Source: an uncultured Planctomycetia bacterium
GTDB lineage: Bacteria; Omnitrophota; Gorgyraeia; JABMRG01
DNA length: 55,736 nucleotides
NCBI GenBank assembly: GCA_964506565.1
Contig: CAZDLP010000001.1
Coordinates: 2,139-57,874 of the forward strand
Reading direction: 5' to 3'
The notes beneath the pieces were generated by a model. That model was given only the letters and a program-made list of their open reading frames with translations. It did not search any database and was not told the origin of the DNA. Below are positions 1 to 55,736 of this stretch, piece after piece. Position numbers and translations under genes: made by a program. Every line of letters begins with the position of its first letter. Within the stretch, counting starts at the first letter, position 1.

Positions 1-29
1 GAAACACTACGTTTCTATAAATTGAGACT

Positions 30-187
30 TAAAATAACTTTGCTACAATTATGCAGGGACGTAAAATTTTCCCAGCGTGAAAATTTTACTCTATTTTTCT
101 GCTCGCTCTCGCATAATATCTAATCAGGGCGAACCTTGCCCGCTCGCATTAAAAAAGCCCTGCATTAATTGCAGCAAAGTCATTTTT
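30..187 (-). repeat. Structured ~157-nt repeat, copy A (candidate small ncRNA or MITE-like element); sense strand inferred as minus
   Basis: The reverse complement aligns gap-free to copy C (14634..14790) with 130/157 identities by hand count. It has a long outer stem (actttgctgcaatt / aattgtagcaaagt), a second stem, and a perfect 10-bp hairpin gtaaaatttt/aaaattttac with loop cacgctggg. The outer-stem mismatch is a G.U pair only when read on the minus strand. Confidence 0.6.
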
Positions 188-223
188 ATGCATCTTAACT
201 AAAATCAATATTATCATTCCTCT

Positions 224-366
224 CTTTGGTGTGATTCAGAGCAGGACCTTTTTATTGCGAATGGCATGGTTTTTCCGTGTTCTTTAGATTGTATGAATGA
301 GCAATAAAGCGGAGCGAAAAAACCACGCTGGGGGTTTTGAGCGTTCCTGCGGGAATCACGCCGAAG
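224..366 (+). repeat. Structured repeat, copy B (more diverged), sense plus; back-to-back with copy A
   Basis: Same architecture as A and C. The outer stem ctttggtgtgattc / gaatcacgccgaag has two U.G pairs that are valid only on the plus strand. The second stem is ttattgc/gcaataa. The third hairpin is aaaacc..ggtttt around the conserved loop (c)acgctggg. The shared core is agcagg..tgcga..catggtt..ttaga..acgctggg..gttcctgcg. Confidence 0.55.
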
Positions 367-394
367 CGAGGACATAGACTTGTTTTGCTATGAG

Positions 395-1738
395 TTAAAT
401 GGTGTAAAGGGTTAGGCGCTTAAAACGGCTAACTCTGCCTCTTGAAGGGTTAAAGTAGCCGAGCATGAGTGATGGAAATTCTTTTTTAAGGTCACTGATC
501 AACTCTTTTATACCACATAATACGGCTACATCGGGTGATATCTTGAGTTCTCTAAAATAGTACAAGGGATCTATATTTAGGTTCCTTAACTGGACCATAT
601 CTAACTTGCATTTGCGAAGTAATCGCTTGAATTCCCTTACCTCATCCTCAGAATCGGTAAAACCCGGCATAACAAGGTAATTAAGTGAGACAAAGCCACC
701 TGCATCCTTGGCTATTTTTATTGATTTTAAGACATCGCTGAATTTATACCCTTGCGGCTTATAATACCTGTTGTAATATTTCTCCTGCGCGCTGTTTATG
801 CTTACGCGTATACTGCTTAATCCTGCCGCAAACAACCTCTTTACTACCTCTGGCTTGCTGGCATTGGTATTTAGGTTTATGACGCCTCTGGCGGTCTCTA
901 TTCTTATCTGCTTTATCGCCTCTTCTATTGCTTCTCCGGCCAAAAGGGGTTCTCCCTCGCAACCCTGGCCAAAACTTACCACTGCGTCTTTTACATTTCC
1001 TATGTGAAAGAGAGCAACTTGGGAGATTTCTTCCGAAGAAGGTATAAATTTTATCCTTGGCTGTGTTACTGCGCATCTCTTGTCAGGCTGATGCGATATA
1101 CATCCTATACAGCGCGAATTACATGATGGCGAAGTAGGAAGCGGCGCCTCGTGCCTTTTTAAGAACAGATTCTTAGCGGCAGGACAGTTATAGCATAAAG
1201 CGCATCTTTCAAGATGTGTAAAAAGCCTGTTTTTGGAAAAGAGCTTTCTTACTTTATTTATCCCTGTTTTTATCCTGGGTATACTCATAAAACGCAAATC
1301 CTGACGTGTGCTTCTATCAACCCTTATGGCTGATACATAAAACTTATCCCTGTAAAAACAGACCGCTGAATATGAAAAAAGCGGCAGGATCTTTGCATTA
1401 GAACTTTCTATATATGAAGCGTTGTAGGTTATGGTATATCCCGGAGAGATAAAGGCAGAGACCGCAAAACAAGGTTCTTCTTTCTTAGAATATGGGTTTC
1501 TGTCTATTGCTACAAAGCCTTTTGATTTGTAATCGTAACCAACAGCAAGCCTTTGCGGCATAATAAATAGCTCACTTCCGAAAGGAAGCTCTATGAGATC
1601 TTTTTTAACAAGCTTAAAGAATGTGCCTGCCTTCATGCCTGTAGCCTGCAGATAGTCAATAGCGTATATCTTTCCACACTTATCAGCAACGACTAACTGC
1701 AACATATCCTTTTTGCGCTGATTATCTTCTATTGCCAT
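395..1738 (-). CDS. Radical SAM protein with an uncharacterised ~200-aa N-terminal domain
   Basis: 447-aa ORF with the CxxxCxxC motif 'CNSRCIGC' followed by a TIM-barrel-like region (GQGCEGEPLL). The N-terminal half has no motif I recognise. Confidence 0.7.
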   Translation of the reverse strand: MAIEDNQRKKDMLQLVVADKCGKIYAIDYLQATGMKAGTFFKLVKKDLIELPFGSELFIMPQRLAVGYDYKSKGFVAIDRNPYSKKEEPCFAVSAFISPGYTITYNASYIESSNAKILPLFSYSAVCFYRDKFYVSAIRVDRSTRQDLRFMSIPRIKTGINKVRKLFSKNRLFTHLERCALCYNCPAAKNLFLKRHEAPLPTSPSCNSRCIGCISHQPDKRCAVTQPRIKFIPSSEEISQVALFHIGNVKDAVVSFGQGCEGEPLLAGEAIEEAIKQIRIETARGVINLNTNASKPEVVKRLFAAGLSSIRVSINSAQEKYYNRYYKPQGYKFSDVLKSIKIAKDAGGFVSLNYLVMPGFTDSEDEVREFKRLLRKCKLDMVQLRNLNIDPLYYFRELKISPDVAVLCGIKELISDLKKEFPSLMLGYFNPSRGRVSRFKRLTLYTI

Positions 1739-2663
1739 ATGATAATACCGCTCTCTTTAGCCCATCGTGCGTTGATACCTTAGGAAAATATCCTAACTTC
1801 TCTCTTATTCTCTGAATACTGTAGATTCTGTCCTTTTTAAAAAAAGAAAGCCCCTTATTACAGAAAGGGATTATTTTAAGGAATGAGACCAGTCTTTCTG
1901 GAATGCTAAAAGGCGGCTTTGCACTTTGGACGCTAGCTATATATTCAAAAAATTCCTTGATAGTAAGGACTTCATTATCCGCGACAATATACGTACCCTC
2001 ATAAGCCGCGTCATTATCTATAGCCAACATCATAACATCAACAACATTATCTATATAAACCAACTGAAGTTTATTGTCTCCCGGCCCCACAATAGGAAGC
2101 AAGCGCCATCTGCTAAGTCTTGATATCAAACCTAATAGATGAGGTTCATCTTCTCCATAGACCATGACAGGCCTTATAATCAATATTTTCCTCCCTTTTT
2201 TCCGATATGAAAAAGCTATCTTCTCCGCCTCTATCTTGGATTCTCCGTATTGATTGGTCGCGCTATAAGGAAGGTCATCTGTAAGCGGTACTTGGTGATT
2301 GCCACTTACAACTGAAATCGAGCTTAAGTATACTACCTTTTCTATCGCCTCTTTAGCGCAGGCATCAAGAACATTTCGAGTGCCGTCTCTGTTAACGCGC
2401 ATAAGCTTATCAAGAGAAAAATTATCTACAAGTGCCGCACAATGAAATACTATATCAGGCTTTTCTTTGCCTAGTAAGTCTCTTAACATCACGGGGTCTT
2501 CTATGTCTAGGCGTATCGCCTTTACCTTATCGAGTAAACTGCCTAGCTTAGAAAGCATACGCCCTGTACAGATAACTTCATGTCCATCCTGTACAAGGCG
2601 CCCTGATAACCTCTTACCGATAAACCCGGTTGCTCCTGTTATGAGTATTTTCATAGTGTTCAA
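1722..2663 (-). CDS. NAD-dependent epimerase/dehydratase (SDR family)
   Basis: 313 aa with the N-terminal Rossmann motif 'ILITGATGFIG'. It overlaps the downstream radical SAM gene by 17 nt. Confidence 0.8.
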   Translation of the reverse strand: MNTMKILITGATGFIGKRLSGRLVQDGHEVICTGRMLSKLGSLLDKVKAIRLDIEDPVMLRDLLGKEKPDIVFHCAALVDNFSLDKLMRVNRDGTRNVLDACAKEAIEKVVYLSSISVVSGNHQVPLTDDLPYSATNQYGESKIEAEKIAFSYRKKGRKILIIRPVMVYGEDEPHLLGLISRLSRWRLLPIVGPGDNKLQLVYIDNVVDVMMLAIDNDAAYEGTYIVADNEVLTIKEFFEYIASVQSAKPPFSIPERLVSFLKIIPFCNKGLSFFKKDRIYSIQRIREKLGYFPKVSTHDGLKRAVLSYGNRR

Positions 2664-2672
2664 TAAACTAGG

Positions 2673-2701
2673 AATAAACTAGGGACAGCGCCTAGTTTAT
2701 T
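2673..2701 (-). terminator. Hairpin overlapping the porin stop codon (11-bp stem aataaactagg/cctagtttatt)
   Basis: Perfect 11-bp inverted repeat with a 7-nt loop. One arm is tandemly duplicated at 2662..2672, which allows alternative pairing. The downstream U tract is weak. Confidence 0.4.
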
Positions 2702-4079
2702 AGAAATCAAGGTGGCCTCTGCAACCTATGACAGTAATGGTCTGGTCTCTTCTCTGGCCATTGACAACATAATCATTACCGAACGGGTTCCATACGACCT
2801 GTAGATCCGGGGAAAACGCGAAATGCTCATTAACAAACCAGTTATAATAAATCTCCGCATGGCCTTCATCGTCTGCCTTCAGGTTGGTGCCGCCATACTC
2901 TTTATATTTATCGCTCGGTATTACCATGCCGCATGCTATTCCGATATGATCCTTCTCTCTGCCCCATGGCTTTCCTTTAAATGACAAACCAGCAGACCAT
3001 GTATGCTCGATAGAGAAATTAGTACCACTGGATGAGGTAACAGCAGGATTGTAAAGATCAGGGTCGGCCCAGCCATAACGGCCGAATACTCCTACAACAT
3101 CAGTAACCTCCTGATCTACACTGACTCCAAGGCCGTATCTATGCTCTGCTGTCTTTGTTATATCACTCCACTTGGTGTAATTTGTATTCCTTAGCCAGCC
3201 ATATACCCTATAATTTCCTATAAGGCCCTCTCCAAACTTGGGCTTAAATATTATCTCCGGGGTAAATTCAAGGTGATCTGTCATATTCTCCCACTCTCCG
3301 TCACCTGTAAATACCTGCCCCTGCAACTCCAGCCACTCTATATCTTTCGGCCTTAACCTGGCCCATAACCCCGGTGCCTTACTGGGCCTATCAAATGTAG
3401 CGGCATTATTGAATATCTCAGCCAAAAACTGCCTTGAATCGTCACCTGCCATAAGGTTTTTATCGATGACATCTGTCGGATCCCACTTACCCGCAGCTAG
3501 TGATATCTGCTTATCAAAGAGATTATGCTCATACCAGAATTTAGTCAATTCAACATCGTTATTTGTGTCGTCATTATTATTGTCGACGTTTGAAAAGACC
3601 TCAAGCGAGTCCATTACACCTGTGCCATCACCTGCCTCGATCTGAACAAAGGCGTAACCATAATCTTTGAACTCCTTCTCAAGCTGGATATCCACCTGGT
3701 AGCTTCCGCCGGTTACGTCTTCCTTATTATTGGTAGTGCGATTCGCGTCAATGCCACCTTGTACAATCATTGTAGCGCCTATACCTAACTTAAGGCCAAG
3801 CGAATTAATAGCTACTTTATTGTTTATATCCTTTTCTATCTTACCGAGAACATGCTTCTCTACGCGATGCTCTATCTCTGTCTCCATAACATCGGTTGAA
3901 GGCTTAGCTTCCTCTTTCGCCTGCACGCCTGAAACCTTCTTTTCTAAGACTGATATCCTTTCTCTTAGCTCCTCTATCACCTGTAAAAGCTCCTCATTGC
4001 TCGGCTCTGAAGCCATTACAGCTAATACGGGTAAGGCAATCAAGCAGACCGATATAAATAATACCTTAAAACATCTCAT
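2700..4079 (-). CDS. Outer-membrane porin, OprB/carbohydrate-porin-like, with signal peptide and N-terminal coiled coil
   Basis: 459 aa with a hydrophobic signal (LIALPVLAVMA), a coiled-coil stretch (EELLQVIEELRERISVLEKK), an aromatic/Gly-rich beta-strand pattern and a terminal Phe. Confidence 0.65.
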   Translation of the reverse strand: MRCFKVLFISVCLIALPVLAVMASEPSNEELLQVIEELRERISVLEKKVSGVQAKEEAKPSTDVMETEIEHRVEKHVLGKIEKDINNKVAINSLGLKLGIGATMIVQGGIDANRTTNNKEDVTGGSYQVDIQLEKEFKDYGYAFVQIEAGDGTGVMDSLEVFSNVDNNNDDTNNDVELTKFWYEHNLFDKQISLAAGKWDPTDVIDKNLMAGDDSRQFLAEIFNNAATFDRPSKAPGLWARLRPKDIEWLELQGQVFTGDGEWENMTDHLEFTPEIIFKPKFGEGLIGNYRVYGWLRNTNYTKWSDITKTAEHRYGLGVSVDQEVTDVVGVFGRYGWADPDLYNPAVTSSSGTNFSIEHTWSAGLSFKGKPWGREKDHIGIACGMVIPSDKYKEYGGTNLKADDEGHAEIYYNWFVNEHFAFSPDLQVVWNPFGNDYVVNGQRRDQTITVIGCRGHLDF

Positions 4080-4116
4080 AGAATATAACCTCCGTTTTTT
4101 TATTTTATATATTTTT

Positions 4117-4146
4117 ATTATAACAATGAGGGGATAACTATTGCAA
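4117..4146 (-). promoter_or_regulatory. Sigma70-like promoter for the porin gene
   Basis: On the minus strand, TTGCAA - 18 nt - TATAAT. It lies about 30 nt upstream of a GGAGG SD and the ATG at 4079. Confidence 0.5.
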
Positions 4147-4200
4147 CTTAATTTAAAGGGAATAGATGATTTTTTACGGAAGGTGGATTATCGAATATCT

Positions 4201-4911
4201 TTATAACCCTAAGAATTGGATCGCCATGCCTGATAAACATATAGCAGCGCCTGCCAAGGCATGCGTGTATCTCTCGATCTTTTTTATAGGCACTAAGTTG
4301 ATACCAAATGATACGATTACGACGATACCTGTCATGGTAGCTAAGGTAACGATACCAAAGACAGACGTTACCAGGATAAGCCCCATCAAGGAACCTTTGG
4401 CCGCGGGATACATCAGGATAGGTATTAAGGGCTCGCATGGGCCTAACACAAAGACTACAAAGAGTATCCATGGGGTTATGCTCTTTACTTTATCTTCATG
4501 CACATGGCTGTGTACATCTACATGGCTATGGTGATGGCTATGCTTCTTTTCATCATCATGTACATGTATGTGCGTATGGGGCTTATTGCGTATTGCCATT
4601 CTTACACCCCATAAAAAATACGCGAAACCAAATCCGATAAGCGCCCAAGCCGCTATGTTACCTCTAAAGGACTCAAAAACCTCAAGCTTCATAAGAGCTA
4701 TCCCTGCCGCTATCCCTATCAGTCCTAACACAACGGAACTTAATACATGGCCCAACCCGCATGCTATAGTAATAGATAATGTCTTTGCAAAAGACCAGTT
4801 GCGCGCTTTTTTCATAACTATAAATGGTAAGTAATGATCAGGGCCAAAGAGGGTATGCAAAAAACCTATTGAAGCGGCTGTAACGCACAAAAGCCATAAT
4901 GAGCTAGTCAT
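4201..4911 (-). CDS. Putative nickel/cobalt transporter with a His-rich loop (NicO/RcnA- or HupE-like)
   Basis: 236-aa polytopic membrane protein with the central loop 'HTHIHVHDDEKKHSHHHSHVDVHSHVHED' and the N-terminal motif 'HTLFGPDH'. It is the last gene of the hydrogenase gene string and overlaps the protease gene by 4 nt. Confidence 0.65.
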   Translation of the reverse strand: MTSSLWLLCVTAASIGFLHTLFGPDHYLPFIVMKKARNWSFAKTLSITIACGLGHVLSSVVLGLIGIAAGIALMKLEVFESFRGNIAAWALIGFGFAYFLWGVRMAIRNKPHTHIHVHDDEKKHSHHHSHVDVHSHVHEDKVKSITPWILFVVFVLGPCEPLIPILMYPAAKGSLMGLILVTSVFGIVTLATMTGIVVIVSFGINLVPIKKIERYTHALAGAAICLSGMAIQFLGL

Positions 4912-5354
4912 AATAATTCCTTTATCGTATCTACTATAATCGGTATCCTAGATTCGATTAAACCGGTAAGCCTGAGATTATATGAAACATCCTCGGGCTG
5001 AACCCCGACAATAATAATTTCAGGGTTCATATCAAGTGCCTTGGAAAGGGTAAGCGTTTCAAGTAACGCCATCCCGTGAGTTGAAAAGCTATCGCAAAAT
5101 GTAGATTCCTTTATCTGGTCAAAGGTAAAGACCTTTATCTCACCGGAAGGCGCTTTCATATCAGCGGCATCTACAATTATTACGCGCTTAAATTCAGGGA
5201 AGAACTTTATAAGATCCATGCCTGATAAGTCGCCTCTCTCGAGAACAACATTATCAGGCAAGGAATCTTTTTCCAATTCATCAATCACGCGAGGGCCGAT
5301 GCCATCGTCGCCTTTTAGAATGGAGCCTATACCTATTACTAAGATCTTATTCAT
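4908..5354 (-). CDS. [NiFe]-hydrogenase maturation endopeptidase
   Basis: 148 aa with 'VIGIGSILKGDDGIGPRV', typical of the HycI/HoxW/FrhD family. It lies directly downstream of the large subunit. Confidence 0.85.
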   Translation of the reverse strand: MNKILVIGIGSILKGDDGIGPRVIDELEKDSLPDNVVLERGDLSGMDLIKFFPEFKRVIIVDAADMKAPSGEIKVFTFDQIKESTFCDSFSTHGMALLETLTLSKALDMNPEIIIVGVQPEDVSYNLRLTGLIESRIPIIVDTIKELL

Positions 5355-5363
5355 AAATAGCTT

Positions 5364-6710
5364 TTAGACAAATTTTACATCAAGCATATGGCATGAGCAG
5401 GATATACACGGGTCATATGCCCTTACCAGCATCTCCGCCAAAAGCGTGATCTCATCCTTAGGTTTATTAATAAACTCCGGAACCAGTTTCTTAAGATCGA
5501 GATCTATATTCGCTAAGTTCTGATTCGTAGGTATTACACAGTTAGCGTTATTGACAATGCCCTTGCTATCTATATCGTAATCATGGACAAGAAGCCCGCG
5601 TGGAACCTCTACCGCTCCAACGCCTTTTCCTGAGTTACAGCTAAAGCTCTCCTTCTCATCTACCCTAGGCCATGAACTTACAACCTGATCATAATCCACG
5701 CCATCCTTGATAAAGCGCTCTATGATAGCCAGAGAATCAGCATAGCAATGGGCTATCTCGATAAGCTGAGCAACGGTATTCATATATGGGTTATAACATG
5801 GCGTTTTAAACCCAAGTGTATTTGCTACAGACTTTCCTAGTTTATTAAGCTTATCAAAGTTTATATTTATCCTTGCCAAGGCACCAACCATATAAGAGCC
5901 TCTTTTGTTCTTAGAATGCTTTGACGTGCTGTGCGCAACATGATATTCATGGATCGCCTGCCTGTAATCTATAGGCTTAATCGCGCCCTCGATATCTGTT
6001 GAAGTGATGTCGCCATCCAGAAAAGCGTATTCATCAGGGTGGGTTAAGGCGATATACTCTGTCTCACGTTCAAAGGCAGGAAGCTTTGGCGCTAGAGATT
6101 TTATGGTATCTACCGTGATCATAAGGTCGTCTTCCTGAGACTTTAGGATGTCCCTCATCGCTTTTAGTTCTTTTTGCGTCGGAAGCTTTGTAAAACCCCG
6201 CGGACAGCATGTTATCGGGTGTGTATGCCTTCCGGCAAGTATGTCGCACAAATCGCTATATTGTTTTTTCATTCTAAGGGCGCGAAGCACTACATCCTTG
6301 TGTGTCGCGACAAGCGGCAGTACACTCTTTGCCCCGAGCGCGTCAGGTGCAACAAGAAAATATATATGTAGTAGATGACTATCGAATGTTTCGTAATGCA
6401 AGAGAAGCTTTCTAAAGGCATTGGTCTGCTCTGAAGGCTTAAACCCTGCCGCGTCTTCGCTCGCTTTTATCGATGCCATGCAATGGCCTGTTGAGCATAT
6501 TCCGCATATACGCGATGTTATATGCTGGACCTCAAATATAGATCTTCCCCTTACCATAGCCTCAAAAAATCGCGGTGCCTCGATTATATCAAGTTCACAT
6601 TTTTCTAGAATTCCTTTTTTGATATTTATAACTATGTTTCCATGGCCCTCTACGCGTGTTACGTATTCAACATTTATATCAAGCTCTTTCTTCGCTAATT
6701 GTTCACTCAT
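5364..6710 (-). CDS. hydA: [NiFe]-hydrogenase large (alpha) subunit, group 3b type
   Basis: 448 aa with the N-terminal Ni-binding motif 'RICGICSTGH' and the C-terminal motif 'DPCISCSCH', followed by a short cleavable tail MLDVKFV. Confidence 0.9.
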   Translation of the reverse strand: MSEQLAKKELDINVEYVTRVEGHGNIVINIKKGILEKCELDIIEAPRFFEAMVRGRSIFEVQHITSRICGICSTGHCMASIKASEDAAGFKPSEQTNAFRKLLLHYETFDSHLLHIYFLVAPDALGAKSVLPLVATHKDVVLRALRMKKQYSDLCDILAGRHTHPITCCPRGFTKLPTQKELKAMRDILKSQEDDLMITVDTIKSLAPKLPAFERETEYIALTHPDEYAFLDGDITSTDIEGAIKPIDYRQAIHEYHVAHSTSKHSKNKRGSYMVGALARININFDKLNKLGKSVANTLGFKTPCYNPYMNTVAQLIEIAHCYADSLAIIERFIKDGVDYDQVVSSWPRVDEKESFSCNSGKGVGAVEVPRGLLVHDYDIDSKGIVNNANCVIPTNQNLANIDLDLKKLVPEFINKPKDEITLLAEMLVRAYDPCISCSCHMLDVKFV

Positions 6711-7465
6711 TTTTTATCTGCCTCCATTCTACACGCGTTATAAAGATCGAACCGCTGTGTAAGCTCCTCTAGTGAATAACCGTTATTCTTTAATACATCT
6801 ATCTGGCCTTGCTCAGCCGGATTATCAAGAAGGCCTCTGCAGCCATAACAGGTGTTACCATTGCTTATACACCACGCGTCACAGCCTGCCCTTGTAACAG
6901 GACCCATACAAACCTGGCCCTTCTCAAAGAGGCACACATTCTCTTTTAACTTGCATTCTACACATACAGAATGATTTGGAACCTTATACCCTTTTCCGAG
7001 TAATATCGATTTTAGTACCTTTACGGTCTCATCGTTATTAGTAGGGCAACCATGTATGTAATAGTCTACCTTGACTATATCATGTACAGGACGTGGTTCA
7101 CCGGCCTCGAGAGGAAACTCTCTTCCCTTGTAAACTATCTCCTTGGCCTCATCCTGAGTAAAACGTTTTCTTAAACCATTTATACCACCTATGCAGGCAC
7201 AGGCACCATAAGCTATGATTATCTTGGCGTTGCCTCTTATCTTTTTAACTCGCTCTTCGTCATGCTTGCGTGTGATAGAGCCCTCGATAAACGCTATATC
7301 ATAGTCATCGCTCTTTTCAGAAATAGCCTCTCTGAAATTTACAATTTCGCAATGTTCCAGGACGCCTAAGAACGCTTCATTAAGATACAAGAGCTGAAGC
7401 TGGCATCCTTCGCAATCAGCAAAATCAAAAAACGCTATTCTAACCTTTTTCTTCGCCTTGCTCAT
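6707..7465 (-). CDS. hydD: [NiFe]-hydrogenase small (delta) subunit, group 3 type
   Basis: 252 aa with 'IAFFDFADCEGCQ' and several further Cys clusters. It overlaps both neighbours by 4 nt. Confidence 0.85.
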   Translation of the reverse strand: MSKAKKKVRIAFFDFADCEGCQLQLLYLNEAFLGVLEHCEIVNFREAISEKSDDYDIAFIEGSITRKHDEERVKKIRGNAKIIIAYGACACIGGINGLRKRFTQDEAKEIVYKGREFPLEAGEPRPVHDIVKVDYYIHGCPTNNDETVKVLKSILLGKGYKVPNHSVCVECKLKENVCLFEKGQVCMGPVTRAGCDAWCISNGNTCYGCRGLLDNPAEQGQIDVLKNNGYSLEELTQRFDLYNACRMEADKK

Positions 7466-8334
7466 AGTGCCTCCTCCAATCCTTTTATCTCTGAATATTT
7501 AAATGTTGGCCCATCCTTACAAACATATAGGTGATTTATCTGGCAGTGGCCGCATTTGCCAAGTCCGCATTTCATGCGCCTTTCAAGGGAAAGGATTATC
7601 TGGTTATCCGCTAAGCCTTTCTTTACAAGCTCGGCTATAACAAACTTATACATAATAGGCGGGCCTACAACAACAGCGTATGTCTTGTTTACATCTATAT
7701 CCGCACCCGGTAAAAGGCTTGTGATAACGCCGACGTTGCCTTTCCAATCAGGATCCGCCTTGTCAACCGTGCAGGCATAACCTATATCCGCCATCTTTTC
7801 CCATCTTGTGACTTCCTCCTTAAACAACCTATCCTTCGGGGCCTTACATCCTAGAAGTACTGTCACTTTACCAAAGTCTCTTCTTCTATCAATAACGAAA
7901 TTTATCAATGAGCGAAGAGGGACTATGCCAAGGCCACCTGCTACAAATAACAGGTCATTTCCCTTTAGCTCCTCTATAGGAAAGCCTTTCCCAAAGGGGC
8001 CTCTTACACCTATCTTATCTCCCACGTCAAGTTTGTGTAGAGCGTTTGTAAACGCCCCGGTGTTACGCACGCATATCTCGAAGTGGTTCCTCTCTTCCTT
8101 GGTAGGGGATGAGGATATAGATATAGGGGCCTCTCCTATACCTAATATTGAAAACTGGGCAAACTGTCCGGGCTGATGCCCAAGCGGGTTGCCGTCTTCG
8201 AGTCTTATCTCAAAGAACTTTTCATTCTCTGTCATTTTCTTTGCCTTAACGATCTCGCCTACACGATGTGAATATACAGGCTCGACATCTACGGATGTGT
8301 TACACGTACAATCATTTGAGTTATTTTTTTGCAT
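7462..8334 (-). CDS. hydG: Hydrogenase gamma subunit (FAD/NAD(P)-binding, [2Fe-2S])
   Basis: 290 aa with a ferredoxin-reductase-type fold (GPFG, GGLGIVP) and the C-terminal Cys motif 'CGLGKCGHCQ'. Confidence 0.8.
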   Translation of the reverse strand: MQKNNSNDCTCNTSVDVEPVYSHRVGEIVKAKKMTENEKFFEIRLEDGNPLGHQPGQFAQFSILGIGEAPISISSSPTKEERNHFEICVRNTGAFTNALHKLDVGDKIGVRGPFGKGFPIEELKGNDLLFVAGGLGIVPLRSLINFVIDRRRDFGKVTVLLGCKAPKDRLFKEEVTRWEKMADIGYACTVDKADPDWKGNVGVITSLLPGADIDVNKTYAVVVGPPIMYKFVIAELVKKGLADNQIILSLERRMKCGLGKCGHCQINHLYVCKDGPTFKYSEIKGLEEAL

Positions 8335-9379
8335 CTTTATGCTCCTTTGTAAGTTCGTTTACGGTATCTATTAAGCTTATCTTTGCCATACATGTTCTTG
8401 TGCATCGCCCACAACCTACACAAAAGAACTTATTATACTTTTTAACGGAATAATCGAACTTTCTGTGATATCTGTGCCTCTGTCTCGCGGAGCGCTCCTC
8501 GCGAAAACTCTCGCCCCCGGCTACCTCGGCAAATTCCTCAAGCTGGCAGGAATCCCAAACCCTGTTTCTGGTTCCCTTGGTGACATCGAGGGTAACTGTA
8601 TCATATATATCAAAGCAATAACATGTAGGACAAACTGCTGTGCAATTTCCGCATGAGAGACAGCGCTTTCCGACGTTCTCCTGCCAAAACTTGCTGGAAT
8701 ACGAGTCTTTAAAGACCCTTCTGAGCTCCTTGTACCCCGCGTCAAGTTTGTTATCAAAATTTTTAAGCTTCGCTTCTTGCAGGGCCTTAAGCTCTGCTTT
8801 TATCTTGCCCTCAAGTTCAGCAGTAGTCTTACCAAATAACGGGCTTTTGCCTATCAGCTTGTCTCCGGCCATTGAATTAATATGCACGATATATTTATCC
8901 CCGGCATCTGTAAGCATTATGTCATATCCCGCTTTAGGGACATGTGTATCCATCGCGACGCATGTCGCGTACTCATCGCAGGGCTTCATACACTCATAAC
9001 CTATTATGATTATGCTCTTCTTTTTCTTGGCAAAATACGGATCTGCCGGGCTATCATTGAGGGCTACATCTAGGCACTCTATGCCCTCTATGTCGCATGT
9101 ACGTACGCCAAATAATATCAAAGGCTCCACATCAACCTGGGTGCTGCTCATCTTGGCCTCGCCCATATTGAAATCCCCAAGTTTTTGATGCTGCGGCATA
9201 AAATATTTTTTTGGTGGCAGTATAGTAGGTATATAATCAAGGCTTACCTGGCTAGCGTCCTCCACTTGGGCAAAGACAAACTGGTTCTCCTTCTTTACAG
9301 GAGCTACCACCTTCTGCTTTTTAATAAGCCCCTCTACAAACTTTTTAAAATCCGCTTTATTCAGATAACCGTATCTCAT
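8321..9379 (-). CDS. hydB: Hydrogenase beta subunit (4Fe-4S protein)
   Basis: 352 aa with 'CLSCGNCTAVCPTCYC' and 'CVGCGRCTRTC'. The beta-gamma-delta-alpha order and the subunit sizes match sulfhydrogenase-type group 3b enzymes. Confidence 0.8.
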   Translation of the reverse strand: MRYGYLNKADFKKFVEGLIKKQKVVAPVKKENQFVFAQVEDASQVSLDYIPTILPPKKYFMPQHQKLGDFNMGEAKMSSTQVDVEPLILFGVRTCDIEGIECLDVALNDSPADPYFAKKKKSIIIIGYECMKPCDEYATCVAMDTHVPKAGYDIMLTDAGDKYIVHINSMAGDKLIGKSPLFGKTTAELEGKIKAELKALQEAKLKNFDNKLDAGYKELRRVFKDSYSSKFWQENVGKRCLSCGNCTAVCPTCYCFDIYDTVTLDVTKGTRNRVWDSCQLEEFAEVAGGESFREERSARQRHRYHRKFDYSVKKYNKFFCVGCGRCTRTCMAKISLIDTVNELTKEHKDAKK

Positions 9380-9382
9380 ATG

Positions 9383-10066
9383 CTATCTCTCCTTTTTTAT
9401 GTTAATTCTTTTTGTTATCCAACCTATAAATTCATCGATGCCATCACCTTTAAGAGACGATATCTTTATTATAGGCGCCTTTGAATTTACACCTTGTATA
9501 TTTTTTATACATTCATCTATATCAAACGGTAGATGTCCTAGGAGATCCACCTTATTCAAGAGTACTAGCTCGCTTTCTGTAAAGACCAGCGGGTATTTTT
9601 TAGGCTTATCGTCACCTTCGGGGATACTTAAGATGACTATTTTACAGTCTTCACCGATATCAAATTCCGCGGGGCAGACTAAATTGCCTACATTCTCAAC
9701 GATAAGAAGGTCAAGCCCATCCATATTAATTTCAGAGATCGCTTTTTTTATAAAACCGGCATCGATATGGCATGAGTTGCCTGTATTAATCTGAATTACC
9801 TGTGCACCCGCCTTGTCTATGCGAGTCGCGTCATTGGATGTAAAACAATCCCCTGTTAAAACGGCAAAACTTATGCCCGCGTCTTTTAACATAGGCGGTA
9901 TCTTTTCAATGAGGGTAGTCTTTCCAGCACCCGGAGAGGAGATTATATTAATCATCAGGGTCTTGCTCTTTTTCATAGACTCCCTGATAACACTAGCTGT
10001 GTTATCATTCGCTTTAAGAACATTTTCCTTTATAACCTTAAATGCCATATTCACTCCTGTTACCAT
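9383..10066 (-). CDS. hypB: Hydrogenase nickel-incorporation GTPase HypB
   Basis: P-loop 'SSPGAGKTT', plus 'ENVGNLVCP' and 'NKVDL'. The true start may be the internal Met at 10048. Confidence 0.9.
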   Translation of the reverse strand: MVTGVNMAFKVIKENVLKANDNTASVIRESMKKSKTLMINIISSPGAGKTTLIEKIPPMLKDAGISFAVLTGDCFTSNDATRIDKAGAQVIQINTGNSCHIDAGFIKKAISEINMDGLDLLIVENVGNLVCPAEFDIGEDCKIVILSIPEGDDKPKKYPLVFTESELVLLNKVDLLGHLPFDIDECIKNIQGVNSKAPIIKISSLKGDGIDEFIGWITKRINIKKER

Positions 10067-10398
10067 TCTATGGATTTTAATATAAACTCTTTACCTGATA
10101 CGATATCAACGTCCTTGCTTAAACAAAAACTACAGATAAAATTATTCTCATCTGTAGAGCTTTCCTTGCCGCAGTCCGAACATCTAAGCTTGACCGGCAA
10201 TACCTTAAGATCTAATTTCGCCTGTTTAAGCTTGTCGCTTTTTTCAATCTGCGCAAAACAAGATGTCACAATCTCTGGAACAAGATATCTTAATCTACCG
10301 ACTTCCAGATAAACGGTCTTTACTTGGCCTACATCGTTTGGGCGTACCGCGTCTTCGAGAAGAGAGACTAAATTTTTAGTGATCATCAGCTCATGCAT
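10060..10398 (-). CDS. hypA: Hydrogenase nickel-insertion protein HypA
   Basis: 112 aa with the N-terminal 'MHE' Ni site and the Zn motifs 'CSDCG' and 'CSFC'. Confidence 0.9.
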   Translation of the reverse strand: MHELMITKNLVSLLEDAVRPNDVGQVKTVYLEVGRLRYLVPEIVTSCFAQIEKSDKLKQAKLDLKVLPVKLRCSDCGKESSTDENNFICSFCLSKDVDIVSGKEFILKSIEW

Positions 10399-10404
10399 AA
10401 GACT

Positions 10405-11409
10405 TTAACATATCCTCGGTATCGGGTCAGCTGAAAGCATGCCCAATACACGTGTTGCGCCTAAGGGCGTTTTGAGACAAACCATATCTTGATTATCCTG
10501 CGTAATCTCGCCTATGCTCGCTGCATTACTGCCATATTCATTACTACGCAATATCTCCAATGCCTTTGCCTCATACTCTTTATCAATTATAACAAGCGCC
10601 TTGCCTTCGTTAGCTATATACAACGGATCCAGGCCTAATAATTCACACGCTGACCTTACGCTATCTAATACAGGTACTCTTTCTTCCTCGATCATTATGC
10701 CAAAATCTTTATGTTTTACTATTTCATTTAATGTAGTGGCAACGCCTCCACGGGTGGCATCGCGCATAAATTTTACCTCTTTAATATTGTCTGTAAGAAC
10801 TTTAAGCATATGATTAAGAGGCGCACAATCGCTTATGGATTCGCTCTCGAACTCAAACCCTTTATGTTTGCTAAGAACAGCTATACCATGGTCACCCAAA
10901 TTACCTGTGACAATAATTTTATCGCCAACAGATATATTATCAACGCTTAAGTTTATGCCGTCTCTTAAAACCCCTATGCCTGATGTATTAATAAATATGC
11001 TATCAACACTATTTTTCTCAACTACCTTTGTATCGCCACATACTATATCAACCCCGGCAATCTTTGCCCAGGATGCCATCGATTCAACTATTTTTCTAAG
11101 ATCTTCTATATCCAAGCCTTCTTCAAGTATAAATCCGCAGCTTAAATATTTGGGCGTAGCGCCATTTACCGCCAAGTCATTAACTGTTCCGCAGATAGAG
11201 AGCTTGCCTATATCACCCCCCGGAAAGAATAATGGCTTTATAACAAAGGAGTCTGTTGTAAACGCTATATTAGCAGCCTCTCCGGGCAAGATAGCGGAAT
11301 CGTCATTTTTGCTTAGAAACTTATTACCAAGATGCTTAAAAAATACGCTCTCTATAAGCTCTTGCGTTAATGTGCCACCGCTTCCATGTGCTAATGTTAT
11401 CTTAGACAT
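10405..11409 (-). CDS. hypE: Hydrogenase maturation protein HypE
   Basis: 334 aa with a PurM-like fold and the C-terminal 'PRIC' carbamoylation/cyanation motif. Confidence 0.9.
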   Translation of the reverse strand: MSKITLAHGSGGTLTQELIESVFFKHLGNKFLSKNDDSAILPGEAANIAFTTDSFVIKPLFFPGGDIGKLSICGTVNDLAVNGATPKYLSCGFILEEGLDIEDLRKIVESMASWAKIAGVDIVCGDTKVVEKNSVDSIFINTSGIGVLRDGINLSVDNISVGDKIIVTGNLGDHGIAVLSKHKGFEFESESISDCAPLNHMLKVLTDNIKEVKFMRDATRGGVATTLNEIVKHKDFGIMIEEERVPVLDSVRSACELLGLDPLYIANEGKALVIIDKEYEAKALEILRSNEYGSNAASIGEITQDNQDMVCLKTPLGATRVLGMLSADPIPRIC

Positions 11410-11411
11410 AA

Positions 11412-12515
11412 TTAATCACCATACCTGTGAGCCGCTGCGCAACTTCCCTCACTTGAAACCATACACGCGCCTCTTGGATTAGAGGGGGTACAGATATTCC
11501 TAAAGAGTTTACAATCGCTTGGCACTTTTGCGCCTCTTAATATATCGCCGCATATACAGTCTTTCTCCGATATCGAGGTGGGCCTATCTATTTTAAATGT
11601 ATTGAGTACGTCAAACCTTGAATACTCATCCTTAAGCGCGAGTCCGCTGTCTGGTATATTGCCCAAGCCCCGCCATTGGACATCAGAGGGCTTAAAGACT
11701 TTTTCCATAATACTTAACGCCTTCTCATTGCCTTGCGCCTTAACAGCTCTTTTATACGCGTTAACCAACTTGGCCTGGTTTTTTTCAGCAAGTTCCGTTA
11801 GGATGTATATGCTTGTAAGTATATCTGATGGCTCAAAACCCGTAACGCAGCAGGGTATGCGCAGCTTATCAACTATAAAATTATACATATCCGTACCCGC
11901 TATCGTACTAACATGCCCCGGACAGATAAGCCCATCTATATCGGTCCTGCTATCCTCCAATATCGCTTTAAGCGCTCTGGGCATAGTCTTATTTAACGAT
12001 AATATATAAAAATTATCTAAACCATCCTGATCAGCCTGGATAATAGCAGCGGCAGCAGTTGGCGCTGTCGTCTCAAAACCGATGCTTATGAAAACGAACT
12101 TTTTTTCTCTTTCTTCCTTGGCAAGTGTAATAACATCTCTGACAGAATAGACTATTCTTATATCGGCACCTTCTGCTCTTTGCTTATCAAGGGTAAGAGA
12201 GCCTGTTCCAGGCACATTAAAGAGATCACCAAAAGTACATATAACCAGCCCCTCAATCCTTGATAAGGCTAAAACCATGTCTATATCTTCTACTGAGGTA
12301 ACGCATACAGGGCATCCGGGCCCTGATATCAGTTTTATGTTATCGCCGATAAGTTTGTGTATGCCGTTTTTATGTATCGCCATTGTGTGGCCGCCGCATA
12401 CCTCCATTATCTTTAATCTTTTTTTAGATATCGCCTTTATCTTTTCCACTATATCCGCGCAAAGGCCTTTGTCTCTATATTCATCGATAAACTTAAGCAT
12501 TATTATGCTTTCCAT
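11412..12515 (-). CDS. hypD: Hydrogenase maturation protein HypD
   Basis: 367 aa with 'CGGHT' and 'GPGCPVCV', and a C-terminal Cys cluster. Confidence 0.9.
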   Translation of the reverse strand: MESIIMLKFIDEYRDKGLCADIVEKIKAISKKRLKIMEVCGGHTMAIHKNGIHKLIGDNIKLISGPGCPVCVTSVEDIDMVLALSRIEGLVICTFGDLFNVPGTGSLTLDKQRAEGADIRIVYSVRDVITLAKEEREKKFVFISIGFETTAPTAAAAIIQADQDGLDNFYILSLNKTMPRALKAILEDSRTDIDGLICPGHVSTIAGTDMYNFIVDKLRIPCCVTGFEPSDILTSIYILTELAEKNQAKLVNAYKRAVKAQGNEKALSIMEKVFKPSDVQWRGLGNIPDSGLALKDEYSRFDVLNTFKIDRPTSISEKDCICGDILRGAKVPSDCKLFRNICTPSNPRGACMVSSEGSCAAAHRYGD

Positions 12516-12711
12516 TAAAAAAATCTATTGTAAAGTTCGCGCTCTCTTCATCAACTTTTTGTATAGCGTAACCGGCATGCACAACAACATACTCACCGAC
12601 CTTTGGATCATCTATAATATCAAGGCCGACATCCTTTTTTAAGCCTGATATCTCCACCGTGGCTATGTTTTCTTTTATTTCCAGTATCTTACCCGGAACC
12701 GACCAGCACAT
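12493..12711 (-). CDS. hypC: Hydrogenase assembly chaperone HypC
   Basis: 72 aa starting 'MCWSVPGKI' (essential Cys2). Confidence 0.9.
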   Translation of the reverse strand: MCWSVPGKILEIKENIATVEISGLKKDVGLDIIDDPKVGEYVVVHAGYAIQKVDEESANFTIDFFNGKHNNA

Positions 12712-12718
12712 AACTTTT

Positions 12719-13801
12719 TCACCTTATATTTTCGCAGACCGTAGCCTGGCCAACGGAGATCCCGATATCTGTTGTAGAAAACTTGCTATGCGTATATAGC
12801 TTAAGTTTGGTCTCTTTAAAGCGCTTTTTAAGATAATCCAGGAGAAACTTATTCTGAAAACACCCGCCTGATATCACTACCTTGTCAACGCCTATCGCGG
12901 AATAAGCCCTCATGCACATATCGACTATCGCCTCGCCTAATGTATTATGAAATTTCGCGCTTATCACAGATATATCTTCCCCATCATAGATATCATCCAC
13001 GATCTCTCTTATAGTAGGAGAAAAGTCTATATGATGCGACGTTATCTTGTATGTGTAATAATCATATACCGATTTCGCGGCGTTTTTTTCAAGCAATATA
13101 GCTGCTTCTGCCTCAAATGTCGATTCCCGGCATATGCCGAGCATAGCTGAGACCGCGTCAAAGAGCCTTCCGGCGCTTGATGTAAGCGGCGAGTTCACAT
13201 TCTTCTTTATCATGTTGCTTATGATCTCAATATTTCCACGACTCATACCAAGGAATAATGGCAAGTCAAGGTCAAGAAACTCATCCCCAAAGGCCTGTAT
13301 AAGATAACTTATAGCCATTCTCCAGCCTTGCTTTGCCGCGACATCTCCCCCCGGTTGCGGAGCGTATCTTATGTGGTTTAACCTGTAAAAGCTCTTTCTT
13401 GTCGCTAGCAGGAATTCTCCTCCCCAGAGATTTCCATCCATGCCATAACCTGTGCCATCAAAAGAGACGCCTATTACCTTTTCATCTATATTATTATCAA
13501 ACATACACGAAGCGATATGCGCAAAATGGTGCTGCACCTGCACGAGCCTGGCGTTCTCGCCCTCGCTGCTGAGTTTTTTTGCCAGATTGGTAGTAGAATA
13601 TTCAGGATGAAAATCGCATGCTATGTAATCCGGGCTTACATTATTCTCTTTAATATAAGTTCTGACGGAATTCTCAAATTCGTTTATACCGGCAAGATGG
13701 TTAAGCTGATTAACAGGGTCACTTATATAAAGGCCTTTATCAGAAAATACCGTGAATGTATTCTTGCTCTCCGCTCCTAAGGCTATTATGTTTTTTTTCA
13801 T
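12719..13801 (-). CDS. hypF: HypF-like carbamoyltransferase, Kae1-like C-terminal domain only
   Basis: 360 aa with 'ALGAESKNTF' and 'VQHHFAHIASC', as in the C-terminal domain of HypF. No acylphosphatase, Zn-finger or YrdC-like region is present, and the rex stop codon lies only 5 nt upstream. Confidence 0.75.
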   Translation of the reverse strand: MKKNIIALGAESKNTFTVFSDKGLYISDPVNQLNHLAGINEFENSVRTYIKENNVSPDYIACDFHPEYSTTNLAKKLSSEGENARLVQVQHHFAHIASCMFDNNIDEKVIGVSFDGTGYGMDGNLWGGEFLLATRKSFYRLNHIRYAPQPGGDVAAKQGWRMAISYLIQAFGDEFLDLDLPLFLGMSRGNIEIISNMIKKNVNSPLTSSAGRLFDAVSAMLGICRESTFEAEAAILLEKNAAKSVYDYYTYKITSHHIDFSPTIREIVDDIYDGEDISVISAKFHNTLGEAIVDMCMRAYSAIGVDKVVISGGCFQNKFLLDYLKKRFKETKLKLYTHSKFSTTDIGISVGQATVCENIR

Positions 13802-13805
13802 TAAT

Positions 13806-14453
13806 TTACTCTTTTTTTGTCTGTTTTGAGCCTGCTAAAAAATAGGATAATGTCTCAAGCTCTCTTGAAAGATCAACATTCTTTACTTTTACATCCTCAG
13901 GGACGCTAAGGCTTATAGGCGCGAAATTCATTATGCATTTTATGCCGGCCGCAACCAGTGAATCCGCGACCTTTTGAGCATGATTAGCCGGAATAGTAAT
14001 AATGCCTATGGCTAAATCCTTCTGCTTTACGGTTTTTGATAACTCGTCAATAGATTGAATTATCAGGGAGTTTTTTTCCTTGTCGATCTTTTTAGTGTCA
14101 GCGTCAAATACAGCTACCACATTCAAACCCTGCTCTTTAAATCCAGGATAGGCCAACAACGCAGAACCTAAATGACCAACACCTATAACGCAGACATTCC
14201 ACGTCTTATCTTTACCTAGGATAGTCTTTAAGGCCGCTTTTAGCTCATTGATATTATACCCGGAACCACTTATACCGAACTGGCCAAAATAACTAAAATC
14301 TTTGCGCACCTGCGTATCGCTGAGATTGAGCCTTTCGCCAAGCTCTGAAGATGATATAGTGCGTATACCTATCTCAGCGAGCTTGGATATCTCTCTAAGA
14401 TAGATAAATAAACGCGATATAGTTGTCTCTGGGATCTTTTTATTATTATTCAT
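13806..14453 (-). CDS. rex: Redox-sensing transcriptional repressor Rex
   Basis: 215 aa. The N-terminal winged helix is 'RLFIYLREI...SSELGERLNLSDTQVRKDFSYFGQFG' and the Rossmann motif is 'VIGVGHLGSAL'. Confidence 0.9.
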   Translation of the reverse strand: MNNNKKIPETTISRLFIYLREISKLAEIGIRTISSSELGERLNLSDTQVRKDFSYFGQFGISGSGYNINELKAALKTILGKDKTWNVCVIGVGHLGSALLAYPGFKEQGLNVVAVFDADTKKIDKEKNSLIIQSIDELSKTVKQKDLAIGIITIPANHAQKVADSLVAAGIKCIMNFAPISLSVPEDVKVKNVDLSRELETLSYFLAGSKQTKKE

Positions 14454-14463
14454 TGATTAAAAT

Positions 14464-14481
14464 TTGTAATATTTTTCACAG
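14464..14481. promoter_or_regulatory. Candidate Rex operator (imperfect)
   Basis: TTGTAATATTTTTCACAG matches TTGTGAA-N4-TTCACAA at 11 of 14 specified positions. It lies in the 5' leader of rex, and extra TGTGAA/GTGAAA half-sites sit just downstream of the -10. Confidence 0.35.
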
Positions 14482-14510
14482 ACTTTGTACTTTTTTTCAC
14501 GAATTCACAT

Positions 14511-14539
14511 ATATTACCTCTTTTATGGGCTTGTGTCAA
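14511..14539 (-). promoter_or_regulatory. Sigma70-like promoter of the rex-hyp-hyd gene string
   Basis: On the minus strand, TTGACA - 17 nt - TAATAT, about 55 nt upstream of the rex ATG. Confidence 0.6.
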
Positions 14540-14633
14540 GGGAAAAAATAAGGTTTTCAAGATGAAGTAAACTAAAATCCCCCACAGGCTTTGGGAGAAT
14601 TTATTCAAGCTTCTTTAATTTTTAAGATATGGG

Positions 14634-14790
14634 GAAAATGGTTTTGCAGCGATTAAAGCAGGGCCTTGTTGATGCGAGCGAGCATGGTTCGCCCTGATTA
14701 GACGTTATGCGAGAGCGAGCAGCAACATGGAGTAAAATTTCTACGCTGGGGAAATTTTACGTTCCTGCGTAATTGCTGCAAAACCATTTC
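14634..14790 (+). repeat. Structured ~157-nt repeat, copy C (candidate ncRNA), sense plus and antisense to its neighbours
   Basis: Outer stem gaaaatggttttgcagcgatt / aattgctgcaaaaccatttc, second stem ccttgttgatgc/gcagcaacatgg, and hairpin gtaaaatttc-tacgctggg-gaaattttac. It is 83% identical to the reverse complement of copy A. A TTAAGAT -10-like box lies 5 nt upstream. Confidence 0.6.
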
Positions 14791-14866
14791 TTAAATGTTA
14801 TAGAGCGTGCTAATCACATTTAATGGACATTCTCGCATGAATAGCTTATGAGCAGCTTCGGTTAGG

Positions 14867-15151
14867 TTATTTTACTACGTAGTTTCCTGCGTGGCGGTCT
14901 TTTAGCTCACCAAGCTTTGATTTATTCCAATTATTAATCCTTGAATAATATCCTACTATCCTTGACATATATATAAGATCAGGTATGCCCTTCTTTATCT
15001 TTTCCCACTCCTGGGTCTTTATGCCATCATCTGATATAAATATCTTATTCTCATCTTTTCTTATCGCGATACCAGGAACCCCTTCATGCTCATACTCTGC
15101 CCATTCATAGCCGAGGTTAACTATGTTGGATATAAAAACTTCTTTTCGCAT
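14867..15151 (-). CDS. Small protein carrying an NrdD-type C-terminal glycyl-radical motif
   Basis: 94 aa. The C-terminus 'SRIVGYYSRINNWNKSKLGELKDR' matches the conserved glycyl-radical tail of class III ribonucleotide reductases. The N-terminal 60 aa are unrelated and contain no Cys. It has its own SD (AAGGAGAG). Confidence 0.6.
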   Translation of the reverse strand: MRKEVFISNIVNLGYEWAEYEHEGVPGIAIRKDENKIFISDDGIKTQEWEKIKKGIPDLIYMSRIVGYYSRINNWNKSKLGELKDRHAGNYVVK

Positions 15152-15178
15152 ACTTCTCTCTCCTTTTCGTTTTTTTAG

Positions 15179-15502
15179 TTACTGCGGCTTTATCATTATA
15201 AGCAGCATCTTGAATCTCTCTTTTGCCTTTAGTGAGTGCGGCTTATCAGCGGGCATTATTATAATCTCACCCTTATTCACTAAATTTGTATCTCCGGCTA
15301 TGCTAATCTCTGCCATACCGTCTATTATATAGACTGTAGCGTCAAAAGGGGCTGTATGCTCACTTAATCCCTGCCCCTTATCAAAAGCAAAGAGTGTAAC
15401 AGTGCCCTGTTTTTTATCGATAAGGGTCTTGCTTACCGCGGAATCTTTCTGATAATCTATAATAGCCTCTGCATTCTTAGCTTTTCCGATTATATCTTTC
15501 AT
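15179..15502 (-). CDS. Cupin domain protein
   Basis: 107 aa, cupin-like beta-barrel signature (GLSEHTAPFDATVYIIDG ... IIMPADKPHSL). Confidence 0.65.
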   Translation of the reverse strand: MKDIIGKAKNAEAIIDYQKDSAVSKTLIDKKQGTVTLFAFDKGQGLSEHTAPFDATVYIIDGMAEISIAGDTNLVNKGEIIIMPADKPHSLKAKERFKMLLIMIKPQ

Positions 15503-16335
15503 ATCTTTTTATCCTTTATGATTTTGCCATTTATGCTTATGACTATATGCCTTAGAGGCATTTTTTTATTTGCTGATGAAAGGGCTTCTTTGCAAAGGTT
15601 TAAAAGGCCTGCGCAGCAAGGGACCTCCATAATTATTATTGTTAGGGACCTTATCTTTGCCTCAGATATAAGTGAGCGTATCTTCTCTTTATAAACATCG
15701 AGGCTGCTATCCAACTTAGGGCATGCTATAACAAGGCTCTTACCTTTAAGATAATCCTTATGAAAATCAGCCAATGTATACGCAACGCAATCCGCTGATA
15801 TCAACAGATCAGCGCCCTTAAAATAGCTTGCCTGCGGAGAAACTAGATGTAGCTGGATAGGCCAGTGCGAAAGCTGGGACGAACGTTTTCCCTGCTCAAT
15901 ATTTTCTATATCCTTTGATCCTGTAATATTCATAGCCTTGACACCAGGACAACCGGTATGAACAGCATCTGGATTGCCGAGATTTGGTAGTTTAATACCC
16001 TTTTTTATCAAAACATCTATCGCCTGCGAAAGATACTCTTTTTCATTATGCTCTTTAAGGTGTTTAAGGTGGGCCTTTATTACATTTTCGCCGCCTTTAA
16101 TAATATTCTCCATTACCTTTGCTTCATCGTAGGCTTGAGCCTCTCTCTCCTCTATCTTAATCGCGGCTTGGGGGCAGTGCCCTAAACAGGCTCCAAGGCC
16201 ATCACAGAAAAGATCGCTTACAAGGTACGCCTTGGAATCAATTATCTGAATAGCCCCCTCAGGACAATTTGGTATACATTCTCCACAGCCGTTACATCTA
16301 TCCTTATCAATCGTTATAATCTTTCTCTTAGCCAT
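15499..16335 (-). CDS. 4Fe-4S dicluster protein with an uncharacterised Cys-containing C-terminal domain
   Basis: 278 aa with 'CNGCGECIPNCP' and 'CDGLGACLGHCP', and 'EVPCCAG' in the C-terminal domain. Confidence 0.65.
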   Translation of the reverse strand: MAKRKIITIDKDRCNGCGECIPNCPEGAIQIIDSKAYLVSDLFCDGLGACLGHCPQAAIKIEEREAQAYDEAKVMENIIKGGENVIKAHLKHLKEHNEKEYLSQAIDVLIKKGIKLPNLGNPDAVHTGCPGVKAMNITGSKDIENIEQGKRSSQLSHWPIQLHLVSPQASYFKGADLLISADCVAYTLADFHKDYLKGKSLVIACPKLDSSLDVYKEKIRSLISEAKIRSLTIIIMEVPCCAGLLNLCKEALSSANKKMPLRHIVISINGKIIKDKKI

Positions 16336-16343
16336 ATCATCCT

Positions 16344-16742
16344 TTAGTGTATTAGTGAAGCTATAGTTATATTTTTAAGCTCTTTTAGCACATTATCCTC
16401 TATGCGCGTAATCTTCTTTCTTAAAGGGCAGGTTTTAATATTAGGACAGACCCTCTTTTTAAAAATACACTCATTAAGCTTGATATCGCCCTGAAAGGCC
16501 TTCATGATATCCAATAAAAATAATTTCTTAGGGCTACATACCAGGCTAAATCCGCCACCCTTGCCCTTGTATGATTTAAGAACACTGCCTTTATTCAGTA
16601 TCTGAAGTATCTTCCTTAAAAAAGGCCTGGGTATCTTTAGCCTCTTGACAAGTTCGTCGGTTGAAACCATCTCTTTTTCGCTCTCTGCTATAAAAGCGAT
16701 GGCCCTGACCGCGTAATCTGTATCGCGTGTAATAAGCTTCAT
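16344..16742 (-). CDS. Rrf2-family transcriptional regulator
   Basis: 'MKLITRDTDYAVRAI' is a typical Rrf2 N-terminus. I moved the start to the internal ATG, which is preceded by AAGGAAG. Three C-terminal Cys residues may ligate a cluster. Confidence 0.8.
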   Translation of the reverse strand: MKLITRDTDYAVRAIAFIAESEKEMVSTDELVKRLKIPRPFLRKILQILNKGSVLKSYKGKGGGFSLVCSPKKLFLLDIMKAFQGDIKLNECIFKKRVCPNIKTCPLRKKITRIEDNVLKELKNITIASLIH

Positions 16743-16833
16743 GGCATCTTCCTTTTCATAAAGATACCATATTAGTATCATTTTGTCAAGAAAAAAATAT
16801 TATCCCTCTTTTCTTAAAGCTATCCAGCGCATA

Positions 16834-17016
16834 TTATACATCCGGATGAAGCTGTTTTTTATAATACTCGTAACAGCGCTTGCAAAGGCCATTCTTCTCT
16901 ATCCAATCAGGGTGTGCCTTCTTAACAACATCTATAATGTGTTCTTCTGTATGCGATATTACAACAAGTAAGTCTCTTGACATGGACTTATTACATGTAG
17001 GGCAGATAAAATCCAT
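16834..17016 (-). CDS. Small CxxC...CxxC zinc-ribbon-like protein, function unknown
   Basis: 60 aa with 'CPTC' and 'CKRC', sitting between ogg and the Rrf2 gene. Confidence 0.4.
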   Translation of the reverse strand: MDFICPTCNKSMSRDLLVVISHTEEHIIDVVKKAHPDWIEKNGLCKRCYEYYKKQLHPDV

Positions 17017-17037
17017 TCATTCTCCTTTTCTCGCGAA

Positions 17038-17688
17038 CTATTTGTATATGAAGCCTGTCTGATGGGACCAAAACAAGAGATCCAGCGCGTCAAGCGGGAT
17101 ATCTATATCCTTTGCGAATCGCCTCATTCTTTCTTCTATATGGAAATATAGTTTTTTACCCATAGATACAGGGATATCTCTTATCACGTTAAATCGCTTA
17201 AGATTCTTTAGTATATGTGTATCCAGAATAACAAGGTCTCTGCCCAGGCCTATATTGCGCATAAAGTGGCCCGCTTCCTTGTAACCTATCCCCTTGATGT
17301 TACTTACAAGCCATTCTCTGGTTGCCAAAGTATCTTTAGCTATCAGGCCTTTCTTTATGCGAAACCTCGCACCTCTGCTGAAAAAATCTCTGGCCTCGAC
17401 AAGATACCCGGCCTTATTGTTGTGAAACCTGACTATGCCTCTTATCTCTTTTGCTATTTTCTCTTTAGCGCCTTTATATAAGAGCTTAGTCTTTTTAAGC
17501 TTTTTTACAGCCCTGTCCCCGTTCAATGCCTTTGAGCCCGGAGTAAATAAGCAAAATACCAATTCCTCGAATACCCCCCTTTCAGAGAGCCTGTCAAATT
17601 TGTTAAACTGCTTAAGCCTTTTAGTTATAGCCGGCCTTTTTAATCTATATTCTTTTTGCAGTTCAGATACATCGGGATCTCTTGCCAT
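17038..17688 (-). CDS. ogg: 8-oxoguanine DNA glycosylase/AP lyase (Ogg2-type, HhH-GPD)
   Basis: 216 aa with the helix-hairpin-helix 'IKGIGYKEAGHFMRNIG...ILDTHI'. Confidence 0.75.
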   Translation of the reverse strand: MARDPDVSELQKEYRLKRPAITKRLKQFNKFDRLSERGVFEELVFCLFTPGSKALNGDRAVKKLKKTKLLYKGAKEKIAKEIRGIVRFHNNKAGYLVEARDFFSRGARFRIKKGLIAKDTLATREWLVSNIKGIGYKEAGHFMRNIGLGRDLVILDTHILKNLKRFNVIRDIPVSMGKKLYFHIEERMRRFAKDIDIPLDALDLLFWSHQTGFIYK

Positions 17689-17704
17689 AGCCTTAAGCTC
17701 TTTA

Positions 17705-18610
17705 CTACTTGTTTATCAGATAACGAAAGGCTGACAGCGCTGCCTTCGCACCCTCTCCAGCTGCTACTATTATCTGTTTCTCGGGAACGTTTGTAACGTC
17801 CCCAGCGGCGAATATGCCCGGCGTACTTGTCTCACAGGCGCAATTTATTATTATTTCATTTAGGCTGTTCTTATCAACGACTTCAACAAAATCTGAATTC
17901 GGCACAAGACCTATCTCTACAAATACCCCTTCTACGGCTATCTCTTCTTTGACGTTATTGCGCTCTATCTCTATTGCTTTTACAAATTTCTCTCCCTTTA
18001 CCTCAACTATCCTACTTTTGTTTAATACCGTAATCTTGTCACTCTTCTTAACAGCCTCTTGCATTATAGCGTCTGCTGTAAGGGCTTCTCCGATATTTAT
18101 TATATATATCTTACTCGCGATTTTTTCTAATCCGATAGCGGCATCCAAAGCAGAGTTACCGCCGCCTATTACCGCGACTTGTTTATTGGCAAATAACGGA
18201 CCATCGCATGTCGCGCAATAGGCTATGCCCTTGCCCTTAAACTCTTCCTCGCCTTTTATGCCAAGCTCTTTTGGCATCTTACCTGACGCTATTATAACCG
18301 CTTTTGCCTCGTATTGCGCCTTGTCTGTTTTTATTAATATTATCTCTCTATCCTTTGCAAGAGATAAGATCTCTTCTTCCTCATTAATCTTAATCTTATA
18401 CGCGTCTATATGATCTTTAAGCCTCTTTGTAAGCTCTGGCCCTGTTATAAACTGGTAGCCTGTATAATTTTCTATATCACCGCTCCAAGCGGTCTGTCCG
18501 CCTATATCCTTGCTCAAAACAAGGATATTCATTTTTTTACGCGCCGCGTAAATACCTGCTGTTATCCCGGCGGGGCCAGCACCTATAACTATAAGATCAT
18601 ATATCATCAA
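17705..18610 (-). CDS. Thioredoxin-reductase-like FAD-dependent pyridine nucleotide-disulfide oxidoreductase
   Basis: 301 aa with 'VIGAGPAG', the redox motif 'CATCDG' and 'GGGNSA'. Confidence 0.85.
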   Translation of the reverse strand: MMIYDLIVIGAGPAGITAGIYAARKKMNILVLSKDIGGQTAWSGDIENYTGYQFITGPELTKRLKDHIDAYKIKINEEEEILSLAKDREIILIKTDKAQYEAKAVIIASGKMPKELGIKGEEEFKGKGIAYCATCDGPLFANKQVAVIGGGNSALDAAIGLEKIASKIYIINIGEALTADAIMQEAVKKSDKITVLNKSRIVEVKGEKFVKAIEIERNNVKEEIAVEGVFVEIGLVPNSDFVEVVDKNSLNEIIINCACETSTPGIFAAGDVTNVPEKQIIVAAGEGAKAALSAFRYLINK

Positions 18611-18843
18611 ATACCTAATTTTTGGCTTATGGCATCCTTGTCAAAACCTATGGTTATTTCGCCGTCTATCTCTACAACAGGCACCCCCATCTGGCCGCTC
18701 TTCTTGACCATCTCATCCGCTTTAGCGGGATCGGATGAGACATCTACATTCTCAAATTCAACGCCTTTTTCCGTTAAAAACTCTTTTAGCCTTATGCAAT
18801 GGGGACAGCTCTGTGTAGTATAAGCAGTAATCTTATCAGCCAT
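18607..18843 (-). CDS. Glutaredoxin-like small redox protein
   Basis: 78 aa with the active site 'CPHC'. It overlaps the TrxR-like gene by 4 nt. Confidence 0.8.
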   Translation of the reverse strand: MADKITAYTTQSCPHCIRLKEFLTEKGVEFENVDVSSDPAKADEMVKKSGQMGVPVVEIDGEITIGFDKDAISQKLGI

Positions 18844-18848
18844 TTGTT

Positions 18849-19343
18849 TTATTCTCCTTTTTTATTTAGCATTTCTTTTCTTAAATTCCATAGCTTTAGC
18901 ACATGCTCTTTCTCTTGAGAGATAATCTCCTCTATAAGGGGCTTATCCTTATCAGGTATTATCTTCTTCATGGACTCGTAGATAAGTATGGAATCCTTTT
19001 CAATGCCTATGCTAAAATCTATCGCGCCCCTAGCAGATTCTACTCTGGAAAAACGCTCGTTTAATTCCTGCGCGTCATTAAAGATATAATCTTGCGCTAT
19101 CGCGTTAAAATACGCGAAATAATCCTGTGGATATGACTCGCAAGGTTCATGCCTCATAACAGAGCTGAGTATCTCCTTAAATTTCTTCTCGTGATCCGCT
19201 TCTTCTTCTGACATGTAAAGGAAAAAATCCTTCGCCTTCTCTTCCTTTAGCTTTTTTGAGAACTCTGTATAAAATGTCCTGCCATTTTTTTCTATCTCTA
19301 TGGCTATCTCTACTATATCAGTAGCTGAAAAGGTTTTGTCCAT
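18849..19343 (-). CDS. Ferritin-like / rubrerythrin-family diiron protein
   Basis: 164 aa with four-helix-bundle ExxH-type motifs (EEEADHEKKF, EKEHVLKL). Confidence 0.65.
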   Translation of the reverse strand: MDKTFSATDIVEIAIEIEKNGRTFYTEFSKKLKEEKAKDFFLYMSEEEADHEKKFKEILSSVMRHEPCESYPQDYFAYFNAIAQDYIFNDAQELNERFSRVESARGAIDFSIGIEKDSILIYESMKKIIPDKDKPLIEEIISQEKEHVLKLWNLRKEMLNKKGE

Positions 19344-19344
19344 A

Positions 19345-19470
19345 TCAACCCTCTATCTTTTCCATCGGTTGCTCACAACAAACAAGTTCGCCTCCGCCTA
19401 CTTTAGTGACCGTTACCGCATTACCGCATACATTGCATCTATAGTTCTCACCTGTCTTCTCAACCGCCAT
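19345..19470 (-). CDS. Desulforedoxin (41 aa), not present in the supplied ORF track
   Basis: My minus-strand translation is MAVEKTGENYRCNVCGNAVTVTKVGGGELVCCEQPMEKIEG. This carries the desulforedoxin CxxCGN...GG.L.CC..M signature. A GGAGG SD lies 5 nt upstream, and the stop is 1 nt before the next gene's ATG. Confidence 0.85.
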   Translation of the reverse strand: MAVEKTGENYRCNVCGNAVTVTKVGGGELVCCEQPMEKIEG

Positions 19471-19483
19471 ATCAGCCTCCTTT

Positions 19484-20434
19484 TTATATGTTTGCCTTTT
19501 TTATGATATCTTTTAGTACGCCTGCTGATGATACAAGTTGAGCCTGCTCATCCTTTGAGAGGTCAAGCCTTAAAACCTTTTTAACGCCTTCTTTATTTAT
19601 TATTGACGGTATGCTAAGGCATATATCTTTTATACCATAATAACCCTCGATATATGCAGATATAGGCAACACGGAATTCTCATCCCTTATAATAGCCTCA
19701 ACAATGCGTACCAATGCCAGGGCTATAGCATATGATGTAGCGCCTTTTGTGCTTATTATCTCATACGCCGCGTTCTTGACCTGGTTGAATATATTATCGA
19801 GTTCCATATGATAGTTGCATTTGCTGTTACATAAAGGGCAGTATTCCTTCAATACCATGCCTGCTATGCTGGCATGGCTCCAAACAGCAAGCTCTGTATC
19901 GCCGTGCTCTCCGATAATATAGGCGTGTACATTTCTTGGGTCTACGTTACAGTGTTTGCCGATTAAAAACCTGAGTCTGGAGCTATCAAGCACGGTTCCA
20001 GAACCCATTACCCTGTTCTTGGGCAATCCCGATATTTTTTGAGTAACATATGTAAGTATATCCATGGGGTTTGACACAACAAGCAATATCGCGTCTTTTG
20101 AGTATTTAGTTATAGCAGGGATCATCTCTTTAAATATTGATATATTATTCTCTACCAGGTCTAATCTACTCTGGCCCGGTTTTTGTCCGACACCCGCAGT
20201 TATAACTACTATATCAGCACCCTCGCAGCCTTCGTAACCGGAATGAGATATCAATACAGGTTTTATAAAACTCGCGCCATGGTTTAGGTCCATGGATTCG
20301 CCTTTTGCTCTTTCCTGATTAGTATCTACAAGCGTTATCTCTCGCGCTATGCCGCTTGTGCTTAACGCGAAAGCAAATGTACTACCTACATTACCACAGC
20401 CGACTATCGCTATCTTTGGTTTTTGTGTCTTCAT
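19484..20434 (-). CDS. ldh: L-lactate (or malate) dehydrogenase
   Basis: 316 aa with 'IAIVGCGNVGST' and 'GEHGDT'. Confidence 0.85.
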   Translation of the reverse strand: MKTQKPKIAIVGCGNVGSTFAFALSTSGIAREITLVDTNQERAKGESMDLNHGASFIKPVLISHSGYEGCEGADIVVITAGVGQKPGQSRLDLVENNISIFKEMIPAITKYSKDAILLVVSNPMDILTYVTQKISGLPKNRVMGSGTVLDSSRLRFLIGKHCNVDPRNVHAYIIGEHGDTELAVWSHASIAGMVLKEYCPLCNSKCNYHMELDNIFNQVKNAAYEIISTKGATSYAIALALVRIVEAIIRDENSVLPISAYIEGYYGIKDICLSIPSIINKEGVKKVLRLDLSKDEQAQLVSSAGVLKDIIKKANI

Positions 20435-20460
20435 ATCTTGTCCTCACATATAAAACTATG

Positions 20461-21111
20461 TTATATAATTATATTTTTGAGTTTTAAGATATCATCAATC
20501 ATATAATCAGGTTTTGCTTTCTCTAAATCTTTCTTTTCGCCGAAACCATATGTAGTAACGCATGTGATAACACCCGAAGCACGGCCGGCTATTATATCCA
20601 CATCCATATCACCGACCATAATAACTTTTTTTCTATCCCGGATCACTTTTTTATTCAACAACCTATCAAACTGGCACCTGCTAGGCTTGAGGCAGCTTGT
20701 GTTGTCATCACCGATAACATCGTCAAAATAAGAATATATACCCATTTTCTTTAGCATGATTACCGATGAATTATGATTACGGTTTGTTATGACCGCCATC
20801 TGTTTATTTTTGAAATAGTCTAGCGTATCCTCAACCCCTGGATAAAGGTACGCATAGTCCGCGGGATGGGCCTTGTGATAGCTCTTAAAGATATCCAAGC
20901 CCTTTTCTCTTAGCTCAACTTCTCTGGGGCGCAGAGATCTGTCTATCAGCTCCAATATGCCATGTCCGACATAGGATATGATCTCATCCGGTGTTTTTTG
21001 AGGCATTCCCAATTTATCAAGCATAAAATTTATTGCGTTTGAGATGTCCTGCCTTGAATCCACAAGAGTGCCGTCTAAATCAAATATAATAAGCTCTATA
21101 TCTCTCTGCAT
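20461..21111 (-). CDS. HAD-family hydrolase (phosphoglycolate phosphatase-like)
   Basis: 216 aa with 'IFDLDGTLVDS' and 'VGDMDVDI'. Confidence 0.8.
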   Translation of the reverse strand: MQRDIELIIFDLDGTLVDSRQDISNAINFMLDKLGMPQKTPDEIISYVGHGILELIDRSLRPREVELREKGLDIFKSYHKAHPADYAYLYPGVEDTLDYFKNKQMAVITNRNHNSSVIMLKKMGIYSYFDDVIGDDNTSCLKPSRCQFDRLLNKKVIRDRKKVIMVGDMDVDIIAGRASGVITCVTTYGFGEKKDLEKAKPDYMIDDILKLKNIII

Positions 21112-21154
21112 AGTTTAAACAACGCTACAAGACCCTTAAAATCTCTCGTGTGTA

Positions 21155-21868
21155 TTAATAGCCTGTGAAATTCTCTGTTACGATTTTTTCTGCGGGGATA
21201 CTCAATTTATCTTTTAATATATTATTTAATGCTTCTACCATAGCAGGGGGGCCGCATATAAAAAATACCCTTTCCTTATAATCAGGCATCTCCTCTGTTA
21301 TCATATCCGCGTCTATATAACCTAACAATCCCTGCCATTTACTCTTATCTATATCCTTAGAAGCAAGCGTGTAAATCGCCCTAAAGTTAGCCCTCTCTTT
21401 AGCGATAAGGTCGAAGTCTTGCTTGAATACGATATCCTGCTCCTCGTTATTGCCGTAAAACAGAGTCATATCGGTAGTAAGGCCTTTATCCGCAACAAAT
21501 TTTACTATGCTTCTTATAGGTGTTATACCTATACCGCCTGATAAAAAAGCTATTCTTTCGTATTCACCGGTAAATGTAAAATTCCCGGAAGGCGCTTTTA
21601 TCTTAGCCTGGTCACCTCGCTTAAGCTGATTTAAGCCATTAGAAAAGTCACTACTAGTAAGGCGCTTTGTAAACTCTATGTAGCCATCCTCAGTCGGCGA
21701 ATTGGAAAACGAGAAGTGCTTTGTTCTCTCCTGGCCATCTATCATAATACCGACAAAGAAAAACTGACCCGGTTTAAATGTAAGGGTTTTATCGGTCTTA
21801 AATCTAAAACTCTTTACACCAGGGGCCCTGTCTATAACAGCGATAACCTCTGTCTCAAATATAATCAT
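21155..21868 (-). CDS. Ferredoxin-NAD(P)+ reductase-like FAD/NAD(P)-binding oxidoreductase
   Basis: 237 aa with FNR-fold motifs (FSFSN, GGIGITP, CGPPAM). Confidence 0.75.
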   Translation of the reverse strand: MIIFETEVIAVIDRAPGVKSFRFKTDKTLTFKPGQFFFVGIMIDGQERTKHFSFSNSPTEDGYIEFTKRLTSSDFSNGLNQLKRGDQAKIKAPSGNFTFTGEYERIAFLSGGIGITPIRSIVKFVADKGLTTDMTLFYGNNEEQDIVFKQDFDLIAKERANFRAIYTLASKDIDKSKWQGLLGYIDADMITEEMPDYKERVFFICGPPAMVEALNNILKDKLSIPAEKIVTENFTGY

Positions 21869-21878
21869 AATTTAAATA

Positions 21879-22322
21879 TTAGAGTTCTACCTCGTTAAAC
21901 CACGCGCCATGCTGATTGCAAAGAGCTATAGCGCCTATCTGGCCACTGCCTGGCTTAAGATGTAATGCTGCCGCGGCATTTAGCCTCTCCGACGTAAGAT
22001 GCGTGCGCGCTACAAATTTTTTATCTATGTAGAAATCTATGTGCATTATGTAATGAGCCTCTTCCATAGGATGCTTAATCTCACCTAATTTTACATGGAC
22101 ATCTGTGCATTCATTAGGAATAAGGCCACATTTCTTTACCACTGTTATAGCCGGTATGTGTTTTTTTTCAAGATCTGAGAGGTTATCCGGATCCTGCGGT
22201 TGTTTTATAGCACTCTGGTTCTCCTCAAAAGCGCTCTTTCCCGCGCCGCAAACAGGACAACGCTCCGGTGCCTCACCATCTATAGCTATATATTTACATA
22301 TTTTACATACATAAGCATTCAT
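21879..22322 (-). CDS. Superoxide reductase with an N-terminal rubredoxin-like CxxC...CxxC domain
   Basis: 147 aa. The N-terminus is 'CKICKY...CPVCG'. The SOR centre-II ligands are 'EKKHIP', 'HPMEEAHYI' and 'CNQHG'. Confidence 0.8.
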   Translation of the reverse strand: MNAYVCKICKYIAIDGEAPERCPVCGAGKSAFEENQSAIKQPQDPDNLSDLEKKHIPAITVVKKCGLIPNECTDVHVKLGEIKHPMEEAHYIMHIDFYIDKKFVARTHLTSERLNAAAALHLKPGSGQIGAIALCNQHGAWFNEVEL

Positions 22323-22345
22323 CTTAATCCCTCCCCTTTTAATAT

Positions 22346-22921
22346 CTAGTAGTTTTCACAAAGTAACTCGTAATAACTTTGCGGGTGATAGCATGCCGGA
22401 CATTCATTAGGCGCTTCATTGCCCTCGTGTACATAACCACAATTACGACATTTCCACTTTACGGTTTCATCCTTTTTAAAGACTTTCTTATTCTCTATAT
22501 TGTTGAGAAGTTTACGAAAACGCTTTTCATGTTCTTCTTCTACCTCCGCTATCTCTTTAAACTGAATCGCTATCTCGTCAAATCCTTCTGCCCTGGCTGT
22601 ATCTTCCGCGTCTTTATAAAGCTTTGTCCATTCCTCGTTCTCTCCGTTAGCGGAAGCTAAGAGATTTTGAGGCGTATCGCCTACGATACCTGCGGGATAA
22701 CTTACCTGAATCTCGACCTCTCCACCTTCTAAGAATTTAAAGAACCTCTTCGCGTGTTCTTTTTCGTTATCAGCAGTCTCAAGAAATATGGCTGCTATCT
22801 GCTCAAAGCCGGCTTTTTTCGCAACAGAGGCGAAATACGTATAACGGTTTCTTGCCTGGCTCTCACCCGCGAAAGATGCTAATAAGTTCTTCTCTGTCTG
22901 TGTACCCTTAATGCTCTTCAT
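22346..22921 (-). CDS. rbr: Rubrerythrin
   Basis: Diiron ExxH motifs plus the C-terminal rubredoxin domain 'CRNCGY...CPAC'. I moved the start to the second ATG, because GGAGGA lies inside the first five codons of the longer ORF. Confidence 0.9.
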   Translation of the reverse strand: MKSIKGTQTEKNLLASFAGESQARNRYTYFASVAKKAGFEQIAAIFLETADNEKEHAKRFFKFLEGGEVEIQVSYPAGIVGDTPQNLLASANGENEEWTKLYKDAEDTARAEGFDEIAIQFKEIAEVEEEHEKRFRKLLNNIENKKVFKKDETVKWKCRNCGYVHEGNEAPNECPACYHPQSYYELLCENY

Positions 22922-22958
22922 ATATCCTCCTATCATGTTTATTTACTGCTCTGTTATG

Positions 22959-23067
22959 ACCACTGTCCCGAACGATTTGGAAACCACTAACAAGCGGTTC
23001 ATACCGGAAGGTTCCTTAAATGCTGTTAATATAGTCCTATTGCATTTAAGAAACTGTTTCGGTTTTT
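22959..23067 (-). repeat. 109-nt intergenic repeat, copy R1 (between the PNPOx-family gene stop and the rbr RBS)
   Basis: Gap-free alignment to 50361..50469 gives 83/109 identities by hand count. The ends are identical (accactgtcccgaac ... aaactgtttcggttttt). A conserved 9-bp hairpin shows two compensatory changes. Confidence 0.6.
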
Positions 23068-23075
23068 GATGTTGG

Positions 23076-23534
23076 CTACTTTAACGCATGGGGGGTAAGG
23101 TCAACAACGCTGTCGACCATCATCTCTATAGCGTATTCAGGTATCGGAAAGAGTATCTCCGGATGCTTTGGATGGCCCTTTTTGCCTTTAATGTTTCGCA
23201 ATATCCTCTGTGATACCCTGCTTGTCACCTTCTTCTCCCATGCCTTCATCATATCTTCTGTTATCTTTTCTCCTGATATCATCCTGGCCTTACCTTTTAA
23301 TGAGTAACCTTGAAACTGATGCTCATCCACTACAGTCAGCGATATATTAGGATTAAGCTGTAAATTCGCATATGTCCTCTGCTTATAAAGATCCAGAAGG
23401 CATATTATACCCTGCTTATCTATGTCAACAATGCCTTTACACGAATTATGTATCGCGCCATTTTTATCTAAGGTAGATATGATCGCGTAATGCTGCTTTT
23501 TTAAAAAATCAATTAAGTCATCATTAATTTTCAT
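23076..23534 (-). CDS. Pyridoxamine 5'-phosphate oxidase-family flavoprotein
   Basis: 152 aa; overall resemblance to the split-barrel FMN-binding family (weak, motif-level only). Confidence 0.55.
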   Translation of the reverse strand: MKINDDLIDFLKKQHYAIISTLDKNGAIHNSCKGIVDIDKQGIICLLDLYKQRTYANLQLNPNISLTVVDEHQFQGYSLKGKARMISGEKITEDMMKAWEKKVTSRVSQRILRNIKGKKGHPKHPEILFPIPEYAIEMMVDSVVDLTPHALK

Positions 23535-23557
23535 AACGTACTCTTATGTTAAAATCT

Positions 23558-23983
23558 TTATCTGAAAAAATCAAAATATATCGCTAGGGCCAGGGCTAAG
23601 CCTGAAAAAAAGAATATGCAGAAGTAATTCACAGCATCTTTTTTTGATAGGAGTTTGCAGATTATGGTCCCTAGAACCTCATAGTCATGCTCTGAAAGCT
23701 CCTTCTTAAGAATAAGCTTATCCCTTAACTGACAGCTCTCAAGCTCCCTGCGAACGATATTATCGTATCTGAACTTATACACGAAAAATATCAGGAACCC
23801 TATAACACCCGTATACCAGAAAGCCTTTGCTAGAGTCGGATTGGTATTCATGAATACATTTACTATTCTTATGGATATTACAGCTACGATAGCCGTAAAA
23901 AAGAATATCCATGAAACAAAAGACTCTTTGCATCTCTTTAACTTAAAACAATCTGTACATACAAACTTATTCTCTTTTGCCAT
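23558..23983 (-). CDS. Hypothetical membrane protein
   Basis: 141 aa with three predicted hydrophobic helices and an N-terminal 'CTDC'. Confidence 0.45.
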   Translation of the reverse strand: MAKENKFVCTDCFKLKRCKESFVSWIFFFTAIVAVISIRIVNVFMNTNPTLAKAFWYTGVIGFLIFFVYKFRYDNIVRRELESCQLRDKLILKKELSEHDYEVLGTIICKLLSKKDAVNYFCIFFFSGLALALAIYFDFFR

Positions 23984-23997
23984 GACTTTAAAATACC

Positions 23998-24222
23998 TTA
24001 AGCGGATACTACTTCTTTTACCTCAGGTATCTCCTGCTTTAAGGTGCTCTCTATGCCCTGTTTAAGCGTCATCTGACTCATAGGACAACCCGCGCAAGCT
24101 CCTTTTAACCTTACCTTTACAACACCTGCCTCATCCACATCTATCAGCTCCACGTCACCGCCATCATTCTGTAATGAAGGCCTTATCTTTTCCAATACCG
24201 CTTCCACTCGTTCTTTTAACAT
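23998..24222 (-). CDS. NifU C-terminal-domain (Nfu-type) Fe-S carrier
   Basis: 74 aa with 'GACAGCPMS'. Confidence 0.85.
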
Positions 24223-24227
24223 GCTCT

Positions 24228-24716
24228 TTATCTCCTGTTTGTAAGTTCTTTGTCTATCTTAGCGATCCCTTCCGCGTCCCTTCCGGCTTGATCTATTTTA
24301 CTTATTATGCCCGCAGGAGTAGCCTCTTCCTCCATCTGCTCTCTAACGAACCAGCCTAAAAAATCCTCTGCTTCTTTATCGTTATCCTGTTTCGCGATAT
24401 CTACAAGCTCATGTATAAGCTTTGTTACGTTCTTCTCATGCGCGAGAGTCTTCTCAAAGAGTTCCGGCGCAGAACTGAAATCCTGTGGCGGTGATTCGAT
24501 CGCCTCCATAATAACGCGTATACCCTGGCTATTAAGATAATCGCACATCTTGTCAGAGTGCTCCATCTCTTCCTTGAACTGATGCTTAAACCAGTTTGAA
24601 AAACCCTTTAACCCGATAAAATCCGCGTAAGCAGCCATACCAAGATATAGGTATCCTGAATATATCTCTCTGTTTATCTGGTAATTAATCTTCTTTGCTA
24701 AATTTTCACTGATCAC
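24228..24716 (-). CDS. ftn: Non-haem ferritin
   Basis: 162 aa with '[16 protein letters not shown]' and 'EEMEH'. GTG start with an AAGGAG SD. Confidence 0.85.
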
Positions 24717-24850
24717 GTTAAACTCCTTTTAATAATAAATTGAGTGGGTAGTTTAATGTCATACCCAGGACTATCTACTGCAACCTTCTTTACAATGTGA
24801 AACCGGCATAAGCATCCATTTTTTTATAAACATGCGTATCACCTCACTTT

Positions 24851-25459
24851 CTATTTAAAATATTTTTGTTTGTACTCTTCTAGTAATCTTGTGGCATCTT
24901 CCTCGCATTGGCCGCATACGGTGCCTATTTTTGTCTGCTCCTGAAGCTTCCGATATGTGTCTGCACCCTCTTTAACAGCGTTCTCTATCTCGTGGTTTGT
25001 AACATTCATGCATTTACATATAACGCGTGAGTCTTCTCTTGCTGTCACACCTTGTGTACCGCTACGCTTGTGGTAATCATCTATCGCGGCGCGCAGGGCC
25101 TTGTCTCCAAGCACGGAACAATGTATCTTATGCTCCGGAAGGCCTCCTAGGTCTTTAACGATATCCTTGGGTGTTAGCTTGTACGCATCCTCTAAACTCA
25201 TGCCCTTTACATGCTCTGAGAGTATTGAGGTACTTGCTATAGCACTGGCACAACCATACGTCTTCCATTTGCAATCTGTTATTATTTTGCTTTTACTATC
25301 AACCTTTATAACCATCAACATCTGGTCTCCACATTGTACATTTCCTACAAGGCCCCTACCATCCTCATCATACGATGATTCGTCTTCTAATATATTCTTT
25401 GGATTTGTAAAATGCTCTTTAACCTTTTTTGTATAAACCCATTTTATAGGCTCTGTCAT
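24851..25459 (-). CDS. nifU: NifU/IscU-type Fe-S scaffold with a BFD-like [2Fe-2S] domain
   Basis: 202 aa with IscU-like Cys residues (GNVQCGD, YGCASAI, HCS) and the BFD-like motifs 'CKCMNVT...CGQC'. Confidence 0.85.
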   Translation of the reverse strand: MTEPIKWVYTKKVKEHFTNPKNILEDESSYDEDGRGLVGNVQCGDQMLMVIKVDSKSKIITDCKWKTYGCASAIASTSILSEHVKGMSLEDAYKLTPKDIVKDLGGLPEHKIHCSVLGDKALRAAIDDYHKRSGTQGVTAREDSRVICKCMNVTNHEIENAVKEGADTYRKLQEQTKIGTVCGQCEEDATRLLEEYKQKYFK

Positions 25460-25463
25460 GTCT

Positions 25464-26651
25464 TCACCTTTTATTGGAATATGTTGATGACATACTCCTA
25501 ACCTTTTTGATTACAGCGGGCAGTCTCTCTATTACATAATCTATATCGCTCTCATCTGTCTCTCGGCCCAGGCTAAAACGTATAGCGCCATGGGCTCTTT
25601 CATGGTCAGCATCCGTAGCAAGTAATACGTGTGAAGGAGCCAAGGAACCTGACGCGCAAGCGGAGCCTGTCGATACAGCGATACCTTCTATGTCAAGATA
25701 AAGAAGTACGGCCTCACCTTCGGCGCCCTTAAAAGATACGTTCAATGTACCTGGCAAGGAATCCTCCGGATGGCCATTGAAACTAATATCCGGTACGTTT
25801 TTCTCAATAGCATCCCTTAGTCTATGTTTTAGCTTAACAAGCCTTTCAGCCTCGGGTATCATCTCCTTGGCCCTGGCATCCATAGCACTTGCCATTCCTA
25901 TAATACCAAGGGTATTCTCCGTGCCTGCGCGACGGCCTCTTTCCTGATGCCCACCGGTTATAAACGGACAGAATGGGACCCCGTTTTTAGCATACAACGC
26001 GCCTACGCCTTTTGGCCCGTATATCTTATGCGCTGAAAATGATAAGAAATCCACATCAAGCTCTTTTACATCAACGGGGATCTTCCCTACCGCCTGGACA
26101 GCGTCTGTATGGAATAGCGCTCCATTTGCATGGGCGATTTCTACAATAGTCTTAATATCCTGCATTGTGCCTATCTCATTATTTGCCATCATAATAGAGA
26201 TCAGCATAGTCTTGTCTGATATCTTCTCCCTTAATTCATCCATGTTAAGCTTGCCATATTTATCAACGCCTACATGTATTATAGACGCGCCTTTCTGCTG
26301 CACGCATTTTGATGTTTCAAGTATGCAAGGGTGTTCTATTTGAGATATAATGCTCTGGTGCCTGCCTTTGCATGTACTATCACATATAGCGGAGCAGCAT
26401 GATACCATATTTAAAACAGTATTATTCGCCTCTGAGCCGCTTCCGACAAATATTATCTCATCGGCCTGGGCATTTATGAACTTAGCTATACGATTACGCG
26501 CGTCATCAAGTGTTGCTTTTGCCTCTCTTCCAAAGCTATGCATACTGGAAGCATTGCCATATATTTCAAAGGCCTCTTTAAGCACCTTTTTCACATCAGG
26601 GTGCAATGGAGTTGTAGCGTTATTATCCAGATAGACTCTTCTATCTTCCAT
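25464..26651 (-). CDS. nifS: Cysteine desulfurase NifS/IscS
   Basis: 395 aa with PLP lysine 'SFSAHKIYGPKG' and active site 'STGSACASG'. Confidence 0.9.
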   Translation of the reverse strand: MEDRRVYLDNNATTPLHPDVKKVLKEAFEIYGNASSMHSFGREAKATLDDARNRIAKFINAQADEIIFVGSGSEANNTVLNMVSCCSAICDSTCKGRHQSIISQIEHPCILETSKCVQQKGASIIHVGVDKYGKLNMDELREKISDKTMLISIMMANNEIGTMQDIKTIVEIAHANGALFHTDAVQAVGKIPVDVKELDVDFLSFSAHKIYGPKGVGALYAKNGVPFCPFITGGHQERGRRAGTENTLGIIGMASAMDARAKEMIPEAERLVKLKHRLRDAIEKNVPDISFNGHPEDSLPGTLNVSFKGAEGEAVLLYLDIEGIAVSTGSACASGSLAPSHVLLATDADHERAHGAIRFSLGRETDESDIDYVIERLPAVIKKVRSMSSTYSNKR

Positions 26652-27087
26652 CCTTAAAACCCTTCTCTTGCTCTCTCATCTTAAGCAAATCCTTCAATGT
26701 ATAACTGCTAAAATACTTATCCATATTATCTCTTAAACCTATCCAGAAATCCCTTACTTTACAATCGTTGAAATGTATGCAATCTTTTCTTCTTGCTTTT
26801 TCGCGATCGCATACAAGCTTAAGAACTCTTTTTTCTATAGCTATAACTATATCCCTTGCCATTATCTTTTCAGGGGGACTTGAAAGGACATACCCTCCCC
26901 TTGCCCCTCTTACGCTCTTTACTATTCCATTCTTTTTAAGCGCGCGGAGCAACTGCTCTACATAATCGTAAGCAAGCTTCTCTCTTCTCGCTATAAAAGC
27001 AACTGGTATAGGCTGCTTTTCTTTATACATACTTGCCAATACTATAGCGCATGAAAGCGCGTAATCTAACCTGGAACTTATCTTCAT
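26641..27087 (-). CDS. Rrf2-family regulator (IscR-like)
   Basis: 148 aa starting 'MKISSRLDYALS', with 'VRGARGGY'. It is the first gene of the nifS-nifU group. Confidence 0.8.
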   Translation of the reverse strand: MKISSRLDYALSCAIVLASMYKEKQPIPVAFIARREKLAYDYVEQLLRALKKNGIVKSVRGARGGYVLSSPPEKIMARDIVIAIEKRVLKLVCDREKARRKDCIHFNDCKVRDFWIGLRDNMDKYFSSYTLKDLLKMREQEKGFKDGR

Positions 27088-27095
27088 AGTGGGTG

Positions 27096-27124
27096 AGTAT
27101 ACTATATCCGCTACTTTTTGTCAA
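27096..27124 (-). promoter_or_regulatory. Sigma70-like promoter giving a leaderless or near-leaderless IscR-like mRNA
   Basis: On the minus strand, TTGACA - 17 nt - TATACT. Only 8 nt (cacccact) separate it from the ATG, and there is no SD. Confidence 0.55.
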
Positions 27125-27150
27125 GTATTATTTTTGCATGATTTACGCGA
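27122..27150. repeat. 29-nt exact repeat (copy 1), just upstream of and overlapping the -35
   Basis: caagtattatttttgcatgatttacgcga is identical to 39390..39418. Both copies are followed by acgaag. Confidence 0.8.
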
Positions 27151-27194
27151 ACGAAGTGAGAGTAAATTATATGCAAAAACATCTCCTATTACAG

Positions 27195-27242
27195 CAAGAA
27201 CGGTTCTCAAGCACAAGTACCCGTGCTCAAGAACCGTTCTTG
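27195..27242. terminator. Long hairpin downstream of hldD (12 bp + 5 bp stems)
   Basis: caagaacggttc...gaaccgttcttg is a perfect 12-bp pair with an inner agcac/gtgct stem. There is no U tract on either strand. Confidence 0.45.
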
Positions 27243-27250
27243 AAGCTATT

Positions 27251-28219
27251 TTACAAGTACTCGTTTTTATTTAGATATTTAACGTAATCTTTAACAGCCT
27301 CGTTTATATCCGTGGTCTTATAATCGCAACCTGTTCTTCTTAACTTTGAAAGATCCGCCTCTGTAAAATACTGGTAATGATCTTTTATATTATCCGGCAT
27401 ATCGAAATATTCTATATTCGGCTCAAGCCCTAGCGCGGCGAACAAGGCACCGGCGAGCTCATTCCATGTATGGGAATGGCCTGTACCTATATTGACTATT
27501 CCGTTTTTGCCTGGGTTATCTATAAAATACCATACCATCTCAAGGGCATCTTTTATATATATAAAATCTCTTCTTTGCTCTCCATCACCGTATCCGTCCT
27601 TGTGAGATTTAAATAACCTTAACTTTCCTGTATCCTTTATCTGATGGTAACCTTTATTTACCATGCTGCGCATATCGGCTTTATGATATTCATTCGGGCC
27701 GTATACATTAAAGAATTTAAAACCAACTAAGCTCTCCTGCAGTTTATTCTCAAGAACCCATAAATCAAATATCTGCTTTGACCTGCCATATTCATTTAAA
27801 GGCCTAAGGCGCGGGGCAAGCTCATCGTCATCAGAGTAACCAAGTTCTCCGGCCCCGTATGTTGCGGCGCTGCTTGCGTAAAGAAAACGCTTATTATTTT
27901 TAAGCGACCACTGGGCAAGCTCTTTTGAATAGAGATAGTTGTTTTTCTTAAGATATTCTATGTCTATCTCTGTTGTATCGGCACAAGCCCCGAAATGGAC
28001 TATCATATCTATAGACTTATCGAGCTTATCGCTTTCAGCTTGCTTAAGAAACTCATCACGCTCGATATAACCTATTATCTTCTTATACTTAAGATTATCT
28101 GAATGCTTATTCTCGTCACCCACGTCTACAACAATAACATCGTCTATCCCCTGCTCATTGAGCTTGCCAACCAAACAACTTCCTATAAAACCGGCCCCGC
28201 CTGTTACTACAACTCTCAT
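27251..28219 (-). CDS. hldD: ADP-L-glycero-D-manno-heptose 6-epimerase
   Basis: 322 aa with 'VVTGGAGFIGS' and overall HldD-like motifs (YGRSK). Confidence 0.8.
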   Translation of the reverse strand: MRVVVTGGAGFIGSCLVGKLNEQGIDDVIVVDVGDENKHSDNLKYKKIIGYIERDEFLKQAESDKLDKSIDMIVHFGACADTTEIDIEYLKKNNYLYSKELAQWSLKNNKRFLYASSAATYGAGELGYSDDDELAPRLRPLNEYGRSKQIFDLWVLENKLQESLVGFKFFNVYGPNEYHKADMRSMVNKGYHQIKDTGKLRLFKSHKDGYGDGEQRRDFIYIKDALEMVWYFIDNPGKNGIVNIGTGHSHTWNELAGALFAALGLEPNIEYFDMPDNIKDHYQYFTEADLSKLRRTGCDYKTTDINEAVKDYVKYLNKNEYL

Positions 28220-29079
28220 AATATCTCCTTGCTTATATACTCTTCCGCCATATAAGAACTTCTTACATAAGGCGCGCTAGCAACAAATCGAAAGCCTGCC
28301 TCTTTACCTTTTTGCTTGTAGAAATCGAATATTTCAGGCCTTATATATTCCTTAACAGGGTAATGGCTCTTGCTAGGTGCTAAATATTGGCCTATGCTAA
28401 GAAAATTGCATTCAGATCTTCTCAAGTCCTGAAAAAGATCCAGCACTTCATTCTCCTTTTCGCCAAGTCCAACCATAATCCCGCTCTTTGTATAGATATT
28501 ACCGCCTGATACCTCCTTGGCTATCTTTAATACCTCCAGAGAGCGGCTATAATCAGCCTCTGGCCTTACCTCCGGGTATAATCTTGGCACAGTCTCAAGA
28601 TTATGATTTATGATATCAGGAATAGAATCCGTGACTATCTTTATAGAAGAGCTATCCCCATTAAAATCCGGGATAAGAACCTCAATAGTAGTGCTGTTAC
28701 AGGATCCCCGAATAGCAAGTACCGTCTCCGCAAACTGCCTCGCGCCCCCATCTTTTAGATCATCGCGTGTAACGCTTGTAATTACTACGTGACGTAGCCC
28801 TAAGCGCAAAACAGCTTCCGCAATATGGGCTGGCTGCATATCATCGATAGGCAATGGCAATTCATGGCCGATATTACAGAACCTGCAACTTCTTGTGCAG
28901 TTTTGCCCCAGGATCATAAAGGTCGCTATGCCTTTTTTAAAGCACTCTGATATATTAGGGCATGCCGCTTCCTCGCAGACAGTATGCAGGTTTAAATCTC
29001 TCAAAAGCCGCTGCATATTATTGCAGTCCCGTAAATTTATTTTTTTATTAAGCCACGCGGGCCTTTGGGCTACTTGCAT
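28216..29079 (-). CDS. lipA: Lipoyl synthase
   Basis: 287 aa with 'CEEAACPNISEC' and the radical SAM motif 'CTRSCRFC'. Confidence 0.9.
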   Translation of the reverse strand: MQVAQRPAWLNKKINLRDCNNMQRLLRDLNLHTVCEEAACPNISECFKKGIATFMILGQNCTRSCRFCNIGHELPLPIDDMQPAHIAEAVLRLGLRHVVITSVTRDDLKDGGARQFAETVLAIRGSCNSTTIEVLIPDFNGDSSSIKIVTDSIPDIINHNLETVPRLYPEVRPEADYSRSLEVLKIAKEVSGGNIYTKSGIMVGLGEKENEVLDLFQDLRRSECNFLSIGQYLAPSKSHYPVKEYIRPEIFDFYKQKGKEAGFRFVASAPYVRSSYMAEEYISKEIL

Positions 29080-29869
29080 TTCTGTATAAGTTCCATTCTT
29101 CTCTTTTGTATTTCTCTTCTAACAAATGCCCGCTAAGGGCTTCTTCTCTTTTGCTCAGGCCCTCCCTAGCAATATCTACATTAAAGGTCTGTTTAAAAGA
29201 TTTTATAAGCAGGTCCCTTAATCTATTGTATGAGATATCCTGACCCAGGGCGTCGCTTAACGAAGTAATATTCGCCTTATCAATCGCTGAGGAATCACGC
29301 AACAAAAGAAGCGCCTTGTTGAGATCAGATTTCAAAGGTATAGAACCATGCTGAAATATCATACCCTTTTTACGTCTCTGGGCATTGCCGCCTATCTTCT
29401 TTCCATTAATAAGGATGTCGTATCTTTCTCTATTGGCGAAGCAGAACCAGCTCTTAGACTGCCTTGCAGTCTCTTGTAGGGCATATTCTGCCTCAAGGCC
29501 CAGACTCTTATATGCCTCTACTATAAATGAGCAGAGAAACCTATATGTCTCTTTGTAAAAAGTGCGGGCAGATAAATCTTGTTCTCTACAGACTATACTA
29601 TAGGTAAGCTCACTCTTGTGAAATATCACGCCCCCGCCTGTTATTCTACGCACAAAATCTATCCCTTCAATCCTGCATCTATCAAGATCGAGCTCATCAT
29701 CGGGGTTTTGAAAATAGCCGATTGAAAAGGCCTGTGGATCCCAGCCGTATATTCTTAGTACAGGCATTCTCTCTTCTGCGCTATCATATGCCTCAAGCAA
29801 GGCCTCATCTATGGCCATATTAAAATGGCAACCAAGATAACCTGTATCTATTACTCTCCACGTCTTCAT
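29048..29869 (-). CDS. Lipoate-protein ligase / BPL-LPL catalytic-domain protein
   Basis: 273 aa with 'RRITGGGVIFH' and 'GKKIGGNAQRR'. Confidence 0.8.
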   Translation of the reverse strand: MKTWRVIDTGYLGCHFNMAIDEALLEAYDSAEERMPVLRIYGWDPQAFSIGYFQNPDDELDLDRCRIEGIDFVRRITGGGVIFHKSELTYSIVCREQDLSARTFYKETYRFLCSFIVEAYKSLGLEAEYALQETARQSKSWFCFANRERYDILINGKKIGGNAQRRKKGMIFQHGSIPLKSDLNKALLLLRDSSAIDKANITSLSDALGQDISYNRLRDLLIKSFKQTFNVDIAREGLSKREEALSGHLLEEKYKREEWNLYRNASSPKARVA

Positions 29870-29893
29870 ATCAAGAACCGTTTTATATTTAAT

Positions 29894-31345
29894 CTATACT
29901 GATTTCCAGCGAAGGTTTAAATCGCGAGCTGCCTTTGTCTCATCAAGGCGCTTAACAGGCATGGTCTGCGGTGCGGTTGTAAGCTTTTTGGGATCACTCT
30001 CCGCAAGCTTTGCTGCCTCTATCATAATCTCTATAAACCCGTCTATCGTCTCTTTTGATTCTGTTTCAGTCGGCTCTATCATCATAGCCTCTTTAACAAT
30101 AAGCGGAAAATATATAGTAGGAGGATGGACCCCTTTATCAATAAGGTATTTCGCGATATCTAGCGCATGAATACCATTTTTTAATTGCCTTGAGGCGGAA
30201 AAGACGCACTCATGCATGCACCCCTTGTTAAAAGCCGGCTTATAATAATCCTTAAGCCGTGACAATATATAATTGGCGTTTAGGACCGCGTATTCACTCG
30301 CTCTTATCAGGCCCTCTTTACCTAAGACAAGCATATATACATATGCCTTAAGTATAACCGCGAAATTTCCATAAAACGGGGCGATATAGCCTATAGACTC
30401 TTTATTATTATAATTCAGATACAATGCGCCACCGGGGCGCTTCATGACTCTTGATACAGGTAAAAATTCAACGACACTCTTACTAACGCCTACAGGCCCC
30501 GCGCCGGGACCCCCTCCGCCATGTGGGGTCGCGAATGTCTTATGCAGATTAAGGTGCACAACATCAAAACCGATATCCCCCGGGCGGCACTTTCCCATTA
30601 TAGCGTTTAGATTAGCCCCGTCGTAATAGACAAGCGCGCCGACATCATGGGCAAGGTCAGTAATCTCTTTTATCTTGCTATTAAACAATCCTAACGTATT
30701 AGGACATGTCAGCATAACCGCAGCGGTATCTTCATTAAGCTTCTGCTTAAACTCCTTTATATCCATGCAACCGTCTTTATCGGTCTTTACTACTATAACA
30801 TCATACCCTGCTATAGCGGCGCTTGCGGGATTAGTCCCATGCGAAGAATCAGGCACTATAATATGCTTTCTGCGCGCGCCTTTGCTCTTGTGATATGCCG
30901 CGATAAGCATAACACCTGTAAGCTCTCCATGAGCACCTGCCAATGGCTGCATGGTAAATGCCTCCATGCCTGTAATCTCACAAAGAAGCTTCTCTGTATT
31001 ATATATTATTTCCAGCGCCCCTTGCGTAAGCCTTCCGCCGCCTAAAAGCTGTGGAATAAGAGGGTGAAGCTCCAAAAAACCGGCGATATTTACTACCTTT
31101 TCTGTAAATTTTGGATTATATTTCATTGTGCAGGAACCTAGCGGATAAAAATTACTATCCACTGAAAAGTTCATGCGTGATAAATTAGTAAAGTGGCGCA
31201 CAACATCAAGCTCAGAGACTTCAGGGAGATTAGCCTTACATTTTCTGCTATATTGAGCAGGCATCTCCTGCTGTTTAGCTACATCGGACTGAGGCAGTTT
31301 AAAACCCCTTCTTCCCTTTACGCTCTTTTCATATATTAATCGCAT
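29894..31345 (-). CDS. gcvPB: Glycine dehydrogenase (decarboxylating) subunit 2
   Basis: 483 aa with PLP lysine 'NLHKTF' and the gcv operon context. Confidence 0.9.
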   Translation of the reverse strand: MRLIYEKSVKGRRGFKLPQSDVAKQQEMPAQYSRKCKANLPEVSELDVVRHFTNLSRMNFSVDSNFYPLGSCTMKYNPKFTEKVVNIAGFLELHPLIPQLLGGGRLTQGALEIIYNTEKLLCEITGMEAFTMQPLAGAHGELTGVMLIAAYHKSKGARRKHIIVPDSSHGTNPASAAIAGYDVIVVKTDKDGCMDIKEFKQKLNEDTAAVMLTCPNTLGLFNSKIKEITDLAHDVGALVYYDGANLNAIMGKCRPGDIGFDVVHLNLHKTFATPHGGGGPGAGPVGVSKSVVEFLPVSRVMKRPGGALYLNYNNKESIGYIAPFYGNFAVILKAYVYMLVLGKEGLIRASEYAVLNANYILSRLKDYYKPAFNKGCMHECVFSASRQLKNGIHALDIAKYLIDKGVHPPTIYFPLIVKEAMMIEPTETESKETIDGFIEIMIEAAKLAESDPKKLTTAPQTMPVKRLDETKAARDLNLRWKSV

Positions 31346-32673
31346 AATATTTTTTCCAATGTTTCCGCGAATTTTTCTATCTCTTCTTTTGTCCTCTTCT
31401 CTGTAACAGCCACGAGAAGATAATTGTTCATACCCTTGTAAAATCTCCCCAATGGAAAGCCCGCGGCAAACCCCTTATCTATCATCTTTTGCACCACAAC
31501 ATCAGCATTCTTATTAAGAACAAGCGTAAATTCATTAAATGTGGGCGAGCTCCTTTTAACCTCCACACCGGATATCTTTCCAAGTATATTTTTCGCGAAT
31601 TCACTCTTATCATGATTAAGCTTTGAGAGCTCTACGATACCCTCTTTGCCTAAAAGTGAAACATATATCGATGCCCTCAAGGCGCATAACGCCTCGTTTG
31701 AGCATATATTCGACGTGGCTCTCTCCCGCCTTATATGCTGCTCTCTTGCCTGCAGCGTTAAAACAAAGCCTCTCTTTCCATCCTTATCAGTCGTGGCACC
31801 GACAATCCTGCCCGGCATCTTTCTGACATAATCCTTTTTGCAAGCCATAATCCCCAGATAAGGCCCTCCGAAGGAAAGCGGAATACCTAAACTTTGCCCC
31901 TCTCCTGTGGCTATATCAACACCCATCTCGCCTGGAGTCTTAAGCACACCTAATGATAACGGATAGATACTCATTATCGCCAACGCGCCAAATGAATGGG
32001 CCTTTTCTATAACATCTGAATGGTCGTCAATCGCACCAAAGAAATTAGGATTCTGAACTATAACAGCCGCTGTCTTTTCATCAAGGTGCTTGTATATCTC
32101 ATCACGTGAACTTTGGCCATGCACTACAGGGGTCTCTATAAACTCTATATTAAGATTTGACGTATATGTATAAAGCATGGTTCTGTATATAAGGCTCACG
32201 CCGCTGTCCATTATTATCTTATTTCTGCCGGTAACCCGTATAGCCATCATGGCCGCTTCGTACAGGGCTGTGCCTCCATCATATAAAGACGCGTTCGCGT
32301 AATCCAAGCCTGTAAGCTCACATATCGCGCTTTGGTACTCATAAATAGACTGTAGCCAGCCTTGTGAGGATTCGGACTGATATGGTGTATAAGCTGTGTA
32401 AAATTCAGGCCGGCCGATAATAGCGTCTACCGCGGCCGGGATATAGTGATCGTAAAAACCCGCCCCGATAAAATTCGTAAGATATGTCGCGTTCTTTGAC
32501 GCGAGTTCATTCATATGCTCTATTACTTCAAATTCTGACTTGCCCTTAGGTATATCAAAAGACTTAGGTCTTAGATTAGGGCTTATATCCTTAAATAACT
32601 CGCCTATGGAGGATATGCCTATCGCGTCAAGCATCTCCTTGGTCTCTTCTTTTGTATGGGGAATATAGGTCAC
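31336..32673 (-). CDS. gcvPA: Glycine dehydrogenase (decarboxylating) subunit 1
   Basis: 445 aa with the typical 'AYTPYQSE' motif. Confidence 0.9.
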   Translation of the reverse strand: MTYIPHTKEETKEMLDAIGISSIGELFKDISPNLRPKSFDIPKGKSEFEVIEHMNELASKNATYLTNFIGAGFYDHYIPAAVDAIIGRPEFYTAYTPYQSESSQGWLQSIYEYQSAICELTGLDYANASLYDGGTALYEAAMMAIRVTGRNKIIMDSGVSLIYRTMLYTYTSNLNIEFIETPVVHGQSSRDEIYKHLDEKTAAVIVQNPNFFGAIDDHSDVIEKAHSFGALAIMSIYPLSLGVLKTPGEMGVDIATGEGQSLGIPLSFGGPYLGIMACKKDYVRKMPGRIVGATTDKDGKRGFVLTLQAREQHIRRERATSNICSNEALCALRASIYVSLLGKEGIVELSKLNHDKSEFAKNILGKISGVEVKRSSPTFNEFTLVLNKNADVVVQKMIDKGFAAGFPLGRFYKGMNNYLLVAVTEKRTKEEIEKFAETLEKILCD

Positions 32674-33060
32674 TTAAGCTAGCCCTTCTACATAATTTTT
32701 GTAATCCGAAGCAGTCATGAGACTATCCTTCTCCGCTTCATCTGTTATATCAATAGCAACAAACCAGCCTTTCTCATAAGGTGACTGGTTAACAATTTCC
32801 GGCGCGTCTACTATATCCTGATTTAGCTTCTTTACCCTGCCTGATAACGGCATATAAACATCTGAAGCCGCCTTAACAGATTCTACTGTCGCAAGCGTAT
32901 CTGTCTGTTTTATCTCAGTGCCTTCTTCAGGCAGGTCTACAAACGTAATATCGCCTAAAGAATTCTGCGCGTAATCTGTTATGCCGATTAGCGCTAAGGC
33001 GCCTTCAATCTTTACCCATTCATGTTCCTTCGTGTACAACAATCCTTCCGGTATATTCAT
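32674..33060 (-). CDS. gcvH: Glycine cleavage system H protein
   Basis: 128 aa with the lipoyl-lysine motif 'VESVKAASD'. Confidence 0.9.
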   Translation of the reverse strand: MNIPEGLLYTKEHEWVKIEGALALIGITDYAQNSLGDITFVDLPEEGTEIKQTDTLATVESVKAASDVYMPLSGRVKKLNQDIVDAPEIVNQSPYEKGWFVAIDITDEAEKDSLMTASDYKNYVEGLA

Positions 33061-34154
33061 TTGCGCGCACTCCCTGACTTGTAAAATGGTTTATCCGTTA
33101 TTTGAGCTGCAAGCTCTGACCTATAATTCTTTACAGCGATCTTTAAACCCAGCCAGTCATAGCCATTCTCCACATAACCTATGCCTATGCCAAAACCAAG
33201 GCTTGGTGAGAATGATCCGCTTGTAACCTGGCCTACTTCTTTTTTTTCTGATATAATCTTATCATCATGACGTGGGCTGCGTCTTGTATCTGAAATAAAT
33301 GATACAAGTTTTTTATTGAGCCCCTGCTCCCGTTGCTCTAAAAGGATATCTTTACCGATAAAATCCTTCTTAAAATCCACAAATCTATCAAGGCCTGCTT
33401 CTAAAGGCGTTGTATCTTCACTTATGTCCTGTCCATATAAGGGCAGTCCCATTTCAAGGCGTAGAGTATCCCTGGCGCCAAGACCTGCCGGCCTTACTTT
33501 TTCACTCTTAAGCAGCCTATTCCACAGTTCTAAAGCCTGCTCCGAATCTATATATATCTCAAACCCTAGCTCGCCGGTATAACCGGTACGGCTGACAATA
33601 GCCTTTTTATTTAGGATCGTTAACTCCAAAAAACTAAAATATTTTAGGGCCAAAATATTCGGACCAAGAAATCCAGTCAGGACATCCCGCGATACAGGCC
33701 CTTGGAGATCGAGCTTCGCGGTATGATCCGATATGTCATCTAATGTGGCTTCCGTAGAGAGGTTACTTTTGATATGATTAAAATCTTTACACCTTGTAGC
33801 AGCATTTACAACAAGCATAAATTTTTCCTGTTCAAGCCTGTATACTATCAAGTCATCTATTATGCCGCCTTCTTTATTAAGCATAAAACCGTATTTACAG
33901 CTTCCTAATGGCAGAGTTGAGACATTAAATGTAACTATATTATCCAAACCGCTTCCTATGGCGTCGCCATGGATAATAAACTCCCCCATATGACATATAT
34001 CGAATAGAGACGCGGATTCACGGGTCCAATTGTGCTCGGCGATAATCCCTTCATATTGAATAGGCATAAGCCAGCCTCCAAAAGGCGCGAACTTAGCGCT
34101 TAGATCATCGTGTAGCTTAAATAAGGGGGTCTGTTTTAATCTTGTTTGTTCCAT
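33057..34154 (-). CDS. gcvT: Glycine cleavage system aminomethyltransferase T
   Basis: 365 aa with 'TPLFKLH', 'GGWLMPIQY' and 'RTGYTGE'. Confidence 0.9.
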   Translation of the reverse strand: MEQTRLKQTPLFKLHDDLSAKFAPFGGWLMPIQYEGIIAEHNWTRESASLFDICHMGEFIIHGDAIGSGLDNIVTFNVSTLPLGSCKYGFMLNKEGGIIDDLIVYRLEQEKFMLVVNAATRCKDFNHIKSNLSTEATLDDISDHTAKLDLQGPVSRDVLTGFLGPNILALKYFSFLELTILNKKAIVSRTGYTGELGFEIYIDSEQALELWNRLLKSEKVRPAGLGARDTLRLEMGLPLYGQDISEDTTPLEAGLDRFVDFKKDFIGKDILLEQREQGLNKKLVSFISDTRRSPRHDDKIISEKKEVGQVTSGSFSPSLGFGIGIGYVENGYDWLGLKIAVKNYRSELAAQITDKPFYKSGSARK

Positions 34155-34182
34155 TTAAATAATATGGGGTTTAAGAGAAATT

Positions 34183-34211
34183 ATTATAACATAATGCCGG
34201 ATAATTAGTAA
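34183..34211 (-). promoter_or_regulatory. Sigma70-like promoter for the gcv-lpl-lipA genes
   Basis: On the minus strand, TTACTA - 17 nt - TATAAT, 28 nt before the gcvT ATG. No SD is visible. Confidence 0.45.
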
Positions 34212-34214
34212 AGA

Positions 34215-35084
34215 TTAAAAAGTCGCGGCAAGCCCACGGCTTAGCGCATTGGCCTTTTGCAGCCAATCAGGCAATACCAGCATGCCTCTTGGACAATAAG
34301 CGCCAAGGCCCTGAATAATCGTATCCACCCACAAACATTCGATAAACCCTGACAGTAATTCCTTATAATCATCTAACGGATAAGACAGGTATAGACCTTG
34401 TAAATACATCTTCTCCAGATTAGTTCCCTTGATGATATGCAAGGGGTGTAGTTTTATGCCATCTATCCTCAATCTGCACATCTCTCTAGCTGTCTCTAGC
34501 ATCATCTGCTTTGTTTCACCTGGAAGCCCAAGTATAATATGAGCGCATATCTTTATGGGATATTTACGCGTAGCGTCAAAAGCATTCAAAAAATCCGTAT
34601 AACCATGGCCTCTATTAATAGTTTCTAGGGTCTTATTGTGGATACTTTGCAGGCCATACTCGACCCATACCTCGTAATCTCCGGCGTAATCCGCGATAAG
34701 TTTCAGTATATCCTCATCCACACAATCCGGCCTGGTGGCGATAGCTATTCCTACAATATCCTTAAATTTTCTTACCGCGTCATACTTGCGCCTCAATTCA
34801 TCTACTGGCGCATAAGTGTTTGTATGTGTCTGGAAATATACGATAAATTTTTCCGCCTTGAACCTCCTTCTCATCGCTTCTATGCCTTGTTCTATCTGCG
34901 CCTCCAAAGAGAAGTTTTTATAGCCTCTGTTCTGAAAACTAAATGACTTATTGTCGCAATAGATACATCCATCTTGACTCAATTTTCCGTCCCTGTTGGG
35001 ACAGGAAAAGCCAGCATCCACACTGACCTTGTGGACACGCCCGCCAAAGCGTTGTTTTAAATATGTGGAGTATTTTTTAGGCAT
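34215..35084 (-). CDS. Radical SAM protein, TIGR01212 (YhcC-like) family
   Basis: 289 aa with 'GFSCPNRDG...GCIYC'. Confidence 0.75.
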   Translation of the reverse strand: MPKKYSTYLKQRFGGRVHKVSVDAGFSCPNRDGKLSQDGCIYCDNKSFSFQNRGYKNFSLEAQIEQGIEAMRRRFKAEKFIVYFQTHTNTYAPVDELRRKYDAVRKFKDIVGIAIATRPDCVDEDILKLIADYAGDYEVWVEYGLQSIHNKTLETINRGHGYTDFLNAFDATRKYPIKICAHIILGLPGETKQMMLETAREMCRLRIDGIKLHPLHIIKGTNLEKMYLQGLYLSYPLDDYKELLSGFIECLWVDTIIQGLGAYCPRGMLVLPDWLQKANALSRGLAATF

Positions 35085-35142
35085 GGTAAAATAGGTTTTA
35101 AAGTTTGAGATCTTTCATCGCAACTACAAACAAACATCAAGA

Positions 35143-35781
35143 TCAGGTGCAATGTGGGCAGATTTTTTTTCTGTCTTCCTTGCCTACAAACAGGAGCGGA
35201 AATACAATATCACTTATGCAACATGGCAACCATACAGCTATAAACAGAAATATGCAGATAACTACATATGCATACCAATAAACAGCTACTCCCAAAGCCA
35301 TGATAACATGAAACAATGACGCCCATGTGCTTAGAAGAACGTGGCCTGAATGCGGAAATTTTGTGCTTGGCCAAAAATACCCTATAGCGACCCCTATTAC
35401 AGCAGCAGGATTTATCAGGTACCACTGATCGATAAAACCTAAATGCATACGCCGATTAGGTAAGTCAAGAAGGGTTTCACCTAAAAAAGGTATAATCGAG
35501 TCGCTAAGGGTGGCTATGCCAACAGATCCAAAATATCCTACCAAAAGCAAAGTAAATAGATTACACTTTAATCGAGGATCATGACATTTATAGCGTTGAT
35601 ACATAGAAGATGTTACAAGAGCGCTTAGAACAACGTGGAGAGGATGAAAAATATAAAAAGCCCTGTGTGCCATCGCCTCAGGCATATTCCTGAATGCCCA
35701 CATCAGAGCGATACCGCTTAGAGCGCCAAATATCGTAAATGGCGCGTGAATTCTCAATTCCGCGAGAATTGTCTTGAGCAT
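35143..35781 (-). CDS. Hypothetical polytopic membrane protein (His-rich helices, C-terminal CxxC)
   Basis: 212 aa with about six hydrophobic segments and a C-terminal 'CPHC'. Confidence 0.45.
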   Translation of the reverse strand: MLKTILAELRIHAPFTIFGALSGIALMWAFRNMPEAMAHRAFYIFHPLHVVLSALVTSSMYQRYKCHDPRLKCNLFTLLLVGYFGSVGIATLSDSIIPFLGETLLDLPNRRMHLGFIDQWYLINPAAVIGVAIGYFWPSTKFPHSGHVLLSTWASLFHVIMALGVAVYWYAYVVICIFLFIAVWLPCCISDIVFPLLFVGKEDRKKICPHCT

Positions 35782-35783
35782 AT

Positions 35784-35978
35784 CTAACCCTTGTAATGTC
35801 TTATGAAATTCTCTATACTACGATCGTAGGTCTTTTCGATGTCATCAGAAAAATAACAGGCAGGAAGCTCATTATTATTCTTATGATACGCTATGCACTC
35901 GCAACATATGCCTTTTCTGCTGCACGGCTCATAACTACAGTTGCATATCTTCTTATTCTGGCTTACCTTACATTCCAT
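35784..35978 (-). CDS. Small cysteine-rich protein, function unknown
   Basis: '[32 protein letters not shown]'. I placed the start at the internal ATG, which is preceded by AAGGAA, to avoid overlapping the upstream gene. Confidence 0.5.
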
Positions 35979-36001
35979 ATAAAAAAATTCCTTATAAAAT
36001 A

Positions 36002-37627
36002 CTATTGGCGCGCTGTATCCCACTGAAGCTTGCCTATTACTGCCTGGGCAACATTAGCGATATGATCACCTATCTTCTCAAGGTTACTTATTATATCAAG
36101 GAAAACTATACCTGAGCGGACATTGCATGACGCTTTGCCGAGCCTGTCTATATGATTCTGCCGCAACCTTTCAGTAAGATCATCTACCTCGTCTTCAGTT
36201 AATAGGACTTTTTCCGCGTCTTCAACAGAATTTGTAGTAAGGGCCTTTATGGCGCCATCTAACATACTGTCGATCTTGCCAAGCATAAGTTTCACTTCAT
36301 CGATAGCATCTTTGGTAAATGGGAGATTTCCTTCTATCCTTCTTATCGCAAGTTCCATCAAATTTTCAGAGTGGTCCCCTATCCTCTCTATGTCATTTAC
36401 AGAATGCAATAACGCGGGTATTCTTCGCGACTCCTCTTCACTCAAGTCACGCTGCGTAAGTGAAGTAAGGTAATCCGTTACCGCTTCCTGGAGATTATCA
36501 AGAGCCTCTTCTCTCTTCGGCAGATTCTTTAATGCCTTCTCGTTACTATTTATAAATCCGTCAGCTGCTTCCGCTACCATCTCTTTCGCGTGATCAGCCA
36601 TTACCACTATCTCTTTTGTCGCCGCATCTAACGCAAATACAGGTGTATTTATCAAATGTTTTTCCAAATACTTGGGCCCTGTCTCTATAAGAACCTCTTT
36701 ACCCGGAACGATTTTCTCAACTAGTTTTGCAAAAAGCCCAATAAAAGGGAGTAATATACATGCTTCTATTACCTTCATTATGGTATGAGCATTCGCACAT
36801 TGTCTAACAACACTGGAAGAAGTATGAGTAATCAAAGCTGTAAAAGGCTTAAGAGCAATAAGAAATAATGCGGCACCTATTATATTATATAAAAGGTGTG
36901 CTACTGCTGCTCTCCTCGCAGATATACTGGTGCCTACAGAGGCTAACATGACAGTAACACACGTACCTATGTTAGCTCCTAGTATTATAGGTATAGCGCC
37001 ATCTATATCAATAAGTCCTATAGAAACTAAACCTAATATAATGCCCACAGTAACACTGGAACTTTGTATAAGTCCTGTTATCGCAGCGCCTATCAACACA
37101 CCATACAGAACCCTATTATTAATAGAAACAAAGGCATTTATAACGGCAGGATTGTTGGCAAATGGCTTGACTACACTCGTCATTATATTTAAACCTAGAA
37201 ATAAAATTCCAAACCCTAAAAAGAAGAGCCCTAAAAATTTCCAGAATCTTTTCTTGGCAAATATATTTAATATCATGCCTACGCCTATAACAGGTAGGGC
37301 ATAATCAGTAAGCTTAAATGCTATAATCTGTGCTGTTATGGTAGTACCTATATTAGCGCCGAATATAACACCTAGGGATTGTACAAATGTCATAAGCCCG
37401 GCATTTACAAAACCAACTACCATCACTGTCGTAGCACTCGAACTCTGAATAAGCGCTGTTATTCCAGCTCCTACTAACACTCCTTTTATGGGATGAGATG
37501 TAAACGCTTTTAATACATTGCGAAACTTGTCCCCCGCGACTCTCTGAAGGCCATCACCCATAAGGTGGATACCATAGATAAATAGCCCTAAGCCTCCGAA
37601 TATTCCGAATACAAGCTCTTTAGTCAT
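36002..37627 (-). CDS. Na/Pi cotransporter-family protein with a PhoU-like C-terminal domain
   Basis: 541 aa with duplicated 'QSSSATT'/'QSSSVTV' motifs and a C-terminal PhoU-type repeat (ERIGDH / EKIGDH). Confidence 0.85.
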
Positions 37628-37710
37628 GCCCTTTAACTCCTAAACCTTTTTGAGAAACCGTTATTGTAAAACTGGATTCTAATGAGACTCCTTGCAGACT
37701 GATATACTTT

Positions 37711-38373
37711 CTATGTTGCAAGAAATCTTTTGTTCTCTTTTAGAAAATCGTCTATTGTATGAGTAGCTTTTAATGTCTCTCTTATGGAAGGAAGCGCCTT
37801 CATGAAAGCATCTACTATACCCGGATCAAACTGCGTTCCTTTGCGCTTCTTTATTACCTCAATCGCTTTATCTATGGTTTCGGATTTCTTATAGGATCTC
37901 TCAGAGACTATCGCGTCAAAGGCATCTGCTAATGTTACTATTCTCGCATATAGCGGTATCTTCCTTGCTTTAAGCCCTAACGGATAGCCGCTACCGTCAT
38001 ACCATTCATGATGATAAAGCGCTATCTCACCTGCTACTTTTAGTATAGGCGATAAAGAGCCTGAAAAAATCCTACCACCGATTTTGGTATGCTCTTTTAT
38101 CTTGTCATAATCCTTTGCAGTAAGATCTTTCTTATGTAATATAACGCTCGGAATCCCGATCTTGCCTATATCATGCATGATAGATGCAAATCTTACAACC
38201 TTTAACTTCTTTGCCGAGAAATTCAGCGCCCTTGCTATTGCCATAGAATAATCACTTACCCGTATAATATGACATCCTATCTCACTATCCTTATACTCTG
38301 CAGCAATAGCGAATCTAAGTATCATCTCTATATAGGTATCTTCTATATATTTGGAGATATAGGCGCTAGTCAT
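37711..38373 (-). CDS. HD-GYP domain phosphohydrolase (stand-alone)
   Basis: 220 aa with 'HDIGK' and 'HHEWYDGSGYP'. Confidence 0.85.
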   Translation of the reverse strand: MTSAYISKYIEDTYIEMILRFAIAAEYKDSEIGCHIIRVSDYSMAIARALNFSAKKLKVVRFASIMHDIGKIGIPSVILHKKDLTAKDYDKIKEHTKIGGRIFSGSLSPILKVAGEIALYHHEWYDGSGYPLGLKARKIPLYARIVTLADAFDAIVSERSYKKSETIDKAIEVIKKRKGTQFDPGIVDAFMKALPSIRETLKATHTIDDFLKENKRFLAT

Positions 38374-38376
38374 ATT

Positions 38377-39303
38377 CTACGCTTTATCTACACAGCCAAG
38401 TATATCGAGCTTGTGGCTGACAACGTCCTTAATCGCCTGGCGTGCCGGCGCTAGATACTTACGCGGATCAAAATTTTCAGGGTTCTTGTCAAACGCTTCT
38501 CTTATCGTAGCTGTCATCGCGAGCCTGAGATCTGTATCAATATTTACCTTGCAGACATTCATGCCAGCTGCTTTGCTTATAGCGTCTTCCGGAACACCTT
38601 GAGTCCCGGGAAGCTTACCACCATGCTCATTACAGATTTTGACCAAATTAGGCAAAACACTTGAAGCGCCATGAAGAACTAATGGAAAACCCGGAAGCTT
38701 GTCCTGTATCTCTTTTAATCTGTCAAAATAAAGCTTCGGTTCTCCGCTAAACTTATAAGCTCCGTGGCTTGTCCCTATAGCGATAGCCAAAGAATCACAG
38801 CCTGTTTCTTTTACAAGCGCTACCGCTTCATCCGGATCTGTGAGGATAGCATCTTTCTCAGAGACAGATATATTATCCTCGACACCCTTTAAACGGCCTA
38901 ACTCAGCCTCTACTACAACGCCCTTGGGATGGGCATAATCAACGACCTGTTTTGTAAGGCGCATATTCTCTTCTAGCGGGTGCTGCGAACCGTCTATCAT
39001 AACAGATGTAAATCCGCCGTCAATACATGCCTTGCATATCTCAAAATCTTCTCCATGGTCAAGATGCAGCACAATATCAAGTGCCGTATCTTCCATCGCA
39101 GCCTGAATAAGGTGAACAAGGTAAGCATGTTTAGCATACTTGCGAGCGCCTGCGGAAACCTGCAAAATAAGTGGCGCGTTCTTTTCTTTCGCTGCCTCTG
39201 TTATGCCTTGAACGATCTCCATGTTGTTTACGTTGAACGCGCCTACCGCATACCCCTCTTTTAAAGCTTTCTCAAACAAACCCTTAGATGTTATAAATCC
39301 CAC
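38377..39303 (-). CDS. fba: Class II fructose-bisphosphate aldolase
   Basis: 308 aa with 'VHLDHG', 'SVMIDGS' and 'LVLHGASS'. GTG start with an AAAGGAG SD. Confidence 0.9.
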   Translation of the reverse strand: MGFITSKGLFEKALKEGYAVGAFNVNNMEIVQGITEAAKEKNAPLILQVSAGARKYAKHAYLVHLIQAAMEDTALDIVLHLDHGEDFEICKACIDGGFTSVMIDGSQHPLEENMRLTKQVVDYAHPKGVVVEAELGRLKGVEDNISVSEKDAILTDPDEAVALVKETGCDSLAIAIGTSHGAYKFSGEPKLYFDRLKEIQDKLPGFPLVLHGASSVLPNLVKICNEHGGKLPGTQGVPEDAISKAAGMNVCKVNIDTDLRLAMTATIREAFDKNPENFDPRKYLAPARQAIKDVVSHKLDILGCVDKA

Positions 39304-39389
39304 TGTCTTATGCTCCTTTCTAGTTATATCAATTATTTATTTTATTTAAGGAAGGTTACTGACTATTATATGTAAAAATAGGATATATG

Positions 39390-39418
39390 CAAGTATTATT
39401 TTTGCATGATTTACGCGA
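39390..39418. repeat. 29-nt exact repeat (copy 2), upstream of and overlapping the fba -35
   Basis: Identical to 27122..27150. The fba promoter reads, on the minus strand, TTGCAT - 16 nt - TATAAT, immediately downstream of the repeat. Confidence 0.8.
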
Positions 39419-39464
39419 GTTAAAAAAACGAAGCTGTTTCTTATTCTTAATACAACAAACCTCG

Positions 39465-39493
39465 TTGACAATGAAGTTTTTTGATGGTATATT
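39465..39493 (+). promoter_or_regulatory. Sigma70-like promoter giving a leaderless comF mRNA
   Basis: TTGACA - 17 nt - TATATT, with the ATG at 39502 only 8 nt after the -10. The TTG start in the ORF track lies inside the promoter. Confidence 0.5.
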
Positions 39494-39501
39494 ATCGAGA
39501 T

Positions 39502-40182
39502 ATGAGGCAGTTTGCCTATGAAATATCACAAGCAGCGTTAAATCTGGTTTTTCCTATACTTTGCCAGGGTTGCGGAAAGAATCTTCCCTATCAAAGTAAG
39601 ATTTACCTCTGCCGGGACTGCTTTGAAAAACTCAAACTAAACTCCCCTTCTCTTTGCACCTTGGCTAATGAAAACTCCTTTTTTAAGCATGCATGGCACT
39701 GCTACTCATACGAGGGATTCATAAAAAAGCTTGTACGCAAGTTCAAATATCATAGGAAACTATGCCTTAAAAATACACTTGCAGAACTCTTATATGGATT
39801 CACTACTAACTGTATACAGTATCAGGATATAGATATAATAGCTTCAGTACCCATGCATATATCAGATGAGAGAAGGCGGGGCTTCAACCAGTCTGATGTA
39901 TTGGCTAAAGAACTCTCGCTACGACTTAATGTGGGATACGCAAAGGGGTCTATTATAAAACAGAAGCGAACCGATAAACAGATAAGCCTTAAAAGGACAG
40001 AGAGGCTAAAAAATTTAAAGGGTGCATTTGTTCCGGGAAACACAACATCTTTTATGGGCAGAGATGTTCTCCTTATTGATGATGTGTTTACTACAGGCAC
40101 AACAATAAACGAATGTTCGAGGATATTAAGTAAAAACGGTGCCAGCTCAGTATCTGTGCTAACTTTGACCAAAGGTATTTAG
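39502..40182 (+). CDS. comF: ComF-family phosphoribosyltransferase
   Basis: N-terminal double CxxC (CQGCG, CRDC) and the PRPP motif 'VLLIDDVFTTGTT'. I trimmed the start to the ATG at 39502. Confidence 0.8.
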   Translation: MRQFAYEISQAALNLVFPILCQGCGKNLPYQSKIYLCRDCFEKLKLNSPSLCTLANENSFFKHAWHCYSYEGFIKKLVRKFKYHRKLCLKNTLAELLYGFTTNCIQYQDIDIIASVPMHISDERRRGFNQSDVLAKELSLRLNVGYAKGSIIKQKRTDKQISLKRTERLKNLKGAFVPGNTTSFMGRDVLLIDDVFTTGTTINECSRILSKNGASSVSVLTLTKGI

Positions 40183-41298
40183 TTGAAAATACTAAGAAAT
40201 TATATAATAAAAGAGACTCTAGGCCCCCTACTGGGCACATTGGGGGTATTTACCTTTGTACTATTAATAGGTAACATGCTCCAGCTTGCGGACTTATTGC
40301 TAAATAAGGGTGCGGATATACGGGATATAATAAAACTATTTTTCTATCTCATACCTTATATATTGAGTTATACCATACCCATGGCGATACTAACAGCTAC
40401 CGTACTCTGCTTTGGAAGGCTTGCTTCAGATAGCGAAATAACCGCGATGAAAGCAAGTGGCATAAGCTTGTACAAAATCGGCCTTCCTATATTAATAATA
40501 GCTTTTATGATAAGCCTTGGGTCTGTCTACTTAAATGACAAGGTATTACCCGCTTCCCATTTCGCGTCTATAAAACTTGTAAAGGGTGCCGCCTTAAAAA
40601 ATCCCTCGGCGTACCTGGAACCCGGCACATTTATCAAAAGCTTTAAAGGCTACATCGTGCGCATAAATAGCGTTGATGGCAATACACTTAAAGGCGTACT
40701 AATATATCAGCTTGGGGAAAAAGGTCCTACGCGGACCATTATAGCTAAAAGCGGCAATTTTATAACACATCCTAATGGAAATACAATAACATTAAAACTA
40801 ACAGATGGTACAGCGGATGAGCCGAAGCCTGATGACCCTAGCACATTTTATAAACTAAGTTTTAAAACATATAGCATGACTCTGGATTTAGAAAAAAGCC
40901 TCTCTAAGGGCAAATTCAGGAAAAAATTCAAAGATATGAATATCAGGGAGCTCAAAGACGAAATAGCTAGCTTAAAAGCTACAGGGATCATATCAGATCA
41001 CGTAAAAAAGGAGACGCGTGAAATGCTTACAGAAATCCATAGAAAAATTGCCATGGCATTTTCAAGCTTCGTCTTTGTCCTTGTAGCTTTACCTCTGGCT
41101 ATAAATACAAAAAAACGTGAAAAATCGATAGGCTTCGCAATAAGCCTCATGATTCTACTAGTCTATTACCTTCTACTCTTTGGTGGTATGGCACTGGCTT
41201 TGCGAAATATATTGCCACCTATAGTAGGAGTTTGGATTGCCAACATAATATATCTATTCGTTGGCGCTATACTGACATTCACTGTGATAGAGCAATGA
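40183..41298 (+). CDS. lptF: LPS export ABC permease LptF (YjgP/YjgQ family)
   Basis: 371 aa starting 'ILRNYIIKE' with six TM segments. It is paired with a paralogue. Confidence 0.8.
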   Translation: MKILRNYIIKETLGPLLGTLGVFTFVLLIGNMLQLADLLLNKGADIRDIIKLFFYLIPYILSYTIPMAILTATVLCFGRLASDSEITAMKASGISLYKIGLPILIIAFMISLGSVYLNDKVLPASHFASIKLVKGAALKNPSAYLEPGTFIKSFKGYIVRINSVDGNTLKGVLIYQLGEKGPTRTIIAKSGNFITHPNGNTITLKLTDGTADEPKPDDPSTFYKLSFKTYSMTLDLEKSLSKGKFRKKFKDMNIRELKDEIASLKATGIISDHVKKETREMLTEIHRKIAMAFSSFVFVLVALPLAINTKKREKSIGFAISLMILLVYYLLLFGGMALALRNILPPIVGVWIANIIYLFVGAILTFTVIEQ

Positions 41299-41349
41299 GC
41301 CCTGTTAAATCAAAATTGACAGGATAAGTACTAAGGAGAATTTAGCAGG

Positions 41350-42444
41350 GTGAAAATACTTGACCGTTATCTTTTAAAAAAATTCTTGCTGCCGCTGGCA
41401 TATTGCCTTTTTCTGTTTATGCTTCTTTACGTCATTATGGATATATTTGGACATTTAGATGAGATATTACGAAACAAGGTCCCTATCGGCATACTTTTTC
41501 AATATTACAGTTCTTTTACGCCTCTTATCTTTGTCCAGACAGTTCCTATTGCAGCCCTGCTTTCTGTAGTCTACATGCTCAGCACTCTCAACAAAAATAA
41601 TGAACTTACCGCTGCAAAGGCATGCGGCATAAGCATAAGCCAACTGCTTATTCCGGTTTTTGCTGTCGCGATAATGCTAAGCCTTATAAGTTTCATCGTT
41701 AATGAAAATGCTGTACCAAAAGGTATTCTAACCGCAGATAGGATAAAATCTGAATACATGGAAAAGACCTATGACACAAACGCTCAACTTAAAATCGTAA
41801 AGGACTTGGCAGTATACGGAAAAAACAATCATCTTATATACGCTCAGGATTTTAACCCCACAGAAAATAAATTAACCGGGATAATTATAATCGAACGTGA
41901 CAATCAGCATAGGCTTCGCAGAAAGATACTCTCTTCAAGTGCTACCTGGGAAAATGGAAGATGGGTTTTTTATGACTGCATAATTTACAGGTTCAACAGA
42001 TCGGAAGAAACAATAGGCAACCCACTGGTATTTAAGAAAAAAGCCCTAAAATTTCTTGAAACACCTAAGGATCTCTTAAAATACGAACTACAGACAGGTT
42101 ATATGAGCTATAGAGAATTAAAAAGCTATATTAAAAGGCTTTCGGGCCAGAACCCCAAGATGTTAAATAGTTTAAAGACCGATCTCTACTTCAAGAGCGC
42201 TCTTCCTCTCGTCTCTATCATAATAATGCTTATTGGGATACCGTTCGCTTTGACTACAAGCAGGGGTGGCGCAATGGCGGGAATAGGTGTAAGCATTACA
42301 ATTGGCCTGTTATATTACGGCTCAATATATTTTGTACTTGCTATGGGAAAAGGTGGCCTGTTGCCACCTATTGTTGCCGCACATCTTTCTAATATAGTAT
42401 TCTTTATAATAGCTCTTGTACTTCTTAAACGGTCGGCTCAATAA
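41350..42444 (+). CDS. lptG: LPS export ABC permease LptG
   Basis: 364 aa starting 'ILDRYLLKKF', YjgP/YjgQ family. GTG start with a GGAG SD. Confidence 0.8.
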   Translation: MKILDRYLLKKFLLPLAYCLFLFMLLYVIMDIFGHLDEILRNKVPIGILFQYYSSFTPLIFVQTVPIAALLSVVYMLSTLNKNNELTAAKACGISISQLLIPVFAVAIMLSLISFIVNENAVPKGILTADRIKSEYMEKTYDTNAQLKIVKDLAVYGKNNHLIYAQDFNPTENKLTGIIIIERDNQHRLRRKILSSSATWENGRWVFYDCIIYRFNRSEETIGNPLVFKKKALKFLETPKDLLKYELQTGYMSYRELKSYIKRLSGQNPKMLNSLKTDLYFKSALPLVSIIIMLIGIPFALTTSRGGAMAGIGVSITIGLLYYGSIYFVLAMGKGGLLPPIVAAHLSNIVFFIIALVLLKRSAQ

Positions 42445-44509
42445 GTATGCTGTAAAGCTGTTGATTATCTTCTGCTTCAACCAGTCTTTTTCTACATCCG
42501 ACATCCATGAACAATTGACTGATATCTGCCATAAATCTTATATGTGGGCCAGCCACACCTCTTGGGGAGAGTATCATTGCAAAAATTTTAGAGGGCTCAC
42601 CATCTAAAGACTGAAAATCGACGCCCTGTCTTTTTATTCCTATAGCACATACGACTTCTTTTACCGCGTTAGTTTTTGCGTGAGGAATCGCTATCCCATA
42701 TTGCATACCTGTTGACATGGTCTTTTCTCGCTCTAAGATGCTTTTAAGGACTTTCTCCTTTTTACCATATTCAAGCTGCCCGGACCGTATAACAAGATCG
42801 ACCATCTCCTCTATTATTTCCTGTTTTGATACCCCTTTAAGCCTGGCCTCAACCGCATTTGGATTTATCCTTTTAGCGATATCTCTTTTCCTCTTTGACC
42901 TATCATCCGGTTTACCAAAAATCTTTTTACCTATAGAAGAACGGTCTGTAAGCGTCTGGAGCTGTCTCATGGTATTTTCCAAATCGCAGAGAACTTCATA
43001 AACAAGGGTATTTACAAAAATAACATCCTCAGCTTTGCAATCAAACTCTATAAACTCATCAGTAGTGCGCATGCCGATTGACACGCTATCCTTTCTTATC
43101 TGGTACAATTTTGAGCTCCTAGCCCCTGTGTCGAGCCTGTGTACATAAAAGCCTTCGTTATGAAGCGCTAACACAATCTTGCTCAAAACCAGTTCTGATG
43201 TATCGGAAGTAGGCATATCAAATACTATAATCTTGCTTACCTGTTTCTTAGGCTTTGATTTTTTAACAGTAGATGCATCTGATTTCAGCAAAGAAGTAAG
43301 CATAACAGGTGTAATAAGAGTAGTTATCATCGTCATCATCACTACAACGCCCAGTGTTTCCTGATTCAGCATACCTGCTGATAACCCAATACCTGCCATA
43401 AGAAGCGCTACTTCTCCTCTTGGAGTCATGCCAAGGCCTATGCGCAAAGCGCCCCTTAAATTAAAATTCAAGAATAAGGCTGGAAAGCCGCATCCGATAA
43501 CCTTGGAAAGAATACTGGCTATTGTGTAAATAACACCAAAAATAAAAATATTGCGCGACATTAAAGTAGAGAGATCAACCATCATACCCATAACACAAAA
43601 GAATATCGGTACGAAAAACTTATGCAGGGAAGAAAGCTTTTCCTGTATCACATAATCCAAATCCGTTCTTGATAAAGAAAGCCCCGTAACATAAGCGCCT
43701 ATAATCATGGCTAGTCCGGCCTTCTCAAATATGCCCGCTATTATAAGCGCTAATCCAAGAGCCATGATAGTTATTGTCGTTGTGTCTTTGAATCTTTTTA
43801 AAAAATTACTTATATCTCTAGCGAAAAACAAGCCCGCCGAGGTAAAGGCCAGCCATATAATTATAGATTTTCCACCTATAAGCAAAACTTTTGACCATTC
43901 TATGTGCCCACTCTTAGCAACGCCTATAACGATAGCTAAAGCTATAACGCCTAATATGTCGTCAATAACCGCGCCGGATATTATTGTCACTCCTTCGGGA
44001 GACTGCAGTTTTCTCTGTTCCGATAATATGCGCGCTGTTATTCCGACGGATGTAGCTGTAGATATAACGCCCAGAAAGAGGCATATTGGATGTGAAAATC
44101 CCAACTGAATCCCAAACAGGTACTTTGAGAACAAAACAGCGACAGCGTCCCCCAAAAGAAAAGATACTAATACGCCGCCAACACCGACAACAGATCCTGC
44201 TACTGAATATTTCGCGAACATCTCAATATCTGTTTCAAGGCCCACAAGGAATAGGAGGATAATAGAAGCTACAGTAGTAAAACCGTATAATTCAGACGAA
44301 ATTGGGAAATTACCATATATGGGAAACATGCAGTGACCTAACGTAGGTATTGAGATACCACCAAGAAGGTAAGGCCCTATAATTATGCCCGCTGATATCT
44401 CACCTATGATAGCGGGCATACGCATCCTCTCAAATAGTATTCCACCTGCGCGTGCCGCAAATACTATGACACCGAGCTGCAACACAAGTATAGTCATTCG
44501 TTCTAGCAT
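42425..44509 (-). CDS. CPA2-type cation:proton antiporter fused to a linker domain and a C-terminal PTS EIIA(Ntr/Fru)-type domain
   Basis: About 12 TM segments (Kef/NapA-like). The C-terminal ~150 aa carry the EIIA-2 signature 'GIAIPHAK'. I moved the start to the ATG at 44509 (AGGAAA SD), because the longer ORF runs into the upstream terminator hairpin. Confidence 0.8.
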   Translation of the reverse strand: MLERMTILVLQLGVIVFAARAGGILFERMRMPAIIGEISAGIIIGPYLLGGISIPTLGHCMFPIYGNFPISSELYGFTTVASIILLFLVGLETDIEMFAKYSVAGSVVGVGGVLVSFLLGDAVAVLFSKYLFGIQLGFSHPICLFLGVISTATSVGITARILSEQRKLQSPEGVTIISGAVIDDILGVIALAIVIGVAKSGHIEWSKVLLIGGKSIIIWLAFTSAGLFFARDISNFLKRFKDTTTITIMALGLALIIAGIFEKAGLAMIIGAYVTGLSLSRTDLDYVIQEKLSSLHKFFVPIFFCVMGMMVDLSTLMSRNIFIFGVIYTIASILSKVIGCGFPALFLNFNLRGALRIGLGMTPRGEVALLMAGIGLSAGMLNQETLGVVVMMTMITTLITPVMLTSLLKSDASTVKKSKPKKQVSKIIVFDMPTSDTSELVLSKIVLALHNEGFYVHRLDTGARSSKLYQIRKDSVSIGMRTTDEFIEFDCKAEDVIFVNTLVYEVLCDLENTMRQLQTLTDRSSIGKKIFGKPDDRSKRKRDIAKRINPNAVEARLKGVSKQEIIEEMVDLVIRSGQLEYGKKEKVLKSILEREKTMSTGMQYGIAIPHAKTNAVKEVVCAIGIKRQGVDFQSLDGEPSKIFAMILSPRGVAGPHIRFMADISQLFMDVGCRKRLVEAEDNQQLYSILIEPTV

Positions 44510-44542
44510 ATAAAAATTTTCCTTTTTTGCTATAAATAGTTC

Positions 44543-44571
44543 AACGGCCAATTAAAAAAACATTGGCCGTT
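44543..44571 (-). terminator. Rho-independent-type hairpin after pfkA (possibly bidirectional)
   Basis: Perfect 10-bp stem aacggccaat/attggccgtt with a 9-nt loop. A T-run follows on the plus strand, and the minus-strand side is moderately U-rich. Confidence 0.55.
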
Positions 44572-44591
44572 TTTTATAAAATATGCTGCTT

Positions 44592-45572
44592 TTAAGCCTC
44601 CAATACCTTAAGAAGGCTATAGAGATTCTGATCAGCCTCTTGCTTCTTTTTACATGCCTCTGCAAAACCGGTTAATATTACCTTGTTCGCTATAATGCCT
44701 ACCATCTTATCTGACTCACCCTCTATCAGCGATGTAACCGCTGATGAGCCTAATCGGGAAGCGAGTATCCTGTCTATAGCATTAGGCGAGCCCCCACGCT
44801 GAATATGCCCTAGCACTATTACCCGTGTTTCGTAACCTGTCATCTTTTCAATATTGTGGGCTACCTTGTGCCCGTGGCCAGCACCTTCAGCTACTACCAA
44901 TATCCAGCTAACCTTGCCTTTTTTACGAGCAGCTTTTATTTCCTGACATATTTTCTTAAAATCAGGCTTTATCTCAGGCAACAGGACCTCTTCCGCTCCT
45001 CCGGCAAGCGCTACCCTCATTGCTATATAGCCGCATTCCCTACCCATTACCTCAACTACGAATATTCTTTCAAGGCTTGTAACGGTATCACGTATCTTAT
45101 CAATCGCATCAAGCGCTACCCCGACAGCGGTAATAGAACCTATGCAGTAATCCGTCCCATTAATATCATTGTCTATCGTTCCCGGTACACCGATACATCT
45201 TATATCCGATTCTGCGGACAAAAGATGGGCCCCTTTAAATGATCCATTTCCACCTATAACTACCAGCCCATCTATCTTATGTTTCTTTAAATTATTTATA
45301 GCTTTTGCTCTGCCCCGTTTAGTCGTAAACTCTTCTGAACGTGCGGTTTTTATTACTGTACCGCCTCTATTCATAATATTGCTTACAGAACGCCTGTTAA
45401 ATTCTACAAAGTTATCCTCTATCAACCCTTTATATCCATGCATTACCGCAAAAGGCTTAATGCCATTATAGATAGCTGTCCTGACAACGCTTCTTAGGGC
45501 GGTATTCATGCCAGCACAATCTCCGCCGCTGGTCAATACCGCTATTCTTTTAATTTTTTTCGCGGGACTCAT
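44592..45572 (-). CDS. pfkA: 6-phosphofructokinase
   Basis: 326 aa with 'LTSGGDCAGMN', 'IGGNGS', 'PGTIDND' and 'VMGR'. Confidence 0.9.
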   Translation of the reverse strand: MSPAKKIKRIAVLTSGGDCAGMNTALRSVVRTAIYNGIKPFAVMHGYKGLIEDNFVEFNRRSVSNIMNRGGTVIKTARSEEFTTKRGRAKAINNLKKHKIDGLVVIGGNGSFKGAHLLSAESDIRCIGVPGTIDNDINGTDYCIGSITAVGVALDAIDKIRDTVTSLERIFVVEVMGRECGYIAMRVALAGGAEEVLLPEIKPDFKKICQEIKAARKKGKVSWILVVAEGAGHGHKVAHNIEKMTGYETRVIVLGHIQRGGSPNAIDRILASRLGSSAVTSLIEGESDKMVGIIANKVILTGFAEACKKKQEADQNLYSLLKVLEA

Positions 45573-46624
45573 AAATTGTCAAATTCCCCTTTATTTTTTG
45601 TCCTGAACTTTAGGACTTCTTCATCTATTATTCCATCGTCATATAGCTTTTTTAATGTCTTATCCATTGTTATCATCCCATGTTGCGCGTTTGTCTGGAT
45701 AACAGTAGCAAGTTGCTCTGTTTTCTGCTCTCTTATAAGGCTTCTTACTGCTGGGGTTCCTGTCATGACCTCACAGGCAACGACCCGGCCATTATTATCC
45801 TTTCTTGGAAGTAGCTGTTGGCATATAACGCCCTGCAAGCAACCCGCAAGCTGTATCATAATCTGCTTCTGCTGATGAGGGGGGAATATATCTATAAGTC
45901 GATCTATCGTCTGCGGCGCGTCAGGGGTATGAAGTGTACTGAGCACTAAGTGTCCTGTTTCCGCGGCTGTAACTGCTGTAGATATGGTCTCTAAATCTCT
46001 CATCTCACCTACAAGAATAACATCAGGATCCTGGCGCAGGGCGTGCTTTAACGCGCTTGTAAAGCTCTTTGTATCACTACCCACCTCTCTCTGCTTTATA
46101 ATGCTTTTTTTATTTTTATGAACATACTCTATCGGATCCTCAATGCTTATAATAAGACTCTGTCTTTCGCTGTTTACAATATCAACCATAGCGGAAAGAG
46201 TAGTACTCTTGCCCATACCGGTAGGTCCAGTTGCCAGTACCAGGCCATTTGGTTTTCTCGCGAGATCAGCGACAATAGGCGGAAGGCCGAGCTCTTCCGT
46301 TGTCTTTATCCTTGAAGGTATAACACGAAACGCCGCCTCTACACTACCTCTCTGCATATGAACATTGACCCTGAAGCGTGAAAGATCAGGTATATAAAGC
46401 GACATATCCAACTCAAGCTCTGTTTCAAATCTCACTTTCTGGTCATCATTTAAAATAGAATATATAGCTTTCTTACTTTCATCTCTTGTCAAAACAGGGT
46501 AAGTTGTATGTTGTAATGCCCCATCGATCCTCAAGGTAGGCGGCACCCCTTCTGTAAGATGGAGATCTGAAGCATCCTTATCCACAGCATATTGCAGTAA
46601 TTCTTTTATATCTATACTTGCCAT
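45569..46624 (-). CDS. pilT: Type IV pilus retraction ATPase PilT
   Basis: 351 aa with Walker A 'GPTGMGKST', 'GEMRD' and 'STLHT'. Confidence 0.85.
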   Translation of the reverse strand: MASIDIKELLQYAVDKDASDLHLTEGVPPTLRIDGALQHTTYPVLTRDESKKAIYSILNDDQKVRFETELELDMSLYIPDLSRFRVNVHMQRGSVEAAFRVIPSRIKTTEELGLPPIVADLARKPNGLVLATGPTGMGKSTTLSAMVDIVNSERQSLIISIEDPIEYVHKNKKSIIKQREVGSDTKSFTSALKHALRQDPDVILVGEMRDLETISTAVTAAETGHLVLSTLHTPDAPQTIDRLIDIFPPHQQKQIMIQLAGCLQGVICQQLLPRKDNNGRVVACEVMTGTPAVRSLIREQKTEQLATVIQTNAQHGMITMDKTLKKLYDDGIIDEEVLKFRTKNKGEFDNL

Positions 46625-46673
46625 TTGCGCGACTCCTTGCTCTTATATATTAAGTGAACTTACCTTTTATAGC

Positions 46674-47762
46674 TTAAGAAAAATTATTGTTACCGCCTGA
46701 AAGGATGTCCTTTAGTTTAAGGGCCAATTCATCAGGATTAGAAGCATAATTTAGGGCTGATTCCTTGCTAATAACAGATTTGTTAAGCCACTCCATAAGG
46801 GCTTGATTAAATGATCTCATGCCAAATAACTTGCCTTTTTCTATCACAGGCATGAGCTGGTTGCTCTTTCCTTCCATTATATATTTCTTTATGGTAGGCG
46901 TAGCCAACATGACTTCACAAGCAGGCACCCTGTCCGGTTTATCAGACCTTGGCACCAACCTCATGGAGAGCACGCCCTTTAAAAGCTGGGATAATTGCAA
47001 TTTTATTTGGTTATGGGCGTGTGGGGGGAAAAAGTTAATAATCCTCTCTACTGTCTGTGTCGCATCGACAGTATGCAAGGTGCTAAATACAAGGTGGCCT
47101 GTCTCAGCAGCCATTATAGCTGTCTGCATGGTCGCCACGTCACGCATTTCGCCAATTACGATAATATCGGGGCTCTGTCGTATAACATGACGCAACGCAC
47201 TTGAAAAATCCATCGTATCAGCGCCTACCTCTCTTTGCGAAATTATACTCTTTTTATCGGAATGGACATATTCAATAGGGTCTTCAATCGTTATTATATT
47301 CTTATCAAAGTTCGTATTTATATAATCTATCATCGACGCTATTGTTGTAGATTTACCGCTTCCGGCATGACCTGTAACGAGTACAAGCCCTCTGGGCTGA
47401 GAGGAAAGATTCTCCATAACATCTACGGGGAGATTTAAATCATCGAAAGATGGGATATTAATCTTTATAGAACGAAAGGTTATCGCTTTAGTGCCGCGCT
47501 GCATGTAAACATTGAACCGAAACCTGCCTAATCCGGGTATGCTATATGCCGCGTCAAGTTCCTTTGTTGATAAAAAATGCTTCTTTTGCTCATCAGTTAA
47601 TACGGAGTCCAGTATGCTATCCAGGTCAAATGGCTCAATCTTTTCTCCTCCTGCAGATATCAGCTTATCATTTACCCTAAAACAAGGCGGACTTGCTATC
47701 TTAAAATAAAGGTCTGAAGCCCCTTTATCAAGCATCTGCCTTAAATAGTCATCTATCTTCAT
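46674..47762 (-). CDS. PilT/PilU-family ATPase (second paralogue)
   Basis: Walker A 'GHAGSGKST', 'GEMRD' and 'STLHT'. I moved the start to the ATG at 47762, which is preceded by GGGAG. Confidence 0.85.
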   Translation of the reverse strand: MKIDDYLRQMLDKGASDLYFKIASPPCFRVNDKLISAGGEKIEPFDLDSILDSVLTDEQKKHFLSTKELDAAYSIPGLGRFRFNVYMQRGTKAITFRSIKINIPSFDDLNLPVDVMENLSSQPRGLVLVTGHAGSGKSTTIASMIDYINTNFDKNIITIEDPIEYVHSDKKSIISQREVGADTMDFSSALRHVIRQSPDIIVIGEMRDVATMQTAIMAAETGHLVFSTLHTVDATQTVERIINFFPPHAHNQIKLQLSQLLKGVLSMRLVPRSDKPDRVPACEVMLATPTIKKYIMEGKSNQLMPVIEKGKLFGMRSFNQALMEWLNKSVISKESALNYASNPDELALKLKDILSGGNNNFS

Positions 47763-47870
47763 ATAGACTCCCAAATTTTAAAAAAGTGTTCAAAACCACT
47801 AAAACGATTATCCTGATTTTCAGTTTTTATATTATTTCCTAGCACCAAACACCGAGTATCAAATACCGGG

Positions 47871-49127
<1,257 letters not shown>

Positions 49128-49167
49128 CTATTCTCCTGTTTTATGTTATAAAATTAATAATCTTAAT

Positions 49168-50313
49168 TTATATTTTTTTTGATTTCTGCGCCAATAATTT
49201 CGCCTTGTCTGTCTCTTCCCATGTAAAGCCATCTCTTCCAAAATGTCCATAAGCTGCTGTCTGGCGATATATAGGCCTTCTCAGCTTTAAACAGTCTATT
49301 ATGCCTTTTGGCGTAAGATCAAAATTCTCCCATAGCAGCTTCTGTATTTTTAAATCACTTATATTGCCTGTACCGTGTGTATTTACCATAAGACTAACAG
49401 GCTCTGCCACGCCAATAGCATAAGCTAATTGCACCTCGCATCTCTTAGCCAGCTTTGAGGCAACTACATTCTTTGCTAAATAGCGCGCCATGTATGAAGC
49501 AGAGCGATCCACTTTACTCGGATCCTTACCTGAAAACGCGCCACCACCATGACTTCCAACGCCACCATATGTATCGACTATTATCTTTCTTCCCGTAACA
49601 CCTGTATCGCCCTGAGGGCCACCAACCTCAAATCTGCCTGTGGGATTTATATATATTGTAGTATTCTTATCTAGCATCTCCTTTGGAAGAACCGCATCAA
49701 TAACAAGTTTCTTTATGTCCCTTTTTATCTGCGCCATCTTCACCCTATGGTCATGATGAGCGCTGATTACTACAGAATCTATTCTACTAGGGCGATTTTC
49801 ATGATACTCTACCGTTACCTGACTCTTACCATCAGGACGCAGATAATTAATAACATTCTTTTTTCGTACTTCTGCAAGTTTACGCGTCAATTTATGCGCA
49901 AGACTTATAGAAATAGGCATCATCTCTTTGGTCTCATCTGTCGCGTAACCAAACATCATACCTTGGTCCCCCGCACCACCTGTATCGACTCCTAACGCTA
50001 TATCCGGTGACTGTTCCTGAACAGCGCTTATTACGCCACAAGTATGATAATCAAAGCCAAAAGCAGCGCTCGTATAACCTATGTCTTTGATGGTATTTCG
50101 TACAATCTTTGGTATTTCAACATAGCAGGCAGTAGTTATCTCGCCAGCTACTATAGCAAGGCCGGTAGTGACCATTGTCTCACAAGCAACCCTGCCGTTT
50201 GGATCCTTTTCATATATTGCGTCGAGTACCGCGTCTGAAATTTGATCACATAGCTTATCCGGATGGCCTTCTGTTACAGATTCTGATGTAAAAAGGTGTC
50301 TTCCTCTCTTCAA
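49168..50313 (-). CDS. metK: S-adenosylmethionine synthetase
   Basis: 381 aa with '[13 protein letters not shown]', 'GAGDQG' and 'GGGAFSGKD'. TTG start with a GGAGGA SD. Confidence 0.9.
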
Positions 50314-50360
50314 TTTCTTTTCTCCTCCTATTGTAATGCGGTTATCAATGTTTTTGCATA

Positions 50361-50469
50361 ACCACTGTCCCGAACAAGTTAAAAGCCACTAATAAGCTAT
50401 TAGCGCCAGAAGGTTCTTTAAGCGCTACTAAAATAACTTTATTGCGATTAAAAAACTGTTTCGGTTTTT
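50361..50469 (-). repeat. 109-nt intergenic repeat, copy R2 (between the nucleotidyltransferase stop and the metK RBS)
   Basis: See R1. It has the same length and the same conserved termini and hairpin. Confidence 0.6.
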
Positions 50470-50473
50470 AGGT

Positions 50474-51214
50474 TTATTTTTTCCATTTTAAATTTTGTGC
50501 TCTTTTCAAAGATTTCTTATCTCCGATATCAAGCCATCTTCCCACAAACGTGTATCCGTAAACAGATTCTTTGCGCGATAGCCACTTGATAAAAGAACCT
50601 GCCAGATCAAGGGGATTGCCATCTACCTTATATTTCTTTAATAACCTTATCTTCTGCTTAGGAAAATAATACAAGCACATAGCCGCAAGCGTAGATTTTG
50701 GCTGTTTGGGTTTTTCCTGAAATAAGGTTATCTTGCATTTTTTATCCAACGCTACAATACCGTATTCTTTTGCGGATCTTATATCTCCTACATCAAATAG
50801 TCCTATGGTAGCGCTGGGAGAATTCTCCTTTGCTCTACTTATAAAATCGCTCAAATTAAAATCGAATATATTATCTCCCGCTATCACGAGAATATCAGTA
50901 TCTATCTTTTTTTTATTTATAGAAAAAATTATATCTCCGATAGAGCCTCTTCTATCCTCGAGCGTCTTCATGCCATCATCTATAATAGATATCTTTTTAC
51001 CGCTGCGATAATTATTTTTCCAGTCTTTAAAATTCTTGACAAACTTGGTGTTCGTAACGATATAGATATCCCTTGCCTTCTCTATTCCCTCAAGCCTTAA
51101 AAGGATATGCTCAACCATAGGCTTTTTACCTATAGGCAGGAGTGGTTTAGGCATATTTAGCGTAAGAGGCCAAAGCCTTGTAGCATATCCCGCTGCGAGT
51201 ATTATCGTCTTCAT
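50474..51214 (-). CDS. Sugar-phosphate nucleotidyltransferase
   Basis: 246 aa starting 'IILAAGYATRLWPLT..PKPLLPI'. Confidence 0.8.
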   Translation of the reverse strand: MKTIILAAGYATRLWPLTLNMPKPLLPIGKKPMVEHILLRLEGIEKARDIYIVTNTKFVKNFKDWKNNYRSGKKISIIDDGMKTLEDRRGSIGDIIFSINKKKIDTDILVIAGDNIFDFNLSDFISRAKENSPSATIGLFDVGDIRSAKEYGIVALDKKCKITLFQEKPKQPKSTLAAMCLYYFPKQKIRLLKKYKVDGNPLDLAGSFIKWLSRKESVYGYTFVGRWLDIGDKKSLKRAQNLKWKK

Positions 51215-51219
51215 AAATA

Positions 51220-52956
51220 TTAATTCTCGGTTTTAAATACAATATCCTTAAATCTTTTAGATACAAGTGCCTCTATATCCCTACCCGTATAAAGGGTTAA
51301 CGCCTCAGCTACCAAACTCTTTGCCTCATCGTACCTTACAGATCGCACAACCTTCTTGATCTTTAAAAGAGATGGCGCCGGCACACTAAATTCGTCCAGG
51401 CCAAGACCCAATAAAAGTGGTGTAAATTTCGGCTCTCCCGCCATCTCTCCACACATCCCTACCCAGATACCTTTTGAATGGCCCGCATCAATTATATTTT
51501 TTATTAATCTTAATACCGCGGGATGCGCAGGCTCATAAAGATAGGCTATCTTTTCATTTACCCTATCTACAGCTAAGGCGTATTGGATAAGATCATTTGT
51601 TCCAATACTAAAAAAATCGACCTTAGTCGCTAATATATCCGCGATAATAGCAGCCGAGGGAACCTCTATCATGACCCCAACCTCCATATCTCTACCATAA
51701 GCTATTTTTTTGGATTTAAGCTCTTGCTTTGCCTCCTCAAGGCATACATTCGCTGCCTCTAATTCTTCCATGCCTGATATCATAGGATACATCAGCCTTA
51801 CTTTGCCATACGCTGACGCACGCAGTATAGCGCGAAGCTGTATCTTAAAAAGCTCCGGCCGGGCAAGGCTTAAACGTATCGCACGACAACCAAGAAAAGG
51901 ATTCATCTCCTTAGGAACGTCTAATTGCGAAAGAAATTTATCCCCACCAAGATCAAGACTTCTTATCGTTAACGCGTTAGGCTTTATTTTCTCAACAACA
52001 TTCCTATATGCCCTATAGTGTTCTTCCTCCGTTGGCAAGCCCTGACGGTTCATATAAAAATACTCTGTCCTGTAAAGTCCTATTCCTTCTGCGCCATATG
52101 ATAATACAGCTGGTATCTCATCGGATAATTCTATATTAGCACCAAGCTCTATACGATGGCCGTCCTTTGTCTGGGCAGGTAGGGTCTTTAGTTCCTGGAG
52201 CTCTGTGTTGAATTTTTCCAGCTTCTTTTGTTCTCTGAGATATTGAGAAAGTACACTACGGCTTGGATTTACATAAACAATACCGGAGGTTCCATCAACT
52301 ATTACTATATCCCCATTTTTAACATTTTCTGTTATGTTCTCAAGCCCGACAACAGCCGGAATCTCAAGAGATTTAGCCATAATCGCGGTATGGGATGTTT
52401 TCCCGCCTATATCAGAAACAAAAGCTATAACATGCTTTCTATGCATAGTGGCTGTATCACTGGGCGAGAGATCATACGCAACTACTACAGATTGGGGTGG
52501 GAGGTTTAGAAGAGTCTGCTTTTCCTTTCCAAGAAGATTTCTAATAAGCCGTTTGCCCACATCTTCAATATCCGATATCCGCTCCTTGAGATATTCATCA
52601 TCCATCTTCTGGAAAGCACTTATGTACTTGTGTAATACATCTTCAAATATATACTCTATATTGTACCTTTGGCTCCTTAAACGGGTTACAATCTCGTCTA
52701 TAATCATCCTGTCCTCAAGAACAAGAAGATGGGCATTGAATATCTCCGCGTGTTTTATGCCCATCTCAGAGGCGATGTTATTTCGTATAGCGATTATCTC
52801 AGAACGGGTCTTTATAAGAGCTTCTTCAAAACGTGCGATCTCACTAGGGATATCCGTAATCTTAATTTTAAAACACGGAACCCTTACATCTTCACTGTTA
52901 TAAAGAAACACTTTCCCCGTAGCTATACCCGGAGATGCCGCGATACCTTTAAACAT
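51220..52956 (-). CDS. ptsI: PTS Enzyme I (PEP-protein phosphotransferase)
   Basis: 578 aa with the active-site His region '[11 protein letters not shown]' and the PEP-utilising domain 'GTNDLIQY'. Confidence 0.9.
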
Positions 52957-52972
52957 CCTTTAAAAACCCTCT

Positions 52973-53263
52973 CTATTTAAGGTCAAATAAATCCTGGCTC
53001 TCTGACAATAGTATCTTCTCAAGCTCTATAACCGCTTCTTCAGCATCTGTGCCAATAGCTTTCAGACAAACCTTTGCGCCCTTTTCCGCTGCCAACATCA
53101 GGATGCCCATTATCGATTTACCATTTACTTCTTCGCCATCTTTTACAACAAAGATGTCACTGTCAAACTTATTGGCGATCTGTACAAATAGGGCCGCCGG
53201 GCGGGCATGCAAGCCCTGCTTGCTCTTAATCACTATATTTTTTTCTATGGTCTTATTTTCCAT
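52973..53263 (-). CDS. ptsH: Phosphocarrier protein HPr
   Basis: 96 aa with the His15 motif 'GLHARPA' and the Ser46 region 'GKSIMGI'. Confidence 0.9.
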   Translation of the reverse strand: MENKTIEKNIVIKSKQGLHARPAALFVQIANKFDSDIFVVKDGEEVNGKSIMGILMLAAEKGAKVCLKAIGTDAEEAVIELEKILLSESQDLFDLK

Positions 53264-53296
53264 ATCGGCGCTCTGTTCTTTTCAATCTTATCGCTT

Positions 53297-54598
53297 CTAC
53301 TGATGCGCTGCCTCTGTCTTTGCTATTGATATTATATCCATAATAGCCATAGCAAGCCTACGAGGATTATGTCTTAAGTATTCCTTTTTACCCTGTTCGC
53401 CCACGACTGTAAAGTTATCCTCTACCGATATTATGCCTAATCTTTTAATCTCATCTATATCCACCTCTACCTGATAAGAACCTTGAGTCGCGTAACGCCC
53501 TGCCAATGTCTTTGATATCGTGGAATTATTTATTACCGCATAATCTATACGGCGTAATTGCGTATTATTATATAAAGCCTTTATATGTTCACTGACCTTG
53601 TAATAATCTGTTTCGCCCTGCTGCGTCATAACATTACAGACGTAAATTTTTATAGCTGAGGAATCATTTATCACCTCAGCTATAGAGCCTACTAATAAAT
53701 TCGGTATAATGCTGGTGTATAAACTACCTGGCCCTAATATAATAGCATCCGCGTCTTTAATGGCCTCGATCGCGCTTACCGTAGATTCGCAATGCAAAGG
53801 TTGCAGGGATATTCTCTTAATAGGGCTTTTATTGCTCCTTGTTGTTATGTTCTCCTCGCCTAACGTGATAGAACCATCTTCTAACTCAGCGACTAATCTT
53901 ATTTTATTCAATGAAGAAGGAACAACGCGCCCTCTGATAGCAAGAATCTTACTGGCTGCCTGAACAGCCTTCTCAAAACCTTGGGTTACCCGCGATAAAG
54001 CCAGGATAAAAATATTACCGAAACTATGTCCGCTAAATGCGGACTCTTTATCAAACCTATATTGAAATAACTCTTCCATTAAAGGGCTTGTATCCGCGAG
54101 AGCCACAAGGCAGTTTCGTATATCACCAGGGGGCAATATATCAAAATCTTGTCTAAGTTTGCCTGAAGATCCACCCTCATCAGCTACAGTAACTATAGCG
54201 GTCAGATTGCTAGTATGCTGCTTTAGCCCTTGAAGTAGAGTAGATAATCCTGTGCCCCCTCCAACTGTCGCTATCTTGAGCCCTCTTACAAGATGCTTCT
54301 TCTGGTAGACCAGATCCACAAGCTCTTCTTCGCGCTCAGGCAAGACAACGCCGATAAAAGTAAATATTATCTGCTTTATACCAAATGCGATTATGACTAT
54401 CCCAAGAAACATATAAAGGATGCCGACAGCCCTGAAAAGTGTTGTTGGGCCCGCGAGAAATTGACCACCAGCTACAATAAGTACTATCCCTATAAACGAT
54501 AAGATAAGCCAGCGCTTCACCCCCATACCAGGATAAAACCACTTAAACGGCTTTAGAAACTGCGATACCTTCTTTTTTAGCCTTATCTTTTTACCCAC
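53297..54598 (-). CDS. yvcK: YvcK/CofD-family gluconeogenesis factor with an N-terminal transmembrane extension
   Basis: 433 aa. The core begins 'VGGGTGLSTLLQGLK' and is preceded by ~100 aa with 2-3 hydrophobic helices. Confidence 0.8.
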   Translation of the reverse strand: MGKKIRLKKKVSQFLKPFKWFYPGMGVKRWLILSFIGIVLIVAGGQFLAGPTTLFRAVGILYMFLGIVIIAFGIKQIIFTFIGVVLPEREEELVDLVYQKKHLVRGLKIATVGGGTGLSTLLQGLKQHTSNLTAIVTVADEGGSSGKLRQDFDILPPGDIRNCLVALADTSPLMEELFQYRFDKESAFSGHSFGNIFILALSRVTQGFEKAVQAASKILAIRGRVVPSSLNKIRLVAELEDGSITLGEENITTRSNKSPIKRISLQPLHCESTVSAIEAIKDADAIILGPGSLYTSIIPNLLVGSIAEVINDSSAIKIYVCNVMTQQGETDYYKVSEHIKALYNNTQLRRIDYAVINNSTISKTLAGRYATQGSYQVEVDIDEIKRLGIISVEDNFTVVGEQGKKEYLRHNPRRLAMAIMDIISIAKTEAAHQ

Positions 54599-54600
54599 AA

Positions 54601-55062
54601 TTAAGACTTTCCGTCTTCCTGTCTTATGATATCAAAGATAATATCTTTATTTTTTGCTGATGTAAGAGAGTCGCGAATGAATTTATCCTGAAGCATGCGG
54701 GATATCTTTGCCAGTGCCTTAAGGTGGGGGCCTGCGGCATCTTCCGGTGCGACTAGTAACAGAAATATATAAGTTGGCTCACCATCCAGCGAGTCAAAAT
54801 CTACACCAGTACGTGAAATACCAAGAGCCGCAACTAAATTTTTTACCACGCTTGATTTTGCGTGAGGTATGCCTATGCCCTGGCCTATCCCTGTTGAACC
54901 AAGTTGCTCTCTGTTCATAAGTGTATCAATCAGAGATTTTTTATCCTTTATCGGGTGGACTTTTGAGAGCAGGTCAACTAATTCGGTTATAACATCTTCC
55001 TTCTTTGCAGATACAATGTCTGCTGTAATAGCATTCTTATCCAAAAATTCAAGCATCTTCAT
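54601..55062 (-). CDS. ptsN: PTS EIIA(Ntr) (PtsN-type)
   Basis: 153 aa with 'GIGIPHAK' and 'DGEPTYIFLLL'. Confidence 0.85.
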   Translation of the reverse strand: MKMLEFLDKNAITADIVSAKKEDVITELVDLLSKVHPIKDKKSLIDTLMNREQLGSTGIGQGIGIPHAKSSVVKNLVAALGISRTGVDFDSLDGEPTYIFLLLVAPEDAAGPHLKALAKISRMLQDKFIRDSLTSAKNKDIIFDIIRQEDGKS

Positions 55063-55096
55063 ACGCTACATCTCTCTCCTTATTAGATTAAAAAAA

Positions 55097-55172
55097 TGGA
55101 GCGGGTGATCGGGTTCGAACCGACGACAATCACGTTGGCAACGTGATGCTCTACCAACTGAGCTACACCCGC
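55097..55172 (-). tRNA. tRNA-Gly (anticodon GCC), CCA encoded
   Basis: Hand-folded cloverleaf on the reverse complement: gcgggtg/cacccgc acceptor, anticodon loop ttGCCaa, T-loop ttcgaac. 76 nt. Confidence 0.9.
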
Positions 55173-55423
55173 TTGGATTATCAAATAACACCTGTATGTT
55201 TAATCAGCAAAGTAGAATTGCCCTGTCTTGACTCTTGTGTGCTAGCTTTCCGGTGGAGCTTCGTAAGAGCTTTTCATTCCTTCGTAGCCCTACCAGAGTG
55301 GCTACATCGAAGGGCAAAAAAAGAATGGCTTGCCATGTACCCGAAAATTTGCCTTAAACCACGCGTTACTTTGCAACTCTGGTTCAAGGCATATACCACC
55401 TAAAGGCAAATTCGAATGGTACA

Positions 55424-55508
55424 TGGTGCGGATGGAGGGAGTTGAACCCCCACGAGTTACCCCACTAGTTCCTAAGACTAGCGCGTCTGCCAATTCCGCC
55501 ACATCCGC
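55424..55508 (-). tRNA. tRNA-Leu (anticodon UAG), long variable arm, CCA encoded
   Basis: Acceptor gcggatg/catccgc, anticodon stem-loop ctagt-ctTAGga-actag, a long extra arm, and T-loop ttcaact. 85 nt. Confidence 0.9.
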
Positions 55509-55542
55509 GAAATTACTACAATAAAACCTACAACCTTACTTG

Positions 55543-55618
55543 TGGTACCCGCACAAGGACTCGAACCTTGGACCTTGTCCTTAAGAGGGACCTGCTCTAC
55601 CAACTGAGCTATGCGGGC
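55543..55618 (-). tRNA. tRNA-Lys (anticodon CUU), CCA encoded
   Basis: Acceptor gcccgca/tgcgggt, anticodon loop ctCTTaa, T-loop ttcgagt. 76 nt. Confidence 0.9.
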
Positions 55619-55639
55619 ATACTGAACAAATTGTCACTT

Positions 55640-55669
55640 ATATTAACATAAAAACATATATAATGTCAA
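55640..55669 (-). promoter_or_regulatory. Sigma70-like promoter for the tRNA cluster
   Basis: On the minus strand, TTGACA - 18 nt - TAATAT, ending about 20 nt upstream of tRNA-Lys. Confidence 0.5.
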
Positions 55670-55736
55670 TTATAAATCATTGTCTTAGCTAGGACTCATA
55701 ATCTCTTAATCTGGGATCGCGTCTTTAGAATGAAAA

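Follow-up and report, generated by a model that had tools for sequence, protein, structure and literature searches.

A family of single-stranded nucleic acids with a conserved three-way-junction fold from Omnitrophota, possibly stand-alone small-RNA genes

The window analysed here, a stretch of 55,736 nt, carries three copies of a structured repeat. Two of them, A and B, lie back to back (5'-to-5'), and the third, C, is inverted relative to A and sits 14.4 kb away, beyond a Rex-Hyp-[NiFe] hydrogenase operon. A covariance model built from relatives recovers all three (156, 127 and 154 bits) at the positions proposed by a first-pass annotation made from the sequence alone. That annotation had placed A and B together at 30–366; the location holds, but the model carries the end of B 7 nt further, to 373. 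The pattern ACGCTGGG-N9-CGTYCCTGC has exactly three matches in the window, against 0.11 expected. The features at the two sites are as follows.

31–188, minus strand: copy A, 'type 1' (covariance model R1, 156.4 bits, E = 2e-40)
189–214: spacer of 26 nt, 19% GC, between the 5' ends of A and B
192–198, minus strand: TTAAGAT within the spacer, by sequence reading
209–214, plus strand: TATTAT within the spacer, by sequence reading
215–373, plus strand: copy B, 'type 2' (covariance model R1, 126.8 bits)
14622–14628, plus strand: TTAAGAT box 4–5 nt ahead of P1 of copy C, its role as a -10 element being inferred only
14633–14790, plus strand: copy C, 'type 1' (covariance model R1, 154 bits)

The spacer between A and B is, by inference, a candidate divergent promoter region shared by the two copies. 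The TTAAGAT heptamer precedes both A and C, and beyond it their flanks are unlike. TTAAG-like strings around A and C are common only to the closest relatives.

The three copies differ in ways that preserve their pairing. Reverse-complemented, A aligns to C without gaps at 84% identity over 155 nt, in agreement with the 130 of 157 positions counted previously. Twenty of the 28 differing positions fall in paired columns, and the claim that these differences are compensatory is borne out: seven pairs altered on both sides still pair, five remain paired via G.U and one is lost. Copy B is only 61% identical to A and, as had been proposed, keeps the stems with other sequence, showing 17 double compensatory pairs relative to C. 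Each copy is also unusually stable for its composition, with z-scores against shuffled sequence of -6.2, -4.9 and -6.7 for A, B and C, and for no copy was any of 200 shuffles equally stable.

These repeats belong to a previously undescribed family of structured single-stranded nucleic acid, about 155–170 nt long, that folds as a tight three-way junction of stems P1, P2 and P3, with about 55 conserved positions in the RNA. The parts of copy C illustrate the arrangement.

14634–14664, plus strand: 5' strand of P1, pairing with 14761–14790
14665–14688, plus strand: 5' strand of P2, with a tandem G.A, two Watson-Crick pairs and then a 9-nt loop
14689–14712, plus strand: variable hairpin P2a, from the alignments, with four covarying basal pairs
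14713–14731, plus strand: 3' strand of P2 (GA-GC-GA-GCA...) and the junction dinucleotide GA
14732–14760, plus strand: hairpin P3, with apical loop ACGCUGG at 14743–14749
14761–14790, plus strand: 3' strand of P1, pairs checked

P1 is a long closing stem of 20–30 bp whose outer part is free in sequence and whose inner part has the near-invariant consensus GCAGGRC / G-U-YCCUGC with a bulged U; copy C conserves it as GCAGGGC / G-U-UCCUGC, with the bulge at 14762. P2 contains a tandem sheared-type G.A/A.G step (14676–14677 opposite 14717–14718 in copy C) and two covarying Watson-Crick pairs, beyond which lie an invariant asymmetric loop opposite GA (consensus gGGCAyGGu, GAGCAUGGU in copy C) and then a variable, insertion-tolerant hairpin, P2a, in whose place other members of the family have short GC hairpins or insertions. 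P3 is a hairpin of 10–11 bp with an invariant loop, C-W-CGC-N-GG-G (CWCGCNGGG). The P2 motif of copy A is GCGAGCGGGCA...GAGCGAGCA, and its P3 is entirely Watson-Crick; that of copy B is GCGAAUGGCA...GAAUGAGCA, and its P3 includes a tandem G.A.

The fold was assessed in two alignments, a genome set (A2) and a metagenome set (A4) recovered with a different search pattern. Paired cells make up 80.7% of A2 and 85.1% of A4, versus 37–49% and 38–47% when the partners are slid; changes on both sides occur in 41 of 53 and 51 of 53 pairs, respectively, and the covariation score in A4 is 0.56 versus 0.07–0.10. Stem substitutions, earlier read as compensatory within the window, are thus overwhelmingly so in both sets, and compensatory changes in two independently ascertained sets meet the generic criterion for a conserved structured RNA. 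All 18 outer P1 pairs covary, as do 9 of the 10 P3 pairs in A2, and every P3 pair changes on both sides in A4. GC/GC pairs in P2 of type 1 covary with AU/AU in type 2. Mutual information is highest for the junction-closing pair (columns 33 and 97), and the other top-ranking pairs are nearly all helices of the model, column neighbours or extra Watson-Crick pairs that extend P2. Identity between copies is 90% in the core and 91% in the P3 stem, versus 47% in the outer P1, which is still paired. The unpaired conserved bases are kept from 37 to 71% GC, and the P3 loop is conserved even in the set whose search pattern excluded it.

Several known motifs were considered for the conserved core and set aside. 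The tandem G.A has Watson-Crick pairs on both sides, and the 9-nt loop lies two pairs off with no GA after it, which is incompatible with a kink-turn, although this rests on inspection only; a T-arm mimic, an 11-nt receptor and group II domain 5 were likewise discarded on inspection. The loops are invariant, so no covariation in support of a loop-loop pseudoknot is detectable, and a pairing of AGCG with CGCU fails in type 2 copies, which turn AGCG into AAUG and leave the loop unchanged. A further possibility, to which we assign only a very small chance, is that the fold is a catalytic RNA. It would then represent a ribozyme class not described before, self-cleaving or reactive in some other way, with an active site formed by the conserved junction, internal loop and apical loop; there are no cleavage data. 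A complex fold with many invariant unpaired bases, freely covarying stems and a variable stem closing the ends would suit such an RNA, and bacterial hammerhead and twister ribozymes are likewise multi-copy, sporadic and intergenic without gene association. However, the family has no likeness to the consensus of any Rfam ribozyme class, and its stems are never circularly permuted among about 170 copies.

Selection acts on one strand only. Helices across the family contain G.U and A.C in a ratio of 115:48, the sense strand is more stable than the antisense strand in 132 of 135 copies (-75.2 versus -65.9 kcal/mol), and G.U content and folding energy agree on the strand in 132 of 135. The favoured strand does not depend on the orientation of the flanking genes. 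The bias was first pointed out in the window, where the G.U:A.C counts in helices on the proposed RNA strand are 3:0 for A, 5:1 for B and 2:0 for C. Folded single-stranded DNA tolerates G.T wobble, so this asymmetry alone is no proof of RNA.

About 170 copies were found by covariance model in Omnitrophota genomes and metagenomes ranging from 37 to 71% GC, with many copies per genome, and every taxonomic label obtained so far points to this candidate phylum as the host. Across the window and 31 other loci, Rfam 15 at gathering and permissive thresholds identifies no known family for the element, consistent with the earlier impression of an unrecognised RNA family: the whole window yields only three tRNAs, and sixteen further loci yield only c-di-GMP riboswitches, away from the elements. 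At E <= 10 the window copies produce only scores far below gathering, which we judge to be chance, and at E <= 5 no match overlaps the element at 15 further loci. Searches of plasmids and phages by blastn returned no match to the family; ten pattern matches in viral contigs were dismissed as chance, none being a covariance-model match, and a literature search found no description of the family. Having passed the Rfam, further-copy, covariation and strand tests, the overall reading of the first-pass annotation, an unrecognised structured RNA selected on one strand and not a plain palindrome or MITE, is supported.

Signals for transcription were sought in the flanks. The strings proposed as -10 boxes, TTAAGAT for A and C and TATTAT for B, are indeed present, but family-wide the -10 signal is weak and the U-rich tail proposed along with it does not generalize. 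TANNNT occurs at -11 to -6 in 40 of 128 copies against about 19 expected, an enrichment of about twofold, while k-mer enrichment upstream of the copies revealed AT-richness and no other motif in common. No convincing -35 element could be read in the window copies, and a promoter scan gave no promoter-like site on the own strand of A or B. Promoter-like sites on the antisense strand inside A and C were rejected, as they hinge on the AT-rich P3 stem and are missing in GC-rich copies. GC-rich copies have an AT-rich stretch ending in T directly before the element. After P1 there is no U enrichment across the family and none in GC-rich copies; a T tract ends only AT-rich type 1 copies, where it pairs with a 5' A tract, and the criterion for an intrinsic terminator (a GC hairpin plus a U tract) is not met across the family.

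The copies are strictly intergenic and distinctly arranged. Close neighbours are divergent (5'-to-5') in 23 of 31 cases (p = 1e-8); of the 13 separated by no more than 150 nt, 11 are divergent and none is convergent. Neighbouring copies form heterotypic pairs around AT-rich spacers, and the spacers of the short divergent pairs are AT-rich without exception. Single copies between co-directional genes are antisense in 42 cases and sense in 21. The gene on the 3' side is convergent in 77 of 115 cases, its stop codon lying a median of 33 nt from the 3' end of the element. GC skew is uninformative about any association with the replication strand, since it cannot be separated from gene strand (r = 0.95).

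Such an arrangement recalls host cis-acting 'punctuation' of the REP/BIME kind, in which the element would work where it lies and without any trans-acting RNA: it could terminate transcription in both directions or act as an insulator, shield mRNA 3' ends, or bind a nucleoid or topology protein. Besides the strictly intergenic placement and the nearby convergent stop codons, this account can draw on the single element per transcription unit in L142 and L143, on inverted pairs resembling BIME mosaics, on the dispensability of copies (an empty site in L162 bears a small hairpin instead) and on the A-tract and T-tract ends of P1 in AT-rich type 1 copies, which are like those of bidirectional terminators. 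We nonetheless hold it to be quite unlikely. Selection falls, in two thirds of cases, on the strand opposite that of the flanking mRNAs, about 55 conserved bases and invariant loops far exceed what a terminator or exonuclease block needs, GC-rich lineages lack a U tract after P1, and protein binding to duplex DNA yields neither strand-specific G.U nor covariation. The REP/BIME and REPIN elements of Enterobacteria and Pseudomonas do share with the family an intergenic, multi-copy, hairpin-forming character, a position often just past stop codons, inverted pairs with short spacers and variable presence at orthologous sites. However, REPs are simple palindromes of 20–40 nt that are linked to RAYT transposases, restricted to single species and almost identical within any one genome, whereas the present family is about 155 nt long, forms a three-way junction, extends across Omnitrophota, covaries, is selected on one strand and has no RAYT-like gene in any locus read (loci only, not whole genomes).

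No partner gene emerged from the neighbourhoods. When the neighbours were clustered all against all, no family appeared in more than four of about 140 element-bearing loci, and those recurrences reflect synteny. The absence of a transposase nearby, asserted for the window, agrees with the 20 neighbouring genes checked there, and no transposase, integrase or reverse transcriptase was found near copies at about 140 loci; Pfam scans of the window neighbours and of proteins from eight other loci revealed no reverse-transcriptase domain. We therefore rejected a retron, given the lack of an adjacent reverse transcriptase gene and of any protein family recurring beside the copies. Y RNAs, 6S RNA and retron msr-msd resemble the family in having paired 5' and 3' ends, with a long stem around a functional module, and bacterial Y RNAs can also be multi-copy and adjacent. 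Unlike Y_RNA/YrlA and 6S RNA, however, the family has other conserved motifs and no Rfam match, and unlike Y RNAs and retrons it has no gene for Ro, reverse transcriptase or another partner nearby.

At orthologous sites, copies have been gained, lost, inverted and decayed. One such site in related genomes contains a pair, the inverted pair, one copy with a 35-nt remnant, or nothing, and a second contains the element in either orientation, depending on lineage. Between the close relatives L023 and L101 the flanking gene is 97% identical, yet the two loci differ completely in the gene between the copies and in one of the copies. Mosaic exchange between copies is also observed. The two copies in L002 are identical exactly from TTGAACC to GGTTCAA, bounded at the same P1 base pair, and beyond this boundary have unlike flanks, each self-complementary. 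Copies within a genome are old and diverged, and pairs with short spacers are only 50–69% identical. The first-pass annotation had taken the repeats to be neither mobile nor REP-like; selection on a structured single strand stands, but non-mobility is less secure because of this history at orthologous sites. The outer stems form sub-families that occur in several genomes. Insertion into pre-existing terminator hairpins was considered as their source and rejected, as removing the element would leave a loopless stem and the sub-families span genomes; gene conversion of cores explains the copy-specific outer P1 at least as well.

A non-autonomous mobile or recombination element, with the fold as the RNA or single-stranded-DNA substrate of a trans-encoded enzyme, is one way to account for these dynamics, and one that we regard as unlikely without dismissing it. 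Recognition would resemble that of integron attC sites, REPIN/RAYT or IS200/IS605 ends, and the copies would spread, change orientation and come to flank small accessory genes, either as a by-product or as cassette boundaries. Multiple copies with patchy occupancy and remnants, the inversion of a whole pair, the occurrence of both orientations at another site, the exchange between L023 and L101 and the symmetric boundary in L002 all fit, as do twelve divergent pairs that enclose 170–1800 nt, mostly with a gene; the strand asymmetry is compatible with single-stranded DNA. The enclosed genes are diverse, mostly of orphan or membrane type, unrelated among themselves and without defence-system matches. 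However, conservation peaks in the centre and is lowest at the termini, whereas attC sites, MITEs and IS ends show the reverse; the flanks show no consistent target-site duplication; and a mobile element would have to explain about 140 loci without a nearby transposase, integrase or reverse transcriptase, genome copies that have diverged without bursts of near-identical ones, and a persistence from 37 to 71% GC that would demand an equally persistent enzyme. The copies that bracket genes are inverted, unlike the direct copies of integron arrays, and homology-limited gene conversion also yields a symmetric identity boundary.

MITEs such as Neisseria Correia/NEMIS, ERIC, RUP and BOX are also about 100–160 bp, intergenic and bounded by terminal repeats that form a long stem, and transcripts of both could be RNase III substrates. 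Yet MITEs conserve their termini and make target-site duplications while their interior drifts, whereas copies of this family vary most at the termini and least in the core and show no consistent duplication. Integron attC sites, which reach about 140 nt, are imperfect palindromes; they are recognised in the form of a single folded strand and conserve structure over sequence, and they border small, variable, mostly orphan genes, as copies of the family do. They differ in their conserved outer R/L boxes and extrahelical bases, in being arrayed directly by an integrase and in lacking a three-way-junction core; the family consensus has no R''/R' (GTTRRRY) ends, its neighbours are inverted and no integrase was seen. 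By analogy with attC sites or REPINs, the fold could be the site at which a recombination or mobility system not yet described acts in cis, recognising the structure of a three-way junction; inverted copies bracketing small orphan genes would then permit their exchange. The evidence is thin, consisting of the difference between L023 and L101, the twelve divergent pairs that mostly enclose a gene and the orthologous site with its pair, inverted pair, remnant or empty state, and we give this idea little credence.

We favour the interpretation that the family consists of stand-alone small-RNA genes, with a probability of roughly one half, transcription being inferred in the absence of transcript data. 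Each copy would be transcribed as its own gene on the selected strand from a promoter within the short run of AT-rich sequence immediately 5' of P1. A common AT-rich spacer could then underlie the 5'-to-5' arrangement of neighbours, and a single copy may use one divergent promoter region jointly with the gene that follows it, and a terminator or 3'-end region jointly with the gene before it; such sharing would explain why single copies between co-directional genes tend to be antisense and why 3' ends lie near convergent stop codons. P1 would clamp both ends, contributing to stability, 3'-end formation or RNase III-type processing, and the invariant internal and apical loops are inferred to be functional surfaces, either sites for protein or RNA partners or tertiary contacts. 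The RNA may be abundant and act in trans, serving as a scaffold or as part of a ribonucleoprotein, and the family would have evolved by duplication, local inversion, decay and gene conversion between copies.

Among known systems, we think that the family may work most like multi-copy sibling sRNAs. Qrr1–5, LhrC1–5 and the cyanobacterial Yfr2 family are also diverged paralogues within a genome, some of them adjacent, with conserved unpaired motifs on variable stems, and are stand-alone intergenic genes. They are shorter, however, with clear promoters, Rho-independent terminators and defined seed regions, whereas the present family has no common promoter or terminator motif, a higher copy number and a long terminal closing stem. 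Several observations count against the small-RNA interpretation. Individual copies are dispensable at an orthologous site; the local density, up to one copy per 1.5 kb (L143), and the mosaic exchange are more typical of repeat elements; there is no promoter motif beyond AT-richness and the weak -10-like enrichment; and most lineages lack a U tract after P1. Some copies, as in L002, lie 9–21 nt from flanking coding sequence, apparently inside an operon, and so have little room for signals of their own.

Omnitrophota are uncultured, mostly ultra-small bacteria, and to our knowledge nothing is known of their RNA biology. Its defined three-way junction, its roughly 55 conserved positions and its occurrence in many copies per genome place the family among the more elaborate bacterial RNA folds that remain unassigned; folds of comparable complexity have often been identified later as ribozymes, as scaffolds of ribonucleoproteins or as guides for the enzymes of mobile elements. 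The covariance model provides a handle for annotating genomes, for searching metatranscriptomes for the transcript and for finding co-distributed protein partners. Were the copies to mark recombination or cassette boundaries instead, an entire phylum would prove to have a novel mechanism of genome plasticity.

We show that the elements share a strand-specific, deeply conserved three-way-junction fold with invariant unpaired bases, present as many diverged copies per genome. A repeat scan of the window and the reading of its sequence both recover a 155-nt inverted repeat (arms 32-186 and 14635-14789, 84% complementary) formed by the two type 1 copies, A and C; a more distant third copy, the type 2 copy B, is at about 215-373, which bears out the first-pass annotation of three copies with one architecture. 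The window contains three occurrences of ACGCTGGG-N9-CGTYCCTGC against 0.11 expected. The stable RNA fold proposed for each copy is also supported, with z of -6.7 (C), -6.2 (A) and -4.9 (B) on the proposed strands and 0/200 shuffles as stable as each copy. A and C differ at 28 positions, 20 of them in paired columns; seven pairs changed on both sides and still pair, five still pair through G.U and one is lost, as expected from the claim that their differences are often compensatory. A and C each contain a promoter-like match on their antisense strand:

Window 40-67 (plus): in copy A, TTGCTA-16-TAAAAT
Window 14782-14754 (minus): in copy C, TTTGCA-17-TAAAAT

They are made of the 3' strand of P1, the closing stem, and the AT-rich stem of the P3 hairpin, and would fire towards B from A and towards the Rex operon from C. 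They are probably fortuitous, because GC-rich copies lack them.

A search for further copies, suggested in the first-pass annotation, was carried out with two patterns. The P3-side pattern, run over a set with one genome for each prokaryotic species, gave 26 loci, 25 of them in MAGs labelled Omnitrophota or 'uncultured Planctomycetia' bins; the lone outlier, in a Thermoplasmata archaeon, is a chance match. One 'uncultured Planctomycetia' bin (L018) has the window's radical-SAM gene at 79% identity, and the other named relatives of this gene are Omnitrophica/Omnitrophota. Twenty-seven copies were aligned with plain MAFFT (the genome set, A2), and a structure drawn by hand was used to build a covariance model, R1. 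R1 finds 38 copies in the pattern-found loci, 10 of which do not match the search pattern; in the window it finds A, B and C alone. The P2 side, scanned against metagenome contigs, matched at least 120 contigs, and among the matches listed R1 confirms 120 copies. GC content of the copies ranges from 37 to 71%; on the strength of a glutamine synthetase III that shares 96% identity with the enzyme of a named MAG, we place the GC-rich contig L142 in Omnitrophota as well. Viral contigs gave ten pattern matches, all due to chance; 0/10 are model hits. Similar DNA was not found in plasmid and phage collections. Rfam 15 matches no copy at curated or permissive thresholds, consistent with an unrecognised RNA family. 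Full-text searches pairing Omnitrophota/Omnitrophica with RNA terms turned up no description of the element, and the phylum's main genomic survey mentions Rfam only as having been run.

Compensatory change in the stems, first inferred from the window, extends to these further copies in both the genome set and the metagenome set, A4.

Support for the modelled helices in two copy sets
A2: cells paired 80.7%, against 37-49% when slid; double-sided changes in 41/53 pairs; score 0.47, against 0.12-0.21; shuffles reaching the observed value, 0/500
A4: cells paired 85.1%, against 38-47% when slid; double-sided changes in 51/53 pairs; score 0.56, against 0.07-0.10; shuffles reaching the observed value, 0/500

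Fitting A4 to the model introduces a bias favouring structure; the model-free alignment A2 agrees. The top mutual-information pairs are nearly all model helices, their column neighbours or extra Watson-Crick pairs that extend P2. The strand-specific G.U pairs reported for the window copies hold up as well: helices on the modelled strand contain 115 G.U + U.G against 48 A.C + C.A (about 3:1 in P1, excluding its three outermost, poorly aligned pairs), and folding energy is lower for the sense strand in 132 of 135 distinct copies (means of -75.2 sense and -65.9 antisense kcal/mol). This preference is the same whichever way the neighbouring genes run, and the selected strand is therefore not simply that of the local mRNA.

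The consensus (159 model columns, 109 non-redundant copies) reads:

....................tt..aGCAGG.C.T........cGAgcgGGCA.GGtt..c......g..aGAgcGAG..........GAG........cCaCGCtGGG.........CGt.CCTGcga.a...

Outer P1 is free in sequence with its pairing kept, and inner P1 is conserved as GCAGGRC / G-U-YCCUGC with a bulged U. P2 begins right at the junction; its closing pair (columns 33/97), absent from the drawn model, has the top mutual information among all column pairs (GC 35, UA 28, CG 25, AU 11). Further inside P2 comes a G.A/A.G step, then two Watson-Crick pairs that change in concert, being GC/GC in type 1 and AU/AU in type 2, then the 9-nt loop gGGCAyGGu opposite GA. The terminal P2 hairpin, P2a, is variable in both length and sequence and can accommodate insertions (L017, L018, L115). 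Junction J2/3 is GA. P3 has 10-11 pairs, with tandem G.A substituting for two A-U pairs in some copies, and its loop, C-W-CGC-N-GG-G, is conserved in the metagenome set too, although it lies outside that set's search pattern. In GC-rich copies P1 runs 3-9 bp past the model (UUAGCGGGU/ACCCGCUAA), and the bulge RCAGGA is conserved on its 3' strand. By their appearance the conserved loops could be binding surfaces; a ribozyme, as a purely hypothetical reading, is very improbable. Copies with extra hairpins in the asymmetric P2 loop or P2a reach about 205 nt:

L017 7111-7282
L018 797-968
L115 161-365
L061 2694-2889
L061 10361-10555

We read the elements as a family of stand-alone small-RNA genes, with a probability of about 0.5. 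Strand selection independent of flanking genes would require a transcript of their own; confidence is only moderate because neither transcription nor a promoter nor a 3' end has been verified. The fold has no neighbouring partner gene and no known-family match. In compact genomes, sharing of signals would give 5'-to-5' pairs, and also divergence from the next gene and convergence with the previous one. Every copy is intergenic. Among neighbouring copies less than 2.5 kb apart (n = 31), 23 are 5'-to-5' (25% under random orientation, p = 1e-8), 5 tandem and 3 3'-to-3'; among those separated by 150 nt or less, 11 are 5'-to-5', 2 tandem and none 3'-to-3'. Short spacers are AT-rich (19% GC between A and B), and the paired copies are always diverged (50-69% identity) and usually type 1 with type 2, A/B included. 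Near-identical inverted copies occur only with at least 925 nt between them, which fits the instability of long perfect palindromes. The 3'-side gene is convergent in 77/115 cases, its stop codon a median of 33 nt from the element's 3' end. Of 74 single copies, 63 lie between co-directional genes, 42 antisense and 21 sense to them (p = 0.011). The location at gene ends would suit a REP/BIME-like cis element, which we consider improbable; such an element explains neither a selected strand usually opposite the mRNA nor so many invariant unpaired bases.

The first-pass annotation gave the copies a -10-like box and a U-rich tail. The box survives only as a weak enrichment, TANNNT starting at -11..-6 in 40/128 copies against about 19 expected; the tail does not, there being no U tract after P1 across copies. 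The 20 nt upstream of P1 are depleted in C, GC-rich copies have an AT-rich run ending in T just upstream, and no further upstream motif is common to the copies. No protein family recurs beside them. On two unrelated metagenome contigs, a c-di-GMP-I riboswitch aptamer that scores above the Rfam gathering cut-off is found no more than a few hundred nt from elements, probably by coincidence:

L143 4705-4792 (plus)
L115 1-42 (minus)

Copies turn over at orthologous sites. We followed the site that separates the window's radical-SAM gene from the gene after it, GATase_7, across relatives ranked by radical-SAM amino-acid identity.

Element content of the radical-SAM/GATase_7 site
98-99% (window species): B (minus), A (plus), as in the window
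85% and 79%: type 1 (minus), type 2 (plus), the whole pair inverted
85% genome: an additional third-copy remnant
74%: type 2 (minus) and the last 35 nt of a type 1 copy
75% and 73%: element absent; conserved promoter TTTACA-N17-TGTATAAT almost directly after the stop codon

That promoter, sigma-70-type with an extended -10, lies upstream of GATase_7 in 5/5 relatives and exemplifies a genuine promoter in this lineage; the elements have nothing so clear.

L157 7765-7812
L161 5565-5600
L162 5385-5420
L167 2830-2870
L018 1225-1260

Truncated remnants (the final ~35 nt of type 1, a P3/P1 piece with an internal deletion and the first ~40 nt of type 2) lie beside intact copies:

L161 5510-5548
L159 5788-5830
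L014 4173-4215

An element is also present in four lineages at another orthologous site, which lies downstream of a 280-residue protein; two have it in each orientation. The close relatives L023 (6650-8000) and L101 (2500-3620), with a flanking gene 97% identical, share one copy and about 32 nt upstream at 93% identity, the exceptions being the P2a hairpin, which is swapped, and the P3 stem, whose changes are compensated; the second copy is unrelated, at only about 60% identity. The divergent pair encloses wholly different genes, for 249-aa (L023) and 137-aa (L101) membrane proteins with no Pfam family. This indicates that copies exchange with one another and that enclosed DNA is replaced. For copies with cores of 85% identity or more, P3 stems are 91% identical and outer P1 only 47%, with pairing retained. 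A mobile or recombination element would account for the turnover, the inversions, the swapped cargo and the genes that inverted copies bracket, but the termini vary around a conserved centre, neither target duplications nor an enzyme is found, and the paralogues are old and diverged; we regard it as unlikely, if less so than the cis element.

Other features of the window are:

27122-27150 and 39390-39418: exact 29-nt direct repeat CAAGTATTATTTTTGCATGATTTACGCGA, 12.3 kb apart, flanks without similarity; candidate operator or promoter element, or pair of attachment sites
22956-23067 and 50358-50469: 112-nt direct repeat (76% identity, repeat scan), probably two paralogous coding regions
55097-55618 (minus): tRNA cluster, Gly(GCC), Leu(TAG), Lys(CTT)
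14867-15151 (minus): 94-residue ORF converging on copy C
395-14453 (minus): 14.4-kb operon exactly between the inverted type 1 copies A and C

The ORF has a weak NRDD match (E 4e-5, short of the curated cut-off), to the glycyl-radical region at the C terminus of anaerobic ribonucleotide reductase, and may encode a small stand-alone glycyl-radical protein. The operon, with A/B on one side and C on the other, encodes Rex, HypF (C-terminal part), HypD, HypE, HypA, HypB, HycI, a DsbD-like protein (DsbD_2), an OprB porin, an epimerase, a radical-SAM enzyme and a four-subunit [NiFe] hydrogenase (Fer4_22, FAD/NAD, small and large subunits). We have no evidence of a functional tie between the element RNA and these genes; related genomes retain the operon and differ in element content at its end. 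Were A and C to recombine, the entire 14.4-kb operon would be inverted.
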